Positions 1 through 64,000 of a DNA stretch of 64,000 bases are shown piece after piece; positions within the stretch are counted from its first letter, which is position 1; each line of letters begins with the position of its first letter. The stretch spans positions 608-64,607 of the forward strand of contig CAVCWT010000012.1 in the NCBI GenBank assembly GCA_963605745.1, written 5' to 3'. The notes below the pieces were generated by a model that ran no database searches, had not been told where the DNA came from, and worked only from the letters and a program-made list of their open reading frames with translations. Position numbers and translations under genes: made by a program. Origin of the DNA: Lachnospiraceae bacterium (GTDB lineage Bacteria > Bacillota > Clostridia > Lachnospirales > Lachnospiraceae).

Positions 1-379
1 CCAGCTCCACGCCGCAGTACCTGCTGCAAGGGAACTGAAAGCTGTCCTGGGCTTTGCGCAGATCAATGCTCAGATTCCCCGGCTCCATAAACAAAAACCG
101 ATTGTCCGACATCCGCACTTCCATGCGGCCCTCACTGCAGTAATTGATCTTCAGACTGTTGCCGACCTCCTTACTCTCCGACAGATGAAAGGATTGGCAG
201 GAAAAGTTATGGAACTGCAGAACAACACCCGGGAACAGAGTGATAACTTCGACCGTTCCGGTGCCGTCTACGCCGTCAATCTGATAGACAATGCATTTCT
301 CACTATGCGAAAGCACCTGGATATTTCCCTGTGTTTTCAGTTCGTCCATATAGACAGGGAGAATTGCTGCAGGCTTCAC
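1..379 (-). CDS. AraC-family transcriptional regulator, N-terminal part (runs off the window's left edge)
   Basis: Not in the ORF track; translated manually. AAGGAGGT SD, then GTG at 379: MKPAAILPVYMDELK...LFPGVVLQFHNF...LKINYCSEGRMEV...MEPGNLSID...FPCSRYCGVEL. It resembles the N-terminal domain of PchR/YbtA-like AraC proteins found beside ABC pairs. The HTH is outside the window. Confidence 0.65.
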   Translation of the reverse strand, partial: MKPAAILPVYMDELKTQGNIQVLSHSEKCIVYQIDGVDGTGTVEVITLFPGVVLQFHNFSCQSFHLSESKEVGNSLKINYCSEGRMEVRMSDNRFLFMEPGNLSIDLRKAQDSFQFPCSRYCGVEL

Positions 380-540
380 AAAATCACCTCCTTATCGTTA
401 CCATGTGTCCGTCAGGGCAAGTGAAAGACAATTGACTCCACTCTGCCGATCACGCGGCACAACGGTTTTATATTCCCGGCCGTATTAATCTGCCCAATTT
501 CCGGATCGCATATGTTAAACATTTTCCGCGCAGATGGTCT

Positions 541-2277
541 TCATACCGCCCACTTCCTGCTCTTCTCCTGAATCTGATAGAGTCTTTGATACAGACCTTC
601 TCTGGCCATCAGCTCCTCATGGGTTCCGGACTCTTCAATGGAGCCGCAATTTAACACGAGGATCTTGTCGGCGCCTGCAATCGTGCGAAGCCTGTGTGCA
701 ATAACCAGCACGGTCTTCCCTTTGATCAGCCGGGAGAGTGCATTCTGGATCAGCACTTCATTTTCCGGATCAAGGGACGCCGTCGCCTCATCCAGCAGAA
801 TGATCGGGGCATCCTTCAGAATCGCCCTTGCAATGGAAATCCGCTGCCGCTCTCCGCCGGAAAGCGTAGAGCCGTTCTCCCCAAGAAGCGTGTTGTATCC
901 ATCCGGGAGTCTCTTCACGAATTCATCGCAGCAGGCCGCCTTGGCTGCAGCCATCACCTGTTCATCCGTTGCCGACAGGTTCCCGATCCGGATGTTATTC
1001 AGGATCGTATCATTAAACAGCGTGACCTCCTGGAAGACAAAGGACATCTGTTCCATGAGATATTCCGGATCCAGTGTCTTCACATCTATGCCTCCGACGG
1101 AAACGATGCCCTCATCTGCATCCCAGAAGCGGGCAATCAGCCGAGACACGGTACTCTTTCCGCTGCCGGAGGGGCCAACCAGTGCTGTAATCTTCCCTTC
1201 CGGAATGACGGCGCTGACATCCTTTAAGACCGGTTCTTTGTTATAGGCAAAGCTGACATGGTCCAGTGCAATCGTATGGTTTGTAATCGGAATGTCTGTA
1301 CGTCCTTCCATAATAGGAATCCCGGCCAGCTCCCGCATTCTTTTGGTCGACACCAGTGTGTGGAACAGCATTGGAAGGAGTGTCAGGATCGTCAGAATCG
1401 GTCCATACAGCCGGCACACGATGACCAGTGACAAGAGAAGCGGCAGAATCGTAATTTGGCCTGCCGTTAACAGATGAACCCCCACGAAAACCGTAATTCC
1501 GATCCCCGCCTGCAGAACGAACTGGGCAATCGAGATGAATACACTGGTCCCGAGCTCCATATGGATGGACTGCTCCTTCAGATCCTTCAGGACATCATTT
1601 AGCTCGGTGAATTTCTCGCCGCCCAGATGGCAGGATTTGATCACCCGGATCCCCTCCAGATACTCCTGCTCTGCTTCCGAAGCTTTGCGCTTTGCTGCTA
1701 CCTGTTTTGCACTGCCCTTCTCCTGGAGCTTCCGGCTCCCGAAGATGATCAGAAACGACAACGGCAGCGTGCAGAAAATCGACAGCCCCATACGCCAATC
1801 AAAGAGCATGACGCAGATGCAGATCAGAGTGCAGGAAATGGCATTTGCCAGAAGCGGCGGCACAATATGACTCAGGGAATGCTCAATGCTGGCACAGTCG
1901 TCCATCATGTTGCCCGTCAGCTCTGTCAGATCCTTATCGTTGAACACGCTCATCGGAAACCTGCGGACCAGTTCTGCAATGCGAATCCGCGAATCCTCCG
2001 CAGCCGTATAGCAGGACACATAGGTCTTTCGATAGTCATTCTTGCAGCAAAGGAAATGGATGAGGACGGCCAGAACGCCGGCTCCAAAGAGGATCCACAT
2101 TTTGTTCCATGAGACCTCATCTCCCGTCAAAGGCTTTAAGACTTCCAGAAAAATCTGAACCGTCACGGCCACAGAGAGCATCACAGAAAGGTTCGTGAGA
2201 GTGCAGGCGAAAACGCCCTTTTTCAGATCCTCAGCTCCCCGATCGGAGAGCTGAAACATTTCTTTCCAATTCAGCAT
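541..2277 (-). CDS. ABC transporter, fused TMD+NBD half-transporter (YbtQ/IrtB-like)
   Basis: Multi-TM N-terminus, Walker A GPSGSGKS, signature LSGGERQR, Walker B ILLDE. Start set at MLNWK (2277) after GGGAGG SD. Confidence 0.9.
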   Translation of the reverse strand: MLNWKEMFQLSDRGAEDLKKGVFACTLTNLSVMLSVAVTVQIFLEVLKPLTGDEVSWNKMWILFGAGVLAVLIHFLCCKNDYRKTYVSCYTAAEDSRIRIAELVRRFPMSVFNDKDLTELTGNMMDDCASIEHSLSHIVPPLLANAISCTLICICVMLFDWRMGLSIFCTLPLSFLIIFGSRKLQEKGSAKQVAAKRKASEAEQEYLEGIRVIKSCHLGGEKFTELNDVLKDLKEQSIHMELGTSVFISIAQFVLQAGIGITVFVGVHLLTAGQITILPLLLSLVIVCRLYGPILTILTLLPMLFHTLVSTKRMRELAGIPIMEGRTDIPITNHTIALDHVSFAYNKEPVLKDVSAVIPEGKITALVGPSGSGKSTVSRLIARFWDADEGIVSVGGIDVKTLDPEYLMEQMSFVFQEVTLFNDTILNNIRIGNLSATDEQVMAAAKAACCDEFVKRLPDGYNTLLGENGSTLSGGERQRISIARAILKDAPIILLDEATASLDPENEVLIQNALSRLIKGKTVLVIAHRLRTIAGADKILVLNCGSIEESGTHEELMAREGLYQRLYQIQEKSRKWAV

Positions 2278-2281
2278 GGCT

Positions 2282-4099
2282 TCACACCTCCCTTCCTGTG
2301 TCAAATGTCCACGTCAGTGCCTTCGTGTAATTGTTCCACAATTCCTGATAGCGGCCGGCTTGTGCCATCAGTTCTTCATGTGTACCGGATTGAACGAGCT
2401 GTCCTTGATCGATCACAAGAATCTGATCAGCTCCCTGAATGGTCGAAAGGCGGTGCGCGATCATCAGGACCGTTTTGCCCTTCACCAGTTCCGAAAGCGC
2501 CTGCTGGATCAGGTGCTCATTTTCAGGATCGCTAAAGGACGTCGCTTCATCCAGAACCAGAATCGGCGCATTCTTTACAATGGCTCTTGCAATTGCAATG
2601 CGCTGAATCTGTCCGCCGGAGAGCTTCACGCCGTCTCTTCCGAACACAGTCTGATATCCCTGCGGCAGCTCCATGATAAAGTCATGGCACCTTGCCGCCT
2701 TCGCAGCCGCAATAATCTCTTCTTCCAAGGCTCCGGGGCGTCCCATGCGGATATTATCGAGAATGCTCTGCTTGAACAGAAAGTTATCCTGGAATACAAA
2801 GCTGACCGTATTCATCAGATCCGCGCTGCTCATCTCTCGGATGTCAATTCCCCCGATGCGGATTGCTCCCTGCTCCACATCATAAAAGCGCGGCAAAAGG
2901 CCCGCGATGGTACTCTTTCCTCCGCCGGATGGTCCGACAATTGCCGTAATCTTCCCCTGCGGTGCGGTAAAGGATACGGATTGCAGCGCCGCATTGGTTT
3001 CGTCCTCCGTATAGGAGAAGGTCACCTTGTCATAAACAACGTCATACGAGGAAGGGTTCCTCGGATCTGTTGTTTCCGGGATTTCCGGTTCCGCCAGAAT
3101 CTGATCCATGCGTTCTACGGCATTTCCCACCTGCATCGCATTCACCGAAGCATAGATCATCTTCATCAGAACCCCGGCGATGACCGGGACGAAAATCAGA
3201 TAGAAAATAAAGGACGCGACAAAAGAAGGATAATCCTCTGCGGAGCTTCCGATAAAGATCGCAACCGGTATGAGGAACAGGTAAATCCCATGGAGCGCTG
3301 CTGTGAGTGCTGCTGTCATCAGCTCCTGACTTAGGGAATAAGGGATCACGGTTTTGGTATAATTCTTAATCGAATCGTACAGACGCTTAAAGGAAAACGC
3401 CGTCTGTCCAAAGGCCTTCACCACCGCGATTCCGCGAATGTACTCCACGGAGGCATTGCTCATATCCTCCAGAGATGTCTGATAGTCCTCCATCAGCTGT
3501 TTCGTTTTGTCCCCGCCGGAAGTTGCGCCATACACCAGAAACGAAACAACGATTCCCGCAAAGGCAGCAAGGCCAAACCGCCAGTCCACCCCAAATACCA
3601 GGATCAACATCACCACCGGTGCCACGAACGCAGAGACCATGTTGGGAAGATCGTGGGCGATAAAGCCTTCCAGACTTTCGATGTTATCGTCCATAATTTT
3701 TCGAAGCTTTCCGCTGCCCGTTTTCAGGTGATACCCCAAAGGAAGCCTTGTAATATGGGATACAAACGAAAGCTTGCACTGATACAGCGTGCCGTAGGCC
3801 GCAATGTGGGACAGTGCCACCGACGCTGTGTACAGTAGCACATTCAAAAAAACTCCTCCAAGAGCCATGCCGCCATATCCCAAAACCTTTTGGACATCTA
3901 AACCGTCAAAATCCGGATAAGCTCCCACCACCTCCTGAATGATAAAATAAATCGCCAGATAGGGGACAAACGATGCCACCGTCGCCAATGCGGAAAGTAT
4001 CATTCCTCCCGCCATCGGCGCCTTCTGCGTCATCGCCAGCTCCATGAGGCGGGGAAGTCCCTTTTTCGGACTTTCTTTTTGGCTTTCTTTTTTTGCCAT
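2282..4099 (-). CDS. ABC transporter, fused TMD+NBD half-transporter (YbtP/IrtA-like partner)
   Basis: GPSGGGKS, LSGGQIQR, LVLDE motifs; EYIRGIAVVKAF. Start MAKKES at 4099 after GAGGA SD. Confidence 0.9.
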   Translation of the reverse strand: MAKKESQKESPKKGLPRLMELAMTQKAPMAGGMILSALATVASFVPYLAIYFIIQEVVGAYPDFDGLDVQKVLGYGGMALGGVFLNVLLYTASVALSHIAAYGTLYQCKLSFVSHITRLPLGYHLKTGSGKLRKIMDDNIESLEGFIAHDLPNMVSAFVAPVVMLILVFGVDWRFGLAAFAGIVVSFLVYGATSGGDKTKQLMEDYQTSLEDMSNASVEYIRGIAVVKAFGQTAFSFKRLYDSIKNYTKTVIPYSLSQELMTAALTAALHGIYLFLIPVAIFIGSSAEDYPSFVASFIFYLIFVPVIAGVLMKMIYASVNAMQVGNAVERMDQILAEPEIPETTDPRNPSSYDVVYDKVTFSYTEDETNAALQSVSFTAPQGKITAIVGPSGGGKSTIAGLLPRFYDVEQGAIRIGGIDIREMSSADLMNTVSFVFQDNFLFKQSILDNIRMGRPGALEEEIIAAAKAARCHDFIMELPQGYQTVFGRDGVKLSGGQIQRIAIARAIVKNAPILVLDEATSFSDPENEHLIQQALSELVKGKTVLMIAHRLSTIQGADQILVIDQGQLVQSGTHEELMAQAGRYQELWNNYTKALTWTFDTGREV

Positions 4100-4149
4100 G
4101 TAATTTTCCTCACTTTCTGATCTATGTTCCGCTTCCTCTGCATTCCACA

Positions 4150-4207
4150 TAGATTGGCTCCTTACAGACCAATTCATGATTCACAGCAGATCGTGCGAAA
4201 CAGATAC
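4150..4207 (+). repeat. degenerate right half of the 156-bp three-hairpin TIR element
   Basis: ccaattcatgat...gtgcgaaacagatac matches the element end ccaattcatgatagaaatcgccaggtgttaaacagatac (reverse complement of the 46631 copy). Confidence 0.5.
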
Positions 4208-4236
4208 ATCTTCGGATCCATCGATGCATCTGTTTA

Positions 4237-4252
4237 GTTAGTTTTTACTAAC
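4237..4252. promoter_or_regulatory. palindromic operator GTTAGT-N4-ACTAAC upstream of the ABC pair
   Basis: Perfect 6-bp-arm palindrome just downstream of a minus-strand TAGAAT (4262-4267) -10-like hexamer. Confidence 0.5.
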
Positions 4253-4341
4253 CAACGTATTATTCTATACTTCGTCGCTTTTTCCAACTCCCAAAAGCAA
4301 AAAATGCTCCATCTGACAATGAAATGTACTAAACATACGCC

Positions 4342-4392
4342 AAAGGAGACGCCCTTCTTAAAATCTCTTTTAAGAAGGGCGTCTCCTTTTTT
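4342..4392. terminator. Rho-independent terminator after clpB (possibly bidirectional)
   Basis: 22-bp perfect inverted repeat aaaggagacgcccttcttaaaa-tctc-ttttaagaagggcgtctccttt followed by a T-run. Confidence 0.85.
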
Positions 4393-4408
4393 CAAGGTGC
4401 GCTGGAGC

Positions 4409-7048
4409 CTATATTTTTAGTATCTGTTTAACATCCGCATCCAGCTCGCCGCCTCGCACCACAATCTGAATGGTACTGCCTTCCCGGACCTTGTCCTCCA
4501 GGATGAGGCGCGCTGCCATGGTCTCCACGTTCTTCTGAATATATCTCTTCAAAGGACGTGCGCCGTAGCTGGGATCATAGGCTGCATCCACCACATAGTC
4601 CTTGGCCTCGTCTGTCATGTCGACCGTAATTTCGCGGTCTGCAAGGCGCTTGTTCAGATCCTGCAGAATCAGATCGATGATGCCGCCAATGTTATCTTTT
4701 GTGAGCGGACGGAACATGATGATCTCATCCAGGCGGTTTAGGAACTCCGGCCGGAAACTCTGCCGCAGAATCGCTTCCACCGCATTCTGGCACGTCTCGG
4801 AAATCTCCGGCGCCGCATCCGCTTTGTCGTTCTCCTGCTGCTCAATGTCCGCCAGAATCTGCTGTGCGCCAAGGTTGGAGGTCAGGATGATGATGGTGTT
4901 CTTAAAGTCCACGGTGCGTCCCTGAGAATCTGTGATCCGGCCGTCATCGAGCACCTGCAAAAGTACATTGAACACATCCGGATGTGCCTTCTCCACTTCA
5001 TCGAACAAAACCACCGAATACGGGTGTCTGCGAACCGCTTCTGTCAGCTGGCCGCCTTCCTCATATCCCACATATCCGGGTGCTGCACCGATAAGACGCG
5101 ACACGCTGTATTTTTCCATGTATTCTGACATGTCGATACGGACCATGTTCTTTTCATCGTCGAACAGTGCTCTTGCCAGAGCCTTGGCGAGCTCTGTTTT
5201 GCCAACGCCGGTAGGTCCGAGGAACAGAAAGGAACCAATCGGCTTGGTCGGGTCCTTGATACCTGCCTTGGAGCGCATGATCGCCTCCGCCACCTTGGTC
5301 ACGGCCTCATCCTGCCCCACAACGCTCTTATGCAGCTCCTTTGGAAGGTGCAGGGTCTTGCTGCGTTCCGATTCCGTCAGCTTTGCCACAGGAATCCCCG
5401 TCCATTTCGAAACAATACGACCGATCTCTTCCTCTGTGACCTTCTCGTGAACCAGACTCTCGCCCTTGTTCTCTTCTGCTGCAGCAGCCGCTTCTTCGCC
5501 GGCCTTGATCTGGGCTTCGATCTCGGGGAGCCTTCCGTACTGCAGCTCACTGACCCTTCCATAGTCGCCGTTTCGCATGGCCAGTTCGATCTCCGATTGA
5601 ATACTGCTGCGCTCCTCTCGTAATTTAGCCAGGGAATCGGCCTTATCCTTCTCATTCTGCCATCTGGCCGTTTCTGCCGTATAGCGGTCATTCAGCTCTG
5701 CCATCTCCTTCTGCAACGTTTCGAGGCGCTCCTTCGAGAGGTTGTCGTCCTCCTTTTGCAGCTGGATCTCCTCGATCTTCATCTGCTCCAGGCGATGCTT
5801 CATCTCATCGAGCTTGGTCGGCATGGAATTCTGCTCGGTTTTGATCAGTGCGCAGGCTTCGTCCATCAGGTCGATGGCCTTATCCGGCAGGAACCGATCG
5901 CTGATGTAACGGTCGGACAGAACAGCCGCAGAAACCAGGGCATTGTCCTCGATCTTGACGCTGTGGTATACCTCGTAGCGCTCCTTCAGACCGCGCAGGA
6001 TCGAGATCGTATCCTCCACTGTCGGCTCATTTGCCATGACCGGCTGGAAACGTCTTTCCAATGCCGCATCCTTTTCAATGTATTCGCGGTATTCGTTCAG
6101 GGTCGTTGCGCCAATGCAGTGGAGCTCACCTCTTGCCAGCATGGGCTTTAACATATTGCCAGCATCCATAGAGCCTTCCGTCTTGCCGGCGCCAACGATA
6201 GTATGCAGCTCATCAATGAACAGAATGATCCTGCCCTCCGATGCCTTCACATCATCGAGCACTGCCTTTAACCGTTCCTCAAACTCGCCGCGATATTTGG
6301 CACCTGCTACCAGAGAGCCCATGTTCAGTGAAAAAATTTTTTTGTCCTTTAAAGAGGTCGGAACATCTCCCTTTGCAATTCTCTGTGCCAGCCCCTCTAC
6401 AATGGCGGTCTTGCCAACACCCGGCTCGCCAATGATGACAGGATTGTTCTTGGTTTTTCTCGAGAGGATCTGGATGACGCTCCGGATCTCTTCATCACGG
6501 CCAATGACAGGATCCATTTTCTGCTGGGCTGCCTTGGAAACGAGCTCCTCGCCGTATTTTTCCAGCGTGTCATAGGTGCTCTCCGGATTGTCGGAGGTCA
6601 CTCTCTGGTTGCCGCGCACGGTCTGCAGCGCCTGCAGAAAGCTCTCTCTTGAAATGCCAAAGTCCTTGTAGATCTGCCGTACTACATTGTTGGCATTACT
6701 GATCATAGCAAGGAACAGACACTCGATGGAGACATAGTCATCCCCTAACTTTTTCGCCTCATCCTCTGCACCGACGAGAACCTTGTTCAGGGAACTGCTG
6801 ACGTAATTCTGAACTCCGTCGCCGGAAACCTTCGGCAGACATTTCACGGCATTTAATACTCTTGCCGTAAAGGTGGCAGGATCAATGCCCATTTTCTCCA
6901 CAAGGCTTGCGATCAGACTGTCATCGACGGTCAGCATGCAATAGAGCAGATGCTCCTGATCAATCTGCTGATTGCCGTACTCCACAGCCATGTTCTGTGC
7001 GTTCTGGATGGATTCCAGAGATTTTTGTGTAAACTTTTGAATGTTCAT
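4409..7048 (-). CDS. clpB: ATP-dependent chaperone ClpB
   Basis: Clp N-domain, two AAA+ modules ([16 protein letters not shown]), long coiled-coil middle domain, [10 protein letters not shown] and GARPL motifs. Confidence 0.97.
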
Positions 7049-7140
7049 ATTATTTACCTCCTTTGAATTGGAAGCTGATTGCGAAACGCTTTTGGTATTG
7101 GTTGCCCATCTGTTTTGCTTGTCGCATTTGTTCTATATGT

Positions 7141-7168
7141 ACTATAACATTAAAAAGAACCCCGTCAA
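7141..7168 (-). promoter_or_regulatory. sigma-A-type promoter of clpB
   Basis: Minus strand TTGACG-N16-TATAGT with a TGn extended -10. It overlaps an imperfect hairpin (about 7152-7188) that may terminate the upstream gene. Confidence 0.55.
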
Positions 7169-7312
7169 TAAAGACAGGGTTCCTTTTTGATTAAGAAAAA
7201 ATAAACAGTTACTAAACTGTTTGCGTTTGCACGTCGGCGTTTTGAAAGTCAGCCGGCATTATTTGACGAGCTATTTTGCAGACGCTGTATCCACATGGAA
7301 GAATATCATTCC

Positions 7313-8257
7313 TTACTGCTCTTTGTTGGCACCGACACCGGCATCTGCTGCATCCTGCGCGATTCCGTTCAGATTGTTCTCTGCACCGGTAGCCGCATTC
7401 CCCGGCATCTCCTGCGTTGGCGTATTCCCTGCAGCGGTGGCCTGCTGATCTGCATCCTTTCCGGCTCTTGGAATGGTCGTGTAGACGGCTTCCGGATCCT
7501 GCGCTGCACTCTCCTGCCCTTTCTTTGCAGAATGAGAATGAAACAGGCCTCGATGCTCCTTTTCCTCCTTCGGGCGATTCTCTGTAGTGTGCGGCGGCTC
7601 TTCCTGTCTGCCGCCCTGTCCTTCCGGATTCAACGGTCTCACATCAGCATCCACGACTCTGCCGGCTGCCACGTCAGCCATCGCCTCCAGGGGCTCTGCT
7701 GCCGCTCCGATCTGCGTCATCACCCAGATGTCCGAAATACCGTCCAGAATCAGGATCACTGCCATGAATTTCATGATGAAATTCTCAATGAATTCCGGAT
7801 GAATCACAAAAAGAACACCGGCAATGATCTCCAATGCCGCAATGACAACAGCAGCCGTTGCACTCCTCGGCCGTCCGTGTGCCATATGGATGGCCTCCGA
7901 CAAATCTACCAGTCCCGTCAGCAGAATAATGAGACCGATGATGGTCGGAATCAATGCCGCCAGCAGCTCCGGTGTAAAGAACAGATACATTCCCATGACC
8001 AGCAGCACCACGCCGCCGAATAATCCGACACTGGTGCCATAAAAATTCCTTCGCTCAAAAAAGAGCGCAATCACAATCACCAAACCGATGATCGCAATCA
8101 CTGCCGAAATGGTCTTGCACATCACCTCGATTGCCGTTCCGGACCAGATGAACAACACAACCCCCAATGCCAACAGACACGCCGCCTCGATCAGCTTGTT
8201 CGTTCTGGCGACACGAATCATACTGCGAATTCTCTGCTCTTCCCAATTCCTAACCAT
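7313..8257 (-). CDS. HdeD/DUF308-family membrane protein with a long disordered C-terminal tail
   Basis: About six hydrophobic helices in repeated Gly-rich pairs, then ~110 aa low-complexity tail. AGGAGG SD before ATG at 8257. Confidence 0.7.
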   Translation of the reverse strand: MVRNWEEQRIRSMIRVARTNKLIEAACLLALGVVLFIWSGTAIEVMCKTISAVIAIIGLVIVIALFFERRNFYGTSVGLFGGVVLLVMGMYLFFTPELLAALIPTIIGLIILLTGLVDLSEAIHMAHGRPRSATAAVVIAALEIIAGVLFVIHPEFIENFIMKFMAVILILDGISDIWVMTQIGAAAEPLEAMADVAAGRVVDADVRPLNPEGQGGRQEEPPHTTENRPKEEKEHRGLFHSHSAKKGQESAAQDPEAVYTTIPRAGKDADQQATAAGNTPTQEMPGNAATGAENNLNGIAQDAADAGVGANKEQ

Positions 8258-8270
8258 TCTTATGCCTCCT

Positions 8271-8304
8271 GTACTGATACAGCGATTTTGCAAATGCGGT
8301 ACTA
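8271..8304 (-). repeat. short palindromic REP-like repeat (GTACAGCGTTTGCAAAATCGCTGTAC family)
   Basis: Reverse complement ttagtaccgcatttgcaaaatcgctgtatcagtac; it overlaps the engB TAG stop. Confidence 0.65.
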
Positions 8305-8901
8305 ACACATACGATCAATGCGATCCAGAATTTCATCGCGTCCCTGTTTAGACAGTCCGGAAAACGGAATCACTTCCAGTGTAATCTCCTGGCCTACGGC
8401 ACTCTTTTCACGCAGAACCTGTTTGATATTGGCGAGCGCCTTCGGGATCTGACTGCGCTTGAGTTTATCAGCCTTTGTAGCCACGATGATCGGAATAAAG
8501 CCATTGTGAATCACCCAGTCGAACATCAGGGCATCGTCATCCGATGGATCGTGCCGAATATCCACCAAAAGGAACACAGCCTTCAGCGTATCGCTGGTAT
8601 GCAGATAGTTCTCGATCATGGTGCCCCACTGTGCTTTTACCTCAACTCCCGGCGTTGCATAGCCGTACCCCGGCAAATCCACCAGATACAGCGCATCATT
8701 GATGTTGTAGTAGTTGATTGTCTGTGTCTTTCCCGGCTTGCCGCTCGTTCTGGCATAACTTTTGCGATTCATCAGAGCGTTGATCAGTGTCGATTTTCCC
8801 ACATTGCTCTTTCCTGCAAAAGCAAACTCCGGCCAGGTATGATACGGCAGCTTACTGGTAATTCCGCAGACCGTCTCCAGATTTACATTTTTAATGACCA
8901 T
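8302..8901 (-). CDS. engB: ribosome biogenesis GTPase YihA/YsxC
   Basis: GKSNVGKS, PGKTQ, DLPGYG and TKADK motifs; start MVIKNV at 8901. Confidence 0.95.
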   Translation of the reverse strand: MVIKNVNLETVCGITSKLPYHTWPEFAFAGKSNVGKSTLINALMNRKSYARTSGKPGKTQTINYYNINDALYLVDLPGYGYATPGVEVKAQWGTMIENYLHTSDTLKAVFLLVDIRHDPSDDDALMFDWVIHNGFIPIIVATKADKLKRSQIPKALANIKQVLREKSAVGQEITLEVIPFSGLSKQGRDEILDRIDRMC

Positions 8902-9093
8902 ACAATTCCTGTCTTTCCTGTTTCCGATGGTAAAGAAACCCATCTCGTATTTTGCTGTGAATTTCCGTTCTTATGGTGTCAATGATACCATATCATTCCG
9001 GAAATCCTCATGCAAATTACGCGATGGGTTTACAACTATGCTCATATGCTACTGTCAGCTCGCCTGCCAGAGATGTGACAGGGCCGCATCCTT

Positions 9094-10407
9094 TCAGGCA
9101 GAGACGACCTGCGTAGCCTCTGTCCTTGTGCCGTCTGTGTGCACCAGAATCGGCCGTCCGCTGCCCAGAACCGCATCCTTGGTCACGATGCATTCCTGCA
9201 CCGTTTCATCCGACGGGATCGTATACATCACGTCCATAGTGACACGCTCCAGGATGGAACGCAGTCCTCTGGCGCCGGTTTTACGTTCCACGGCCATTTT
9301 GGCAATCTCTTCCAATGCCTCATCCTCAAAGGAGAGTTCCACACCGTCATAATGGAAGAGCTTGCGGTACTGCTTGATGAGCGCATTCTTCGGAACCTTC
9401 AGAATGCGGATCAGTGCATTCACATCCAGACCTTCCAGGGTAACAACCACCGGTACACGGCCAATAAACTCAGGAATCAGTCCGAACTTAACCAGATCCT
9501 GCGGAACCACTTCCTTCAGAACCAGGCCCGGATCCTTTTCTTCTTTTTCAGCAACCGAAGCATTAAAGCCCATGGAACGGTAATCCGTTCTCTCACGGAT
9601 GATCTTGTCCAGTCCGTCAAAGGCCCCGCCGCAAATGAACAGGATATTGCTGGTATCGATCTGAATCAGCTCCTGCTGCGGATGCTTTCTGCCGCCCTGC
9701 GGAGGCACCGATGCCACCGTACCTTCAACAATCTTCAGCAGAGCCTGCTGTACACCTTCACCGGATACATCGCGGGTAATCGAGACATTCTCGCCTTTTT
9801 TTCCGATCTTGTCGATCTCATCAATATAGATGATGCCCAGCTGTGCGCGCTCAATGTTGTAATCGGCTGCCTGAATCAGCTTGAGCAGGATGTTCTCTAC
9901 GTCTTCACCAACGTATCCAGCCTCTGTCAATGTCGTTGCATCCGCAATTGCAAAAGGAACATTCAGCAGCTTTGCCAGTGTCTGTGCCAGATAGGTCTTA
10001 CCGGAGCCCGTGGGACCCAGCATCAGAATATTCGACTTTTGCAGCTCAACCTCAGCATCCTCCGGATCTTCGTAGGGATGATCGCCGATGATCCTCTTGT
10101 AGTGGTTATAAACCGAAACCGCCAAAACCTTTTTGGCTTCATCCTGTCCGATGACATACTGATCCAGGAATTCCTTGATCTGTGCCGGCTTCATCAGATT
10201 GATATCCTGTTCGGTCAGGCCGCCGGCAGAATACTCTTCTTCCCGTCGTCCCTCTTCACCGTCAATGATATCGCCGCAGATTGCGACACATTCGTCGCAG
10301 ATATACACGCCTTCCGGTCCTGCAATCAGTTTGCGAACCTCCTGCTCTTCTCTTCCGCAGAAGGAGCAATGTCTGGGTGGAACCATTCTCTTATTGCCGC
10401 TTGCCAT
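9094..10407 (-). CDS. clpX: ATP-dependent Clp protease ATP-binding subunit ClpX
   Basis: C4 zinc finger CSFC...[30 protein letters not shown] and MGF loop. Confidence 0.98.
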
Positions 10408-10490
10408 AGCTCTACTCTTTTCTACTCTTCAATGCGCACAAAACGCATTCCCTCATGTCTCTTCGTTCACGTTGATCGGGTACCGTACCC

Positions 10491-10514
10491 GTACAGCGTT
10501 TGCAATATCACCGT
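10491..10514 (+). repeat. degenerate copy of the short REP-like palindrome
   Basis: gtacagcgtttgcaatatcaccgt in the clpP-clpX intergenic region. Confidence 0.5.
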
Positions 10515-10638
10515 TTCAATGAAACAGTGGCCAAATAACGTCTCCCCGGCCGATCTTTCCGATTCCTTAAATTCAGGTATCCACGTAGGGAAATGCTGAT
10601 TCGATCCGTATTTCCCCGAGCTGCCCTTCATAGAAGTC

Positions 10639-11253
10639 TCAGGCATTTCTGAGTGCATCCTCAATTTCTTTTCGTGTTGTATAAATGTGATCGATCAGGC
10701 CGTACTCGAGAGCCTCCTGTGCAGACATCCAGTTATCGCGATCCGTATCACGGCACAGATCCTCATAGGTTCTGCCGGTGTTCTCTGCCAGAATGTTGTT
10801 CAGCTTCTCTCTGGTTCTCTTGATGTGCTCGGCTGCGATCAGCATATCGCTGGCCTGTCCCTCAGTGCCGCCGGAGGGCTGATGAATCAGAATCTCTGCA
10901 TTGGGAAGAGAATATCTCTTTCCCTTTGTTCCGCCCGCCAAAAGGAAAGAACCCATGCTGGCTGCCATGCCCATGCAGATGGTGGATACATCACATTTGA
11001 TGAACTTCATCGTGTCATAAATGGCAAGGCCTGCTGTAACAGATCCGCCGGGGCTGTTGATATAGAACTGAATGTCCTTCTCCGGATCCTCGCCCTCAAG
11101 GAACAGGAGCTGAGCCACAATGAGCTCTGCAGACTGATCCGTCACCTGATCTCCCAGGATGATGATGCGCTCCTTTAACAGTCTGGAATAAATATCGTAG
11201 GAACGCTCCCCGTTTCCGGTCTGCTCTACGACCATAGGTACATAATTTGCCAT
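10639..11253 (-). CDS. clpP: ATP-dependent Clp protease proteolytic subunit
   Basis: [20 protein letters not shown] (Ser), IHQP (His) and DRD motifs. Confidence 0.98.
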
Positions 11254-11425
11254 GGATACCTCCTATGAATAATCTGCGATCTTTGTTCGGCTCTCCATCC
11301 TGAATCGTTATCCCGATTTCATGATGGATGCAGCTGGCCAAACCACCGATAACTATAAAACAAAGGCCTTGCGATACGCAAGACCTTTGCTCAGCTTTAC
11401 AATCTTTTCATTGTTATTGTGAGAA

Positions 11426-12832
11426 TTACTCAGCGTCCTCAGTTACAGGAGCTTCCTCTTCGGGAGCCTCCTCTGCCTTCTTGGTGGACTTTCTGGTTCT
11501 CTTGGGCTTTTCCTCGCCGTCCTCTTCCTTTTTAGCCTTCTTGGTCTCCTTGGCATTCTCAGCGATGAACTCAGCAGCCTTGCGAATTCGAACGTCCTTC
11601 TTGAGATCGTCCTTCATCTCATCACTGCCGAACAGACTCTTTACACTGTCAACAGGAGTGCGATACTGATCTGCAATCTTCTGATATTCGTTCTCGAGAT
11701 CCTCATCGGTAACCTCGATGTTCTCAGCATCGGCAACGGCCTCCAGAACCAGGCTGTTACGGATTCTCTGCTCTGCCTGGGGCTTGAGCTGCTCAAGGAA
11801 CTGCTCCTTGGTCTGACCGGTATACTGCAGATACATTTCCAGCTGCATGCCCTGATACTGCATGTTCTGTGCGAACTCATTTGCCAGATTCTGCTGCTGT
11901 GTGTACAGCATTGCCTCAGGGATCTGAATCTCAGCATCCTCTACAGCTGCAGCAACGGCCTCCTTCTCACGGGCGTTCTTGCGATCCTCATCCTTGCGAG
12001 CCTGCAGGTTCTTGCGAACATCTGCCTTGTACTCCTCCAGAGTGGAGAACTCAGAAACCTCATCTGCGAACTCATCGTTCAATTCCGGCAGAACCTTTGC
12101 CTTGATGGCATTCACCTTGCAGTGGAAAACAGCGGCCTTACCAGCCAGAGATTCCTGATGATAATCCTCCGGGAAGGTAACCTCAACGTCCTTCTCCTCG
12201 CCAATGCTCATGCCAACCAGCTGCTCCTCAAATCCAGGGATAAAGGAATGAGAGCCAACGGTCAGATCATAATTCTCTGCGGTGCCGCCATCAAATGCAA
12301 CGCCGTCAACAGATCCTGCAAAGTCCAGCTTGATCATATCGCCGTCTGCAACCGGACGATCCGTTACATCCTGAATCTTGCCGTTTGCATCCTGCTGGCG
12401 CTTGAGCTCCTTCTCAACATCCTCGTCGGTAACTTCAGCTGCGTCCTGCTTGGTAATCGAAACACCCTTATACTTGCCCAGAGACACCGGAGGCTTCAGA
12501 GCAACTTCTGCTGTGTAGATAAAGCTCTTTCCTTCCTCGATCTGTGTCACATCAATCTTAGGATTGGAAACAACGTCCTCTCCGCACTCCTTGACAGCAT
12601 CTGCATAGGAGTCGTTGATGCAGTTGTTGGCAGCATCCTCATAGAAAATTGCTGCGCCGTACATCTTCTCAACGATCTTACGAGGAGCCTTGCCTTTACG
12701 GAAACCAGGAATGGAGATGCGGTTCTTCTCCTTCTGATATGCCTTCTCAATCGCCTTGCCGAAATCCTCAGCACTCACTTCGATGGTGAGCTTGGCCATG
12801 CTGTTCTCGAGCTTTTCAACACTAACGCTCAT
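11426..12832 (-). CDS. tig: trigger factor
   Basis: GFRKGKAP signature, FKBP domain (FIPGFEEQL), and tig-clpP-clpX synteny. Confidence 0.97.
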   Translation of the reverse strand: MSVSVEKLENSMAKLTIEVSAEDFGKAIEKAYQKEKNRISIPGFRKGKAPRKIVEKMYGAAIFYEDAANNCINDSYADAVKECGEDVVSNPKIDVTQIEEGKSFIYTAEVALKPPVSLGKYKGVSITKQDAAEVTDEDVEKELKRQQDANGKIQDVTDRPVADGDMIKLDFAGSVDGVAFDGGTAENYDLTVGSHSFIPGFEEQLVGMSIGEEKDVEVTFPEDYHQESLAGKAAVFHCKVNAIKAKVLPELNDEFADEVSEFSTLEEYKADVRKNLQARKDEDRKNAREKEAVAAAVEDAEIQIPEAMLYTQQQNLANEFAQNMQYQGMQLEMYLQYTGQTKEQFLEQLKPQAEQRIRNSLVLEAVADAENIEVTDEDLENEYQKIADQYRTPVDSVKSLFGSDEMKDDLKKDVRIRKAAEFIAENAKETKKAKKEEDGEEKPKRTRKSTKKAEEAPEEEAPVTEDAE

Positions 12833-12941
12833 TGATTTGATTCCTCCTGATGGTCATTTCACATAGTCTTGCTGCATACCGTCTGCGATTCCGATCCGTC
12901 TCTTATTGTCCGGAACCGTTACAGCAAACAGACAATTTAAG

Positions 12942-12970
12942 AGTATACGCAAGAGTGCCGTATTTTGCAA
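12942..12970 (-). promoter_or_regulatory. sigma-A-type promoter of tig
   Basis: Minus strand TTGCAA-N17-TATACT. Confidence 0.6.
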
Positions 12971-13022
12971 GGTTTTCCGGCTGCCTCCTACGAGAAGACA
13001 TTTAATTTGTTGCTTTCTATAG

Positions 13023-15281
13023 TTACTCCACGGCCTTGATGTATACCTGCACAGCCTCGTAGTCCGTTCTTGACATAGGAAGCGTATAGCCGGCGTGCTT
13101 TAACGCCTTTCCGGACATCCTGCAGCCGGAAATTCCGGATTTTCCTGAAATCTCGCTCTCGTATTCCATATCGTCCGAGGCTACCGTATTTTCTACGATT
13201 TCAATTTCATAGATGGTATCATCAGCCAGTCCCTGTACATTTACATGATACGGCTTCTGATTGCCTTCGACGCCGCAGTAAACGGCCGTGATCAGAGCTT
13301 CCTTCTGATCTTCACTCACCATTTCCCAGGCAACGCAGACATCATCCAGACCGGTCAGGCGGTAATACTCTCCATGCTGGATCAGCTCATAGAAGCGCTT
13401 GAAGGTGCGGATCTGCTCCTTTGCCTCTTCTTTTTCCTGTTCGGTCATCCTGGTGATGTCCAGCTCATAGCCAAAGGTTCCTGCCATGGCAACGCAGCCT
13501 CTTGTGTGGAGCTGTGTCATTCTTCCGGTCTGATGGTTCGGCACGGCACTGACGTGAGCTCCCATGGTCGAAACGGGATATCCCAGCGACGAGCCATACT
13601 GAATGGAGATGCGGCAGATTGCATCTGTATCATCGGACAGCCAGATCTGTGGTGTGTAATACATCATGCCGGCATCGTATCTTCCGCCGCCGCCGCTGCA
13701 GCCCTCGATGAGAATTTCCGGAAATCTCTGATGGAGCTGCTCCAGCACATAATACAGGCCAAGGATAAAGCGGTGCGCGAATTCGCCCTGATGTTTCGCA
13801 TCCAGCGTATTGCTGTATTTATCGCACATGCTGCGGTTCATGTCCCACTTGACATAGCTGATGGGAGCATTGGAAAGAATATCACACATTCTTTCCAGGA
13901 TGTAATCGCAGACCTCTTTTCTGGAGAAGTCCAGAAGGAGCTCATTTCTGCCAAGGCAGGGCTTTCGGCCGGGAGCAGTAATGGCCCAGTCGGGATGTGC
14001 CCGGTAAAGATCACTGTCAATGGAGATGGCCTCCGGCTCGAACCAGATGCCGAACAGCATTCCGTCCTCGGTAATCCGATCCCCCAGCTCCTTCAATGTG
14101 CAGCCGAGCTTTTTCTCGTTGGTAAACCAGTCGCCCAGTCCGCAGTTATCATTGTCTCTTGCACCAAACCAGCCGTCATCCATGACGAACAGGTCAACAC
14201 CCATCTCATGGGCATCCTTTGCAATGGATACCAGCTTGTCACCGGTAAAGTTAAAATACGTTGCCTCCCAGTTGTTGATGAGAACCGGGCGCTGTTTGTT
14301 CTTCCAGGTGCCGCGGCACACATTCTCGCGAATGGCCTTGTGATAATTGCGGCTCAGCTGTCCGATTCCCTCTTCGCTGTAGGCCATCATAACCTGCGGC
14401 GTCTCGAAGGTCTCTCCGGCGCCCAGATTCCAGCGGAATTCATCGGGATGAAGGCCGCAGATAAATCTCGTCTGATCTGCCTGATCCTTCTCCACCTCCA
14501 TCAGGAAATTGCCGCTGTAAAGGAAGGAAAATCCGTAGCACTTCCCCTGGGTCTCAGTAGCCGTGTGCTCACACAGAATGGAAAACGGATGATACTGGTG
14601 GCTGGAGGCTCCTCTGACGCTTCCTACGGAGGACACACCGCTCGGAATCTCTCTTCTGACGACATTGCGCTCCATGGCATGTCTGCCGCTGAGCGTGATC
14701 CAGTCCAGATGCTCGAACTGGAAATCAATGCTCATGGATGCAGCCTTCTCCAGCTGCAGCTCCTCTTTTCCTTCATTTACGAGCTTTGCCGACCGGACAA
14801 TGACATCCTTGTCCTCCAGAACGCCATACCAGAGCTCTACCTTGAGGCCTGTCACTTCATCCTTCAAGGTCACGCAAAGGCTCTGATAATGATCCTCCTC
14901 TGCATAGGCCGCAGGAAGCCCCTCAATCTGATACAATCCGTCCACAACCTTGCAGCTGTCATAATAAAGGCTCACGGTCTGATTGCCGGTCACCTCACGG
15001 GTTCTGAGTCCTGTGATGCGATAATCGCCGGTGCCAAAGCAGCTGTACTCCTGCGGCAGAAGATCCATGGAATAGGTTCTGTCTACCGTTCCCACCTCAT
15101 AGGGATTGCCGCTGAAGCCTCTGTCCATGAAACGGATCTGCGAGTACAGATCGGTTTCATCGATACTGCTCCCGTAATAGGTGTGAATCAGCTTCTTCTT
15201 ATCATCAATTTTCATCTGATAGGTCGAATGTTTTGTGTGCAGGCTGATGATTCCTGTTTGCTCATTCACTTTGATTGACAT
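13023..15281 (-). CDS. alpha-galactosidase, glycoside hydrolase family 36
   Basis: NNWEATYF, FVMDDGWFG, FGIWFEPE, YVKWDMNR, CSGGGGR and WLSDDTDA motifs. Start MSIKV at 15281. Confidence 0.95.
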   Translation of the reverse strand: MSIKVNEQTGIISLHTKHSTYQMKIDDKKKLIHTYYGSSIDETDLYSQIRFMDRGFSGNPYEVGTVDRTYSMDLLPQEYSCFGTGDYRITGLRTREVTGNQTVSLYYDSCKVVDGLYQIEGLPAAYAEEDHYQSLCVTLKDEVTGLKVELWYGVLEDKDVIVRSAKLVNEGKEELQLEKAASMSIDFQFEHLDWITLSGRHAMERNVVRREIPSGVSSVGSVRGASSHQYHPFSILCEHTATETQGKCYGFSFLYSGNFLMEVEKDQADQTRFICGLHPDEFRWNLGAGETFETPQVMMAYSEEGIGQLSRNYHKAIRENVCRGTWKNKQRPVLINNWEATYFNFTGDKLVSIAKDAHEMGVDLFVMDDGWFGARDNDNCGLGDWFTNEKKLGCTLKELGDRITEDGMLFGIWFEPEAISIDSDLYRAHPDWAITAPGRKPCLGRNELLLDFSRKEVCDYILERMCDILSNAPISYVKWDMNRSMCDKYSNTLDAKHQGEFAHRFILGLYYVLEQLHQRFPEILIEGCSGGGGRYDAGMMYYTPQIWLSDDTDAICRISIQYGSSLGYPVSTMGAHVSAVPNHQTGRMTQLHTRGCVAMAGTFGYELDITRMTEQEKEEAKEQIRTFKRFYELIQHGEYYRLTGLDDVCVAWEMVSEDQKEALITAVYCGVEGNQKPYHVNVQGLADDTIYEIEIVENTVASDDMEYESEISGKSGISGCRMSGKALKHAGYTLPMSRTDYEAVQVYIKAVE

Positions 15282-15302
15282 TTTCTCTCTCCTTGTCATT
15301 TT

Positions 15303-15458
15303 GTAGTTATTTAGCCCCCGCATCGAGGGTTTCCTACGGAAAATCTCGATGTGGCTGGGCAGAGGAGCTTCGCTCCTTGCCCACCCGGCAATTTCAATTA
15401 TGAATTTGTCCGCGAAGCGCCCAATTCATATTGGAATCGCAAGGTGCTAACCAGATAC
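15303..15458 (+). mobile_element. 156-bp MITE/REP-like element with terminal inverted repeats and three internal hairpins (full copy)
   Basis: Ends gtagttatttagccc...gtgctaaccagatac. About 118 nt closely match the reverse complement of 46631-46750. Same length and architecture as 34966-35121. Confidence 0.8.
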
Positions 15459-16100
15459 GTCATTTTTTTGCATTACTGCCAGAAAATCCTTCACTAAGGT
15501 CCCCGTCGTAATGTAGGACAGCACTCCGAATCCAAAGAAAAACCAGATAAAGGCGCCGATCGCCATCGTCGTATCGCTCAGATAGGTGAGATACGCACAG
15601 ATTCCGTGCAGTGCCGCCAATAGCAGTGCCTTCACAGGATTTCGAAAGGCAAAATAACACGCATTTATTACCAGCATTTTCATCCGGTTCTCAAAGCTTG
15701 CAATCACAGGGAACAGATACAACGCCAGGATAAGGAGCAGCGCCCCCATTGCCAGAATGGGATATCGGAACAGATCGATTGGACTCCCCGCCTCATTGCA
15801 GATCCGAATATCCGCATAGCCGAACACCGCCAGCAACGCAATCACAATCCAGGCAATGGTTCCCTTTACAAAGTTCTCCTTAAAGCCTTTCCAGAAGGTT
15901 TTAAAAACGCTCACCTCTCCGTCGTCCTTGTGAGCCTTCAGCATCAGATAACTTAATCCGCACCAGGATGCCCCAATGGTGACTATAGGAATCGAAAAGA
16001 ACAAAAACAACAGGTTCCCTACCACCACGATCCAGACACGATTCATCATCCTGCCCAGCAAGGTGTCATTTCCGAAAATCCCCAGCAGTCTGTTTCCCAT
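15447..16100 (-). CDS. YesL/DUF624-family membrane protein
   Basis: NLLFLFFSIPIVTIGAS and FWKGFKENF motifs; located in a sugar ABC operon. Confidence 0.85.
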   Translation of the reverse strand: MGNRLLGIFGNDTLLGRMMNRVWIVVVGNLLFLFFSIPIVTIGASWCGLSYLMLKAHKDDGEVSVFKTFWKGFKENFVKGTIAWIVIALLAVFGYADIRICNEAGSPIDLFRYPILAMGALLLILALYLFPVIASFENRMKMLVINACYFAFRNPVKALLLAALHGICAYLTYLSDTTMAIGAFIWFFFGFGVLSYITTGTLVKDFLAVMQKNDVSG

Positions 16101-16329
16101 AAAGTTTCTCTTTCAAGCCGGCCCTGCCGGTCGTTTTTTTCCCTTTTCTTATGACAACTGCGCAGGCTGTGTTCCATCTTTGGCACAACGCTGCGCAGTG
16201 CATACTTTGTTGCCGTTCACACCTCCGCCATTGGCAAGGACACGGCCCCCTTTATTGTACCTCTTTGCCACAACGGCTGTGCAGGCCCATATTGACTGCC
16301 ATTTCACAGCTGCTGCAAAGATCTTGTTT

Positions 16330-17172
16330 TTACAGTTTTCCGCCCGAGGTTGCAATACCTTCCACGAACTGTTTCTGGAAGATCAGGTAGATGACGATCA
16401 TCGGAATGACTGCCAACACAGCGGATGCCATCATTGCCGGATAGTCGCTGCCGTACTGTCCCTGCATCTTGGCAAGACCGGCACTTAAGGTCGTGGAATC
16501 ACCATTGGTGCAGACGATCATGGGCCACATCAGATCCTTGAATGCGAACAGTGCTGTGAAGATACCAAGGGAAACCATGGAGGAACGGGTCAGCGGCATC
16601 ATGATCATCAGGAATCTCTGGCCGACGTTGCAGCCATCGATGGCTGCGGCCTCTTCCAGGTCTTTAGGAAGACTCTGGTAGCCGGTCTTTAACAGGTATG
16701 TTCCGAATGCAGTGACAATGCCGGGGAATACCAGACCTGCCGTCGTATTCAGGAGCTTCAGTTTGGAAACCATCAGGTACTGAGGGATGATGAAGATCTG
16801 CGAAGGAATCATCATCTGGATCAATACCAGTGAGAACATGAGCTTCTTGCCCGGGAAATTCAGTCTTCCGAAGGCATAACCTGCCATGGTTGCCGTGAGG
16901 CATGCGCAGATGACGCGGAAGAGAATCATCAGCAGTGTATTTTTGTACAGAATCAGGAAGTTATAGTTGTTCCATACCTTTACAAAGTTCTCCCAGTGCC
17001 ATCCGCTGTGCGGCAGGATATAGAAGGGAGCCACGGAAATGGATTCCTGATTGGTCTTCACCGCGGTCAGAATCATCCAGGCAAAGGGCACCAGCATGAT
17101 AAAGGCCATGATGATCAGGATGATATAGATAATGACTTTTCGAGCACGATCTTTTGCAATTGCACTTTCCAT
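16330..17172 (-). CDS. carbohydrate ABC transporter permease (MalG-type)
   Basis: EAA loop LEEAAAIDGC; FQKQFVEG C-terminus. Confidence 0.95.
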   Translation of the reverse strand: MESAIAKDRARKVIIYIILIIMAFIMLVPFAWMILTAVKTNQESISVAPFYILPHSGWHWENFVKVWNNYNFLILYKNTLLMILFRVICACLTATMAGYAFGRLNFPGKKLMFSLVLIQMMIPSQIFIIPQYLMVSKLKLLNTTAGLVFPGIVTAFGTYLLKTGYQSLPKDLEEAAAIDGCNVGQRFLMIMMPLTRSSMVSLGIFTALFAFKDLMWPMIVCTNGDSTTLSAGLAKMQGQYGSDYPAMMASAVLAVIPMIVIYLIFQKQFVEGIATSGGKL

Positions 17173-17190
17173 GATATCTGCCTCCTTCCC

Positions 17191-18096
17191 TTAGTTGTAG
17201 AATACGAACTTCTTTTCACATTTCTGCAAAATGAAGGTCATGATCATGATAAAGAGAACCAGTACCATTACCAGAGCCGCACCATAGCCCTTGTTGCCGT
17301 TGGTGAAAGCATACTGATAGAACAGGTACACAACGGACTGCGTTCTGTTCAGCGCCATGTTGGTCTTGTCCATTACCATGAACATCAGATCGAAGACCGT
17401 CAGGGCACCGATAATTCTCGTCTGTACGATAAAGAAGGTCGTAGGACTCAAAAGCGGAACCGTGATATTAAAGAACTGGCTGATGCCGCTGGCACCGTCG
17501 ATCTCTGCTGCCTCATAATAGTCCTTCGGAATCTCCTGAAGACCGCCGATGAACAGCACCATGTTATAGCCGATGATCGACCATACACCGATGATGCCGA
17601 CACTGATCCACGCAATGTTCGGATCCGAAATCCATGCTGCATCTGTGTGGAGAACATTGTTGATCAAACCAAACTGCTGGTTATATAACCATTTCCAGAC
17701 CATGGCAACGGCTGCAGGAGCGCATACCATCGGCAGGAAAAAGATGGTACGGAAAGCGGACTTTCCGGCAATTTTCTGCTGTAACAAAACGGCCAGGACC
17801 ATTGCGATCGCTACGCCGAAGGGAACCTCGATCAATGCGTATTTAATGGTGTTCCAGAGAGACTGCCAGGTCTCTACCTTGGATAATACTGCCTGGTAAT
17901 TGGCCAGGCCGATAAAGATATTGCCTTTTCCGAAATCTCCTGTTTTGCAAAGAGACTGCCATACCGTGTTGACGGCCGGATAGAAATTCAAAATGATCAG
18001 TCCCAACATAGTGGGAAGGATAAATGCCCATGCCCAAATGGCTTCTTTTTTCTGTGCCAGGGTCATCTTTTTCCGTTCTGCCCTTGCTGCTTTCAT
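17191..18096 (-). CDS. carbohydrate ABC transporter permease (MalF-type)
   Basis: YYEAAEIDGA and FIGLANY motifs; start moved to MKAARA at 18096. Confidence 0.93.
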   Translation of the reverse strand: MKAARAERKKMTLAQKKEAIWAWAFILPTMLGLIILNFYPAVNTVWQSLCKTGDFGKGNIFIGLANYQAVLSKVETWQSLWNTIKYALIEVPFGVAIAMVLAVLLQQKIAGKSAFRTIFFLPMVCAPAAVAMVWKWLYNQQFGLINNVLHTDAAWISDPNIAWISVGIIGVWSIIGYNMVLFIGGLQEIPKDYYEAAEIDGASGISQFFNITVPLLSPTTFFIVQTRIIGALTVFDLMFMVMDKTNMALNRTQSVVYLFYQYAFTNGNKGYGAALVMVLVLFIMIMTFILQKCEKKFVFYN

Positions 18097-18324
18097 GCTG
18101 TGCCCCACCTTTCTGAATCGGTAGCTTTGGATAACAGAATGAGATTCCGGATTGCTCCGGAACCCCATTCCTTTTCGTGATGGGAGGTCATGGCCGCCAC
18201 AGCGATCAGATATCATTTGCTGACACTGTAACAAAGCGTCGTCTTCTCACTTTCCCATCGCTTTTGTGCAATAACTCGCCCCCCGAAATGAGGATCTCTA
18301 TGAACAGAGCTCGCCTAGCAGAAC

Positions 18325-19686
18325 TTACTCTGCTGCAATTGCATCCTCGATGATCTTCTGTGCGTTATCGCAAGCAGTAGCCATCTTGTCGGGATCGGAA
18401 GGATCCTGCCATGCATCCAGGAATGCGCCCTGCTGCTGGATTGCATCTTCCCATACAGTGGTCTTTCTGGTGTAAGGTCTGAAGAACAGGTCTCCCTCTT
18501 CCTCTGCGCGAACGAATGCAGATACATCCATTCCCTCGAATGCATCAGCGAATGCATCAGATACTCCGGTCATACCGCCCATGGTTACGCCGAGCTCAGC
18601 CTGCATCTTCTGGCCTTCCTCGGTGCAGAAGAACTTGATCAGGTCATAGCAAGCCTTGGGATCTGCTACGTTAGCATTTGCTGCCCAGCCAAGGCCGTTG
18701 TATGCAGAATAACGCTCGCCCTCGTCGCACTGGCCGTTGCCGTTTACATCAGCATAAGGAAGCATTGCCCACTTGTAATCTGCGCTGTTGTCTGCGGTGT
18801 AGAAGGAGTTGATCATCCAGGAGCCCTGAGAGATCATTGCCGTCTTTCCGGACATGAACAGGGAGTCTGTGCCGGTCTCAGCAACAACGGACTGAGGAGC
18901 GCCAACGGTCAGGAGCTTACGAACCATCTCCATGCCGGCCTTACCTTCATCAGAACCGATTGTGGTTCCCTTGTGATCGTCTGTAATGATCTGTCCGCCG
19001 TAATCGTATACCAGGTTATACCAGCCGTCCTGGTTGTTGGAGGTGTTCATTGCCATGCCGTAGATCTCGCCGTTGGATCCTTCGTAGATCTTCTTGGCAG
19101 CCTCATACATGTCATCCCAGGTCCAGTCGTCGGTCGGATAGTCAACGCCGTACTCATCAAAGATTGCTGCATTGTAGAGCAGTGCGATGGTGTCATGGTC
19201 CTTCGGCAGTGCGTACTGTTTGCCGTTGCTGTTGTAGAGGTTCCATACGCCTTCGTAGTAATTCGCTGCGTCAACCTCATCATCTGCCTCGATGTAAGAG
19301 GTGAGGTCTAACAGAATGTCATTTTCCATGTACATCTGTGCGGTGTTGGAGTGCATCCAGAATACATCCGGAAGAGTTCCGCCCGAAGCGCCGGCCTCAA
19401 GGAGTGTCCAGTAGTTGTCCCAGTCTACAACCTCGATGGAAACCTTTACGCCAGAGGTCTCGGTCCACTTGTCTGCGATCTGCTGCAGGCCGTCCTTCTG
19501 GTTGTTGTCCCAGATGTTGATCTTGATCTCGTCAACCGTGTAGCCGCCGTCAGAAGAAGCTGCTGCCGTCTCGGTACTGCTGCTGTCTGTGCTCGTTGCA
19601 GTTGCTGCAGTGTCGGAGCTGCCGCATCCTGCCAGGGCTGCAACCATAGCGGTTGTCAAAAGTGCTGCTACTAACTTTTTGTTCAT
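18325..19686 (-). CDS. sugar ABC transporter substrate-binding lipoprotein
   Basis: Lipobox LAGC, Ser/Thr linker, PDVF, GKQYALP and LLYNAAIFDEYGV motifs. Confidence 0.95.
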   Translation of the reverse strand: MNKKLVAALLTTAMVAALAGCGSSDTAATATSTDSSSTETAAASSDGGYTVDEIKINIWDNNQKDGLQQIADKWTETSGVKVSIEVVDWDNYWTLLEAGASGGTLPDVFWMHSNTAQMYMENDILLDLTSYIEADDEVDAANYYEGVWNLYNSNGKQYALPKDHDTIALLYNAAIFDEYGVDYPTDDWTWDDMYEAAKKIYEGSNGEIYGMAMNTSNNQDGWYNLVYDYGGQIITDDHKGTTIGSDEGKAGMEMVRKLLTVGAPQSVVAETGTDSLFMSGKTAMISQGSWMINSFYTADNSADYKWAMLPYADVNGNGQCDEGERYSAYNGLGWAANANVADPKACYDLIKFFCTEEGQKMQAELGVTMGGMTGVSDAFADAFEGMDVSAFVRAEEEGDLFFRPYTRKTTVWEDAIQQQGAFLDAWQDPSDPDKMATACDNAQKIIEDAIAAE

Positions 19687-20123
19687 CTTTTCCTCCCTGA
19701 ATACAAAATACTGTTTGGTTTTCTGAACCTGTAATGCATTTTATTATTTGCAATAACCGATTAACATGTTCAAAATTGCTCCCGTTTTGTCCATTTGTGA
19801 CATTTTGAACTTTTTCGTCTTTTTTTGTCCATCCATTTGTGCGTTTTTGCAATAATCTCTCGCTTACATTGCCTTATTTTTTCTTTTGCGCTATATTCTA
19901 TGCGTTGAAACATTCACAATCACAAGGAATTTTTTCTTTTTTTATGCATTTCGCACAGGTTCTGCACGTGTTTTCCCTGTCGGGATCACTGCTGTGATAC
20001 AGCAGATTCCCTTAAAAAGCCGTGTGCCATGCAGCAAATGGATCTGCCTTGCAGCTGCATCCCACTGGAAATTGGTGTTTTGAGAACAGACAGCAGGTAC
20101 CCCGACACCCAGAGGAATTTTCT

Positions 20124-20978
20124 ATGATCAATACCACGCACGAGCAGCTCGGATGGGATTTTTGTGAATTCTTGAATTACGATTCCGGCAATGACCTTGT
20201 ACTGTATGAAATCGGCACATATGTCTGCGGGCCGGGATATTCTTATGGTCCCATCATCCGCAACCGGGATATTTTCCATTACATCAAATCCGGCTGCGGC
20301 AAGCTGGTGCTGAGCGGACGGGAATTCCATATCCATGCCGGTCAGGGTTTTCTCATTCCGGCAGGATGCCTTGCCTATTATGAAGCGGACGAGAAAGATC
20401 CCTGGGACTACTGCTGGCTTCACCTTTCTGGATACACTGTCACGAATATCTGGAAAGAAATGGGGCTGAATGCCGAGCAGCCGGTCTATACCTCTGATGG
20501 CAAAGACCATGAGTTTGAGAAAATCTATGAAGAGCTAATTCAGAACAGAGAGCGGCAGCTGTATACCCTTGGAAAGGTTTGCGAGCTTTTGGATGAGCTG
20601 CTGCAGCACTCTGCGACCAGACAGGACGACGAGCAGAATCTGCAGCTGGGCTATATCCGTAAGATCATCAATTACATCCATGTCATGTACTCCTCTCCGA
20701 TCCAGCTGAACGATATGGCTGCGATCTGTGGTCTCGACAGGAGCTACATGTCCCGCCTGTTCAAGGATGCCACCGGTGCCTCCATCCATACCTACCTCGT
20801 CAATTACCGCATTAAAAAAGCCAAGGAGCTGCTGAGGAACCCGGATCTGTCCATCCAGTACATTTCCATGGCGGTCGGGTATTCGGATGCCTTTTCCTTT
20901 TCGAAGGCCTTTAAAAAGATCACCGGCGTCTCGCCCCGGCAGTGGCGCTCAGATTATCTGGACAATGCTGCCGATTGA
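20124..20978 (+). CDS. AraC-family regulator (MsmR-like) of the alpha-galactoside cluster
   Basis: Cupin N-domain (YSYGP, FLIP, YEADEKDPW) and C-terminal double HTH (VGYSDAFSFSKAFKK). Divergent from the binding-protein gene; GAGGA SD before 20124. Confidence 0.92.
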   Translation: MINTTHEQLGWDFCEFLNYDSGNDLVLYEIGTYVCGPGYSYGPIIRNRDIFHYIKSGCGKLVLSGREFHIHAGQGFLIPAGCLAYYEADEKDPWDYCWLHLSGYTVTNIWKEMGLNAEQPVYTSDGKDHEFEKIYEELIQNRERQLYTLGKVCELLDELLQHSATRQDDEQNLQLGYIRKIINYIHVMYSSPIQLNDMAAICGLDRSYMSRLFKDATGASIHTYLVNYRIKKAKELLRNPDLSIQYISMAVGYSDAFSFSKAFKKITGVSPRQWRSDYLDNAAD

Positions 20979-21015
20979 GAGGGATCGGTTATACTGCAGG
21001 CACGTTTTACGTATT

Positions 21016-22155
21016 TCATTTCGCTGCCTTCACAATCGCTGTATCAGCGCAGCCTGCAATCTTAAGGAACGCCTCTGCGCAGCGGTCCCAGGTAAATTTC
21101 GAAAGGAGCCTGGAGGAGCTTTTCTCCAATACGTTCCGATCCGGATAGGGGGCCAGAAGGCGCTGTACCATCTCTTCATCCGAATCACAAAGACAGTGTC
21201 CCTCCATCCCGGCTAGCGTAATGGAGGGTCCCAGTGCATTGGCAGCTACAACGCTGCAGCAATAATATACGGCCTCCATGATCGCCATTCCAAAGATCTC
21301 TTCCCGGTTCATGTTCAGATAGTAATCCGACATTGTGTAAATTTTCCACATCTCACTGTTCGGAATACTCTCGATCATACGAACGTCCTCTTCCAGACCG
21401 AGCCGTTTGATTTTCTCAGCAACCTGCTCCCGGAGCTCCCCTCTTCCGATAATAAGGAGCTTAAACTTCTTTTTCCCCCTCACCTTGAAAAAAACATCCA
21501 GCAGCTCCAGCGGTCTTTTCACCGCATCCATTCGTGAAACATTGCAGATCACCACATCATCCGGTGCAAATCCGTATTGTTCCCGAAGCTTTGCGCGGTC
21601 CGCATTTCTAAAATCCTTGTTCAGAACCGAGGCATCAATGCCCACAGGTGCAACGCGGATGTCACGAACGCCTAAGGCCTCCAGCTCCTTTCTGGCTGCC
21701 TCCGTCTTGGCAATCACCGGGAGCTGTTTGTAAATCGGGAGCGTCGTGATATGAAAAATACAATCCGTGACTCTCCCGTAAAAGGTAGCATGAAACTCAC
21801 TGCGCGTTGTTCCGACATAGGGGACAAAGGCGATCTTTCTCTTTTGGCAGTATTTCCAGATATGCCGAAGGAAGAACTGCTGATCCCCGAACACGAGAAC
21901 CCCTGCAATCTCCGGATCCAGGATCCCACAGTCCAGCCAGCCGTGCGCCCGCAGATGCTTCATTGCAAGATAATAAATTTCGATTCCCTCGGGGGTCACC
22001 GTGTGATCCGGCGTTTCCCCGTCTGACAATCCCTTGTAAATGACGACCTGATGTCCCTGCCGGCAGATTGCGCGGGCCAGTCCCAGCTCCTGGCTGTTAT
22101 AATAGCCCTTCCGGCCGAACCCGTTTGTCATAGTACATATAATTCCGTACTTCAT
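21016..22155 (-). CDS. glycosyltransferase family 4
   Basis: GT-B fold with EIFGMAIMEA (EX7E) motif. Confidence 0.88.
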   Translation of the reverse strand: MKYGIICTMTNGFGRKGYYNSQELGLARAICRQGHQVVIYKGLSDGETPDHTVTPEGIEIYYLAMKHLRAHGWLDCGILDPEIAGVLVFGDQQFFLRHIWKYCQKRKIAFVPYVGTTRSEFHATFYGRVTDCIFHITTLPIYKQLPVIAKTEAARKELEALGVRDIRVAPVGIDASVLNKDFRNADRAKLREQYGFAPDDVVICNVSRMDAVKRPLELLDVFFKVRGKKKFKLLIIGRGELREQVAEKIKRLGLEEDVRMIESIPNSEMWKIYTMSDYYLNMNREEIFGMAIMEAVYYCCSVVAANALGPSITLAGMEGHCLCDSDEEMVQRLLAPYPDRNVLEKSSSRLLSKFTWDRCAEAFLKIAGCADTAIVKAAK

Positions 22156-22259
22156 GATTCTCCCCTATATATCAGTATATCTGTTACTGCAACAATCCCG
22201 GGCAGCAGCTGCATGGATGTGCGAGCCTGCTCGAGCAGACATGGCAGCTTCAGCACCTG

Positions 22260-23216
22260 TTATTTCCCGGTTCCAGCGGACCATTTATTGCGGCACGCAT
22301 TGACAAAGCCAAGAGGCACCTTCTCCTCTTTCATGATTGCATACGCCTCCAGGGCTGTCTTGATTCCGTAATGCTCCTTCAGTGCCATGTAGATGAATTT
22401 CCAGCCGCCCGCTGACAAAAGCCTGTAATCCTCCGGCGTCAGATGCTCCTGCAAAAAGCGACAGTACCTTGCATCCACTCTTGCTGCGAGAAGGAACCGC
22501 TCCCTGTCATGGACTGTACTCAGCGAATCCTGCGAGCAGACAATGCAGTAGATACAATCATCCACCGCAAGAACCGACCTTGCATAAAATCCTGCCGCCA
22601 CGGAGAACATCACATCCTCCGAGGCCCGGATTTCGTCAAAACGGACCTCATGCTCCCGGAGCATCTTGCGGCGAATTAACCTTGATACCGGTCCGTAAAA
22701 TTTATACCGCAGCTCCAGCTCATGAAGGCGGCTTGGGTCTTTCGCATAATTCAGAACGAGCTTTTCATAGCGCAGATGGCGTTTCCCCGGTTTATCTTGC
22801 CCCTGCAGGATGCTGCACGGGCGAAAGCAAATCTCGTCTACCTCCGCATTCTCATCCGCATATTCCTTTCCATAACGGAAAATAACGTCAAAAGCCCCGG
22901 GGACAAAATAATCATCCGCGTCTGCAAATAAAACCCATTTTCCCCTGGCCGCCTCAAGGCCCAGATTCCGGCAGACCCCGGCCCCCTTTTTCTCCGTGGT
23001 ATTTTCCAGAAAAATGCCGCCGCGGCCACGGATCTTTCCTGCCAGCTCTTCTACACGCCTTCGGTCTTCGCTTTTATCGTCAATGACAATCAGCTCGAGC
23101 CTCTCATCTTTTGGAATGGACTCCAAAAGAACCGGGATCAGTTCAAAGACCCGGTAATGCGGCACAATAATCGAAACCAGGATCCTGCCTTCTCTTTCCA
23201 TGTCTTCATTCATCAT
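22260..23216 (-). CDS. glycosyltransferase family 2
   Basis: VSIIVPHY, IDDKS, GAGVCRNLGL, FADADD and SED motifs. Confidence 0.9.
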   Translation of the reverse strand: MMNEDMEREGRILVSIIVPHYRVFELIPVLLESIPKDERLELIVIDDKSEDRRRVEELAGKIRGRGGIFLENTTEKKGAGVCRNLGLEAARGKWVLFADADDYFVPGAFDVIFRYGKEYADENAEVDEICFRPCSILQGQDKPGKRHLRYEKLVLNYAKDPSRLHELELRYKFYGPVSRLIRRKMLREHEVRFDEIRASEDVMFSVAAGFYARSVLAVDDCIYCIVCSQDSLSTVHDRERFLLAARVDARYCRFLQEHLTPEDYRLLSAGGWKFIYMALKEHYGIKTALEAYAIMKEEKVPLGFVNACRNKWSAGTGK

Positions 23217-23231
23217 TTCGTATCTCCGGAA

Positions 23232-24269
23232 CTAGTGTAGTCTGCCATTGTAAACATCCGTAATCCACGTTCCCGTCTTGGTCAGACTCTTTTCGTCCCA
23301 TTCTCCATCCATCCCGGCATTTTTGCGCAGAAGATCGCAGCCGTTATCCAGCTCGAAAAAGCCATAGCAGATTCTTCCGATGGAATATTGATTCAAAAGA
23401 GCAAGCCACGCCTTACTCTCTTCCAGATCCGGACTTCCGTTTCCATAGGCTGTACAGAGTCCAAACTCTGATACAAGGAGCGGCAGTCCCTGCGACAGGG
23501 CCTTTTCAAAGACCTCTCTTCGATCCTCTTTATGCGTTGCAGCATAAAAATGATACGAATATACGATATTCTCAAACTCCCCGAGCGGCTGCCTCAACAC
23601 CTGTTCCGGGTTCGAGGACCAGTCCGGTATTCCGACAATAATTAACGAGTCCGGTGCGTTTTCCCGTATGACGGGGATCACCTCCTGCGCATACTTTCTG
23701 ACATTGCTCCAGGTGCCTTCGGAGCCGTTCGGCTCATTGCAGATCTCATACAGGATATTGTCCTGATCCGGGTATTTTTCGGAAATGGCACGGAAAAAGC
23801 TCTTTGCCTCGTTCACATGGTGGAGCGGATTTCCATCCTCCAGGACATGCCAGTCCACCACCACATACATTCCCAGTTTGTCTGCCAGCTCAATGCCATA
23901 CTGCACCGTCTCTATCAGCCGAAGGCGCGATGCCGTACTGCTGCTGTAGCTGCCGGTTCCTGTCACCGGCACAGCAATCCGCAGGGCATTGACCTTCCAG
24001 TGATCCCGGATATAGCAAAGGGCCTCCTCGTTCAGCAGCTGATCATCGTCGTCCCGCTGCAGCGAATGCATCGAGACTCCCTGCAGCACAAAGACCTCTC
24101 CATTTTCATCCACGAGATGGATTCCCTGAACGGAAAGCTTTCCATGCTTTTCGGCCGGAGTCCGTTCTCTTTGAATCGAAAGCGGTTTGGCAAAAGATGC
24201 GAAAAGACACCCGATCAGCACCGTTCCCAGCACATATTTGCAGACGGTCCGGATTCCTCTTTTTTTCAT
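23232..24269 (-). CDS. exported glycoside hydrolase family 5 (cellulase-like endoglycanase)
   Basis: N-terminal signal/TM; VDWH, YEICNEP (acid/base Glu), HFYAATH and VSEFG (nucleophile Glu). Confidence 0.9.
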   Translation of the reverse strand: MKKRGIRTVCKYVLGTVLIGCLFASFAKPLSIQRERTPAEKHGKLSVQGIHLVDENGEVFVLQGVSMHSLQRDDDDQLLNEEALCYIRDHWKVNALRIAVPVTGTGSYSSSTASRLRLIETVQYGIELADKLGMYVVVDWHVLEDGNPLHHVNEAKSFFRAISEKYPDQDNILYEICNEPNGSEGTWSNVRKYAQEVIPVIRENAPDSLIIVGIPDWSSNPEQVLRQPLGEFENIVYSYHFYAATHKEDRREVFEKALSQGLPLLVSEFGLCTAYGNGSPDLEESKAWLALLNQYSIGRICYGFFELDNGCDLLRKNAGMDGEWDEKSLTKTGTWITDVYNGRLH

Positions 24270-25120
24270 GTGAGCTCCTGATAGCGAAGCCTCTTAGAAA
24301 CGCTCTCACAAAGCGGCTTTAGTTTCTCTAAAAGCGGTGTCCCCACCGCTGTATATTCTGCAAAGCCAAAGGCCTCCGCATCCTTTCCTTCCACGACCTT
24401 TTCCTGCATTCCGGACCGGTCCACCAGAACGTTATCCGCATCATAATCCGGATGTACCATAACCTCCATCACCCCGTGATACTGTGCAAAGGGCTCTGTA
24501 TAATCCAGAATCCCTCCCATATAATCCGTCGTAATGAACTGCCGTTCCATCCGGCGGTTGTAGGAATTCCAGACAAGATCGTGAATCCAGTCATAGGAAT
24601 GCGCATTTTTATGAAGCCTGCATTTCTGAATTCCGTACTGCTGCATCACCGATGCAAAAATCCTGCACAGCTGGAGGTTCGTGTGGACATGGTGGTGCGA
24701 ATCCGCATGGCTGATCAAAACGCCAAGGTCTGTCAGCTTTTGTGCCTGAGCCTCCAGTTCCTCGCGGATGGCCGTTTTTTCCTCTTTTGTGAGCGGAATG
24801 AAGTTCGTTTTGCTGTTTCGAAAATACCCGGTAAAGCTCCCTTCTGACACGAGTCTCTTCTGCTCACAGATTCTCTTTGTGAGCGGCCTTCCCTCGGTAA
24901 GATTAAAGTGGATTCCAATACAGCCTGCAAACTGTGCATCCTCATGGATCAAACGAAGCGCTGTTTCCTGTGCCTCTCCGTTGGCCACCATCGTCGTATC
25001 TGTGATCATTCCGCGCCGATACGCCTCATAAATTGCCTCGGTGCAGGATTTCGTCAAGCCAAAATCATCCGCATTGATGATCAGTTTTCTCGTTTCCTGA
25101 TTCCTGTCCTGATGTTCCAT
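24266..25120 (-). CDS. ChbG/HpnK/YdjC-family carbohydrate deacetylase
   Basis: LIINADDFG, GIHFNLTEG, DSHHHVH and EVMVHP motifs; start MEHQD at 25120. Confidence 0.9.
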   Translation of the reverse strand: MEHQDRNQETRKLIINADDFGLTKSCTEAIYEAYRRGMITDTTMVANGEAQETALRLIHEDAQFAGCIGIHFNLTEGRPLTKRICEQKRLVSEGSFTGYFRNSKTNFIPLTKEEKTAIREELEAQAQKLTDLGVLISHADSHHHVHTNLQLCRIFASVMQQYGIQKCRLHKNAHSYDWIHDLVWNSYNRRMERQFITTDYMGGILDYTEPFAQYHGVMEVMVHPDYDADNVLVDRSGMQEKVVEGKDAEAFGFAEYTAVGTPLLEKLKPLCESVSKRLRYQELT

Positions 25121-25204
25121 TGCTGCCTTCCTCTTAAACCTCCGGTGAATCACATTTTCATCTCGATCCGGCTGTACCGGAAACCGAATATTATAAGCCG
25201 GATA

Positions 25205-25957
25205 TTAAAAGCCGAATTCATCCCGGAGCTCTGCAACCGGTATTTTCCTGGCCAGCAGCAATTCTGCCTTACGCTTTGCAGACAGACTCCCGCCGCCCAG
25301 CATGGAATGATTGTCGCCGGTGTTTCGCACATAAACCGTCATGGGAAACGGAGCATCCGTAAGCGGACGGCCGATTCCTGCCATTTTCCCGGGCACCTCC
25401 CGGTGCGGACTGCGAATCAGCCACTTTTCTGAAAAGCTGTCGTCATACAGATCCTTTGGCATCGTATCCGGAAGATCCTCCAGGGCATAACGCACCGCCG
25501 TGCAGGATCCGCAGATGGAATAGGGCCTGTATATTTTTCTGCAAAAATCCTCTCCCTCGTTGTAGAGGTAGCCTGTGCGTGCCGTAAAGCCGTTTAATTC
25601 CGGATGTTCCTTTGCAAAGCCTGCAATCCGGTTGGAGATCAGATCATCGGAATCCACCAGCATGGTATATCCGCCGCCTGCGGCGCGAATCCTCTGGGCG
25701 ATCATGGAGATTTTCCATCCCTTGTCCAGCATCATCTCCCTACGATCTCTCGGAACCGGGGAATCCGATCTTAGGAACTCTACTCTCTCGTCATAGGTGT
25801 TCGTAAGCTCCGGGATTTCATGGCAGGCAACGAAAATCCGAAATTCCGGACAGCTCTGACGATAAACCGACTGCAGGGTTCTGTTAAAAACCTTCGTCAC
25901 CTTTTCCCAGTTTTCCGAAGCCTCTTTGGAGCGAAGCGGAATTCCAAAATAAATCAT
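25205..25957 (-). CDS. GT-A fold glycosyltransferase-like protein
   Basis: FGIPLRS N-terminal strand, MLVDSDD (DXD), and EPS context. Confidence 0.7.
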   Translation of the reverse strand: MIYFGIPLRSKEASENWEKVTKVFNRTLQSVYRQSCPEFRIFVACHEIPELTNTYDERVEFLRSDSPVPRDRREMMLDKGWKISMIAQRIRAAGGGYTMLVDSDDLISNRIAGFAKEHPELNGFTARTGYLYNEGEDFCRKIYRPYSICGSCTAVRYALEDLPDTMPKDLYDDSFSEKWLIRSPHREVPGKMAGIGRPLTDAPFPMTVYVRNTGDNHSMLGGGSLSAKRKAELLLARKIPVAELRDEFGF

Positions 25958-27513
25958 AGAGCATTCTCCTGTTTTCTGATCTTATTCCAAAACGCCTTGA
26001 TTTCTGCAGGACGGAACATCACGGCCAAAATCACCACGCCGCACCCTGCCGCCGACACAGCTCCCTTCAGAATCAACTGGATCCAGCTGTCTGCAGAAGG
26101 CAGAACCATCTCCAGCAAAACCGCAGCAGCAGTTCCTGCAGCGCACGAAGCAACATGCCGGCCAATGACAGGATAAAAGGTTCCCATTCCAACCCCCATG
26201 CAATACGATGCATACAGCGGGGTATCAATAAAATGAACACAGTTGATCACCAGTGTGGTAATCACCACAGCATAGGCGCCGTAGTGCGTCTGCACCAAAA
26301 GGACATACATTGCCAGCACATTCGCCACTCCCATGGCGATGGTAATGAGGCAGGGAATTTTTAATTTTTTGGTCAGCGTAAAGACGTAATACAAGGGATT
26401 CACAACGCCGACCGCAACATCGCTGAACAGAACGATCATCAAGAGCCGGTAAATGAACTCCGTATTCTGTTCCGGTAGCCAGAGAACAAGGAAATTCCTC
26501 CCGCACACCCAGAACACACAGATGATCAGACTGCAGAAAAGACCCGTCGTTTTCATGGTCAACCGGAACAGCTTGACCTGCCCCTCTGTGTCCTTTTGCG
26601 CATACAGAACCAGCTGCCGCGGCTGAAAGCTCTCGCTGATTCTCTTGACCAGTGCATAGCAGAACATGCCCAGATTTTTGGCAATGGAGATTTCTCCCAG
26701 CACCACAGCATTCAGCATCAGATCCGTGATGAGAAGATCCAGTCCGCTGTTCAGGACATCCCCCAGATTGTTCAGGGCATTCCAGATTCCCGAAACAAAC
26801 AGCTCATACACCGCCGAAAGTGAGCACTGTTTCCTCGAAAAATGCAGCTCCGGCGTAAGCTCCCCGGTAAGGGAAATGTATCTCACCAGCAAAAAAGACG
26901 ACGCGCACAGATATGCAATTCCCACATACCATACATGGGGCGGCAGTATGAGGCACAGTCCCAAAAGCACAACAGCCTGCAGGACATAGCTGACACTCTT
27001 GGTTCGTTCTGCCAGATCCAGGCGATTGGCAATAAAGGCTGCTGTGTTGAATGCAGTCCTTAGAAGCGTCAGAAGGTAGTTGACAAGGACCAGCGCAAAA
27101 AGGATTTTCACATCCCCGCACAGATTCTCCGGAATGACAATGAAGGCCTCCATGTGCCGGATGACAAAGGCTCCCGGCACGAGAATGCAGACAGCCATCA
27201 TCAAATCGGCGGCAATGACCGAGGAATAGAAACGGTTCGCCCGTTCCAGATCCTTACGGTGATAGGCCACCGAAATAAACCGGCCGGCAAACGTATTCAG
27301 CGCTGCCGCTGCAATATCAATGTATCCGGTAAAGGACGTTGCCAGGGAAACGAATCCGTACGCCTCCACGCCGATGTTGTTCGTGACATAGGGTGTGATC
27401 AGAAACTGCATGAAATAATTGATCAGGACCGCCGAAATCGACCAGATCATATTCATGGCAATCATCTGTTCATTCGTCCGCTTTTCTTTTTTTTCGGCCT
27501 TTCCTCCCATCAT
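25954..27513 (-). CDS. wzx: polysaccharide flippase Wzx (MOP superfamily)
   Basis: 12-14 TM, ITPYVTNNIGVEAYG motif; ATGA overlaps with both neighbours. Confidence 0.85.
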   Translation of the reverse strand: MMGGKAEKKEKRTNEQMIAMNMIWSISAVLINYFMQFLITPYVTNNIGVEAYGFVSLATSFTGYIDIAAAALNTFAGRFISVAYHRKDLERANRFYSSVIAADLMMAVCILVPGAFVIRHMEAFIVIPENLCGDVKILFALVLVNYLLTLLRTAFNTAAFIANRLDLAERTKSVSYVLQAVVLLGLCLILPPHVWYVGIAYLCASSFLLVRYISLTGELTPELHFSRKQCSLSAVYELFVSGIWNALNNLGDVLNSGLDLLITDLMLNAVVLGEISIAKNLGMFCYALVKRISESFQPRQLVLYAQKDTEGQVKLFRLTMKTTGLFCSLIICVFWVCGRNFLVLWLPEQNTEFIYRLLMIVLFSDVAVGVVNPLYYVFTLTKKLKIPCLITIAMGVANVLAMYVLLVQTHYGAYAVVITTLVINCVHFIDTPLYASYCMGVGMGTFYPVIGRHVASCAAGTAAAVLLEMVLPSADSWIQLILKGAVSAAGCGVVILAVMFRPAEIKAFWNKIRKQENAL

Positions 27514-28217
27514 GCCTTTTCTCCGGGATTTGAATTTACTGAATTCATTTTCAAAAACCATTCTGCGCACAAAAATCCTGCTGCCGTGCCCAACGTATTG
27601 AACAGAATATCATTGATATCACACTGCCCCAGCTGCAAAACGAGCTGGATCAGTTCAATAACCGTAGAAACCATCATTCCGGTCATGGTGCCCTGGAGCG
27701 GAGTCAGTTTTTTCCTGCCGCTAAGGAGCACCAGCGATCCTCCGAAGGGGAGAAATAAGACCGCATTCAAAAGTCCATGCCGCCACCAGTATGCAGAGCT
27801 CCCGTTTCTGCCAAAGATCAACAGTTCCATACAAACCGAGGTATCCTGGCTGCCGTCTCGCATCAAAAGTGTTGCGCCGAGAATCAACAGGAGGCTCAGC
27901 AGCAGGCATGTCAGACCGCGTTTTTGTAGACTTTTCCTGTTTTCTGTCAGAAAGTGTGCGCCGCCTGCCGCTGCCAGAAAGACCGTCGCAATCAGGCACA
28001 GCCACAGCATGCACAGCGAGCTTCTCATCATAAACGACATGCAGCCGAACGCAGTTCCTGCAAACAAAAACAACACGGCAACCACAACACCGGAGGCCCT
28101 TGCGCTTTTTTTGTCATAGGCCCTTCCCTTCAGCATCTGCAGGGTCCATATATAATCCATGATCAGCAGCAGAATGCTAAGAACCACTCTTGCCGATTCC
28201 TGCCTTGCTAAACCCAT
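27510..28217 (-). CDS. VanZ-family membrane protein
   Basis: LLNAVLFLPFG...IELIQL...CDINDILFNTLG motif. Confidence 0.85.
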   Translation of the reverse strand: MGLARQESARVVLSILLLIMDYIWTLQMLKGRAYDKKSARASGVVVAVLFLFAGTAFGCMSFMMRSSLCMLWLCLIATVFLAAAGGAHFLTENRKSLQKRGLTCLLLSLLLILGATLLMRDGSQDTSVCMELLIFGRNGSSAYWWRHGLLNAVLFLPFGGSLVLLSGRKKLTPLQGTMTGMMVSTVIELIQLVLQLGQCDINDILFNTLGTAAGFLCAEWFLKMNSVNSNPGEKA

Positions 28218-28254
28218 GATGTGTATCCTCTCCTGTTTGTTTTTCCAATCGTTT

Positions 28255-28375
28255 GTATCTGTTTAACCATATCGAGGATTTGCAGCGCAAGGACAACACC
28301 ACGCATGCGGTTTCCCCGCAGCAAGGAGTGAGCAAAGCCACTCCAAGGTACCAAAGATGCAGGTGCTAAAACTAC
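28255..28375 (-). repeat. diverged, internally altered copy of the TIR element
   Basis: Ends gtatctgtttaac and gatgcaggtgctaaaactac; internal ggagtgagcaaagccactcc resembles hairpin 2. Confidence 0.55.
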
Positions 28376-28418
28376 TCTGTCTGCTCATGCAGGCACCACC
28401 ACAAATAAAAATCATCTG

Positions 28419-29687
28419 CTACGTATCTGCAACACTCCCCTTATCCCTGGCACAGGCCGCTGCAATCGCAAGGAAAAAGAACAGGGTAAAATAATTATTC
28501 GTACCAAACGCCCGCTCTGTTAAACCGTGAAGCGCCGCATGCATCAGAAAAGTGCTGACAAACAGATACTGCTGCTCCGGCACCTCGTGGATTCTCTTCG
28601 TTGCATCCAGAATCATCACAAAAAACGCCGCAATTCCGAACAACCCGACATTCAGCCAGAACTCGAGCAGAACGTTGTGTGCTCCCGTTGTCATAGTTGA
28701 TCCCCAGGAGTTTGCCTCAAAGCCCGCATGATATTCCGCTACAGCCCTCGCATCGCGCCAGAACATCTCATATCCGTATCCGGTAAACGTCCGCGACTGT
28801 GTCATCATTTCGATGATCCGGTTCCACAAAACAGTCCTGCCGGTCAGCGTGGCATCCTTTCCAAGTGCAGTCAGAAGCGGCGTAAACAGCGGCAGAATGG
28901 TCAATGCCATGAACAAAAAAACGATGCTGACAACAATATAGTCCAGCCCGATATGGAGTCTGTGCCGCTCATCCCGCCGCGGTTCGATCCAGAACAGATA
29001 CACCTGCGGAATCAGGACAAAGATCACAGGGCCTGTTGCATGACACATCAAAAGGAGAATCGCCTGCAGAACGAACAGAAGGATGAAGCGCTGCGAAACC
29101 GCCCGTTTCTCCTGCATGCGCCATCTAAGCAGAATCGACTGGAGCAGAATTCCGCACGAAAACTCACTGGCCGCAGAATTTTTAGCATTTAAAAGGCCGA
29201 TGAAATCATGGGCACTTTGCTCACTGGAGAAGGACATTCCCGGAGCAATGATCATCAGAAAGATCGAGGCTATGACGATCCCTGCCTGCGCATACAGAAT
29301 CAGCTCCAATGTCCTTTGGATTCCAAAATAATCCAAAAGCCACAAGGCAAAAAACACCGTGGCTGAAAACCGCAGACAGGTAATCAGCTGTTTCTGCGGA
29401 TACCGGGTCACAGCCATAGACTCTGCAAAAAACACCGCAACCAGCAAATAGATGGCCCGGTAACAGGACCGGAGGTTGATGATCCGAATCTCCCGAAAGC
29501 TCTCGCCGCTGGAAAAGAGCATGATCAGAAGCTCCAGCACAAAGGCTCCGTACTCCAGCAATGTGCACAGCTTTTCTCCCAGAAAAGCCTCATAATTTCC
29601 GGGAAATCCAAGACTGAGAAATAATATGAAAACTGTAATGATCTCGTACAGCGGATGGACTCTACTTTTTTCAGATATCAAAATCAT
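28419..29687 (-). CDS. polysaccharide polymerase Wzy / O-antigen-ligase-family membrane protein
   Basis: More than 10 TM; LGKDATLTGRTVLW, GYGY and AHNVLLE motifs. Start moved to MILIS at 29687. Confidence 0.85.
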   Translation of the reverse strand: MILISEKSRVHPLYEIITVFILFLSLGFPGNYEAFLGEKLCTLLEYGAFVLELLIMLFSSGESFREIRIINLRSCYRAIYLLVAVFFAESMAVTRYPQKQLITCLRFSATVFFALWLLDYFGIQRTLELILYAQAGIVIASIFLMIIAPGMSFSSEQSAHDFIGLLNAKNSAASEFSCGILLQSILLRWRMQEKRAVSQRFILLFVLQAILLLMCHATGPVIFVLIPQVYLFWIEPRRDERHRLHIGLDYIVVSIVFLFMALTILPLFTPLLTALGKDATLTGRTVLWNRIIEMMTQSRTFTGYGYEMFWRDARAVAEYHAGFEANSWGSTMTTGAHNVLLEFWLNVGLFGIAAFFVMILDATKRIHEVPEQQYLFVSTFLMHAALHGLTERAFGTNNYFTLFFFLAIAAACARDKGSVADT

Positions 29688-31422
29688 CCTCTCCCTGATT
29701 ACTTCCCAGGTCCGGATAGTCAAAATCCGGTTCTTCCTCCTGTTCTGTGCCAGAAGGAAAGCCTTTTTGTCCTTCTCTTTCCCCAGCAGAAGAAAGGCCT
29801 TCTTGTCCTGCTCTTTCCCCGTCAGAAGCATGCCCCTCTTCTTCCTTCCAGCTGCTGCTTACTCCCATATGCAGCAGTGCGTAAGCGGCATCCTGATCCG
29901 AAAAATCCTCACTGACGTTTCCTTCCGGCTCCTGATCCAGCGCAATCAAAGGATTCTGTCTCCCTGTTGCATCCTGCTCCGGCTTACTCTCATCATTCAT
30001 ATAGACCGAAGCCTCCGAAGAACGTTCCGTTCTGTTTTCTGCAGGCATCCTGCTCCCCCGCTCCCGTCCGGTTCCACCCGGTACGCGGTTTACCACACAT
30101 CCCAGAATGCGAATGCCGGATTTTTCCAGTTTTTCCAGGGTTTCCCGGATCTCCGGAAGAATGGCCTGATCGTATCCAATCACAAAAAGGACCGAATCCG
30201 CCACCTGGTTCAGAGACAATGCATCCGAAATGCTGCCAACCGGCGGTGCATCCAGAATGACATATTCATAATTCTCCCCCAGCTTTTTCAAAAAATCAGC
30301 CAAGGTCCCATCCATGGCAACCACATTGTGCTCGAGAATCATCGGCAGAAAGTCCAGATACCCCGTCAGTGTCACGATTGCTTCCTTTGCACTGACCTCT
30401 CCCTTATAAAGAGCATTCAGTGAGTGGCTGTAATCCACCTGCTTGAGAAACAGACCGCCAAGGCTGGGACTTCTGGTATCCAGATCCACCAGGAGGACCT
30501 TACGCTCCATATCCGAAAACTGCACGGCCAGATTGGCCGCTGCAGACGTCCTTCCTTCCTGATTCTGTGTTGAAGTTACATAAAAGCAATGCTGCCCCTC
30601 TTTGGTTCCCAAAAGATTTCGAATAATGTAGGCACAGGAAGCATAGTTCTGCTCTATAGGAGAAATCCCCCCATCGGTGCGATCCAAAAGGAGCCCTCCC
30701 CGGCGAAAATATTCCGAATCTTCCGGGATCGTTCCGATCATGTCCATTTCCAATACGCTCTCAACGTCCTTCGTATTGATGAGCGTCGGGCGCAGCAGAA
30801 GGTCCAGAACAGCAATTCCGATTCCGGCAAAAAGCCCCAGTATTCCCAGCATGAACCACATTCCCGAAGCCACTGCTCCGCCGACGGAGCTTGCTGCTGT
30901 CGGCTCATCGATCACTTCCACGGACCCCATCTGCAGCGTCTTCGGAAGGAGCTTACCTGCCGCATCCAGAATCGCATTCATCAGCGTGATTCCTTCTGTA
31001 TCACTGTTCCATTCCAGCTCCAGTTCCAGAATCTGGGTTTCGTTGTACTGTTCTACCTGCAGCTTTCCTCTTAATTCCTTTGCGGTAATATCCGTCCGCC
31101 CCGTCTGCTGCAGGGCCTGCTCCAGCACCCTGTCACTTTTCAGAATATACGACACCGCATCCGGCATATCCGCTGCCAGATAATAATCATCCTTGGTCGG
31201 TGTATGATTGTCCGACGTATAATTGCCATCGGCAACCTTCGATGCCACCGCAACCGAGCAGCTGATCTGATAGCCAAAGAGATCTCCCTGCACATAAGAA
31301 ACTCCCAGCATGGCCGCCCCCATGGCAAATCCCGCCAGGGTCAATAGAACAATCAGCCGCCACCGCTTCCACACGGCATAAAGAAGATCACTGATTCGTA
31401 TTTGGATTCCGTTGCTGTTCAT
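29671..31422 (-). CDS. fused chain-length determinant/BY-kinase-like protein (Wzc-like, CpsC+CpsD fusion), degenerate kinase
   Basis: Two TMs around an extracellular loop. The P-loop domain has QEGRTS in place of EGKS/T, plus LVDLD and ILDAPP. There is no C-terminal Tyr cluster. Confidence 0.82.
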   Translation of the reverse strand: MNSNGIQIRISDLLYAVWKRWRLIVLLTLAGFAMGAAMLGVSYVQGDLFGYQISCSVAVASKVADGNYTSDNHTPTKDDYYLAADMPDAVSYILKSDRVLEQALQQTGRTDITAKELRGKLQVEQYNETQILELELEWNSDTEGITLMNAILDAAGKLLPKTLQMGSVEVIDEPTAASSVGGAVASGMWFMLGILGLFAGIGIAVLDLLLRPTLINTKDVESVLEMDMIGTIPEDSEYFRRGGLLLDRTDGGISPIEQNYASCAYIIRNLLGTKEGQHCFYVTSTQNQEGRTSAAANLAVQFSDMERKVLLVDLDTRSPSLGGLFLKQVDYSHSLNALYKGEVSAKEAIVTLTGYLDFLPMILEHNVVAMDGTLADFLKKLGENYEYVILDAPPVGSISDALSLNQVADSVLFVIGYDQAILPEIRETLEKLEKSGIRILGCVVNRVPGGTGRERGSRMPAENRTERSSEASVYMNDESKPEQDATGRQNPLIALDQEPEGNVSEDFSDQDAAYALLHMGVSSSWKEEEGHASDGERAGQEGLSSAGEREGQKGFPSGTEQEEEPDFDYPDLGSNQGEDDFDI

Positions 31423-31427
31423 ATGCG

Positions 31428-33113
31428 TTATTCCTTATGCCCGTCTGTTTCAGACTCTGTCTGCGTATCCTTCCCTGCCTTTTTGCTGCCTTTTCGTTTG
31501 CCGGCTTTTCGAATCAGTGCTGCCAGCAGGGCAACCATTCCTACTGCAGCAGCTGCTCCTCCTGCAAATACCAGAATGCCCGTCTTTGTGAAAAGCTCCC
31601 GATTAAAAGTCTGGAGCTCTGCGGTATCCGAAACCGTAATGGTTTCTGCCGCATCTTCCTGTCCGTCTTCATAAATCGAATACGTCCCCTCTTCCAAATC
31701 TGTGAATACTCTGGGCGAACCCGAGGTTGTCCAGGAAGCGACAATGGTTCCATCGCTCTTTTTTAATATGAGCTGCTTTCCTGCGATCTGCCGGTGAAGG
31801 ATGCTGTCCAGGACCCCGATCTGTACTCGCAGCATACGATTCGTCAGCTTCAGATCAGCAGTAGCCTTTCCCTCGATTCTTCCGTCTTCAGATACGGTTA
31901 CTGTGTGCTGCGCAGCGTCCGCCCGGTAGTTTTCCGGTGCAAAAATCTGCCGGATCTCATACGAGGCTCCTTTTTCCAGATCGGTCAGAACAATTCTTCC
32001 GGTCTGATCCGTTGCAGCCTGCCGCACATCGCCGGACTCCGGATTCGTTATTTCGAATTCTGCTCCCTCGATGGCCTGCCCGGTCAGCTCATCCGCAAGA
32101 GAGAGCTCCACCTTGGTTTTGTCTGCCTTGGCTTCTACAACTGCAGATTCCGATACCGTTTCAGTTTCGGTCTTTTGGGAAACCGTGGCACTTAGAGTCT
32201 CCGTGATGGATGCATAGTACTCCGGAACCGTATTTTGTTTCAGCGTATAGCTGCCCAGGTACAGCTCCTTGCTCTCTCCGTAGCCATCTTCATCCAGCGT
32301 GATGGTATCCACCGTTTGTCCCTTTGTATAACGCACGGTTCCATCCGTTGTTGTGATATCCTGTGCTGCGATGACATCAAAGGTCGCACCGCTAACGGCC
32401 GTTCCTTCCTCTTTGTCTGTCATCTGAACCCGGATGATATTGCGGGAAGGATACAGCGGCACCTGCACAACAAGAGGTTCCGGCCAGTCATACAGCCGGT
32501 CCACAGTGAACTCCACACTGCCTGCACTGTCGTACCCTTCCGGAACAGTCAGCTCCAGCAGGCTGTACTGCCCTTCAAAAATCTTCTCCGGAAGATAAAA
32601 AACACCTTCCTTCGTGGTTTCAAATTGCTGATATGAGGTCTTAACCGGGTAATACGTGTTCAGGGTTTCCAGCTCTGCGTCCTGCCCGTACAGTTCAAAG
32701 GACACCCCCTCCTTTCGGATGATCTTCAGGGTTTCAGCATCCACCAATTCCACGTAGACAGCCGATTTGATTCCTTCGTCCGTTCCGGGCTGAATTCCAA
32801 TGCCATTCCCACTTCCGCCTCCGTAAGAGGCAGGCTCATTGCTCCCGTTTCCGGAACCATCATCATAGGAATCCCCTCTCTGATCCCAGGTATTCCCCTC
32901 TGCGGATTCCTCCGTAGTCCCGTATCCGTCATAATCCTCTGTGTCCGCCATCGTCCCGTTGGTCAAGTCACCCTCGATGGATTCCGGCGTGTACATCAGA
33001 TACAACAGCAGCAGAATAATGATCAGGATCAGAATTAAAACCAGGCCCGTCATCAGATCAAAGGAGGGCTGCCAGAAATTAAGTTCTCTTCTGTCGTTTT
33101 TTCGCTTCTTCAT
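31428..33113 (-). CDS. MotB/ZorB-like N-terminal TM fused to four SpaA/CnaB pilin-like domains, with a C-terminal TM anchor
   Basis: NFWQPSFDLMTGLVLILILII. E-box-like motifs YSLLELTVPEGY, YTLKQNTVPEYY, YEIRQIFAPENY; GATF/GAEF and TDQTG strands. Ends FTKTG + hydrophobic helix + basic tail. Confidence 0.8.
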   Translation of the reverse strand: MKKRKNDRRELNFWQPSFDLMTGLVLILILIIILLLLYLMYTPESIEGDLTNGTMADTEDYDGYGTTEESAEGNTWDQRGDSYDDGSGNGSNEPASYGGGSGNGIGIQPGTDEGIKSAVYVELVDAETLKIIRKEGVSFELYGQDAELETLNTYYPVKTSYQQFETTKEGVFYLPEKIFEGQYSLLELTVPEGYDSAGSVEFTVDRLYDWPEPLVVQVPLYPSRNIIRVQMTDKEEGTAVSGATFDVIAAQDITTTDGTVRYTKGQTVDTITLDEDGYGESKELYLGSYTLKQNTVPEYYASITETLSATVSQKTETETVSESAVVEAKADKTKVELSLADELTGQAIEGAEFEITNPESGDVRQAATDQTGRIVLTDLEKGASYEIRQIFAPENYRADAAQHTVTVSEDGRIEGKATADLKLTNRMLRVQIGVLDSILHRQIAGKQLILKKSDGTIVASWTTSGSPRVFTDLEEGTYSIYEDGQEDAAETITVSDTAELQTFNRELFTKTGILVFAGGAAAAVGMVALLAALIRKAGKRKGSKKAGKDTQTESETDGHKE

Positions 33114-34684
33114 CCCTTCTGACCTTCACGAATGATATTCTCATACTCCTTCAGAGAAATGGGTTTTGAAAAATAATATCCCTGCCCGGCAGTACACCCA
33201 CTGCGCTTTAACTGCCCCAGTTGGTCCATGTTCTCAATTCCCTCTGCTGATACCTGAAAATTCAGCGTCCTTGCCTTTTCCAGTATGGCCGGAATCGACA
33301 GTCCATTCGGATCCTGATTCACATAACGAAGATCCAGCTTCAGGCTATCTGCTGCAATATGTCCGATGGAATCCAGTGCCACAAAATCACCGGAAAAACC
33401 ATCCACAACCACCTTGAATCCGCTCTGCATCAGCCTTGATTCCACATCAAATACTGCGCCATGTGTCTGCAGGTAGGCATTCTCTGCCAGCTCGATCACA
33501 AGATACTGCGGAGGAATCCGATATTTGGCCAGCATCTCGGAAAAGAATTCCGCAACATCCATGGCCAGAAGATCCGTTTTGGTAACATTAACAGAAATCG
33601 GCAGCGGCCGAATTCCCGCATTGACCCAGTCGCGTATTTTCCGGCACACCTGTTCCCAGATATACTGGTCCAGCTTGGTAATGTAGCCGTTGCTCTCCAG
33701 AACAGGCAGAAAGACCGCCGGCGAGATCATTCCCAATGTCGGATGCTGCCAGCGAACGAGTGCCTCTGCTCCTATGACTTTGCCGGTATTCAGATCATAC
33801 TGAGGCTGCACATAGAACACAAAGTTTCCGTTCTTCATTCCTTCCAGAATCTGCGGCATCAGAATCTGTTCGTTCATGGCAGACGGCGCCGCCCCCTGCA
33901 GTCCTGCAGACGCATTCGTCACAGAATACCCGGATGCTTTCGGCAGTCTCTTCAACAGCTCAATAACCTTGGCTGTTTCCTTGCGGCTGCGGTAACGATT
34001 CTGCTCCTCCACCGTCGGAATAACATTCTTATGAAACAGCTCCGTAAAAACACCGAGCTCCCGGCACATCATATTCCATGCAATCTGATAAATCAGATTG
34101 AACGCAATGGACAGGATTACACCCGCAATAGAGGTGTAAAATGCCGTTTCAATTCCGGAGAGCAGCGTCCGAACGCTGGAAAGGACCAGATCCACCGAGC
34201 CGAATCCCAGATTTCCAAGGCCCATGATCAGTCCCACGAAGGTTCCGAGAATGCCAAGGCCTGTCAAGGTCCCTGGAATCTGGCTGATCACCCCCTGCCA
34301 GCTCTCAAGGATCAGAACATCTTCATTGATGTATTCCTCAACATCACTCAAGATCTGCCCGGCGGACTGCTGCATGCGCACCTTCTCTCTGTACGCAAGA
34401 AAAAACCGGTTCAAACCCTTCTGGCGGAACAGATTCTCGTTTTCGGAAAGTGCGGACCATGCAGAATCTGCGTTCACCTCAATGGCATGCCGCACGTTTT
34501 TTTCGCCGCATCGGAAGCCCTTAAAATAGGACATCACCGGCAGGATGCCGCAAAATGTACCGGCAACAACAAAGAGCAGCATGACTCCCACACAGCAAAG
34601 AGACAGAAAATCCGGAGAATAAGCACACAAAAATCCTCCTGCCGCCAGCATCAGTATTGTTGCGAGATAGATCAGATTCTTCAC
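33110..34684 (-). CDS. MotA/TolQ/ExbB (ZorA-like) channel domain fused to an EAL domain
   Basis: IPGTLTGLGILGTFVGL...LLSGIETAFYTSIAG channel motifs; C-terminal QPQY, GAEALVRW, ISVN, LKLD, AEGIE, QGYYFSKP. GTG start with AAGGAG SD; ATGA overlap with the MotB-like gene. Confidence 0.85.
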   Translation of the reverse strand: MKNLIYLATILMLAAGGFLCAYSPDFLSLCCVGVMLLFVVAGTFCGILPVMSYFKGFRCGEKNVRHAIEVNADSAWSALSENENLFRQKGLNRFFLAYREKVRMQQSAGQILSDVEEYINEDVLILESWQGVISQIPGTLTGLGILGTFVGLIMGLGNLGFGSVDLVLSSVRTLLSGIETAFYTSIAGVILSIAFNLIYQIAWNMMCRELGVFTELFHKNVIPTVEEQNRYRSRKETAKVIELLKRLPKASGYSVTNASAGLQGAAPSAMNEQILMPQILEGMKNGNFVFYVQPQYDLNTGKVIGAEALVRWQHPTLGMISPAVFLPVLESNGYITKLDQYIWEQVCRKIRDWVNAGIRPLPISVNVTKTDLLAMDVAEFFSEMLAKYRIPPQYLVIELAENAYLQTHGAVFDVESRLMQSGFKVVVDGFSGDFVALDSIGHIAADSLKLDLRYVNQDPNGLSIPAILEKARTLNFQVSAEGIENMDQLGQLKRSGCTAGQGYYFSKPISLKEYENIIREGQKG

Positions 34685-34715
34685 AGCTTTGTGTTCTCCT
34701 TACCGTTTCCATTTG

Positions 34716-35121
34716 CTGTTTAGCCTTGGCCACATGAGGGTTTCAATCATGAATCCGTCCGCGGGGCGGCCGATTCATGTTGAAACCCACATAACACATA
34801 TCAAAAATGTAACTGTTTAGCACCCACATCTCTCATTTGCGTTGCAAATGAGAGATGTGGGTGGCCAGAGGCCCTTCGGGCCTTGGCCACATGAGGGTTT
34901 CAATCATGAATCCGTCCGCGGGGCGGCCGATTCATGTTGAAACCCACATAACACATATCAAAAATGTAACTGTTTAGCACCCACATCTCTCATTTGCGTT
35001 GCAAATGAGAGATGTGGGTGGCCAGAGGCCCTTCGGGCCTTGGCCACATGAGGGTTTCAATCATGAATCCGTCCGCGGGGCGGCCGATTCATGTTGAAAC
35101 CCACATGTGCTAACCAGATAC
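34716..35121 (+). repeat. tandem array (period 157 bp, ~2.5 identical units) of the three-hairpin TIR element
   Basis: gccttggccacatgaggg recurs at 34723, 34880 and 35037. Left TIR gtaactgtttagcac at 34809 and 34966; right TIR gtgctaaccagatac at 35107-35121. Confidence 0.92.
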
Positions 35122-36309
35122 AAAAAATCGCTCATAGCCGTCCAGCAAAGCCTTGCTGGTGTGTTCCCAGGACAGCTCGTTCATAATCCGCTGCCTGCCG
35201 TACTCTCCCATGGTTTTGCGTTTGTCCGGATCCCGGAGCAGGCTTTCAATCTTTTCTGCCATGTCCGCCGCATTATTATTTTCTGCATACAGCGACGCCT
35301 CACCGGCAGAATATTTGCCCTCTGTCAGATCAAACTGCACAATCGGTTTGCCAAGGGCCATGTATTCCAGGACCTTGTTCATCGTGCTCTTGTCATTCAT
35401 GGCATTGTACCGGTCACTGTTCACACAGACATCTGCCGTGTTCAGATACCGGAGCATTACATCATCCGGTGCTCTTCCCGTGAATTCCACGCAGTCATCC
35501 AGCTGCATCTCGTGAGCCTTTTTCTGCAGAGCTTCCAGATGCGGACCACCTCCGACAATTCCCCAGAATACATTGTTCTCCCGCTGTTTGATGTATGCTG
35601 CAGCTTCCAGAATGAAATCCACACCCTCCTGCTGGCCGATGACACCCAGATACCCCACCATGTAGGGATATCCTCTTCGGATAGAGGGATCCGGCGGCAG
35701 AATTCTCATGCGCTCCAGTCTCGGTCCGCTCCGCAGAACGATCACTTTCTCCGGATCCATCCCGCCCCGTTCAATGGCAATCTTTCGATAGCTCTCATTC
35801 GTAACAAATGCAAAGCTGCAGTGCCGGTAGGTCTGCCGTTCCAGCCACTTCAGTCCGGCGTACAGCACACCGCTTTCCTTGCCGAACTTGGCACCAAAGA
35901 GTTCCGGACAAATATCGTGATGATCGAATACATAGGAAACCCCGCGGCTTTTGAATCTTTTGGCAACCAGATAGATATCATCCGGCGGATTGCACCCCTG
36001 GATCACCTCGAACCCGATCTTCCGGTAGACGAGCTCCGCAAGTCGGATCTCTTCTTTGAGTGCGGTGCTGTATTCACGCAGATATCCGATGAATCCGTTT
36101 CCCTCCTTTGGCATGTCATGACGGAAAATATGAACCCCCTCCAGGGTTTCTTCCTCCGCCTCATACCCTTTTCCTTTCGGACAAATCACGGAAACGGTAT
36201 AGCCATTTTGAACCAGTGTTGTCGCTTCCTGCCACACCCTCGTATCAAACGGCACCGGAAGGTTCTCTACAATAATCAGTATGCTGTGTTTTTTTGTTGC
36301 ATCTTCCAC
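35110..36309 (-). CDS. glycosyltransferase family 4 (WbuB-like)
   Basis: IIVENLPVPFDTRVWQEA, FDHHDICPE and STMNKVLEYMALGKP motifs; GTG start at 36309 just after the asnB-like stop. Confidence 0.88.
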   Translation of the reverse strand: MEDATKKHSILIIVENLPVPFDTRVWQEATTLVQNGYTVSVICPKGKGYEAEEETLEGVHIFRHDMPKEGNGFIGYLREYSTALKEEIRLAELVYRKIGFEVIQGCNPPDDIYLVAKRFKSRGVSYVFDHHDICPELFGAKFGKESGVLYAGLKWLERQTYRHCSFAFVTNESYRKIAIERGGMDPEKVIVLRSGPRLERMRILPPDPSIRRGYPYMVGYLGVIGQQEGVDFILEAAAYIKQRENNVFWGIVGGGPHLEALQKKAHEMQLDDCVEFTGRAPDDVMLRYLNTADVCVNSDRYNAMNDKSTMNKVLEYMALGKPIVQFDLTEGKYSAGEASLYAENNNAADMAEKIESLLRDPDKRKTMGEYGRQRIMNELSWEHTSKALLDGYERFFVSG

Positions 36310-36311
36310 GT

Positions 36312-38147
36312 TCAGCTCCCCATCTGAAAAATTCTCATCCACTTTTCCAGGCAGATGTATCGGAAGATTCCGATACTGTCTTTTCCGGCTGTCAGCCTCT
36401 CCCAGTCCTCCAGAACCTTCCTGCGATTGATATAACGTCCTGCGCGGAAATCCTCTTCCTGTTCGAATAGTTTTCGGAATTCGCTGCTGTTCTGACGGAT
36501 CCACTCATTCTCCGGCGTGTAAAAGCCGATCTTGTCCTTTCTCTTTTTGATCAGCTCCGGAAGATCCAGCGATGTTCTCATAATATATTTAGACCATCCG
36601 TTTCGGATCTTTGCTCCCATCGGAAGAGAAAGGCAGAAATTCACAAAACGATAATCCAGAAACGGCAGGCGATCCTCAATGGAAAACGCCATGGAGTTCC
36701 GATCGACATAACGCAGCAGAGCAGGCAGCGATATCTTTTCAAAATCATTGATCAGAAAACGTTCATTATTCTGATAGCTGTTCCGAAGCTCCATTTTCTG
36801 AAGCGAATCCGAGAGATATTTCCTTCGGATATCCTCGCCGCTCTTTTTCTTTTTGCCCAGAAACTGTCGAAGAGCAGATAAATCTGCCGCCAGCGAGGAA
36901 TTCCTCTTTCCCATGTAAGGAAGATACAAAAAGGCTTCCCAAAGGGCATGGACAAAGTGGTGCTCCTTTGCCAGCTTCCGAATGTAATAGACCCTGGCCT
37001 TTCGGTATCCGCACAGCAGTTCATCGGCCCCCTGCCCGTCCAGGAGTACCTTGGTATGATTCTTTTTAGCAAGTCTCATGACGCAGTAAGAGGCGTACAT
37101 GCTGGTGGAAAGAAACGGTTCATCCTGTGTGTAGATCAGATGATCCAGATCCTCTGCAAGGTCTCCCCACGTTGGCATCACCGCATGCTGCTCCACTCCC
37201 GTAGTCTTTACGACTTCATTAATATAGCGGCTCTCATCCTCCGGACGCCCGGGATAGCAGGCTGAGAACACTTTCTGTTCATTTTTCTGTGTCTTTTCAC
37301 GCAGGAGCCTGCTGCTGGCACACACAATGGCAGAGGAATCCAGGCCTCCTGACAGGCAGCTTCCCACCGGTACATCAGCTCTTAGCCTTAACGAAACCGA
37401 GTCCTCGAACAGCTTTCGGAACTCCCGTTCCATCTCTGGAGTCACCTTTCCGTCCAGGCTCTCTTTGTAGGTGATGGAATCATACCGCTCTTTTCGAACA
37501 CTTCCATCCCTGGAAAACTCCATCCAATGTCCCGCCGGAACATGAAAGACATCCTGCACAAAGGTCTCTTCCTCGCAGTCAACGAACCCGTTTACCAGAT
37601 AATCCAGTACGGCCTGGTCGCAGGTTATCCTTTTGATCTTCTCATCCTCCAGAAGCGCCTTCAATTCTGAGGCAAAAACCAGATATCCGGACTGCCTTGT
37701 ATAATACAGTGGCTTTACCCCATACCGGTCCCTGGATAACAGGATCTTTTCTTCCTTTCGGTCATACAGGGCAAAGGCCCAGAAGCCGTTAAACCTGCTC
37801 AATGCATCCTTCCCCCAATAGTCAAGAGAGGCCAGTGCCACCTCTGTATCAGTTCCTGTATGAAAGGAATATCCGCTTTTTTTCAGTTCTTCCCGCAGTT
37901 CAATGTAATTATAGATCTCTCCGTTAAAAACAAACGCGTATCGCTCTCTTAGAAACATCGGCTGGTGGCCCGCCGGCGACAAATCCAGAATGGAAAGCCT
38001 CACATGTCCCAGCGCCGCCGGACCTTCTGCGAATATTCCGTCATCATCCGGTCCCCGGTGATGCTGCGCTGCATTCATTTTCCGAATCAGCTGTTCTTTT
38101 TGCGAGCGAGTTGTTTTCCCATCCATCAATCCGCAGATTCCGCACAT
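36312..38147 (-). CDS. asnB: asparagine synthase (glutamine-hydrolysing)-type amidotransferase, likely sugar amidation
   Basis: MCGICG Ntn Cys, HRGPD, NGEIYN, LSGGLDSS, GQGADE and RLPFLD motifs. Confidence 0.9.
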   Translation of the reverse strand: MCGICGLMDGKTTRSQKEQLIRKMNAAQHHRGPDDDGIFAEGPAALGHVRLSILDLSPAGHQPMFLRERYAFVFNGEIYNYIELREELKKSGYSFHTGTDTEVALASLDYWGKDALSRFNGFWAFALYDRKEEKILLSRDRYGVKPLYYTRQSGYLVFASELKALLEDEKIKRITCDQAVLDYLVNGFVDCEEETFVQDVFHVPAGHWMEFSRDGSVRKERYDSITYKESLDGKVTPEMEREFRKLFEDSVSLRLRADVPVGSCLSGGLDSSAIVCASSRLLREKTQKNEQKVFSACYPGRPEDESRYINEVVKTTGVEQHAVMPTWGDLAEDLDHLIYTQDEPFLSTSMYASYCVMRLAKKNHTKVLLDGQGADELLCGYRKARVYYIRKLAKEHHFVHALWEAFLYLPYMGKRNSSLAADLSALRQFLGKKKKSGEDIRRKYLSDSLQKMELRNSYQNNERFLINDFEKISLPALLRYVDRNSMAFSIEDRLPFLDYRFVNFCLSLPMGAKIRNGWSKYIMRTSLDLPELIKKRKDKIGFYTPENEWIRQNSSEFRKLFEQEEDFRAGRYINRRKVLEDWERLTAGKDSIGIFRYICLEKWMRIFQMGS

Positions 38148-38236
38148 AGTCTACCTTCCATCCAAGAGTGCCCGGGGCTAAACGTCCGCACAAGGGAAAA
38201 TCTCCGCAGGTTCAGACCTTTTGTTCCCGGCATCAT

Positions 38237-39610
38237 TCAATAATCTGTCATCGGCATATCACGTTCGACCGGCTCATTCTGCGCTTTATTGACGTTAATA
38301 TTACCCCAGCTGATTCCTTCATAGTTTCCGTCGTAATCCAACGTTTCATATTCCCGGACCAGATCAACAATCACCTTATGCGGATAGCGCTCCGGAAGAT
38401 CCAGATATTCCTTCCCGCTATTGGTGATCACCAGTACATCGCAGGCAGCGCAGACAGAATCCAGATCATCCGAAATGAGCTGATGAAGATGCGGGAGCTT
38501 AGCCTGGATAAAATCCGCATTCGTCCCGCTTTTCTGAGAAGCTGCTACGTTTTTATCGTAAATATGAAGTTCATATCCTTTTCCGATCAGCCACTCAGCC
38601 ACATCTACAATCGGACTGCACCTCAAATCATCCGTCCCGGCCTTAAAGCTGACGCCAAGGATCGCCACCTTGCGTTTTCCCTTGCTCTCGATGATTCGGA
38701 GTGCATTCTGTTTCTGCAGTTCATTGGAAGGCTGAATGGCGTTTATGACAGGAACTTCCACATAACAGTCATGCGCCAGAGTCCGCAGCGCTCTGGAATC
38801 CTTAGGGAGGCAGGATCCTCCATAGGCAAATCCAGGCTGAAAATAATACGGCGAAATATTCAGCTGCTGATCCTTGCAGAAAATATCCATTACCTTACGG
38901 CTGTCGATATTCAAGGCCTTGCAGATATTCCCGACTTCATTCCCGAATACAATTTTCAAGGCATGATAGGTGTTGTTGACATACTTCATGATTTCTGCGA
39001 CTTCAACATCCGTGGAAACAAACTCACCGGGAAGTTCTGCATACAGCTCCCGCATGATCTGTTCTGCCCGCTTGTCTTCAGTTCCAACCAACGTCATCGG
39101 AGGATTCATATAATCATAGACTGCAGTTCCCTCCCGAAGGAACTCCGGATTTGAAACAACGGCAAACGCCTCTCCCTTTTTCTTTCCGGACGTTTCCTCC
39201 AGAATTCTTCCTACCTCGCGATTGGTTCCCGGCAGCACGGTGGAACGAATGGCCACCACATGAAACTGCGTTTTCTCCCGAAGTGCCATTCCGATTTCAT
39301 GTGCAGCCGAATAAACGCCGTTCAAATTCAGATGCCCTTCCTTGGTGCTCGGCGTTCCTACCACAATAAATGTGATGTCTGAATTCAGGACGGCGGTTCT
39401 GGTATCCGTTGTTGCCGTAATTTTGCCTTCTTCATGACCTTTCCGAATCAGCTCATCGATCCCCTCTTCGATGATCGTCGGGCGTCCCTGATTCAGAAGG
39501 TTTACTTTATTTTCGGAAACGTCTACGCCAATGACCTCATGGCCCATCCCTGCACAGCACCCCGCACTGATGCAGCCGACATATCCTAGTCCGATTATAC
39601 TAATCCTCAT
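38237..39610 (-). CDS. nucleotide-sugar 6-dehydrogenase, GDP-mannose dehydrogenase (AlgD)-like
   Basis: GLGYVG, RSTVLPGT, NPEFLREG, PGFAYGGSCLPKD and SFKAGTDDLR motifs. Confidence 0.88.
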   Translation of the reverse strand: MRISIIGLGYVGCISAGCCAGMGHEVIGVDVSENKVNLLNQGRPTIIEEGIDELIRKGHEEGKITATTDTRTAVLNSDITFIVVGTPSTKEGHLNLNGVYSAAHEIGMALREKTQFHVVAIRSTVLPGTNREVGRILEETSGKKKGEAFAVVSNPEFLREGTAVYDYMNPPMTLVGTEDKRAEQIMRELYAELPGEFVSTDVEVAEIMKYVNNTYHALKIVFGNEVGNICKALNIDSRKVMDIFCKDQQLNISPYYFQPGFAYGGSCLPKDSRALRTLAHDCYVEVPVINAIQPSNELQKQNALRIIESKGKRKVAILGVSFKAGTDDLRCSPIVDVAEWLIGKGYELHIYDKNVAASQKSGTNADFIQAKLPHLHQLISDDLDSVCAACDVLVITNSGKEYLDLPERYPHKVIVDLVREYETLDYDGNYEGISWGNINVNKAQNEPVERDMPMTDY

Positions 39611-39751
39611 AATATTCTCCCAATTCTCCCCGAATCTGATTCCGAAACAGATATCACATCATTAAGAGCAATTTTACTCCTTACTGTTCTTTTTTACCAC
39701 TCTATGATCTGCAGCAAGATCACTTGTATTGGATTCTTCCCTTCTGCCCAT

Positions 39752-39800
39752 AAAACGCAAAACCCTGTTGTCACAGCTGCCAGCAGCCATAACAACAGGG
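39752..39800 (-). terminator. Rho-independent terminator of the 39862-40422 gene
   Basis: Minus strand ccctgttgt...acaacaggg followed by ttttgcgtttt. Confidence 0.65.
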
Positions 39801-39861
39801 ATAAGCCCACATGGATTGAAATGTTATTGATTGATTCTCACCTATGACTTTTCTAAAGCAA

Positions 39862-40422
39862 TTAGAACTTGATCATGAAGGTTCCCATATCCTCAACAGA
39901 GATGTTAACCTTGCCGTTTACTACAGTAACCTGAGTTGTGGTAACGGAACCATCCTGGTGGATCTGGAATACAGTAGCGGTCTGGCCGTCATACTTGTTG
40001 CCAACGCCTACGGAATACTTGAAGGTGCCAAAGCCGTTCCATACAGCCTTGCCAGCCTTGTACATGCGGAGCTTGTAAGGGCCAAAGGTCTTGCCGGTAG
40101 CAGAGGAAGCTGCTACATACTCCTCAAGAGCAACGGTAGCTGCATCCTTAGCGTCTGCCTTGTAGCTGGTAGCTACAGCCTTGCTGTCGGTTACAGAGCT
40201 GTAGTCAGACTGGAAACGAACGCCCTCAACGGCCTGATAGCCGCCGCTGGTTCTCGGGATAAAAGCGTTTACTGCTGCTGCAGGAGCTGCAGACTCAGTA
40301 GTGGTGGATGCCTTAACCTCGGTCTTGGAGGTGCTGGGGCTGTTTGCTGCAAATACAGAAGTTCCGAATACCATCGTGGCAGCCAGAACGCCTGCAACTG
40401 CTGCGGTCAATTTTTTCTTCAT
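39862..40422 (-). CDS. secreted protein of unknown function
   Basis: Sec signal MKKK...SVFA, Ser/Thr/Ala linker, beta-rich C-domain. GGGAG SD; codon bias resembles that of tig. Confidence 0.8.
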   Translation of the reverse strand: MKKKLTAAVAGVLAATMVFGTSVFAANSPSTSKTEVKASTTTESAAPAAAVNAFIPRTSGGYQAVEGVRFQSDYSSVTDSKAVATSYKADAKDAATVALEEYVAASSATGKTFGPYKLRMYKAGKAVWNGFGTFKYSVGVGNKYDGQTATVFQIHQDGSVTTTQVTVVNGKVNISVEDMGTFMIKF

Positions 40423-40614
40423 AATTAGTGATCTCCCTTCTCAATTACATGTGGTATATCTGCTCCCCTGCGGGTTTCGATATCAGAGTAGAATATAATA
40501 CTTTCCAATCACAATTTCAAGCTTTTATGATAATCTAATGATGTTGTCAGTTAATGTTATACGTTATACATTCTGCGCATTCTAAAGCACCTCTGAACGA
40601 TCCCATTTATCCGT

Positions 40615-41496
40615 TTATTGATACTCCACGCCGGTCGGAATGGCCTGCACAATAAAGTCCTGCGTGTCAGACATGGATCCCTGAATTGTCAGAAGACACC
40701 AGATGTTCACGGCATCCTGCTGCAGATCGGTATTGAGAACTGCCTGCATATTGCGCTGGCTGTAAATGCTGTCAATATAGGCCGCATACTCGTCTGCATC
40801 ATAGAAATTCGTTCCCGTAAGGATGTCAGTGTGATCCGCCGTATAGGCGGCGATCAGCTGGTATTCCATCACCGATCCATCTGTGGTTGTGAGATACAGG
40901 TACGGATTCTGCTCACTGTACTGGGCATCGCCGTACTCGGTCAGCTTCTCAAGAGGGCCGCCCGCAGCTGCACTGCCGTGGATCACAGTATTGGGATCCG
41001 TCAGACCTTCATCATTCCCACTGTCAAGGTAGGCTTTCTGATCTGCAGCGGCATCATTCGAATAAACCGGAACAGACAAGAGCTCTGCGCCGCTCTCTGC
41101 ATCCGCTGCCTGCAGGAGGTACAGCTCTCCATCATCCCATGATGCAGCGGCGTTTCCGTCAAGAAGGCCGGGGCCCTTAAAGGCCGACTCCGTGCCGCTC
41201 TCTCTGCCAAGGATGGTCTCACCATCGTCGAGCTCTGCAGGGATCGTACTCTCCTCTTCCACGGTGGTTTCTTCGCTCGATGACTCCACATTCACCTCTG
41301 CTGCGTTGTCATCGGTGCCGGTGCTCTCCCAGCCGTTTTCTGCAGCAGGGGTTTTTGTTGTCTCCTCTGTGGTCCCCTGTGCCGAGCACCCGGAAAGGGA
41401 GATCGTACAGACGGCAAGGAAAAGTGCCGCTGCTGTCGTTATTTTGCCCGGTGTTGGAACCCGAGATTCCCTGTTCGTTCTCTTAGTCTCTATCAT
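40615..41496 (-). CDS. class B sortase-fold lipoprotein lacking catalytic residues
   Basis: Lipobox LSGC. YLDSGN...TDPNTVIHG, NPYLYLTT, YQLIAAY and LLTI align by eye to SrtB, but YGH, TLSTC and the catalytic Arg are replaced. Confidence 0.7.
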   Translation of the reverse strand: MIETKRTNRESRVPTPGKITTAAALFLAVCTISLSGCSAQGTTEETTKTPAAENGWESTGTDDNAAEVNVESSSEETTVEEESTIPAELDDGETILGRESGTESAFKGPGLLDGNAAASWDDGELYLLQAADAESGAELLSVPVYSNDAAADQKAYLDSGNDEGLTDPNTVIHGSAAAGGPLEKLTEYGDAQYSEQNPYLYLTTTDGSVMEYQLIAAYTADHTDILTGTNFYDADEYAAYIDSIYSQRNMQAVLNTDLQQDAVNIWCLLTIQGSMSDTQDFIVQAIPTGVEYQ

Positions 41497-42241
41497 CGTC
41501 ACCGCCGTAGTTGCCGTAATACTTGCCGTAGTACTTACCATAATATTTGCCGTAGTATTTGCCGTAGTAGCCTTTGCCGCCGTCCATATCGACTTTATTC
41601 AGAACGCACCCCAGAACCCGGCAGCCGGCGCGAAGGAGCTGATCCAGAACGCTCTGTGCGAACCGATAACTGATATTACCGCTGGAGATGACCAGCATGA
41701 TGCCGTCGCATTTCTTGCCGATGATGGCAGAGTCGATCACGCTCCCAAGGGGCGGGGTGTCAACGATGACATAGTCATAGATCTTTCTCGCATCCGCAAG
41801 AAGCTGGGTGAACGTATCGCTGTTAAGGAGCTCCGAGGGGGTCGGCGTGGTGGGACCTGCCAGCATGACATCAAATCCTGCCTGGTTGGTCTTGCAGACA
41901 GCCTCTTCCATGGAGCACTGGCCTACCAGATAGTTGGCAAGGCCATAGCGTACCCTGCCGGAGCGAAGGTGCTCTCTCATAACAGACTTACGAAGATCGG
42001 CATCGATCATCAGAACCTTGTTCTGGTTCTCGGCAAAGGATCTTGCCAGTTCAAAAGAGACCTCAGATTTACCCTCGTTGGGAGTGCAGCTGGTGACAGC
42101 AATGACATGCACATCCTTGCCGCTGAACTCGATATTGGAGCGGAGGGTCTTGTATGCCTCGCGGGTACGGAAGGCGAGGTTATCATCCTGCAGTACAACG
42201 CTCTGTGTCATTGTCTGATTCGCGTTTTTGGGCATTTGCAT
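41483..42241 (-). CDS. cpsD: protein-tyrosine kinase CpsD/EpsB (BY-kinase)
   Basis: EAYKTLRSNI, PNEGKS, IDADLRK, VDTPP and a C-terminal (YYGK)n cluster. Confidence 0.93.
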   Translation of the reverse strand: MQMPKNANQTMTQSVVLQDDNLAFRTREAYKTLRSNIEFSGKDVHVIAVTSCTPNEGKSEVSFELARSFAENQNKVLMIDADLRKSVMREHLRSGRVRYGLANYLVGQCSMEEAVCKTNQAGFDVMLAGPTTPTPSELLNSDTFTQLLADARKIYDYVIVDTPPLGSVIDSAIIGKKCDGIMLVISSGNISYRFAQSVLDQLLRAGCRVLGCVLNKVDMDGGKGYYGKYYGKYYGKYYGKYYGNYGGDDDRD

Positions 42242-42258
42242 AATCTATCTCCTCCTTC

Positions 42259-43671
42259 CTAGATCATTTCATCATCGGACAGAAAATCTTCCATGCTGAG
42301 GATGTCTCCGAGCTCCTGTGTCATGGAAAGCTCATCCTCATCTGCCGGCTGCGGCGCAGAATTTTTCTGTGTGGGCTGCGGCCTTACCGGCGACTGCTGC
42401 GGTGCCTTGCCGGCGACTGCTGCAGCACTGCCATTCTCAGCAGCCCTCTTTTCGGAATTCCTGCGCTCCGGGCGCCCAGCCTCCCTTGCAGGTCCTTCAT
42501 TTCGAACCGGCCGGCGAGTCGTATTATTCATATTGTTCGGACCTTGGTGTTCATTCCCAGGTGCCGCTGCATTTCTGTGTTCCGGATAATCCGAGCGTTC
42601 CGGGTGCTCTGCGCTGCCGGCATTTCGCGATCCGTTTCTGCGCTTATCTGCCTCGCTCGCTTTGATCTCCTGAACAACTCTCTGTCTGGTCGGCGGTTCC
42701 TTGGTCTGACGGTGGTGCACCGGTTCACTCTTTTTATTCTTTTTGTTCTTTTTCCGTGCCTTTTTGTCCTCTGCCGCGGCAGCACCGATGTTTTCATCGA
42801 GAGGGATCATAGCCAGCACAGAGAGTCCCAGATACCGCTCAACATCCTCGCTGGTCTTGACCGTGTCATCCAGGATGTAGCGCAGAACAACCAGGACGCT
42901 CACAAGGAGTGCACCCAAAAACGCAGCAATAATCGCCCATTTGCCGCAGCTGGGAGCTGACTTCACGGTCGGGAGATTGGCCTCCTCATAGGTGTTCACA
43001 GCATCGATCTGCATGGTGCTGATGATGAGCTCGGCAGCCTCGGTGCGGATGCTGTTCGCAAGGGTCTGTGCCAAGGCCGGATCATGATCGGTCACGGTGA
43101 TGGATACAATACGGGTATCGGTAGGCGTGTCGACGGAGACCTTATCAAGGAAAGTTTTGTAATCGTAGAGCTCATTCAGGCCGTTGTCAGAGATCACCTT
43201 TTCAATGACGGTACGCGAAGTAATGAGCTCGGCGTAGTCCTTGGTCAGCTGAGAGCCGACCTGCAGGTCTGTGTAGGTGCTCTGCCCACTGCTGGTGCTG
43301 CTCTTTTTATCCAGTACATAAATCTTGGTTGTGGACTGGAATTCCTCCGGCAGAACAAATTTGCTAAAGCTATAGGCCGCTGCGCCAAAGGCGATGGCAA
43401 CGACAAGGATGAGCCAGAGCCAGTGCACGATAACGCCGAATACCTCGCCTAAATCAATGGTAATCTCATCATCGTTCTCCTGGCTGAGCATGCCGGTGCG
43501 GACCCCAATGCGGTTTGCCGCAGCGCCCTGCGCGTTCATTGTGTCCATACCGGCATAAGGACTGCCGTAGATCGCGCTGCCCTTGCCATCATTCATCCCT
43601 GCGTAAGCACCGGCACTTTGTGCGGCGCCTGCATACATATTCTCGTTTCTGTTCTCTGTGTTCACATTCAT
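42259..43671 (-). CDS. cpsC: capsular polysaccharide chain-length regulator CpsC/Wzz with long disordered extensions
   Basis: EITIDL, STTKIYV, LTKDYAELITSR, DTRIVSI and DDTVKTSEDVERYLGL motifs. Start uncertain. Confidence 0.88.
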   Translation of the reverse strand: MNVNTENRNENMYAGAAQSAGAYAGMNDGKGSAIYGSPYAGMDTMNAQGAAANRIGVRTGMLSQENDDEITIDLGEVFGVIVHWLWLILVVAIAFGAAAYSFSKFVLPEEFQSTTKIYVLDKKSSTSSGQSTYTDLQVGSQLTKDYAELITSRTVIEKVISDNGLNELYDYKTFLDKVSVDTPTDTRIVSITVTDHDPALAQTLANSIRTEAAELIISTMQIDAVNTYEEANLPTVKSAPSCGKWAIIAAFLGALLVSVLVVLRYILDDTVKTSEDVERYLGLSVLAMIPLDENIGAAAAEDKKARKKNKKNKKSEPVHHRQTKEPPTRQRVVQEIKASEADKRRNGSRNAGSAEHPERSDYPEHRNAAAPGNEHQGPNNMNNTTRRPVRNEGPAREAGRPERRNSEKRAAENGSAAAVAGKAPQQSPVRPQPTQKNSAPQPADEDELSMTQELGDILSMEDFLSDDEMI

Positions 43672-43876
43672 AGGGTACTGGTTCCTGTGCGGACGTAATC
43701 TGCCGTTGCTCACACATCTTTTGCAGGATAGACCTGTCGATGTCAAAGGAGCATGGCACAATCCGTCTCGTTTGCAATGATCAGATGATATGTTATTAAA
43801 TGCACAATCCTAAATGATTATGATTGTTTCTCTGTGGTTTTGCAAGGATTTTGTCGGATATTATCACAAAATCCTC

Positions 43877-44614
43877 CTACACTTCTTCATCCCGGATGAC
43901 GCGTAAGGTATTCTCACGCATGATCCTTCGAATATAGTCGGGATCACAGTGTTTCTCGAGGTAGTTCCAGCACTCCAGCATTCTGGGCGTACGGCCCTGA
44001 TCTTTGTGAGCATCGGTCCCGATAAAGGTAACCAGCTGCTCCTCCAGAATGTGATGCACAAACCGCGGAATGGGTGCCATAAACCTTGGCAGAACATCGT
44101 CTGCATTTACCTGCAGGTAAATCTGATTGCGATAGAGATTCTCCACCAGCTGGTAGTCCTTGCGAAGGCAATCATACCGTTCGCAGTGTGCCAGGATGAC
44201 GCGATAGCCTTCATAAGAGAGGGTCCGAAGCCCCTCCTGAATGTAGGAAGCCTGCTCCCATGGCTTGAATTCCACCAGAACATAGGAGGAACCTGCCATC
44301 GTCTGAATCCTGCCCTCCTCGAGATCCTCCAAAACGCCGCTGTCATACATGATCTCATTGCCGGGATAAAGGTCGATGGGGATATCATTCTCATACATCC
44401 GGTCATACATGGCATCGATGCGGCGTTCCTGTCCTTTCGGGGAAACGTTGTGATGTCCCCTTTTATAATGCGGAGTCAGGATCATGGTCTCAATATGATG
44501 CTCCGCTGCGATGGCCAGCATGTTCTGCGTCATCTCCATACTCTCGGAGCCGTCGTCGACCTTTGGCATGATGTGTATGTGCATGTCTGCGAATCCGTAA
44601 TCCGGTTGTTTCAT
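43877..44614 (-). CDS. cpsB: PHP-family protein-tyrosine phosphatase CpsB
   Basis: DMHIHIMPKVDDG, TPH, GNE, AHCERY and TDAH motifs. Confidence 0.93.
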   Translation of the reverse strand: MKQPDYGFADMHIHIMPKVDDGSESMEMTQNMLAIAAEHHIETMILTPHYKRGHHNVSPKGQERRIDAMYDRMYENDIPIDLYPGNEIMYDSGVLEDLEEGRIQTMAGSSYVLVEFKPWEQASYIQEGLRTLSYEGYRVILAHCERYDCLRKDYQLVENLYRNQIYLQVNADDVLPRFMAPIPRFVHHILEEQLVTFIGTDAHKDQGRTPRMLECWNYLEKHCDPDYIRRIMRENTLRVIRDEEV

Positions 44615-44632
44615 AGTATCCTCTGTCGTTTT

Positions 44633-45913
44633 TTACTCTTCTGCTGTACCAGAGAGCTCCTCTTGTGATACCTCGGTATAGAACACCTCCAGCATCAGTT
44701 CGTACAATGCGTCCTCATCGTAGTCGAATTCTTCGTAGCCCTGATCACCGGTCGTTGTAGTGCCTTCGAGAGAATAGATGGTATCAAGGTTCAGAGAATA
44801 GCTGCCCATCTGACCGGCCAGATAAGTCACCTCGGACACATCCACATCCGTCACCATGTAGCGGGAGATGGTCTGATAGAGATTCACAACGGAGGTCGGA
44901 TCCTTGCGGATGGACTCCATCATCTTGCTCATTAGGGCCTTGAGGTAGACCTTTTGTTTTTCCAGGCGGAAGGATGCGGTATCAAAGGTTTTGATATCAC
45001 GGTAGTGCACGTAGTTGAAGGCATCCTTCCCCATCAGCGTCTCGTCCTCGCCGTACTGAATCTTGCCATCTTCAAAGGTCATCCGCGGCACGGTGACACC
45101 GCCGACAGCATCATTGATTGTTGGAATTGCCCCCATGTTGATGGCCACATATCCGGACAGCGGCAGGGAATAGAACAGGTTGGAGACGGCCTTTTCCTCA
45201 CGCTCACAGGACTCCTCCAGACCGTTGCCGTAGCCGTGGGCGAGACAGATCTGACCAGTACCTGTGTAGACGAACTCGTCGTTCTCGTCATAGACATCAA
45301 TCTCGGTCATGGTATTGCGGTTGATGGCAACAACGCTGATCTTCTCGGTCGCCGGATTCATGACAAGGAGGAACAAACTGTCCGCCTGTCCGCCGTTCAC
45401 GCCGCCGGATTTTTCTGAAACGTAATTCATGTCATCGATGCCCATAAAGAGGAAGGTCAGGATCTGGTCGTTATATTCGTAGACCTTGTCGTTATAACGA
45501 ACCCAGCCGCTCTTCCAGACCTCGCCAGGCTCTGCCTGTTCGCTCGTCTCCTCCCCGGCTGCTACCAGCGTAGGGGCCGCCAAAGCCGCCTTTTGATAAA
45601 GGGATCGTTTGCCCATGGCATCCAGAACGCGCCACCCGGCGAATGCGCTGCATCCAAGAAGGCCCAATACGACCACCACGACCAGCAGCACTCGCTTCCA
45701 ACCATGGCGGCGACGATGGTGGTGATGGCGGTATTCTGACCGGCCAAAGGTCCTCCTTTTGTGAGCACGCCCCTTGCTGTCATAATAAAGCGGACCGTCC
45801 TCGTCTGCCGCGGCCTTTGCATGGTGTCCCCGGTGATGATGCACACTCCCCTCGAAATCAATGTCTAGTATGTCGTTATTCTGGCTATGATCATTCATAT
45901 CATCTGTACTCAT
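44633..45913 (-). CDS. LCP (LytR-CpsA-Psr) family glycopolymer transferase
   Basis: Single TM; FLFMGID, GQADS, INRN, DAVGGVTV and RLEKQK motifs. Confidence 0.9.
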   Translation of the reverse strand: MSTDDMNDHSQNNDILDIDFEGSVHHHRGHHAKAAADEDGPLYYDSKGRAHKRRTFGRSEYRHHHHRRRHGWKRVLLVVVVVLGLLGCSAFAGWRVLDAMGKRSLYQKAALAAPTLVAAGEETSEQAEPGEVWKSGWVRYNDKVYEYNDQILTFLFMGIDDMNYVSEKSGGVNGGQADSLFLLVMNPATEKISVVAINRNTMTEIDVYDENDEFVYTGTGQICLAHGYGNGLEESCEREEKAVSNLFYSLPLSGYVAINMGAIPTINDAVGGVTVPRMTFEDGKIQYGEDETLMGKDAFNYVHYRDIKTFDTASFRLEKQKVYLKALMSKMMESIRKDPTSVVNLYQTISRYMVTDVDVSEVTYLAGQMGSYSLNLDTIYSLEGTTTTGDQGYEEFDYDEDALYELMLEVFYTEVSQEELSGTAEE

Positions 45914-45922
45914 CTCTTTAAT

Positions 45923-46585
45923 CTACCATCCAACCACCACCAGGGCTGTTCCGTCCGAGACGGTCACGGACGCTGCGCTCTCTTTGGAGGTTTCTTCCGT
46001 AATCTCGTTCGAGCACCCGATGGGGAAATCATTTCGCAGCTCTCCGTTTTCCAGGGAATATTTCATTCCACGAATCGTCACGCCCCTTACAACAGGATCC
46101 AGTGCGAACACGGAGAACCGTCCTGTAAATCCACGGTGAAAAATCTTCGTCTCGTTTCGAACCAGGAACAGCATCTGATTGCTGTCCATAATATAGCCCT
46201 GACCACCCTGTTCCTTGATATAATACAGCACTTGCAGATTCGCAATCGTATGGGAAATCCGTTCCCCTCCGAGTGCGCCGTACAGGTCAAAGCGCCGGTA
46301 TCCAAGGCGCATTCCAAAGCGAACGGCTGCAAGCGTGTCGGTATCATCCTTTTCTGCCGGCAAGGTCACAATCCGCTCAGGGGTCTGGCAGCGAATCTCC
46401 TCCAGAACAGCCCGGGACTCCTGCTGCAACGAATCATAGTCCCCGATACAATAATCCGGCAGAATTCCCATCCGGTTCAGATAGGTCAGACCGTTATCCA
46501 CAGCAATCAGGCAGTCTCCTTCCTCCCTTGGAATTCCCATCGGAGTAAAGTCTCCCGCGCAGACTAAGATGCATTTTCCTTCCAT
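45923..46585 (-). CDS. thiN: thiamine pyrophosphokinase
   Basis: IAVDNG, IGDYDS, EKDDTD, GALGGER.SH and SN motifs. Confidence 0.93.
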   Translation of the reverse strand: MEGKCILVCAGDFTPMGIPREEGDCLIAVDNGLTYLNRMGILPDYCIGDYDSLQQESRAVLEEIRCQTPERIVTLPAEKDDTDTLAAVRFGMRLGYRRFDLYGALGGERISHTIANLQVLYYIKEQGGQGYIMDSNQMLFLVRNETKIFHRGFTGRFSVFALDPVVRGVTIRGMKYSLENGELRNDFPIGCSNEITEETSKESAASVTVSDGTALVVVGW

Positions 46586-46630
46586 ATCCGTTAGTCTCCT
46601 GCCTGTTCGTGCAACTTAGCAGCTGCATTT

Positions 46631-46755
46631 GTATCTGTTTAACACCTGGCGATTTCTATCATGAATTGGGCGCCTCGCGCACAAATTCATGACTGAAATT
46701 GTCAGGTGGGCAAGGAGCAAAGCTCCTCTGCCCAGCCACATCGAGGTTTTCTAAA
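46631..46755 (-). mobile_element. copy of the 156-bp three-hairpin TIR element (left end deleted)
   Basis: Reverse complement matches 15341-15458 along its length; starts gtatctgtttaacac. Confidence 0.8.
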
Positions 46756-46769
46756 TGCAAGGAGAAAGC

Positions 46770-46816
46770 CGTGCAGAAAAGGACGGAGTGTGTAGTACCT
46801 CCGCCCTTTTTCGCAC
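46770..46816. terminator. hairpin / probable terminator after the GtrB-like gene
   Basis: gtgcagaaaaggacggag...ctccgccctttttcgcac imperfect inverted repeat. Confidence 0.5.
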
Positions 46817-46886
46817 CGCAATCCCGGCGCAGTGTCCGCTTACAAAAAACGGACGAAATGTGTATTTCCTTAAGGCCTTCGGCGGA

Positions 46887-47885
46887 TCACTTCTGAATTT
46901 TCCGCGGCGTTTTAGCTGGCTTTGTCGTATAGCCATTCCCTTCATCCAGGAACTCTTCAATGATGAATCTGGGGCGGTGTTTGGTCTCCATATAGATCTT
47001 GCCGATATACTCTCCGATGACGCCAAGGGACAACAGGATCAGTCCGCCGATGGCCCAGACCGATACATTCAGGAAGGTCCACCCGGCAACCGTTGCTCCC
47101 ATCAGATGGCGTATCACTGAATAGACCAGAATGCCCAGGCTGAACAGGAAGATGACTACACCCAGTGTGGTGATCATTCGAATCGGTTCGATGGACAGCG
47201 ACGTGATGCCATCCATGGCAAAGGAGATCATCTTTTTCAGCGGATATTTGCTTTCTCCGGCAAAACGCTCCGCTCGCTCATAATAGACAACGTCGCTTGG
47301 ATAGCCAACAAGGGGCACCATTCCGCGAAGGAACAGATTCACCTCTCCGAACTCCGCAAGACCGTCCAGCGCCCGTTTGCTCATGAGTCGATAGTCCGCA
47401 TGGTTGTAAACGATCTTTGCTCCAAAGCGGTCCATCAGCTTGTAAAAGCTCTCTGCGGTCGTCCGCTTAAACCAGGTATCGGTTGCCCTGGCACTGCGAA
47501 CGCCGTAGACAACATCGCATCCTTCGTAATATTTGTCCAGCATGGCATCACAGGCTTCGATGTCATCCTGCAGATCCGCATCCATGGAAATCACCACATC
47601 TGCATAGCTGCGAACGGTCATCAGCCCCGCAAGAAGCGCATTCTGATGTCCCCGGTTCCTTGACAGGTTGATCCCGGAGAACAGGGAGTCCTCTTCGTGA
47701 AGACGTTGAATGATCTCCCAGGTTTTATCCTTGGATCCGTCATTGATGTAGCATACCCTGCTCTTATCGCTGATCTTGCCGGCCGCCATAAGAGCGGTCA
47801 TCTTGACCTTCAGGCGCCTTGACGTCTCCGGCAGAACCTCTTCTTCGTTGTAGCACGGAATCACATAATATAAAATGTCAGCCAT
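46887..47885 (-). CDS. GT2 polyprenol-phosphate glycosyltransferase (GtrB-like)
   Basis: IPCYNEEE, NDGSKD, DADLQD, ADYRLMS and two C-terminal TMs. Confidence 0.9.
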   Translation of the reverse strand: MADILYYVIPCYNEEEVLPETSRRLKVKMTALMAAGKISDKSRVCYINDGSKDKTWEIIQRLHEEDSLFSGINLSRNRGHQNALLAGLMTVRSYADVVISMDADLQDDIEACDAMLDKYYEGCDVVYGVRSARATDTWFKRTTAESFYKLMDRFGAKIVYNHADYRLMSKRALDGLAEFGEVNLFLRGMVPLVGYPSDVVYYERAERFAGESKYPLKKMISFAMDGITSLSIEPIRMITTLGVVIFLFSLGILVYSVIRHLMGATVAGWTFLNVSVWAIGGLILLSLGVIGEYIGKIYMETKHRPRFIIEEFLDEGNGYTTKPAKTPRKIQK

Positions 47886-48342
47886 TTTCGGAATGATCCT
47901 CCAGGCAGATCTTTCTGCTGATAAAGTTGTAGACCATCACAACTCCGGTCGCAAAGCATTTAAAGAACGTCTCTGCAAGGCCGGTTCCCATCAGCCGGTT
48001 CAGCCCTGTCCACTTTTCGTAAACAACGTCCATCCCGACATACAGAACAGCCTCGTTGATGATAAGTCCGATGACGCTCAGAACAAAGAAAATGATGAAT
48101 TCCTTTTGTTTGGACATATCATCTCTTCGTTTAAAGACGAATTTAAAGCTCAGGATGTAATTGGTCACCATCGAGATGATAAAGCTGATAAACTGCGAGA
48201 TCAGATAATACCAGCTGCACTGCTGGTCAAATCCGACCGCCCGGAACACAATGTTTAAAACGGTATAGATTCCAAAATCAATAAAAAAGCAAATCACTCC
48301 GACAACGCCGAATTTCGCAATCTGCTCCAGCAGCTTTTTCAT
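47878..48342 (-). CDS. GtrA-family flippase-like membrane protein
   Basis: QIAKFGVVG, NYILSFKFVF and YNFISRK motifs; four TMs. Confidence 0.9.
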   Translation of the reverse strand: MKKLLEQIAKFGVVGVICFFIDFGIYTVLNIVFRAVGFDQQCSWYYLISQFISFIISMVTNYILSFKFVFKRRDDMSKQKEFIIFFVLSVIGLIINEAVLYVGMDVVYEKWTGLNRLMGTGLAETFFKCFATGVVMVYNFISRKICLEDHSENG

Positions 48343-48373
48343 AATCTCTGTTCTCCTTATCTTTGTTCCGCTG

Positions 48374-48853
48374 TTAGTTCAGCTTCTCCGCCACGAGCTC
48401 TATGGCTGCAAGACATGCCTTTTCGCGGATGCTCTGCCGGTCCCCTTCGAGCATGAACCTTTGAGCAGATCCCTTTCCGTCAATGCAGATTCCGACATAG
48501 ACCAGTCCCACCGGCTTATCTTCCTGCGCATCCGGTCCTGCATTGCCGGTAATGGCAATCGCAACATCGGTACCGGTCTTTTTGGCTGCGCCGATGGCCA
48601 TCTGTTTGGCCGTTTTTTTGGCAATGGCGCCTTCTTCCTTAAGGACTTTTTTAGAAACACCCAGCATGTCGTGCTTTTCTCTCGTGGCATAGGTCACAAA
48701 GCCGCCGGCATAAACCGCAGAAACGCCGGGAACCGACGTCAGTATTTGAGCCAGCATGCCGCCTGTGCAGGACTCCGCTGTAGAAAGCGTCATATTCTGG
48801 TCCTTCAGCTGTTCCACAAGGTTCCTTGCCTTTTCATGTAATTCCGGTTCCAT
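48374..48853 (-). CDS. cinA: CinA C-terminal domain / NMN amidohydrolase (PncC-like)
   Basis: TAESCTGG, ITGNAGP and KPVGLVY motifs; stand-alone domain. Confidence 0.88.
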   Translation of the reverse strand: MEPELHEKARNLVEQLKDQNMTLSTAESCTGGMLAQILTSVPGVSAVYAGGFVTYATREKHDMLGVSKKVLKEEGAIAKKTAKQMAIGAAKKTGTDVAIAITGNAGPDAQEDKPVGLVYVGICIDGKGSAQRFMLEGDRQSIREKACLAAIELVAEKLN

Positions 48854-48978
48854 GCAGTTTCCCTGTTCCTTTCCCCGATTCTCTCGCACTGCCGCTTATT
48901 CTGTGCCCTACCCCATCCCGGCACAGCCCCTTCATGCCATAATTTCCGGAAAGTTCGCATCCAAAATTTTCGGCTCCG

Positions 48979-49007
48979 GTACAGCGTTTGCAAAATCGCT
49001 GTACTAG
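48979..49007 (+). repeat. short palindromic REP-like repeat
   Basis: gtacagcg-tttgcaaaat-cgctgtac-tag, overlapping the pgsA TAG stop. Confidence 0.7.
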
Positions 49008-49540
49008 TCCACGTCCTGCAGAACCGCTTTGTTCTTGGCAACATAGTCCACAAGGGAAATCACCGTCAGGATCGTTGCGATCCACATGACAATCGTGGTC
49101 AACGGCTGCAAAACGCTGACATTCATGATCATCAGAATGACCATGATCATCTGGAAGGTCGTCTTGAATTTGCCCCAGTAGCTGGCCGCAATGACGATGC
49201 CCTGCTCTGCAGCGATCAGGCGAAAGCCCGAAATCACGAATTCTCTTGCCACAATGATGCACACAATCCACGCCGGGATCCGGCCCAATGCGATCAGGCA
49301 AATCATGCCCGAGCACACGAGGAGCTTATCGGCAAGAGGATCCATGAATTTACCAAAGTTGGTAATCAGGTTGTATTTGCGTGCGATCTTGCCGTCGGCA
49401 AGGTCGGTCAGACTCGCAATAACAAAAATAACGAGCGCCGCCCAGTCACTGGCCTCTCCAAAGGGTCTTGCCAGGAGGATTGCCACAAAAAAGGGCACCA
49501 TGATTACACGCAGCAATGTCAGCTTATTCGGCAGATTCAT
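49004..49540 (-). CDS. pgsA: CDP-diacylglycerol--glycerol-3-phosphate 3-phosphatidyltransferase
   Basis: MNLPNKLT, DLADGKIAR and FGKFMDPLADK motifs. Confidence 0.96.
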   Translation of the reverse strand: MNLPNKLTLLRVIMVPFFVAILLARPFGEASDWAALVIFVIASLTDLADGKIARKYNLITNFGKFMDPLADKLLVCSGMICLIALGRIPAWIVCIIVAREFVISGFRLIAAEQGIVIAASYWGKFKTTFQMIMVILMIMNVSVLQPLTTIVMWIATILTVISLVDYVAKNKAVLQDVD

Positions 49541-50882
49541 CTGCTAGTTCTCCTATCAAATCATAATCCTGCGAGCCGGTGACCCGGGCCCGCACCAGTG
49601 TTCCGCTCATCAGATCTCTGGCTGTCTCCAGGTAAATATTGCTGTCAACATCCGGCGCATCCATCGTGGTGCGTCCCACATAGACATAGCCGTTTTCCGA
49701 CAGTTCATCTGCAAGGCGCCCCTCGATCAAAACATCGAATTCCTGTCCGACAAGTGCTGCCTGTTTATGGAAGGCAATCTCCTGCTGTGCCAGCATCAGT
49801 TCCTTCTGACGACGCTTTTTGGTGGAAGGATGCACCTGATGATCGAATCCGGCCGCCGGTGTCCCTTCCTCTCTCGAATAGGTGTACACGCCGAGCCTGT
49901 CAAACTGCATGTCCTGAACGAAGGCCAGGAGGCTTTTGTGATCCTCCTCGGTCTCTTCGGGGAATCCGGTAATGAGCGTTGTGCGAAGGCAGATGCCGGG
50001 AACCCTTTCACGGAGCTTTTGCACCATCTCCTCCAGCTCCTTCCGATTCGTCCGCCGTCCCATTCTGCGAAGGATCGCATCCGAGGCGTGCTGAATGGGC
50101 ATATCCAGATAGGGCAGAACCTTATTGTCCTCTGCGAGAACATCGATCAGCTCGTCCGTAATTTCTTCCGGATAGCAGTACAGAACGCGGATCCAATCAA
50201 TACCCTGCACCAGGCAGAGCCTTCGAAGGAGCTCGGGCAGCATCTTTTTGCCATAAAGATCCACACCATACAGTGTGGTCTCCTGTGCCACCAGAATCAG
50301 CTCCTTGGCCCCCTGAGCCGCAAGGCTCTTGGCATCCTCAAGGATCTGTTCCATCGGAACGCTGCGGTAGTGGCCACGGATCGAAGGAATGGCGCAGTAG
50401 GTGCAGTTCTTGTTGCAGCCCTCTGCGATCTTGAGATATCCCACAAAGCTGCCAAGAGACAGAATCTGTCTTGCCGCAGACGGAGTAATATCCGGATTCT
50501 CAAGGATAGCCTTTTCCGGCTTCTCTCCTGCCTCGAGCTGCGAGAGAACCTTCCCCACGGAGTCCTCCGCGGTGGTTCCGATCACGGCATCCACTTCAGG
50601 AATCAGCTTTAAAACCTCGTCCTGATATCTCTGGGCAAGACATCCCGTTACAATCAGATGTTTTAATTTTCCGGTTTTCTTGAGCTGTGCAATGGAGAGG
50701 ATCTCATCGATGCTCTCCTGTTTGGCCGAATCAATGAAGGCACAGGTATTGATCACCGCTGCCTCAGCCTCAGCCTCATCCTCTGTAAACGAACAAATGC
50801 CGCCATCCTCGAGAATGCCGGCCATTTTGCGTGTGTCTACAGTATTTTTGTCACAGCCAAGAGATACAAATAATGTTTTCAC
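49524..50882 (-). CDS. rimO: ribosomal protein S12 methylthiotransferase
   Basis: SLGCDKN, NTCAFI, GCLAQRY, CNKNCTYC radical-SAM motif, TRAM domain. Confidence 0.95.
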   Translation of the reverse strand: MKTLFVSLGCDKNTVDTRKMAGILEDGGICSFTEDEAEAEAAVINTCAFIDSAKQESIDEILSIAQLKKTGKLKHLIVTGCLAQRYQDEVLKLIPEVDAVIGTTAEDSVGKVLSQLEAGEKPEKAILENPDITPSAARQILSLGSFVGYLKIAEGCNKNCTYCAIPSIRGHYRSVPMEQILEDAKSLAAQGAKELILVAQETTLYGVDLYGKKMLPELLRRLCLVQGIDWIRVLYCYPEEITDELIDVLAEDNKVLPYLDMPIQHASDAILRRMGRRTNRKELEEMVQKLRERVPGICLRTTLITGFPEETEEDHKSLLAFVQDMQFDRLGVYTYSREEGTPAAGFDHQVHPSTKKRRQKELMLAQQEIAFHKQAALVGQEFDVLIEGRLADELSENGYVYVGRTTMDAPDVDSNIYLETARDLMSGTLVRARVTGSQDYDLIGELADESAE

Positions 50883-50920
50883 AAATTATGCTCTCTGGTT
50901 TTCTGCAGAATATTCTGCCC

Positions 50921-51343
50921 TTACTCATCCTCTACAATAACGTTGTCTTCCTCGTCCTCTTCGTCGGAACTCGTGCCGGCATTGTGTGCAGCCTCTGCTG
51001 CCTCCGTCTCTGCCAGCATTTCCTCAGTCAGACTACCGGTCAGGCCAAGGCCGCTCTCGAGCGCTCTTGCTGTTGCGCGATCTGCTGCCTCGTAGCTCAG
51101 GATCTCTTCTTCATCCTGAGGCAGGATCTTGAGCTGTGCTTGCTCGAGCTCCTCTACGGCGATGGACAAAGGCTTCTTTCCTGCAATATCGTCAATCATT
51201 GGCTCATCACCGTCCACGATCTGGCGAGCTCTTTTGGCGGTTGCCATAACGACCGAATAGCGGCTGTTGATGACGGGAGTTTCGCCTTCTTCAACGCCTT
51301 CGTTTACAACATTCATAAGATCTACATAAGAAGGATGGATCAT
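50921..51343 (-). CDS. rpoZ: RNA polymerase omega subunit with acidic C-terminal extension
   Basis: MIHPSY, SRYSVVMATAKRARQ and KPLSIAVEE motifs; downstream of gmk. Confidence 0.93.
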   Translation of the reverse strand: MIHPSYVDLMNVVNEGVEEGETPVINSRYSVVMATAKRARQIVDGDEPMIDDIAGKKPLSIAVEELEQAQLKILPQDEEEILSYEAADRATARALESGLGLTGSLTEEMLAETEAAEAAHNAGTSSDEEDEEDNVIVEDE

Positions 51344-51622
51344 CTGTATGGGATTCCTTTCTATTGTTGCTGTCTGTGTTGCTGCCTGGCACAGCAATTC
51401 TAAACCAGTACGGATTCGTACCAGTAATTACTAACAACCGAGTATAACATCCTTTTGCCGGATCTGCCAGTAGATGTTTGCGGTACTGATTCACGGTGCT
51501 GATTTGCTTCGGAGCGGCAAGGGATGCGCGGCCAGCCGGGATTTCGACCCGTTTCGTGTTCCGAAGGTGCGCGCCTGCGCACCGACTTGCCACCCCTGAC
51601 GCGAATTTGCGGATCGCAGAGA

Positions 51623-52252
51623 TTACCGGGTCTTGAGTGCCTCGAGCTCACGGGTCAGTTCCTGCATCAGCTCAGTCTGGCGGATAGTCGCATTTTTGGC
51701 TTCCTGGATGGTGCGGTGCACGAGTTCTACGGCGTCGCCTAGGTTGTCATTGACGATGAGATAGTCATAGAGGGGCATGGACTCGGCCTCTTCGCAGGCG
51801 CGCTGCATCCGGCCTTGGATCACATCTTCGGTCTCGGTGCCTCTGCCTTTTAATCTGTTGTAGAGTTCCTCTGCAGAGGGCGGTGTCACGAACAAGAGGA
51901 TCGTGTCGGGACGTTTCTTTTTGATCTGCATGGCCCCCTGCACTTCGATCTCCAACAATACGTCCTTGCCTTCTGCGATGGCCTCTTCCACGTATCTGCG
52001 GGGTGTTCCGTAGCAGTGATCCACGTATCCTGCATGCTCAAGGAGACCGTCCTGTTCCACCAGCTCGTCAAACTGCTGCTGGCTGATAAAGTGGTAGTCG
52101 ACGCCGTCGGTTTCGCCGGGTCTTGGGTTTCTCGTGGTCACAGAAACAGACAGCGCATATTCCGGATGGGTCCGTAAGAGTTCCCGCATGATGGTGCCTT
52201 TTCCGGCACCTGAGAAACCGGAAATGACGGTAAGACTTCCTTTTTTCTGCAT
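51623..52252 (-). CDS. gmk: guanylate kinase
   Basis: SGFSGAGKGT, TTRNPRPGE, YGTP and EIEVQGA motifs. Confidence 0.97.
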   Translation of the reverse strand: MQKKGSLTVISGFSGAGKGTIMRELLRTHPEYALSVSVTTRNPRPGETDGVDYHFISQQQFDELVEQDGLLEHAGYVDHCYGTPRRYVEEAIAEGKDVLLEIEVQGAMQIKKKRPDTILLFVTPPSAEELYNRLKGRGTETEDVIQGRMQRACEEAESMPLYDYLIVNDNLGDAVELVHRTIQEAKNATIRQTELMQELTRELEALKTR

Positions 52253-52327
52253 GATGTTCTCCTTTGTATCTCACGTTGCCTGCAAGCAGCCACGTCACAT
52301 TCAAATTTCAAACTGCTGTTTTCATTG

Positions 52328-53215
52328 TTATTCAAGGTTTTGGATCTGTTCTCTTATTTTCTCAATTTCGGTCTTGAGTTCAATGGCAATGTCTGCAGAC
52401 GATGCATTGGAGGTTTTGGAGAGGATCGTGTTGGCCTCCCGGTTCATCTCCTGCACAAGGAAATCCAGTTTCCGGCCGACGCTCTCATTGTCTTTCCTGA
52501 GTTCCTCTCGCACGGCAATGATGTGACTTTCCAGTCGGACCATCTCTTCATCCACGCAGACATGATCTGCATAGAAGGCTGCTTCCTGCAGAATTCTGTT
52601 TTCATCCACAGCAGCGCCGGTTTCCTGCAGAACCTCCTGCATGCGCCCTAGCAGCCCGTTTCGATACTGCTCCAAAATGACCGGTGCGTTAGAGCGAATC
52701 TGATCCACGCCTTTTTGCAGTCCGTCCAGTTTACCCAGAAGGTCCTGTGTAATGTAATTGCCTTCCTTGATTCTGGCTGCAGCGAACTGCTTTGCAGCCG
52801 CACGCACACATTCCAGAAGAGGTTCCAGGAGCTCATCATTTTCTGTATTCTCTTCGGCCAGTGTCAGAACCTCCGGGTACTGCGACAACTGCTGCGCGCT
52901 CAGCTCTACCGGGAGGTCGTATTCTGCCGCCATCTCGCGAATGCAGTTCACATATTCTCCGGCCAGGACCTTGTTATAATGAACATGAGCGTCCGATGCG
53001 CCTGTATTCTCTATGGTAACGAAAACGTCCACTTTTCCGCGAAGGATCCATTTTTTGAGTTCCTCGCGAATGTTCGCCTCAAACGGATTCAGGCGTCTGG
53101 GCAACCGGATATTCAGATCCAGATACCGATTGTTGACGGATTTCATCTCTACTGTGAATTTCTGCAGCGGGGTCGATACCTCGCCTCTGCCGTATCCTGT
53201 CATGCTCCTGGCCAT
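52328..53215 (-). CDS. yicC: YicC/YloC-family endoribonuclease
   Basis: RSMTGYG, KSVNNRYLD, GRKLDFLVQEMNREANT and REQIQNLE motifs. Confidence 0.95.
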   Translation of the reverse strand: MARSMTGYGRGEVSTPLQKFTVEMKSVNNRYLDLNIRLPRRLNPFEANIREELKKWILRGKVDVFVTIENTGASDAHVHYNKVLAGEYVNCIREMAAEYDLPVELSAQQLSQYPEVLTLAEENTENDELLEPLLECVRAAAKQFAAARIKEGNYITQDLLGKLDGLQKGVDQIRSNAPVILEQYRNGLLGRMQEVLQETGAAVDENRILQEAAFYADHVCVDEEMVRLESHIIAVREELRKDNESVGRKLDFLVQEMNREANTILSKTSNASSADIAIELKTEIEKIREQIQNLE

Positions 53216-53321
53216 GATGTTCCTCTTTTCTAAGGGCTTTTTAATAGCATTTCAATGGTTTTCAAATCGCTTTTCCATGCTTTTTCAAGTGCGGCATTTT
53301 CGAGCCGCGGCATCTCCCGAA

Positions 53322-55298
53322 TTAAACGCTCGCAATCCCGGTTATGTCTGCATTTACGACCAAGGAATAATTGGTGTGATAGATCACAAATCCCGGCCTT
53401 GCTCCTGCCGGCTTTTTGAGGTTGCGCCGCTCCAGATAGTCCACCTCGACACGTCCTGCCTCTCTTCCCTTGGAATAGTACGCAGCCAGTCTTGCCGCCT
53501 CTTCAAAGGCACGGTCCGGAATCTCTTCAAAGGGCTTCCCTTCCGTTTTCAGGATCACATGGGAGCCTGCGATATCATTGGCATGGAACCAAATATCTGA
53601 CGCCTTCGCCACATGGAAGGAGAGCTCGTCATTTTGCAGGTTATTCTTGCCGACATAGATGTCATAGCCATCCGACGAGAGGTAGTGCATCGGCTGCGCC
53701 TCCGGGAGCTTGGCCGGACCCTTTTTGTTCCTGCCGGAGCCCTTTTTGCCTTTCTCAAGATGTCGCCGGACGAATCCGCACTCTTCCATCTCCGCGCGAA
53801 CCTGGGCAAGGTCTCCTTCTGTCACTGACAGATTCAGGGCCTCCTTGATGCTCTCGAGTTGATCGATCTCGGCCTTTACGTCCTGCATCAGTGATTCGAG
53901 GGCTTCTTTCGTCCGTTTGAGCTTTGTGTATCGGTCAAAATAACGTTTCGCATTTTCCAGCGGTGTCTTCGCAGGATCCAGCGGCACCGTCAGCTTTTCT
54001 CCGGTGTAATAGTTGTCCAGCTCTGCGCTTGAAGAGCCCTCCGGAATGCTGTACCCATAGGTGTTCAGCAGCTCGCCGTACACCCGGTATTTATCTCTTT
54101 TTTCCGTGTCCTTCAGCTGTCTGGTCTGCAGGTCGTATTTGTGCAGGTCACGTTCCAGAATCGTCTGTACAACCTTGCGAAGGTCCGCGGACTTTTGCCG
54201 GATGCGGGTGAGATTATTTTTTTCTTTGTAGTAGTTCTCGAGGAGCTCCGAAATGGAGTCATAGCTCCTTTCGGGCAGGTCCCGGTACATGGTCAGCGGC
54301 AGGGCCGAGAACTCCACCGGCTCGCCGCAGCTCAGGGTATCTGCTGCGCCCACATGATAATAGACTGTCGGGCAGAAAGCGCCCTCTTGTGCCTTTTCCA
54401 GAACGTCCCGGAAGGTTATCCACAACTGCTCCATTTCCTCCCGGCTCAGCTCCGATGCGCTGCGATCCTGCGAGAGCCTTGCGCGGAACACGGTTTCCTC
54501 CGACATCACGGTGGAAAATCCCGTGTAATGATTCAACAGGAATCTCGATACCGGCGTACTCTCTGCCTGCAGGAACTCTGTAAAGTGCTCCTTTGTCTCC
54601 GTAAAAGGATCTCTTTTTCCTTGCGTTTTAGGGACAAAATACGGCCGTCCCGGCAGGACCTCCCGCACGGAGCTCACCATCTGCGAGATTCTCTTGATCG
54701 AATCCAGGATGATCTCCTGACGGTCCGGTTCTGCGCTTTCCTGTTCTTCATCCTGTCCGCTGGCTCTTTCAGCCGCAGTACTCGGATTAATGTCCGTTTC
54801 AGCCGCAGCACTCGGATCAATGCCCGTTTCACCCGCAGCGCCCGGATCAATGTCGCTTTGGGGATTCCCTGCTGCAGCAGTCCTCGCATCCAAGAGGATG
54901 ATATTACTGTGCTTACCCATGAGCTCAATTACGAGGACATGTCGGCACAGATCCCCCATCTCATTCATGTGCTCGATCTCGAAACGAAGGATTCGTTCGA
55001 GGCCGGGCTGGGTGACAGCCGTTATTTTGCCGTTCTGAAGGTACTTACGCAGGAGCATGCAAAAGGTCGGGGCTGCCGCGGGTGCCGGCTTGTTCTCCTC
55101 GGTCAGATAGACGAGAGGTAGGGTCGCATCTGCACACAAAAGGAGGCGGACCTGGCCGCCTCCTTTGGATGCCTCCGGACGCAGTGTCAAGAGCAGCTCG
55201 TCCGGCTCAGGCTGTACAATGCGATAGATTCTGGCGCCCGTCAGGCGCTCGGACAATTCCCTCTGAAGGGCTCTTGTTGTAAATCCGTCAAATGCCAT
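53322..55298 (-). CDS. rqcH: NFACT-family ribosome quality control factor RqcH (FbpA/PavA-like)
   Basis: MAFDG, FCMLLRK, ELMGKHSNII, VGKNNLQND and WFH...GSHV motifs. Confidence 0.93.
   Translation of the reverse strand: MAFDGFTTRALQRELSERLTGARIYRIVQPEPDELLLTLRPEASKGGGQVRLLLCADATLPLVYLTEENKPAPAAAPTFCMLLRKYLQNGKITAVTQPGLERILRFEIEHMNEMGDLCRHVLVIELMGKHSNIILLDARTAAAGNPQSDIDPGAAGETGIDPSAAAETDINPSTAAERASGQDEEQESAEPDRQEIILDSIKRISQMVSSVREVLPGRPYFVPKTQGKRDPFTETKEHFTEFLQAESTPVSRFLLNHYTGFSTVMSEETVFRARLSQDRSASELSREEMEQLWITFRDVLEKAQEGAFCPTVYYHVGAADTLSCGEPVEFSALPLTMYRDLPERSYDSISELLENYYKEKNNLTRIRQKSADLRKVVQTILERDLHKYDLQTRQLKDTEKRDKYRVYGELLNTYGYSIPEGSSSAELDNYYTGEKLTVPLDPAKTPLENAKRYFDRYTKLKRTKEALESLMQDVKAEIDQLESIKEALNLSVTEGDLAQVRAEMEECGFVRRHLEKGKKGSGRNKKGPAKLPEAQPMHYLSSDGYDIYVGKNNLQNDELSFHVAKASDIWFHANDIAGSHVILKTEGKPFEEIPDRAFEEAARLAAYYSKGREAGRVEVDYLERRNLKKPAGARPGFVIYHTNYSLVVNADITGIASV
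54767..54856. repeat. 30-bp tandem repeat x3 inside rqcH
   Basis: tttcagccgcagtactcggattaatgtccg and variants; encodes DIDPGAAGET/GIDPSAAAET/DINPSTAAE. Confidence 0.85.
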
Positions 55299-55304
55299 TG
55301 ATTC

Positions 55305-56978
55305 TTAATCTTCCTTTTTGAGCCAGTGGATTTTCTCCAGGAACTCGATCATCTGCTTGCCTCTTGGCACCGCCAGAAGGTTTTCTCTCGTCACCGTACC
55401 GGAGGCGATCAACGTGAACTCATACACAATAAGCGCCACCAAAAGAGCCGGCAGAAGTGCTGCCAGACTGCGGAAATAGAACCCGTAAGAGATTCCTTCC
55501 ATCGGCTCCAACACACGGTACAAAAGGTCGTACACGAGCCTTGCCGCAATGCCCATCAGCAGTGCACAGATGAGGGGCCGCAGATAATACTGGCGAATGT
55601 TCTGCTGCAGCTGCAGGAATTTATGCAGATAGATCTGGTTGATCACAAAGATCATCATCGAATACAGTACGCTTACAATGACCAGTGCCTCGACGTCCAT
55701 ACTCGTTTTCATCAAAAGAACGCTCAGTGCCGCGGTCTGCACCACCAATGCAATTCCGGCAGAGATCAGCGGCTGATTCATCTTGCCGATGGACTGAAGC
55801 GCTGCATTGGTAATCGTTGAAATCGAGTAAAATACGACCGTCACAGCCAGCATGGACAGAAGCGAGGATGCCGTATACAGGGAGGACATCTGCGGGAACA
55901 TCAGCATGGTGATCGGTCGCGACAACATGCACAGTCCCACTGCCGAAGGAATGGCGATCAATGCTGTTGCGCGAATGGCATTCCCCACATGCTCTCTGGT
56001 ATCCTCAAGATTCCCTTTTGCAAAGGACGCCGAAATGCCCGGGATAATGGCCGAGCTGACGGCCGTTGCAATGGAGATGGGAATGTTGGAAATCACGACG
56101 GCCTTATTGGAGAAAATACCGTACAGTGTGGTGGCCGTTGTTTCGCCGACCTCTCTGAGATAAATCATGATCCGCATGTAGATCGTCTGATTCAGAGCCG
56201 TGGTCAGATTCAGGACAACGCCGCTGAGCATAAAAGGCGTGATCACCAGTAAGGTTTCTTTGAAAAATTCGCTGTACTTGCCGGATTTTCCGGAAGGGTC
56301 CATGCGAATGACCGCCTGTGCGGATTTCTGATCCCGCTGCAGGCAATAGAACATATAGACAAGGGCTGCGAACACGCCGGCGCCGGTTCCCAGTGCCGAG
56401 CCCATGGCTCCCAGCTGTGCCTGTCTCGTCGGATCATCTCCTGCCATCGTCCGCATGAGAATCCATGCCGCCGAAATACTGACAATCGCATTGGCCAGCT
56501 GCTCCAGAATCTGTGAAATACTGGTTGGCACCATACTGCCTCGTGCCTGAAAATATCCCCGCAGCGCACCCAGAATGCCGAACAGGAACACCGTTGGTGC
56601 GAATACTCGCAGAACGCCAACGGCAACCTCCGGGACCAGGAAGGTCGCTCCGTAATACAAAAGGAGACTTCCCGCCAGTCCCACCAGCACCCCGTAGAAC
56701 AAGGCGCAGCGGAATACTTTTCGTGCATTTTGGTACTCTCCTACCGCAATCTTCTGCGACATTAGTTTCGAAATCGCAGACGGCATACTGTAGGAGGAAA
56801 CCATCAATATGATCGTATAAATGTTGTAAGCGGTGCCGTAGTAGCCGTTTCCCTCATCTCCGATGATGGCAGTCAGGGGTGACCGATATAACAATCCGAT
56901 CACCCTGACCAGCATGCTGGCTGCTGCCAGGATGCCTGCCTGCACTACAACATTCGTACCCTTGCTCTTTTTTGCCAT
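55305..56978 (-). CDS. MurJ/YtgP/SpoVB-like MOP flippase
   Basis: RVIGLLYR.PL...IGDEGNGYY, RGYFQ and SQILEQ motifs; about 14 TM. Confidence 0.88.
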   Translation of the reverse strand: MAKKSKGTNVVVQAGILAAASMLVRVIGLLYRSPLTAIIGDEGNGYYGTAYNIYTIILMVSSYSMPSAISKLMSQKIAVGEYQNARKVFRCALFYGVLVGLAGSLLLYYGATFLVPEVAVGVLRVFAPTVFLFGILGALRGYFQARGSMVPTSISQILEQLANAIVSISAAWILMRTMAGDDPTRQAQLGAMGSALGTGAGVFAALVYMFYCLQRDQKSAQAVIRMDPSGKSGKYSEFFKETLLVITPFMLSGVVLNLTTALNQTIYMRIMIYLREVGETTATTLYGIFSNKAVVISNIPISIATAVSSAIIPGISASFAKGNLEDTREHVGNAIRATALIAIPSAVGLCMLSRPITMLMFPQMSSLYTASSLLSMLAVTVVFYSISTITNAALQSIGKMNQPLISAGIALVVQTAALSVLLMKTSMDVEALVIVSVLYSMMIFVINQIYLHKFLQLQQNIRQYYLRPLICALLMGIAARLVYDLLYRVLEPMEGISYGFYFRSLAALLPALLVALIVYEFTLIASGTVTRENLLAVPRGKQMIEFLEKIHWLKKED

Positions 56979-56984
56979 TTGTCC

Positions 56985-58433
56985 TTATCCAATCAGCCAA
57001 TCATACATTTCCTGATACTGGCCTGCGGAAACCTTCCAGGAGAAATCGGCAGCCATTGCACGATCTACCATCTGGTTCCAGTTCCGTTTCTTGTCGTAAT
57101 ATACCTTCTCCGCATAGCGGACCGCATGCATCATCTCATGCGCGTTGTAATTCGTAAAGGTGAATCCGGTTCCCGTCTGCTCGAATTCGTTATACGGCAT
57201 TACCGTATCCTTGAGGCCGCCTGTTTCGCGGACAATCGGCAGGGAGCCGTAACGAAGCGCCATCAGCTGGCTGAGTCCGCAGGGCTCGAACAGGGACGGC
57301 ATCAGGAAAGCATCACTGGCAGCATAGATCTTGTGTGAAAGATCCTCGGAATAATAAATGTTCGCAGACATCTTGCCCTGATATTTCTCATTGAAATACC
57401 GGAACATATTCTCATAACGGTCCTCGCCGGTTCCCAGAACAACCACCTGCAGGGCATCCTGTGACAGCATCTCCTCCATCACATAGGCAATCAGGTCAAA
57501 CCCCTTCTGATCCGTCAGACGGGAAACAATGCCAACCATAAAGCACTTGTCATCCTCTGCGAGGCCGAGCTCTTTCTGCAGCTCTGCCTTGTTCTGTTTC
57601 TTCATCTTGCGCCAGTTGGAAACATCAAATGGATGCGGGATGCTGTGATCCTCCTTCGGATTGAAGGTGCTGTAATCAATTCCATTCAGAATACCACGCA
57701 GGTCATGCGCTCTGGCATTCAGAATGCCGTCGAGGCCCTCGCCATAGTACTGTGTCTTGATCTCCTCAGCATAGGTCGGAGAAACCGTTGTAATTGCATC
57801 CGCATATACAATACCACCCTTTAAAAGGTTGGCATCCTTGTAGGCTTCAAGCTTGTCCGGTGTGAAATAATAGCCGGACAGTCCGGTGATGCTCTCAACA
57901 TCCTGCACGCCCCACTTGCCCTGGAAGCGCAGGTTATGAATCGTCATAACCGTCTTGATGCCGTGATAGAACGGATTCTCCTGGAACCGTTCCTTGAGAT
58001 AAACCGGAATCAGGCCGGTCTGCCAGTCATGGCAGTGGATCAGATCCGGACGGAAGCCGATGGTCGGCAGCGCAGACAGAACAGCCTTGGAGAAGAAAGA
58101 ATAACGCTTAATTTCGAACAATGCATCATTGGTATATACGGTGCCGGTATTGAACAGATCCTCGTTGTCGATGAAATAGTAAATAACACCGTCAACCTGC
58201 GCCCGCATAATTCCGACGTACATGCTCCGCCAGTCAAAATCCATGTAAAAGCTGGTGACGAACTCCATGCGGTCCTTCATTTCCTGTTTCATGCAGGAAT
58301 ATTTCGGCATAATCACACGAACGTCATAAAATTCCTTGTCCAGTTCCTTCGGCAGAGAACCGACAACGTCAGCCAGACCGCCTGTTTTGATGAACGGAAA
58401 TCCTTCTGATGCAGCAAATAAAATATTCTTCAT
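56985..58433 (-). CDS. glgA: glycogen synthase
   Basis: KTGGLADV, HCHDWQ, NGID, SRLTDQKG and PSLFEPCGL motifs; start MKNIL at 58433. Confidence 0.96.
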   Translation of the reverse strand: MKNILFAASEGFPFIKTGGLADVVGSLPKELDKEFYDVRVIMPKYSCMKQEMKDRMEFVTSFYMDFDWRSMYVGIMRAQVDGVIYYFIDNEDLFNTGTVYTNDALFEIKRYSFFSKAVLSALPTIGFRPDLIHCHDWQTGLIPVYLKERFQENPFYHGIKTVMTIHNLRFQGKWGVQDVESITGLSGYYFTPDKLEAYKDANLLKGGIVYADAITTVSPTYAEEIKTQYYGEGLDGILNARAHDLRGILNGIDYSTFNPKEDHSIPHPFDVSNWRKMKKQNKAELQKELGLAEDDKCFMVGIVSRLTDQKGFDLIAYVMEEMLSQDALQVVVLGTGEDRYENMFRYFNEKYQGKMSANIYYSEDLSHKIYAASDAFLMPSLFEPCGLSQLMALRYGSLPIVRETGGLKDTVMPYNEFEQTGTGFTFTNYNAHEMMHAVRYAEKVYYDKKRNWNQMVDRAMAADFSWKVSAGQYQEMYDWLIG

Positions 58434-58601
58434 GCCATAACCCCCTGGTTTTGGTAAAACATTGACCTCCCTATTATACTCCAGCAACCAAGGTGCAAAC
58501 AACAAGAAAAGGAGATAATGCGCTGCATTATCTCCCATCGTGTTACATTGTAAATTCAGTTGTGGCATTCTGGATTATTTTACCATACTCATGTGAACCA
58601 C

Positions 58602-60158
58602 TTACTTTGCATAATCCGTTACTCTGGATTCGCGGATCACGTTTACCTTGATCTGGCCCGGATATTCCAGTTCGTCTTCAATCTTCTTGGAAATATCGTG
58701 GGCGAGCAATACCATATCGGTATCACTGATCTTCTCAGGAACTACCATAACACGAACTTCTCTGCCTGCCTGGATGGCATAAGAATTGCTAACCCCTTTA
58801 AAGCTGTTGGTGATTTCTTCGAGCTGTTTCAGTCTGGAGGTGTAGGTCTCCAGAGTCTCTCTTCTCGCGCCCGGTCTTGCCGCAGAAATCGTATCTGCTG
58901 CCTGCACGATGCAGGCAATCAGACTCGTAGGCTCCACGTCTCCGTGATGAGACTCCACCGTGTTGATCACGATGGCAGACTCTTTGTATTTACGGCAGAG
59001 CTCAGCACCCAGCTGTACATGAGATCCTTCCATCTCATGGTCCACAGCCTTACCGATATCGTGCAGCAATCCTGCACGCTTTGCCATACGGACATCCAAT
59101 CCCAGTTCTCCAGCCAAAATTCCGGACAACTGTGCAACCTCCACGCTGTGGCGCAGGACATTCTGGCCATAGCTGGTACGATAGCGGAGCTTTCCGAGCA
59201 AACGGATCAGCTCATGATGAAGGCCATGTACTCCGACCTCCAGCGTGGCCGCCTCGCCCTCTTCCTTAATGACAGACTCCACTTCTTTTTTGGCTTTTTC
59301 AACCATTTCTTCGATTCTGGCCGGATGAATACGTCCATCCACGATGAGCTTCTCCAGAGCAATTCTGGCAACCTCACGGCGGATCGGATCAAAGCCCGAG
59401 ATGACAACCGCCTCCGGCGTGTCATCGATGATCAGATCTACACCCGTCATCGTCTCAAGGGTTCGAATGTTACGCCCCTCGCGTCCGATGATGCGTCCCT
59501 TCATCTCATCGCTTGGCAGCTGGACAACCGAAATCGTAGCCTCCGCTACATGATCTGCTGCGCATCTCTGGATGGCGCTGATCACGTATTCTCTGGCCTT
59601 TTTGTCCGCTTCCTCTTTGGCCTCCGTCTCGATCTCCTTGATCATGACGGCCGAATCATGTCTTACAGCATCTTCAACAGTCTTTAAAAGGTATTCTTTT
59701 GCCTGTTCCGAGGTAAGTCCCGAAATTCGTTCGAGTTCCTGTGTACGCTGTTCACCAAGCTTGGCAACTTCATCCTGCCGTTTCCGCAGCGATTCCTCAC
59801 GAGATGCGAGTGACTGTTCCTTGCGTTCCAGTGCGTCGCTCTTTCTGTCGATTGCCTCTTCCTTCTGCTGTACTCTGTGCTCGTTGCGCTGAACCTCATT
59901 CCGTCTGTCCTTGATTTCCTTATCAAGGTCGGCCTTGGCTTTCATGTTCTCTTCCTTGGCCTCCAGAAGAGCCTCGCGTTTCTTGCTCTCAGCAGTGGAA
60001 AGTGCCTCATCGATGATCGCTTTTGCCTTTGCCTCTGCGCTTCCGATCGTCTGATCATCCTGCGCCTTGATGCGCTTTTGTGTCAGATTCCTGGTCACCG
60101 GAATGGCAATCGCGAGTGAGATAATAGCCGCTGCAATTGCAGAAATAATTGCAGACAT
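58602..60158 (-). CDS. rny: ribonuclease Y
   Basis: N-terminal TM, coiled coil, KH ([11 protein letters not shown]), HD (LLHDIGK); start MSAII at 60158. Confidence 0.97.
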
Positions 60159-60387
60159 ACTACAGGAGCACCTCCTTATATAATTTGCGTTGCAGCCGCA
60201 TTCCTGCGACGGATCCTCATCGAAGACAGATGAGAGCTCCAGGCATATCGCCGAATTTGGCAAAATACAACAAATCAATACTACCTGTTTTGTACGCCAG
60301 TGTCAAGAATGCATAAGTCTAATTCCATCAAAATCCATCAAAAGTGCCCGGCATTGACCACGCATGTGTCAGTATTTGTAAACTTGC

Positions 60388-60415
60388 TTGACAGGAATTC
60401 ATATCTCAGTATAAT
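60388..60415 (+). promoter_or_regulatory. consensus sigma-A promoter
   Basis: TTGACA-N16-TATAAT upstream of the plus-strand two-gene operon. Confidence 0.8.
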
Positions 60416-60431
60416 TGCTTCTGTTTTGACT

Positions 60432-60445
60432 GGTGTCTTGACACC
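60432..60445. promoter_or_regulatory. putative NiaR operator
   Basis: Palindrome GGTGTC-TT-GACACC just downstream of the -10, upstream of an operon encoding NiaR. Confidence 0.7.
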
Positions 60446-60553
60446 TGACAACTTCATTTTAGTCGATCTTTATTCGCATTGGTGCCTGTGCGAGCAGGCA
60501 TGATCGTTTTAGCGTCCGATTCATGTCGAAATCGTCAGGTGCTAAACAATTAC
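60441..60553 (+). repeat. diverged right half of the TIR element in the 5' leader
   Basis: ccgattcatgtcgaaatcgtcaggtgctaaacaattac matches the element 3' end; cacctgacaacttca matches cacctgacaatttca. Confidence 0.6.
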
Positions 60554-60568
60554 AAAAGAGGTACTCAC

Positions 60569-61660
60569 ATGGACAAATGGAAGAGCTTTCTCAAAAGGAA
60601 AAACATTATTTTTTCAATGAAACGGTACGGAATTGATGCCCTGGGTGCCATGGCACAGGGGCTGTTCTGCACACTGCTCATCGGTACCATTCTCAATACA
60701 CTGGGGACGCAGTTTCACATCGGATTTCTCACGGCTTCCATCGCGGTTGTAAATGGTTCTGCGCTCACCATCGGCGACTTTGCCTCAGCAATGGTCGGTC
60801 CTGCGATGGCAGCTGCCATAGGTTTCGCTCTTATGGCACCGCCCCTGGTTCTCTTTTCTCTGATTCCGGTTGGCTATGCTACAAATGTTCTGGGCGGTGC
60901 CGGCGGACCGCTGGCTGTTCTGGTAGTTGCCATTGTCGCTGCCGAATTCGGCAAGGCCGTTTCCAAAGAGACCAGAATCGATATTCTGGTGACGCCGATT
61001 GTAACCATTCTGATCGGCATCGGCCTGGCTTCCTTTGTCGCCGCTCCCATCGGTGCTGCTGCATCCGCCCTTGGTTCTCTTGTGATGTGGGCAACAGAGC
61101 TGCAGCCTTTCCTGATGGGAATCATTGTATCCGTCGTCGTTGGTGTGGCACTGACACTCCCCATCTCCTCTGCTGCAATCTGTGCAGCCCTTTCTCTGAC
61201 CGGCCTTGCAGGCGGTGCTGCCGTCGCCGGCTGTTGTGCTCAGATGGTTGGTTTTGCTGTCATGTCCTATAAAGAAAACGGTGTCGGCGGTTTGATCAGC
61301 CAGGGCATCGGGACCTCCATGCTGCAGATGCCGAACATCATTAAAAATCCCAGGATCTGGATTGCTCCAACCCTTGCCTCCGCTGTTACAGGTCCTATTG
61401 CCACTTGCATCTTCAAAATGACCATGGACGGGACCCCTGTCTCTTCCGGCATGGGAACCTGCGGCTTTGTCGGACAGATTGGCGTATATACCGGCTGGCT
61501 AAATGACATTGCAGCAGGTACCAAAGCCTCCATCACAGGATTTGATATTACAGGCCTTGTTCTGATATGCTTTATTCTGCCCGCCGTCCTTTCCTGCCTT
61601 TTCTGCTCCATCGAAAGAAATCTTGGATGGATTCAGGACGGAGATCTGAAACTGGAATAG
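60569..61660 (+). CDS. PTS-IIC-like/PfoR-family membrane protein; candidate niacin transporter
   Basis: ALGAMAQGLF.TLLIG, SKETRIDILVTP, TLPISSAA, GIGTSMLQ and SGMGTCG motifs; ~10 TM; directly upstream of niaR. Confidence 0.8.
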   Translation: MDKWKSFLKRKNIIFSMKRYGIDALGAMAQGLFCTLLIGTILNTLGTQFHIGFLTASIAVVNGSALTIGDFASAMVGPAMAAAIGFALMAPPLVLFSLIPVGYATNVLGGAGGPLAVLVVAIVAAEFGKAVSKETRIDILVTPIVTILIGIGLASFVAAPIGAAASALGSLVMWATELQPFLMGIIVSVVVGVALTLPISSAAICAALSLTGLAGGAAVAGCCAQMVGFAVMSYKENGVGGLISQGIGTSMLQMPNIIKNPRIWIAPTLASAVTGPIATCIFKMTMDGTPVSSGMGTCGFVGQIGVYTGWLNDIAAGTKASITGFDITGLVLICFILPAVLSCLFCSIERNLGWIQDGDLKLE

Positions 61661-61755
61661 TCATACTCGCAGCAGACTCCTTCTGACTGCAGGCAGATGA
61701 TTGGATCGATGATGAAAAGGTTAATGTACAGCTACAAGAACTAAGGAGAGATAAA

Positions 61756-62274
61756 ATGGATGCAGCCGCCAGAAGACAACGAATACTGGAGACCTTAGAG
61801 TCCTCCTCCGGGCCGGTCAGTGCGGCCTCTCTTGCAGGAGATCTCGGCGTCAGCCGGCAGATTATTGTCGGCGATGTCGCCCTCATCCGAGCCGGAGGCA
61901 CCCCCATTGATGCCACTCCGCGCGGCTATATTCTGCAGCCTGCTGTCACTTTGCCGCAAGGACTCCGCAGCCAGATTGTATGTCAGCATTCTGATGCCGA
62001 TACAGAGCATGAACTCAACATTATTGTAGACAACGGCTGCAAAGTCGTTGATGTAATTGTAGAACACCCTGTTTATGGTCAGCTGACAGGACAACTCAAC
62101 ATTGCCAGCCGGTATGATGTGAAATGCTTTCTGCAGAAGGTTGCAGACGCCGGTGCTCATTCCCTCTGTCAGCTAACCGACGGCATCCATACACACACCA
62201 TCGAAGTCCCTGATCAGGACGCACTGGATCGAACACTGACAGAACTCAAGAGATCAGGGATTCTGTACCAGTAA
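61756..62274 (+). CDS. niaR: niacin-responsive repressor NiaR (HTH_11 + 3H domain)
   Basis: VSRQIIVGD HTH, ATPRGY, CQH, VEHPVYG and GIHTH motifs. Confidence 0.92.
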   Translation: MDAAARRQRILETLESSSGPVSAASLAGDLGVSRQIIVGDVALIRAGGTPIDATPRGYILQPAVTLPQGLRSQIVCQHSDADTEHELNIIVDNGCKVVDVIVEHPVYGQLTGQLNIASRYDVKCFLQKVADAGAHSLCQLTDGIHTHTIEVPDQDALDRTLTELKRSGILYQ

Positions 62275-62291
62275 TCCCTGCTTCCTTGCCG

Positions 62292-62327
62292 TACTAGTAC
62301 AGCGTTTGCAAAATAACTGTACTAGTA
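62292..62327. repeat. short palindromic REP-like repeat between convergent niaR and recX
   Basis: tactagtacag-cgtttgcaaaataa-ctgtactagta. Confidence 0.7.
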
Positions 62328-62376
62328 TGTGTGCTGTTGCTACTCGAAATTTCGGCAGATTAATCCGTCCGGTTCC

Positions 62377-63012
62377 TTAAAAATCACTGTCTTGTTCCCA
62401 CGAACGAATAACCTCCCGGATCAGTTCCGCAGAATATCCCTTTCTCATAAGGGATGCCATTATTTTCTGGCGTTCCTTCTGCTCAGTTCCCTGCGGATCG
62501 TATCCTTTTTTGCGGAGCAGCTGCTGAATCTGTTCTCGTTCCTTTTGCCCTAGCAAATCACCGTTTTGTTCTTCCCAGTTTTCAAACGTCTCCTGAATCA
62601 GCTCCTCCGGCACACCTTTTGCCTTGAGGTCCATCCGAATCCGAAGGCTGCTCTTTCCTTCCGCCCGGGACCTTAGGTAGCTCTCAGCATACCTCCTGTC
62701 GTCAACGTAGTGAGCCTCCTTCATTGCCTCCACCGCTGAAGTTGCTGTTTCCTCCGGAAAGCCCTTCTGGATCAGCTTGTCCTTCAGACCTTTTTCGGTA
62801 TAATCCATTCCCTTCAGCAGCTCGCCACATTTGCAGATTGCCTGGCGATACAGATTCTGCAATAGTTCCCGATAATCCTCATCGGCCAATTCCACATCTG
62901 CTGCAATCCCATATTGCAGCAGCTCCCGATTTGACAAAACCAGAGTCCGATCGTAATCGATCTGAACTCTGGTTCTTGTTTTGCCAACGGGAGTAAGCTC
63001 TGTGATCAGCAT
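62377..63012 (-). CDS. recX: regulatory protein RecX
   Basis: TEKGLKDKL, YVDDRRYAESY, LKAKGV and LMRKGY motifs; downstream of recA. Confidence 0.92.
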   Translation of the reverse strand: MLITELTPVGKTRTRVQIDYDRTLVLSNRELLQYGIAADVELADEDYRELLQNLYRQAICKCGELLKGMDYTEKGLKDKLIQKGFPEETATSAVEAMKEAHYVDDRRYAESYLRSRAEGKSSLRIRMDLKAKGVPEELIQETFENWEEQNGDLLGQKEREQIQQLLRKKGYDPQGTEQKERQKIMASLMRKGYSAELIREVIRSWEQDSDF

Positions 63013-63038
63013 ACTCACCTCAATTCCATGAGACCTGT

Positions 63039-64000
63039 TTATTCAGCCTTTTCTGCCTTTTCAGCCTTTGCTCCCTTGCCGGACTTTCCGGTCTCCGGAG
63101 CCTGCTCTTCTGCTGCTGCCGGCTTTCTGGCACCCTCTGGATCCAGTCCGTAATGCTCGCGAACCTTCTGATCAATTTCGAGAAGGACATCCGGATGCTC
63201 TTCCAGATACTTTTTCGCATTCTCGCGGCCCTGTCCGATCTTGTCACTGCCGTAGTTGTACCACGCACCGCTCTTTACAACGATATCGCTGCTCGCTGCC
63301 AGATCCAGCACATCACCGGTGTAGGAAATGCCTTTGCCGAACATGATATCAAACTCCGCTTCCTTGAAGGGCGGCGCAATCTTGTTCTTGACAACCTTCA
63401 CGCGAGTCCGGTTGCCGATCACCTCTCCGCTCTGTTTGATTGCCTCTATTCTGCGAACATCCAGACGAATCGAGGAATAGAACTTCAATGCGCGGCCACC
63501 GGTCGTTGTCTCCGGATTGCCGAACATCACGCCAACCTTCTCACGCAGCTGGTTGATAAAGACCACCGTGCAATTCGATTTTGAAATGACAGCGGTCAAC
63601 TTGCGAAGAGCCTGGCTCATTAGTCTCGCCTGCAGACCCACATGGGAATCTCCCATGTCGCCGTCGATCTCCGCCTTGGGAACCAGCGCAGCTACCGAGT
63701 CCACAACCACAATATCAATGGCTCCGGAACGAACCATGGTCTCAGCGATCTCCAGTCCCTGCTCGCCGGAATCCGGCTGCGAAATATACAGGTTGTCAAT
63801 ATCTACGCCGATATTGCGGGCATAGACAGGATCCAGTGCGTGCTCTGCATCGATAAATCCGGCAATGCCGCCTCTGCGCTGCACCTCTGCAATCATATGC
63901 AGCGTCAGTGTTGTCTTACCGGAAGATTCCGGTCCGTAAACCTCAATCACACGTCCCTTCGGAATACCGCCCAGTCCCAGTGCAATATCCAGTGCCAGTG
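63039..64000 (-). CDS. recA: recombinase RecA (5' end beyond the window)
   Basis: [30 protein letters not shown] and KNKIAPPF motifs. Confidence 0.98.

Follow-up and report, generated by a model that had tools for sequence, protein, structure and literature searches.

The 156-bp repeat at 15303-15458 is, with a probability of roughly 0.93, a MITE with IS66-family ends, namely, a small transposon that has no enzyme of its own. The window, by which we mean the whole analyzed stretch of 64,000 nucleotides, contains this copy and a second one of equal length at 34966-35121, and we verified the TIRs and three hairpins that the first-pass annotation had described for both. That annotation had left the choice between a MITE/REP-type mobile element and a structured RNA family; the MITE reading is borne out by ends of the IS66 family, ISBst12 group, and by an 8-bp target duplication. 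This class of transposon is already known, and the MITE itself is ordinary. Stable folds are often remarked on in MITEs, whereas here specific constraints act on the fold, and the interior is, at slightly better than even odds, selected as folded single-stranded DNA during propagation. The element touches approximately 245 loci of the 2.9-Mb genome and rewrites gene ends, and it bears on two open questions, namely, how IS66-family elements transpose and what the orphan Clostridiales-1 motif is. No published description of this element was found in the open literature searched, nor was an IS66-derived MITE found in a limited search covering parts of the sources; PMC3942029 and PMC12888890 were drawn on for exclusion only.

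Copies of the element in the window

The copy at 15303-15458 is flanked by a perfect 8-bp target duplication, GTCATTTT, which is absent from the first-pass annotation, as is a tandem array at approximately 34713-34965, immediately upstream of the second copy. The copy at 34966-35121 has no clear target duplication, with four of eight positions mismatched. The coordinates of all copies and parts are collected in Table 1. As observed in the region 34713-35121, the array runs head to tail with a 157-bp period and 100% identity, reflecting either a recent duplication or an assembly artefact, and arrays resembling it also occur on contigs C7, C21, and C43 of this genome.

Table 1 Features of the element in the window. 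Arms A, B, and C correspond to hairpins 3, 2, and 1 of the first-pass annotation.
Feature	Position	Strand	Remarks
Full-length MITE copy	15303..15458	-	minus is the better-folding strand; 131 bits
Target-site duplication, left copy	15295..15302	.	GTCATTTT, 8 bp
Target-site duplication, right copy	15459..15466	.	GTCATTTT, 8 bp
Left TIR, degenerate in the 15303 copy	15303..15318	+	family consensus GTAWCTRTTYAGCACC
Right TIR of the 15303 copy	15443..15458	-	gives the upstream MusI-like gene its last three codons and stop
Arm C	15318..15354	-	cGNAg loop; tandem G·A of the consensus is Watson-Crick here
Arm B	15356..15383	-	cGAAg loop; conserved single-C bulge
Arm A	15384..15444	-	long; conserved A bulge, purine-purine mismatch, pyrimidine loop
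Full-length MITE copy	34966..35121	-	157 bits; right TIR terminates the upstream glycosyltransferase ORF
Tandem copy without right TIR	34809..34948	-	matches bases 1-141 of the 34966 copy exactly; period 157
Deleted tandem copy	34713..34791	-	TIR remnant, half of arm B, and arm A; left limit by eye
One-ended copy, opposite orientation	46631..46760	+	114 bits in the profile search, 93 bits in a second scan; enters nested hairpin module
Decayed relative of the long variant (about 250 bp), with internal deletion	28255..28375	+	nested hairpin modules; by eye
Remnant: arm A outer stem and right TIR	60441..60553	-	profile match only at 60511-60552
Remnant: arm A fragment and right TIR	4165..4207	-	by eye, with TIR match at 4193

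Further copies had been proposed at 46631, 28255, 60441, and about 4150. The first of these stood as a one-ended copy, and the other three turned out to be only decayed remnants, of which the segment 60511-60552 alone was detected by the profile; the others were read by eye, the one at 4193 from a TIR match, and 28255-28375 gave no match in profile searches. An ORF at 27510-28217 gave a weak match to VanZ-family models, far below curated cut-offs. The TIR pattern itself matched eight times in the window, against 0.5 expected. In both upstream genes, the final three codons and the TAG stop (VSG*) come from the TIR, at 15447-15458 and 35110-35121; this stop is present in the TTTAG form of the TIR and would be lacking in the TTCAG form. 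At 4420-4434, inside the 3' end of the clpB ORF (4409-7048), we also observed a single TIR-like end together with several bases resembling the MITE, which has possibly been fused into the ClpB C terminus.

The genome-wide family and its probable partner transposase

Additional copies were abundant in the whole genome (2.86 Mb, 98.4% complete), which gave 291 non-overlapping profile matches in 245 loci, four of the 291 lying inside ORFs according to crude ORF calls. TIR-like ends numbered 304 in the genome and none in 0.6 Mb of shuffled sequence; most are unpaired because the opposite side has decayed or been deleted. The TIR is 16 bp long, and the target duplication is 8 bp. Among 33 TIR-bounded copies of 145-162 bp, the duplication length peaked at 8 bp, with eight exact duplications and 14 when one mismatch was allowed, and no other length from 2 to 12 gave more than two exact; for congener copies, the corresponding 8-bp values were 25 and 35 of 77. 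The unit inside the 8-bp duplication is always the TIR-to-TIR element. No autonomous element was found between paired TIRs of this genome, where all 14 pairs more than 400 bp apart lacked a target duplication.

BLAST located the element in 17 of 85 congeners and in none of 24 genomes of other families. Viral contigs, scanned with one arm-B pattern, gave no match, and neither did plasmids or phages. A full MITE copy was adjacent to the orthologue of the gene beside 15303 in none of four congeners, in which the genes are approximately 70% identical and synteny is broken; for the second locus (34966), no orthologue was found in five genomes, and no exact empty site came to light. With crude gene calls, the orientation of copies was unbiased relative to neighboring genes (88:79, n = 167, p 0.54) and showed no preference for the strand carrying most genes, which roughly stands in for the leading strand (95:77, n = 172, p 0.19). 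Gene contexts were near background, with 167 tandem, 25 convergent, and 25 divergent sites vs 944, 118, and 137.

IS66 ends start with GTAA and are accompanied by 8-bp duplications. The MITE likewise has a TIR that begins with GTAAC or GTATC, contains the core CTRTTYAGCA, and resembles GTAACTRYTCAGCA, together with an 8-bp DR, which places its ends in the ISBst12 group of the IS66 family, and autonomous elements of this kind occur in the same genus. According to the part of PMC12898284 consulted, ISDge4 of the ISBst12 group has the TIR GTAACTGCTCAGCA and an 8-bp DR. Among 30 IS66 loci of the genus, two single-ORF elements, L052 and L050, had near-matching ends, and both proteins scored above the NCBIfam IS66 cut-off. 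L052 (1,988 bp) has the TIR GTAACTRTTCAGAACCCC and a DR matching at 8/8 positions; L050 (1,911 bp) has no target duplication, and one of its ends, GTATCTGTTTAGGACC, has one mismatch to the MITE consensus. Both G105, the genome of L050, and G106, which has a fragment ending in TTTAG (L072), carry the MITE. In 31 of 81 related loci, we found an IR pair with an 8-bp DR, giving the consensus GTAACTRTTCAG, and the MITE consensus differs from the ends of L050, L099, L138, and L166 at one to two of 16 positions.

Unlike these autonomous elements, the MITE is only about 155 bp long, has no ORF, often has T instead of C at TIR position 10, and has an interior dissimilar to 37 autonomous loci. Since it has no ORF, it is not an IS, and the transposase sits in separate elements of congeners. 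The interior gave no profile match in the 81 loci and no model match in the 37 IS66 loci and is therefore not the product of a simple internal deletion. The observation that the window contains no cognate transposase extended to the genome, in which whole-genome searches found no ISBst12-type transposase; the copies here may therefore be immobile now. A pattern combining the TIR with a transposase tail matched in one of 401 genomes, at a truncated end.

Other candidate partners were rejected. The one IS66 of this genome, a classical IS66 on C111, has different ends (GTAAGCGC), and the IS256 (Mutator-like) element on C112 also has other ends, as do 15 ISLre2 loci from 10 congeners; ISLre2 gave no match in this genome, where its control was silent too. 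The suggestion of a REP/RAYT type is not supported because no Y1 (HUH) transposase was found in this 98.4% complete genome (the control was found in 6/14) and because the element has TIRs and a target duplication. Two further kinds of IS66-like loci were observed in congeners. L060, L063, L065, L067, and L070 make up another group of single-ORF elements, 2.2-2.9 kb long and encoding 530-634 aa, with GTTAC(T/A)(A/G)TTCA ends and perfect 8-bp DRs, and genome G075 has at least nine copies of one of them. L053, also in G075, represents IS66-like ORFs of 773 aa in 13 copies, in which the Pfam domain match falls into two pieces with an insertion between them.

Given the ends and the duplication, mobilization by an ISBst12-type enzyme appears likely. 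The transposase acting on the MITE in trans would be a single-ORF DDE enzyme of the IS66 family, ISBst12 group, which would recognize the 16-bp TIRs and make an 8-bp staggered cut in the target. The interior would then be a separate structural module and not a deletion product of an autonomous IS, and inserted copies would decay neutrally by point mutation and internal deletion. In the parts of the literature consulted, the transposition mechanism of the IS66 family is described as insufficiently characterized (PMC12898284), and IS66 proteins are described as binding the beta-clamp, with no orientation bias in the IS66b group (PMC3971601).

Fold, covariation, and templated correction

On one strand, the TIR stem and three abutting arms make a four-way junction, in which arm A is long with a cTTg cap, arm B has a cGNAg cap and a C bulge, and arm C combines a tandem G·A with a loop that is usually cGNAg. 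The minus-strand DNA fold had z = -6.8 for the 15303 copy and z = -14.4 for the 34966 copy, each vs 200 shuffles. In longer variants, additional hairpins lie nested in the arm C or arm B tip, and the junction is retained. We observed such variants of 250-322 bp at C3:16380-16629, C22:41-290, C95:64-314, C50:2101-2350, and C26:21420-21741 of this genome, with the extra modules nested in the arm C tip and some of these again carrying cGAAg loops. Three of the long variants have the same module set, and the long form has therefore also propagated.

For the analysis of covariation, 107 distinct copies from 17 genomes were aligned, of which this genome contributed 31 and 16 congeners the other 76; the congener copies were top BLAST hits, and insertion variant L222 and partial copies were excluded. 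The minus strand forms 62 pairs in four helices, and 95.1% of the cells are paired (29-39% in slid controls). Thirty-nine of the 62 pairs change on both sides, a number reached by none of 500 shuffles, and the covariation anticipated from two copies is strong in this set; pair 91:99 shows all four Watson-Crick types and is formed in 104 of the 107 copies. The shuffles ignore relatedness, and the 51 Watson-Crick pairs were therefore also mapped on the tree. Compensated changes made up 39 of 65 on internal branches vs 56 of 241 on terminal branches (Fisher p 5e-8), counts that recombination between copies inflates on both kinds of branch.

Templated correction of the palindromes operates, and part of the apparent compensation stems from it, including in the two full-length copies of the window. 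The first-pass annotation had inferred compensatory changes in all three hairpins of these copies; the difference in its hairpin 1 is partly of another kind, since there the tandem G·A of the consensus was made Watson-Crick from opposite arms in the 15303 and 34966 copies. This tandem G·A is kept in 91-92 of the 107 copies, and in 10 of the 17 copies that deviate from it (hand count), both pairs are Watson-Crick, copied from either arm; a mutational process can therefore mimic compensation. One copy has an inverted loop, and the TIR pair 10:157 switches jointly about nine times on the tree. New single breaks are unskewed between G·T and A·C (66:52 on terminal and 5:11 on internal branches), which leaves the strand asymmetry dependent on a small number of old columns: the G·T pairs 7:160, 21:74, and 121:139, the G·A pair 41:55, and the tandem G·A.

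Features outside the regular pairs are also conserved. The C bulge is kept in 98 and the A bulge in 95 of the 107 copies. The pyrimidine loop of arm A is cTTg in most copies, with the cap reading GCTTGC in 61 of 107; as RNA, gCUUGc is a stable tetraloop. Loop B is cGNAg in 102 of 107 copies, and its changes on the tree number 15 at N, three at G, and none at A. Loop C is cGNAg in only 65 copies, and a cAACg lineage of 17 has propagated. According to section 2.3 of PMC13037366, GNA alone among the 64 triloops forms a DNA mini-hairpin, and the tetraloop has a far weaker equivalent in RNA; elsewhere in the same source, as far as consulted, GNA mini-hairpins are described as binding SSB poorly and resisting nucleases. 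Because only GNA triloops qualify according to that source, cAACg in loop C would form no mini-hairpin. The free middle base of GNA, the kept bulges, and a tandem G·A retained across genera with unrelated stems point to DNA over RNA.

The proposed cloverleaf-like single-stranded structure under selection is thus backed by covariation, loop constraint, and conservation across genera, with a contribution from templated correction. If the fold is selected as single-stranded DNA during propagation, its most likely role would be to join both ends of a very short (about 150-bp) element on one strand, which could occur at the replication fork or in a copy-out step, and the folded strand would resist SSB and nucleases. 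Templated correction between arms would supply some of the paired changes, and selection would keep the loops, bulges, and mismatches.

Related folds and known systems

When genomes from other genera of the family were searched with a covariance model (20 candidates scored per genome), 11 of 149 had this plan, built from stems of unrelated sequence. The order-wide model scan found it in one of 11 genomes of the same family (G499) and one of 138 genomes of other families, the latter match being weak and without TIRs. By hand count in the 11 distant genomes, arm A ends in GCTTGC in 10 and GTTTAC in one, and a tandem G·A and a cGNAg loop each occur in arm C of 10. IS66 ends of the GTAAC or GTTAC type were found in seven of these genomes, in several cases together with 8-bp duplications; in the other four, the core lacks ISBst12-type TIRs. 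Three of five such distant genomes tested contained parts of a related transposase, and no recurring neighboring gene was seen at eight distant loci. The structural plan predates the sequence. A core copy was also observed directly after tuf at L283:191-322 (genome G194), closed by ATAAGCG...CGCTTAT; this closing stem resembles decayed ends of classical IS66 (GTAAGCG), suggesting that the core can pair with another IS66 subgroup.

Comparison with Rfam gave no match at gathering score in the window, which also contains no tRNA. An E-value scan of 34600-35200 returned weak unrelated matches only, with Clostridiales-1 not among them, and none of 15 loci (13 distant) matched at the Rfam gathering score. 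Of 10 MITE copies, two were matched by the model of Clostridiales-1 (RF01699), a four-stem motif, with scores of 39.2 and 32.2 bits on the better-folding strand and a gathering threshold of 48; a second scan reported one of 11 loci, below cut-off, and our own model R1 reached at best 21.5 bits on eight Clostridiales-1 loci. In the Rfam model, the first arm of the Clostridiales-1 consensus is long and ends in a GCUUGC cap, and another arm contains a tandem G·A. The MITE shares with it a four-way junction of approximately 160 nt, the GCUUGC-capped first arm, the tandem-G·A arm, the strand polarity, and a multicopy occurrence in the same genomes. Unlike Clostridiales-1, however, the MITE has the tandem G·A in the third arm and not the second, a single C bulge in arm 2, no GGGAG/GGAG internal loop (found in arm 3 of Clostridiales-1), and a closing stem that is an IS66 TIR, whereas Clostridiales-1 copies end otherwise. 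Since the arm order differs, the element is a relative of Clostridiales-1, not a member, and the link between the two is putative. Another GC-rich hairpin repeat, GCTAAGCTC...GCAAGCACCGAGG, was seen in two congeners (L008:1200-1390 and L267:2400-2600), with no Rfam match at cut-off, and the model of TwoAYGGAY RNA (RF01731) gave no match in this genome, its control being silent everywhere too.

Clostridiales-1 is itself a dispersed repeat, with eight copies over cut-off in this genome and matches over cut-off in 23 of 41 genus genomes, up to 45 per genome. By eye, its ends are not IS66-like, and several loops are cGNAg (13 copies here and eight in congeners). Three of the eight copies in this genome, identical and 173 nt long (L307-L309, at C16:20611-20783, C30:1918-2090, and C53:9337-9509), are each followed by a short hairpin and have TGAT...ATCA ends with 5-8-bp flanking direct repeats; here Clostridiales-1 behaves as a MITE from a different IS family would after a recent move. 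Because the MITE core resembles this orphan 'RNA', Clostridiales-1 may also be mobile DNA. It is classed as probably an RNA in the part of PMC2864571 consulted, and its repeat-like nature may already have been noted in Additional file 1 of that paper; such motif screens, according to the relevant part of PMC5737381, cannot easily separate single-stranded DNA motifs from RNA motifs. We tentatively propose, as an idea that has the odds against it, that this element, its counterparts in at least 12 other genera, and Clostridiales-1 belong to a superfamily of mobile 'cloverleaf' repeats in gut Clostridia, with a four-way junction in single-stranded DNA, GNA mini-hairpin loops, and a tandem G·A, whose IS66-type DDE transposition would proceed via, or be strongly boosted by, the folded strand. 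If this is true, the IS66 mechanism gains a single-strand step, and Clostridiales-1 is recast as a DNA motif. The DNA-type fold common to the element and Clostridiales-1 is the part worth testing.

The fold of the same MITE might instead be selected as RNA, with co-transcribed copies acting on mRNA stability, processing, or termination, or with the core being a Clostridiales-1-related small RNA captured between IS66 ends. Tandem G·A, G·U, and CUUG are all compatible with RNA. RNA folding gave z of about -10, and the minus strand folds better in 100 of the 107 copies as RNA and in 96 as DNA; the sub-threshold Clostridiales-1 scores, which fall on the better-folding strand, the listing of that motif as probably an RNA (PMC2864571), and the compensatory changes in bcr1 of Bacillus, a transcribed repeat according to the part of PMC3184786 consulted, also favor a fold in RNA. 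We consider selection as RNA unlikely, as the copies are unbiased in orientation (88:79), lie in gene contexts close to background, and occupy lineage-specific sites, with no full copy beside the orthologue of the 15303 gene in the four congeners. Moreover, the constrained loop is a GNA triloop, not GNRA or UNCG, and compensation is enriched on the propagating branches. The reading of the repeat as a free-standing structured RNA family is likewise disfavored, because the orientation is unbiased and its GNA loops are of a kind stable in DNA.

Selection on the fold of the MITE as single-stranded DNA must also be weighed against upkeep of the pairing by mutation, in which quasi-palindrome template switching copies the arms, recombination spreads whole-arm variants, and the bulges and mismatches are ancestral. 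The ten corrected copies and the inverted loop are as such a process predicts, double changes already account for 56 of the 241 on terminal branches, new breaks show no skew between G·T and A·C, and even the TIR pair 10:157 switches together, although this switch can instead reflect adaptation to a TTTAG-ended transposase. Correction should, however, erase the C bulge, the A bulge, and the G·A, which are kept in 98, 95, and 91-92 of 107 copies, and 10 of the 11 distant genomes, whose stems are unrelated, still have the tandem G·A; mutation also leaves unexplained why only the middle base of loop B varies, and we regard it as a distinctly unlikely account. The four-way core could, finally, be a mobile or replicative unit in its own right, handled by some HUH nuclease, primase, or host protein, with IS66 ends as one wrapper among several. 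The core does occur with GTAAC-, GTTAC-, ATAAGCG-type, or unrecognizable closing stems, true Clostridiales-1 copies are multicopy repeats with other ends, and extra hairpin modules are nested in the arm tips; nevertheless, this genome yielded no Y1/RAYT gene, the unit bounded by 8-bp duplications is always TIR-to-TIR in this family, and the eight distant loci have no recurring neighboring gene, which makes an independent core very improbable.

Selection of the MITE interior as single-stranded DNA has parallels in other mobile systems. REP/REPIN-RAYT elements and the ends of IS200/IS605 are strand-asymmetric single-stranded DNA hairpins with conserved mismatches or extrahelical bases, and the MITE, with its own strand asymmetry and conserved mismatches, possibly works like these and like attC sites. 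The latter are also hairpins of single-stranded DNA, according to the relevant part of PMC5737381. Unlike the MITE, all of these systems depend on HUH or tyrosine enzymes and make no 8-bp duplications. The MITEs Nezha, Chunjie, and nemis, as described in the part of PMC3184786 consulted, are likewise short, multicopy, and intergenic, with TIRs matching an IS, a target duplication, and a stable predicted fold; the present element is distinguished from them by its dense covariation, constrained loops, bulges, and cross-genus tandem G·A. By analogy, bcr1 of the Bacillus cereus group appears to be the closest behavioral precedent. In the same part of PMC3184786, bcr1 is described as about 155 bp long and mobile, with lineage-specific sites and a compensated, cruciform-like fold, and this description also sets it apart from our element by a 5-bp DR, two stem-loops, transcription, and no IS66 link.

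Follow-up and report, generated by a model that had tools for sequence, protein, structure and literature searches.

Flagella, outer-membrane transport, gliding with type IX secretion, and Zorya defence all draw their power from ion-driven stator units, and to our knowledge all known stator systems are those of diderm bacteria, save for the flagellar stators of Gram-positive species. On flagellar stators c-di-GMP acts via separate PilZ proteins (YcgR, MotI, PlzD and FlgX), and we know of no other route by which it reaches a stator. The gliding and type IX secretion motor GldLM/PorLM is of the 5:2 type, and its B-like subunit combines one N-terminal transmembrane helix with a long Ig-like stalk that carries movement off the membrane. 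In Myxococcus, the TolQR/MotAB-type proton motor of the Agl-Nfs and Agl-Glt machineries is coupled to the handling of a Wzy-dependent surface polysaccharide, that of the spore coat. For the Zorya pair ZorAB, PMC11946911 describes contacts of ZorB D26 with ZorA T147/S184, and reports that Zorya function is abolished by D26N as well as by T147A/S184A.

We analysed here a 64,000-nt stretch of DNA from a Lachnospiraceae bacterium (GCA_963605745.1, contig CAVCWT010000012.1, positions 608 to 64,607; hereafter the window), which encodes a gene pair, A and B, that combines ZorAB-like membrane modules with an EAL domain and a pilin-like stalk at the head of a polysaccharide cassette.

Results

The first-pass annotation of the window had proposed a Mot/Zorya-type pair encoded by two ATGA-coupled genes, the one joining a MotA-type channel to an EAL domain, and the other a MotB/ZorB-type helix with its Asp to a linker, a four-domain stalk and a second transmembrane helix. 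All of these elements were recovered on the minus strand (Table 1), with the B ATG and A TGA overlapping at 33110-33113 and A itself starting at a GTG codon with AAGGAG upstream; profile, PDB sequence and fold matches place ZorA and ZorB nearest to the membrane modules of the pair. More than 100 independent assemblies carry the pair, which shows the fusions to be real and conserved rather than an artefact of assembly. The same annotation knew of no described system with this architecture, and our literature search likewise found no published description, so that the pair appears uncharacterised.

Table 1. Positions of the A-B pair, its domains and the downstream cassette genes in the window.
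Feature	Position	Strand	Character or basis
Gene A, 524 aa	33110..34684	-	ZorA/MotA-type channel module fused to EAL domain
A residues 1-245, ZorA-like module	33950..34684	-	Pfam, PADLOC, VIA-align, ungapped ZorA alignment, PF28082
A residues 246-272, linker	33869..33949	-	pLDDT below 50; gapped, variable alignment columns
A residues 273-524, EAL domain	33113..33868	-	Pfam, alignment, Foldseek, VIA-align
Gene B, 561 aa	31428..33113	-	Start overlaps A stop by 4 nt (ATGA)
B residues 1-41, basic cytoplasmic N-terminus and ZorB/MotB-type transmembrane helix with D19	32991..33113	-	
B residues 42-112, acidic Gly/Ser/Asp-rich linker	32778..32990	-	Variable length, predicted disordered
B residues 113-508, four tandem SpaA/CnaB-like beta-sandwich domains	31590..32777	-	Extracellular stalk
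B residues 509-561, second transmembrane helix and basic cytoplasmic tail	31431..31589	-	
Gene C, 583 aa	29671..31422	-	Starts 5 nt after B; Wzz-like membrane domain and BY-kinase-like P-loop ATPase
Wzy_C / O-antigen-ligase-like polymerase	28419..29831	-	Longest ORF
VanZ-like membrane protein	27510..28217	-	Recurrent cassette member
Wzx-type flippase (Polysacc_synt)	25954..27570	-	

The host genome (2.86 Mb, 98.4% complete) was scanned by profile, residue conservation in A was scored over 34 aligned homologues, and the surveys covered reference loci, metagenome loci (80 with A-type genes) and 120 listed homologues; the surveyed loci come from organisms akin to one another, often from near-identical gut strains, and their counts overstate independence. 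Among reference genomes the system is rare: of 399 sampled from the class, 4 gave a match at E <= 1e-20. Cultured carriers in public records are Brotaphodocola catenula, Clostridium sp. AM32-2 and Lachnoclostridium sp. Marseille-P6806, about ten of the 80 metagenome loci bear 'human-gut-metagenome' in their contig name, and two clusters of B-type proteins have 1,947 and 1,503 member sequences.

A ZorA-like channel module with conserved ion-pathway residues

It is ZorA in particular, rather than the MotA of flagella, that the channel module of A resembles. Besides four hydrophobic helices (residues 2-21, 26-55, 136-157 and 164-200), the module has a helical domain in the cytoplasm (56-135) and a helix after the membrane part (225-245), and it is matched by Pfam MotA_ExbB (PF01618) over residues 90-202 at 36.6 bits, above the cut-off of 22.9. 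PADLOC ZorA models score up to 58.3 bits, the NCBIfam ZorA model stays below its cut-off (56.3 vs 100) and NCBIfam MotA reaches 17.2 bits vs a cut-off of 340, while the PDB sequence matches to the N-terminal part of A are ZorAB entries only (8vvn_C, 2e-11; 8qyh_A, 2.5e-7). At the level of fold, VIA-align superposes the A model on ZorA (8qyd_A) with Z 15.1 and an rmsd of 3.6 over 215 residues, and on ExbB and TolQ with Z 10.7 and 9.5, respectively. The precomputed 'ZorA-like_t1' family (PF28082, Pfam 38.1) is present on all 120 A homologues listed.

The N-terminus of B (NFWQPSFDLMTGL) aligns to solved ZorB chains with D19 on ZorB D26, and the PADLOC ZorB model matches residues 4-50 (E 6e-4); among 177,635 PDB sequences, this N-terminus has only two near-significant matches, 8qyd_F (E 0.022) and 8vvn_B (E 0.054). 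In an ungapped alignment, A residues P137, I145, T148 and S185 correspond to P136, I144, T147 and S184 of EcZorA, and P137 and T148 are kept in 34/34 A homologues and S185 in 33/34. The Asp is found in all 120 B homologues listed, in 18/20 reference loci and in 65/67 metagenome loci. Two loci, L012 and L015, lack the Asp, and they alone among 21 are also altered at T184/S185. As judged from these alignments, the ion-pathway residues of ZorAB are conserved in A-B.

A stalk anchored at both ends

In the AlphaFold model of B, a helix (residues 15-40) is followed by disorder (42-112), a beta-rich block predicted at pLDDT above 90 (113-508), a further helix (510-541) and a basic tail. Pfam SpaA matches B over three stretches at 107 bits, and Foldseek ranks Gram-positive pilins and adhesins at the top, including TIE of B. 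anthracis (9.7e-19) and BcpA (8.9e-12). A stator-type helix stands in place of a signal peptide, neither the window protein nor any of 17 relatives has an LPXTG-like motif ahead of the C-terminal helix, and Pfam and NCBIfam profiles gave no OmpA or MotB_plug match in B. The lack of a wall-binding domain and the placement of both ends in the membrane are features that count against a motor reading, in which B would have to be held still for torque to be generated.

An EAL domain with a degenerate metal-binding loop

Pfam EAL (PF00563) matches residues 280-508 of A at 182.3 bits, and the fold is confirmed by Foldseek (6.3e-18 to the EAL domain of MorA) and VIA-align (Z 28.3 to RocR); the best structural matches include the active phosphodiesterases RocR and PdeA, and the EAL domains of LapD and FimX match the model at Z 24-26. 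The signature residues present in window A are E307, R311, N366, E398, E401, D428, K449, E481 and Q501, and among 34 homologues E307, R311, N366, E484 and Q501 are invariant, D428 is kept in 33, the EAL Lys in 30, and the first and second Glu of ExxE in 22 and 29, respectively. The catalytic metals of EAL domains are described as coordinated by the DDFG(T/A)GYSS loop (PMC13492106), and it is this DDFG/loop-6 motif that is degenerate across the A family, where DDFGTGYSS becomes DGFxGD[YF] and a Gly takes the place of the second DDFG Asp in 33/34 homologues; window A reads DGFSGDFVA at the aligned position and lacks the full class I signature.

At least 18 clusters of A-type proteins, about 255 aa long, are EAL-less. 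In L065, the one such locus inspected, the B-type gene still encodes Asp, stalk and second transmembrane helix and adjoins a weak Wzy-like ORF. Since EAL-less A genes keep B, the A-B unit must have an EAL-independent function, and this pairing together with the degenerate loop suggests that the EAL domain may serve to receive c-di-GMP, as an input or receptor, and not as the enzymatic output implied by the first-pass annotation.

A fixed place in a polysaccharide cassette

In the surveyed gut Clostridia loci, A and B stand at the head of a polysaccharide cassette. B directly follows A in 20/20 reference loci and in 67 of 69 metagenome loci, 64 of these 67 having the 4-nt overlap, and C follows B in 17/17 reference and 58/58 metagenome loci, which bears out the proposed tie of the pair to a Wzc-like/Wzy module. 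Sixteen loci reach beyond C, of which 13 have VanZ and 12 have Wzy_C, and in 17 related loci the genes that come after the pair are those of polysaccharide synthesis (C, VanZ, Wzy, Wzx and glycosyltransferases). The true start of the window's Wzy gene probably lies further in, because its longest ORF overlaps the end of C. C falls below the cut-off of NCBIfam TIGR01007 (74.6 vs 108) and is devoid of a tyrosine cluster, with at most one Tyr in its last 60 residues in 17/18 proteins, as compared with 11 in the window's canonical CpsD; its Walker A motif is GRT in the window and in five other loci (6/18) and GK(T/S) in 12/18. Directly upstream of the pair, L011, L012 and L018 carry c-di-GMP genes or an HD-domain-fused priming transferase.

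The usual partners of stator units had been noted as missing from the window, and the wider search agrees: PADLOC found no ZorC/D/E or other defence family in the 47 other window ORFs, the host genome yielded no match to FliG (FliG_C) or PilZ, and gene A is its sole MotA_ExbB match (39.7 bits in the own-genome scan), with no second MotA-family gene. The same genome has 9 GGDEF and 3 EAL matches.

Discussion

We favour, with a probability of roughly 0.5, a reading in which A and B constitute a Zorya-derived ion-driven unit dedicated to a Wzx/Wzy exopolysaccharide cassette and tied to c-di-GMP. By homology with ZorA5B2, we infer a complex in which A would form a channel ring around two B helices, with this stoichiometry, and in which the route for ions would run by way of B D19 and A T148/S185. 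The EAL domain, on a flexible tether where ZorA has its long cytoplasmic tail, would tie the unit to c-di-GMP, while the linker, rigid pilin-like stalk and second anchor that replace the peptidoglycan-binding domain would hold B beside C and Wzy, with which gene order suggests that it may come into contact. The preferred direction of signalling would be inside-out: the degenerate-loop EAL domain would bind c-di-GMP, perhaps with slow hydrolysis, the c-di-GMP state would set the activity of the unit, and movement through B would act on polysaccharide polymerisation or export.

The opposite direction, along the lines of the first-pass annotation, is a possible, if more doubtful, account of the same parts. 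Here the B stalk would report damage to the envelope, or load on the wall, matrix or capsule, and so elicit, as in Zorya, ion flow and rotation of A; this would switch the EAL domain between inactive and active (dimeric) states, such that a local fall or rise in c-di-GMP feeds back on polysaccharide synthesis. In PMC11946911, ZorAB itself is proposed to sense a perturbed envelope and, by rotating, to pass this signal on to the cytoplasmic end of ZorA, and the EAL domain of A stands exactly at the place of the ZorA tail. Furthermore, as most EAL catalytic residues are conserved, in a domain that scores at 182 bits and resembles RocR and PdeA, phosphodiesterase activity, and hence such a sensor, is quite possible. 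This reading is at odds, however, with the family-wide degeneration of DDFG/loop-6, with the loss of an ExxE Glu or of the Lys in some members, and with the retention of B by EAL-less A genes.

We consider it improbable that the locus serves anti-phage defence in the manner of Zorya, with ZorC/D/E replaced by surface polysaccharide genes and an EAL effector. Both membrane modules do have ZorA and ZorB as their nearest relatives, and among related pairs that carry OmpA (L030-L034), the nearest EAL-less ones, L030 and L031, score as full ZorB in PADLOC, up to 217 bits. A-B, however, has neither the tail nor the peptidoglycan-binding domain, its A subunit falls short of the NCBIfam ZorA cut-off, and its conserved neighbours are biosynthetic, with no defence island and no ZorC/D/E or defence family in the 47 ORFs. 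Least probable is that there is no joint machine, A being a phosphodiesterase with a MotA-like anchor and B an independent, co-transcribed adhesin, as public annotation might suggest in naming A only 'EAL domain-containing protein' and B 'MSCRAMM family protein' or 'SpaA isopeptide-forming pilin-related protein', since this is at odds with the conserved translational coupling, with a B subunit that has a stator helix and Asp in place of a signal peptide and no LPXTG, and with ion-filter residues that are invariant and lost jointly with the Asp.

More tentatively, A-B might represent a further functional class of 5:2 ion-driven rotary motors besides the flagellar, Ton/Tol, gliding/T9SS and Zorya ones, gated by c-di-GMP and doing mechanical work on Wzy-dependent polysaccharide assembly in monoderm gut bacteria. 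If so, the rotating ring would sense the second messenger through its fused EAL domains, and what keeps the axle in place would be an Ig-like stalk together with a second membrane anchor rather than a wall-binding domain. A stator pair that carries its own c-di-GMP domain would directly join two large fields, as would its position in a capsule/EPS cassette of non-flagellated gut Clostridia, and A-B would offer a testable handle on post-translational control of polysaccharide assembly in monoderm bacteria.

Comparison with known systems

GldLM/PorLM resembles A-B in that B, too, has an N-terminal helix followed by an Ig-like stalk. It belongs to the diderm Bacteroidota, uses other ion-coupling residues, and has no second transmembrane helix or nucleotide-signalling domain; we saw no sequence relation between the two here. 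Agl-Nfs and Agl-Glt differ from A-B in their diderm Myxococcota hosts, in their many envelope-spanning partners, and in having neither a fused c-di-GMP domain nor a B-subunit Ig stalk. With flagellar MotAB/PomAB the pair shares its superfamily and Asp-based ion coupling, but unlike in the known MotAB brakes, the c-di-GMP domain is fused to A and is an EAL rather than a PilZ domain, in a host devoid of both FliG and PilZ.

In the membrane protein LapD, as described in PMC3032553, an EAL-fold domain on the cytoplasmic side senses c-di-GMP and alters events outside the membrane. LapD and FimX, which are degenerate EAL receptors of inside-out c-di-GMP signalling, have lost most catalytic residues, whereas the A family keeps most and differs mainly at DDFG/loop-6, and the membrane part of LapD is a HAMP/periplasmic sensor where that of A is a channel module. 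C has the Wzz-like membrane domain and P-loop ATPase of the Wzc/CpsCD co-polymerases but not their tyrosine cluster, and in 6/18 cases the Walker A Lys is replaced by Arg; the putative topology of B, with two helices and a large ectodomain, would itself recall that of a co-polymerase. The SpaA/CnaB stalk of B is that of sortase-anchored pilins and MSCRAMM proteins, from which it differs by the absence of both signal peptide and LPXTG.

Overall, the best sequence and fold match to the channel module of A and to the N-terminal helix of B is ZorAB (E. coli type I, 8qyd; Shewanella type I, 8vvn; Sulfuricurvum type II, 8vvi), in which the signalling end likewise follows the last transmembrane helix of the A subunit. 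Unlike ZorA, A has one extra N-terminal helix and an EAL domain in place of the long coiled-coil tail; unlike ZorB, B has an Ig-like stalk and a second transmembrane helix and no OmpA-like peptidoglycan-binding domain; and unlike Zorya as a whole, the pair is accompanied not by zorC/D/E but by polysaccharide genes as its constant neighbours.

A ZorAB-type pair with exchanged ends

The gene A product matches Pfam MotA_ExbB over residues 90-202 (36.6 bits, cut-off 22.9) and Pfam EAL over residues 280-508 (182.3 bits), while three SpaA stretches are recognized in that of gene B (Pfam, 107 bits), in agreement with the domains assigned in the first-pass annotation. AlphaFold models of A and B, based on 34 and 36 aligned homologues (mean pLDDT 80.5 and 80.0, respectively), place the helices of A at residues 2-21, 26-70, 136-157, 164-220 and 225-245, followed by a linker with pLDDT below 50 (246-272) and the EAL domain, which we infer must be cytoplasmic.

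The channel module of A is Zorya-type rather than flagellar. The top non-EAL match in NCBIfam is ZorA_2, at 56.3 bits and under its cut-off of 100, and 18 PADLOC ZorA models match (best 58.3 bits). Searched against PDB sequences, the N-terminal 275 residues retrieve ZorAB entries only, six sequences in all (among them 8vvn_C, 2e-11; 8qyh_A, 2.5e-7; 8vvi_F, 1.3e-5). In a VIA-align fold comparison covering 48,161 chains, EAL structures come first, then ZorA 8qyd_A (Z 15.1, rmsd 3.6, 215 aligned), 8qyh, 8qyk, 8vvn_C (Z 12.7) and 8vvi_F (Z 11.5), with ExbB (Z 10.7) and TolQ (Z 9.5) ranked below the ZorA chains. Of the two fold searches, the wide VIA-align comparison alone revealed the channel module; Foldseek with the whole model gives EAL structures only among the matches listed. 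The proposed "Mot/Zorya-type" assignment is supported, and for A it can be narrowed to the Zorya branch (NCBIfam MotA, 17.2 bits against a cut-off of 340).

Gene B is modeled as a helix (15-40), an acidic disordered segment (42-112), a beta-rich region with pLDDT mostly above 90 (113-508) and a second helix (510-541) with a basic tail. Both ends are positively charged, which places the stalk outside the cell. Foldseek ranks Gram-positive pilins and adhesins on top (B. anthracis TIE, 9.7e-19; BcpA, 8.9e-12), with no GldM/PorM chain among the matches listed. At the N terminus, PADLOC ZorB weakly matches residues 4-50 (E 6e-4), and two solved ZorB chains are the only PDB sequences near significance for the first 50 residues (E 0.022 and 0.054). 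A sortase or other sorting signal at the C terminus, joining the stalk covalently to the wall, was rejected because no conserved motif is present ahead of the C-terminal helix.

Positions of the features discussed (window coordinates unless a locus is named)
Feature	Position	Strand	Description
Gene A	33110-34684	minus	524 aa; GTG start preceded by AAGGAG
Gene B	31428-33113	minus	561 aa; ATGA overlap with gene A
Gene C	29671-31422	minus	Starts 5 nt past B; Wzz-like membrane domain fused to BY-kinase-like P-loop
Gene order from A			A, B, C, Wzy_C, VanZ, Wzx, ORF without match, YdjC, GH5, GT2, GT1
Upstream of A			GT4, AsnB-like, UDP-glucose dehydrogenase, canonical CpsD/CpsC/CpsB/LCP set
Canonical co-polymerase set	41483-45913		LCP-CpsB-CpsC-CpsD; CpsD tyrosine cluster with YGK repeats
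Tandem array	34723-35109		Between GT4 gene and A; perfect, hairpin-rich, 157 nt x 2.45
ORFs without Pfam match (E <= 0.01)	25205-25957; 39862-40422; 40615-41541		Inside polysaccharide locus
Adjoining ORFs	55305-60278	minus	Three frames of 557, 527 and 558 aa
Sugar transferase gene in locus L018	8300-9604 (L018)		Bac_transf with N-terminal HD/HD_5 fusion, directly upstream of A homologue

Conservation of the ion pathway

A aligns with E. coli ZorA without gaps and runs one residue ahead of it in numbering, so that P137, I145, T148 and S185 of A correspond to ZorA P136, I144, T147 and S184, and D19 of B aligns with ZorB D26. As described in excerpts of PMC11946911, ZorB D26 contacts ZorA T147 and S184, defence is abolished by ZorB D26N, and the ZorA T147A/S184A double mutant is non-functional. 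None of 34 aligned A homologues departs from P137 or T148, and only one departs from S185; the B Asp occurs in 120/120 listed homologues, 18/20 reference loci and 65/67 metagenome loci (in the remaining two metagenome genes the Asp search pattern gave no match). The reference exceptions are L012 (Ala) and L015 (Gly), which are also the only ones among 21 loci where T184/S185 of A is altered (to AS and AA). In this small sample, such joint loss is what one would expect if A and B share a functioning ion path. The A and B genes of both loci are otherwise intact, and from sequence these stator pairs may have lost the ability to conduct ions. Overall, A and B are a ZorAB-type pair in which the ion-pathway triad is intact and both subunits have exchanged ends. 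Complex prediction with four copies of A(1-225) and two of B(1-50), a 4:2 rather than true 5:2 assembly, gave a score of 0.22 (mark 0.32).

Obligate linkage to a polysaccharide cassette

We compared 20 GTDB reference loci with a full-length A homologue, from Christensenellales, Oscillospirales and Lachnospiraceae metagenome-assembled genomes, with 80 metagenome loci, of which 69 reach at least 300 nt beyond A; these counts are not independent, many loci coming from close relatives. A B-type gene directly follows A in 20/20 reference and 67/69 metagenome loci (with a 4-nt overlap in 64 of the latter), the two exceptions being short contigs with truncated A genes, and a C-type P-loop gene follows B in 17/17 and 58/58, respectively. 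The proposed gene linkage is thereby confirmed, and as many independent assemblies carry the pair, the concern that the fusions might be assembly artefacts is countered. In the metagenome contigs of L063, L072, L085, L047, L095, L112 and L116, one of the three genes A-C is broken up into two adjoining frames by a frameshift or an assembly error.

A Pfam scan of 73 downstream ORFs from 17 reference loci, 16 of which reach past C, finds VanZ in 13/16, Wzy_C in 12/16 and Wzx-type flippases in nine, with glycosyltransferases further along. The linkage of A-B to the Wzc-like/Wzy module is obligate. Upstream neighbours of A vary between loci, so that A heads the cassette. Three relatives have suggestive ones: a GGDEF gene (L011), an EAL-PAS-GGDEF gene (L012) and the HD-fused priming sugar transferase of L018, which might connect nucleotide signalling to the cassette by a second route.

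Judged by its sequence, gene C is no standard tyrosine kinase: the last 60 residues hold at most one Tyr in 17/18 sequences, whereas the CpsD of the window has 11 there, and the Walker A Lys is replaced by Arg in 6/18, including the window (GRT). The locus carries two co-polymerase sets, a canonical one and gene C, a divergent, fused co-polymerase without the tyrosine cluster.

Distribution and genomic context

The best 120 A homologues, the window's own protein aside, share 52-86% identity and have the same three Pfam families without exception. When residues 1-275 of A were searched against 1.84 billion cluster representatives, 52 clusters matched at E <= 1e-30. Pfam was run on 47 of the 150 listed matches: EAL occurs in 16 (488-536 aa, plus one 393-aa form), MotA_ExbB only in eight short matches (253-365 aa) and one 496-aa protein, and the other 22 are longer and EAL-free, 19 of them matching MotA_ExbB, as expected for ZorA-like relatives. 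Two B-type clusters hold 1,947 and 1,503 member sequences. The system is patchily spread among species, an N-terminal A match (E <= 1e-20) being found in 4/399 genomes of an even sample of the class, the window's own included. The closest EAL-less relatives with an OmpA domain (L030-L034; ZorB up to 217 bits) are ordinary ZorAB-like pairs, which fits descent of A-B from ZorAB.

Gene A is the single MotA_ExbB match in the host assembly, which spans 2.86 Mb in 125 contigs at 98.4% completeness and has nine GGDEF and three EAL matches, two of the latter in GGDEF-EAL frames, and no match to FliG_C or PilZ. PADLOC found no Zorya partner or defence system near A-B among the 47 other window ORFs, and the reported absence of flagellar and zorCDE genes accordingly holds. 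Rfam detects no c-di-GMP riboswitch or other RNA at gathering score in the whole window, and a promoter/terminator scan gave no promoters beyond shuffled expectation. The tandem array upstream of A was rejected as a system component: its first 63 nt are a palindromic element that recurs about 50 times elsewhere in the genome (59 matches in total, 83-100% identity), and the array belongs to a REP/BIME-like intergenic repeat family. Elsewhere in the window, the last of the three adjoining ORFs at 55305-60278 has weak PADLOC HD-type matches (Cas10, 9e-10; Cas3c, 2.6e-7).

A degenerate EAL domain and EAL-less forms

The EAL domain retains E307 of the EAL motif, R311, N366, E398/E401, D428, K449, E481/E484 and Q501, and the DDFGTGYSS loop of active enzymes aligns with DGFSGDFVA. 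Among the 34 homologues E307, R311, N366, E484 and Q501 are invariant, while the second Asp of DDFG is Gly in 33 and Ser in one, the first Glu of ExxE is E in 22, D in eight and S or N in four, the second is E in 29 and K or Q in five, and the Lys is K in 30 and N or M in four. A degenerate loop 6 is said, by Rao et al. 2009, to predict inactivity. Judged by motif, the domain is not a class I enzyme, but it may still be active. Catalysis needs the EAL motif and the DDFG(T/A)GYSS loop, which coordinates two metals (excerpts of PMC13492106), and deviating signatures are grouped into functional class II and non-functional class III (excerpts of PMC12900916).

Forms of about 255 aa, found in at least 18 clusters, span the whole channel module and end at the linker start. 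Metagenome scans gave no match with the single EAL-less protein P0257 as query, and mostly EAL-fused loci with alignment A3, together with one clear EAL-less locus, L065. There, a B-type gene lies 210 nt downstream of the EAL-less A. It encodes the Asp, SpaA domains and the beginning of a C-terminal hydrophobic helix, inside which the contig stops; upstream are a response regulator and an ORF with weak likeness to Wzy (25.6 bits, cut-off 26.6). In a phylum-level A3 sample of 401 genomes no EAL-less form was found, the nine genomes with matches all having open frames of at least 451 aa, which are ZorA-like or fused forms. Retention of B by the EAL-less A, at the one locus inspected, suggests that the A-B core works without the EAL domain, which argues that the latter would be a regulatory link rather than the sole output.

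A model for motor-polysaccharide coupling

We propose that a ring of A encloses two B helices and that ion flow would rotate or shift A against B, rotation being topologically possible as the outside loops of A are short only. The B stalk and second helix would replace the wall-binding domain, gripping the polysaccharide machinery or its product, and five tethered EAL domains would sense c-di-GMP. Signalling could run inside-out, with c-di-GMP setting motor activity and the motor acting on polysaccharide polymerisation or export, or outside-in, as the first-pass annotation held, with the stalk sensing external load and passing it to c-di-GMP. The inside-out direction, which we prefer overall at a probability of roughly one half, is favoured by the degeneracy of the catalytic loop, by the existence of EAL-less forms and by the absence of any PilZ receptor; the outside-in sensor reading appears less likely.

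Comparison with known systems

In agreement with the earlier statement that no such architecture has been described, literature searches of titles and abstracts found no description of a MotA-type or ZorA fusion to EAL or of a stator-Wzy operon. In the main text of a 2025 stator-diversity survey (PMC12505986) the terms EAL, c-di-GMP, fusion and Clostridia do not occur, and "ZorA" in PMC6416229 is only the author name Zoraghi. A- and B-type proteins bear generic public names only. At the domain level, the ZorA-like module is already catalogued by Pfam as PF28082 (Pfam 38.1, precomputed; name ZorA-like_t1 taken from the Atlas listing), present on 120/120 listed A homologues. A-B is not a flagellar stator, nor is B a standard MSCRAMM or pilin; the pair resembles ZorAB but is without three Zorya-defining features, namely the tail, the wall-binding domain and zorCDE. 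We place A-B among the 5:2-type ion-driven units as a probable variant, and should its mechanical coupling to polysaccharide assembly hold, it would represent a potentially new function for units of this type.
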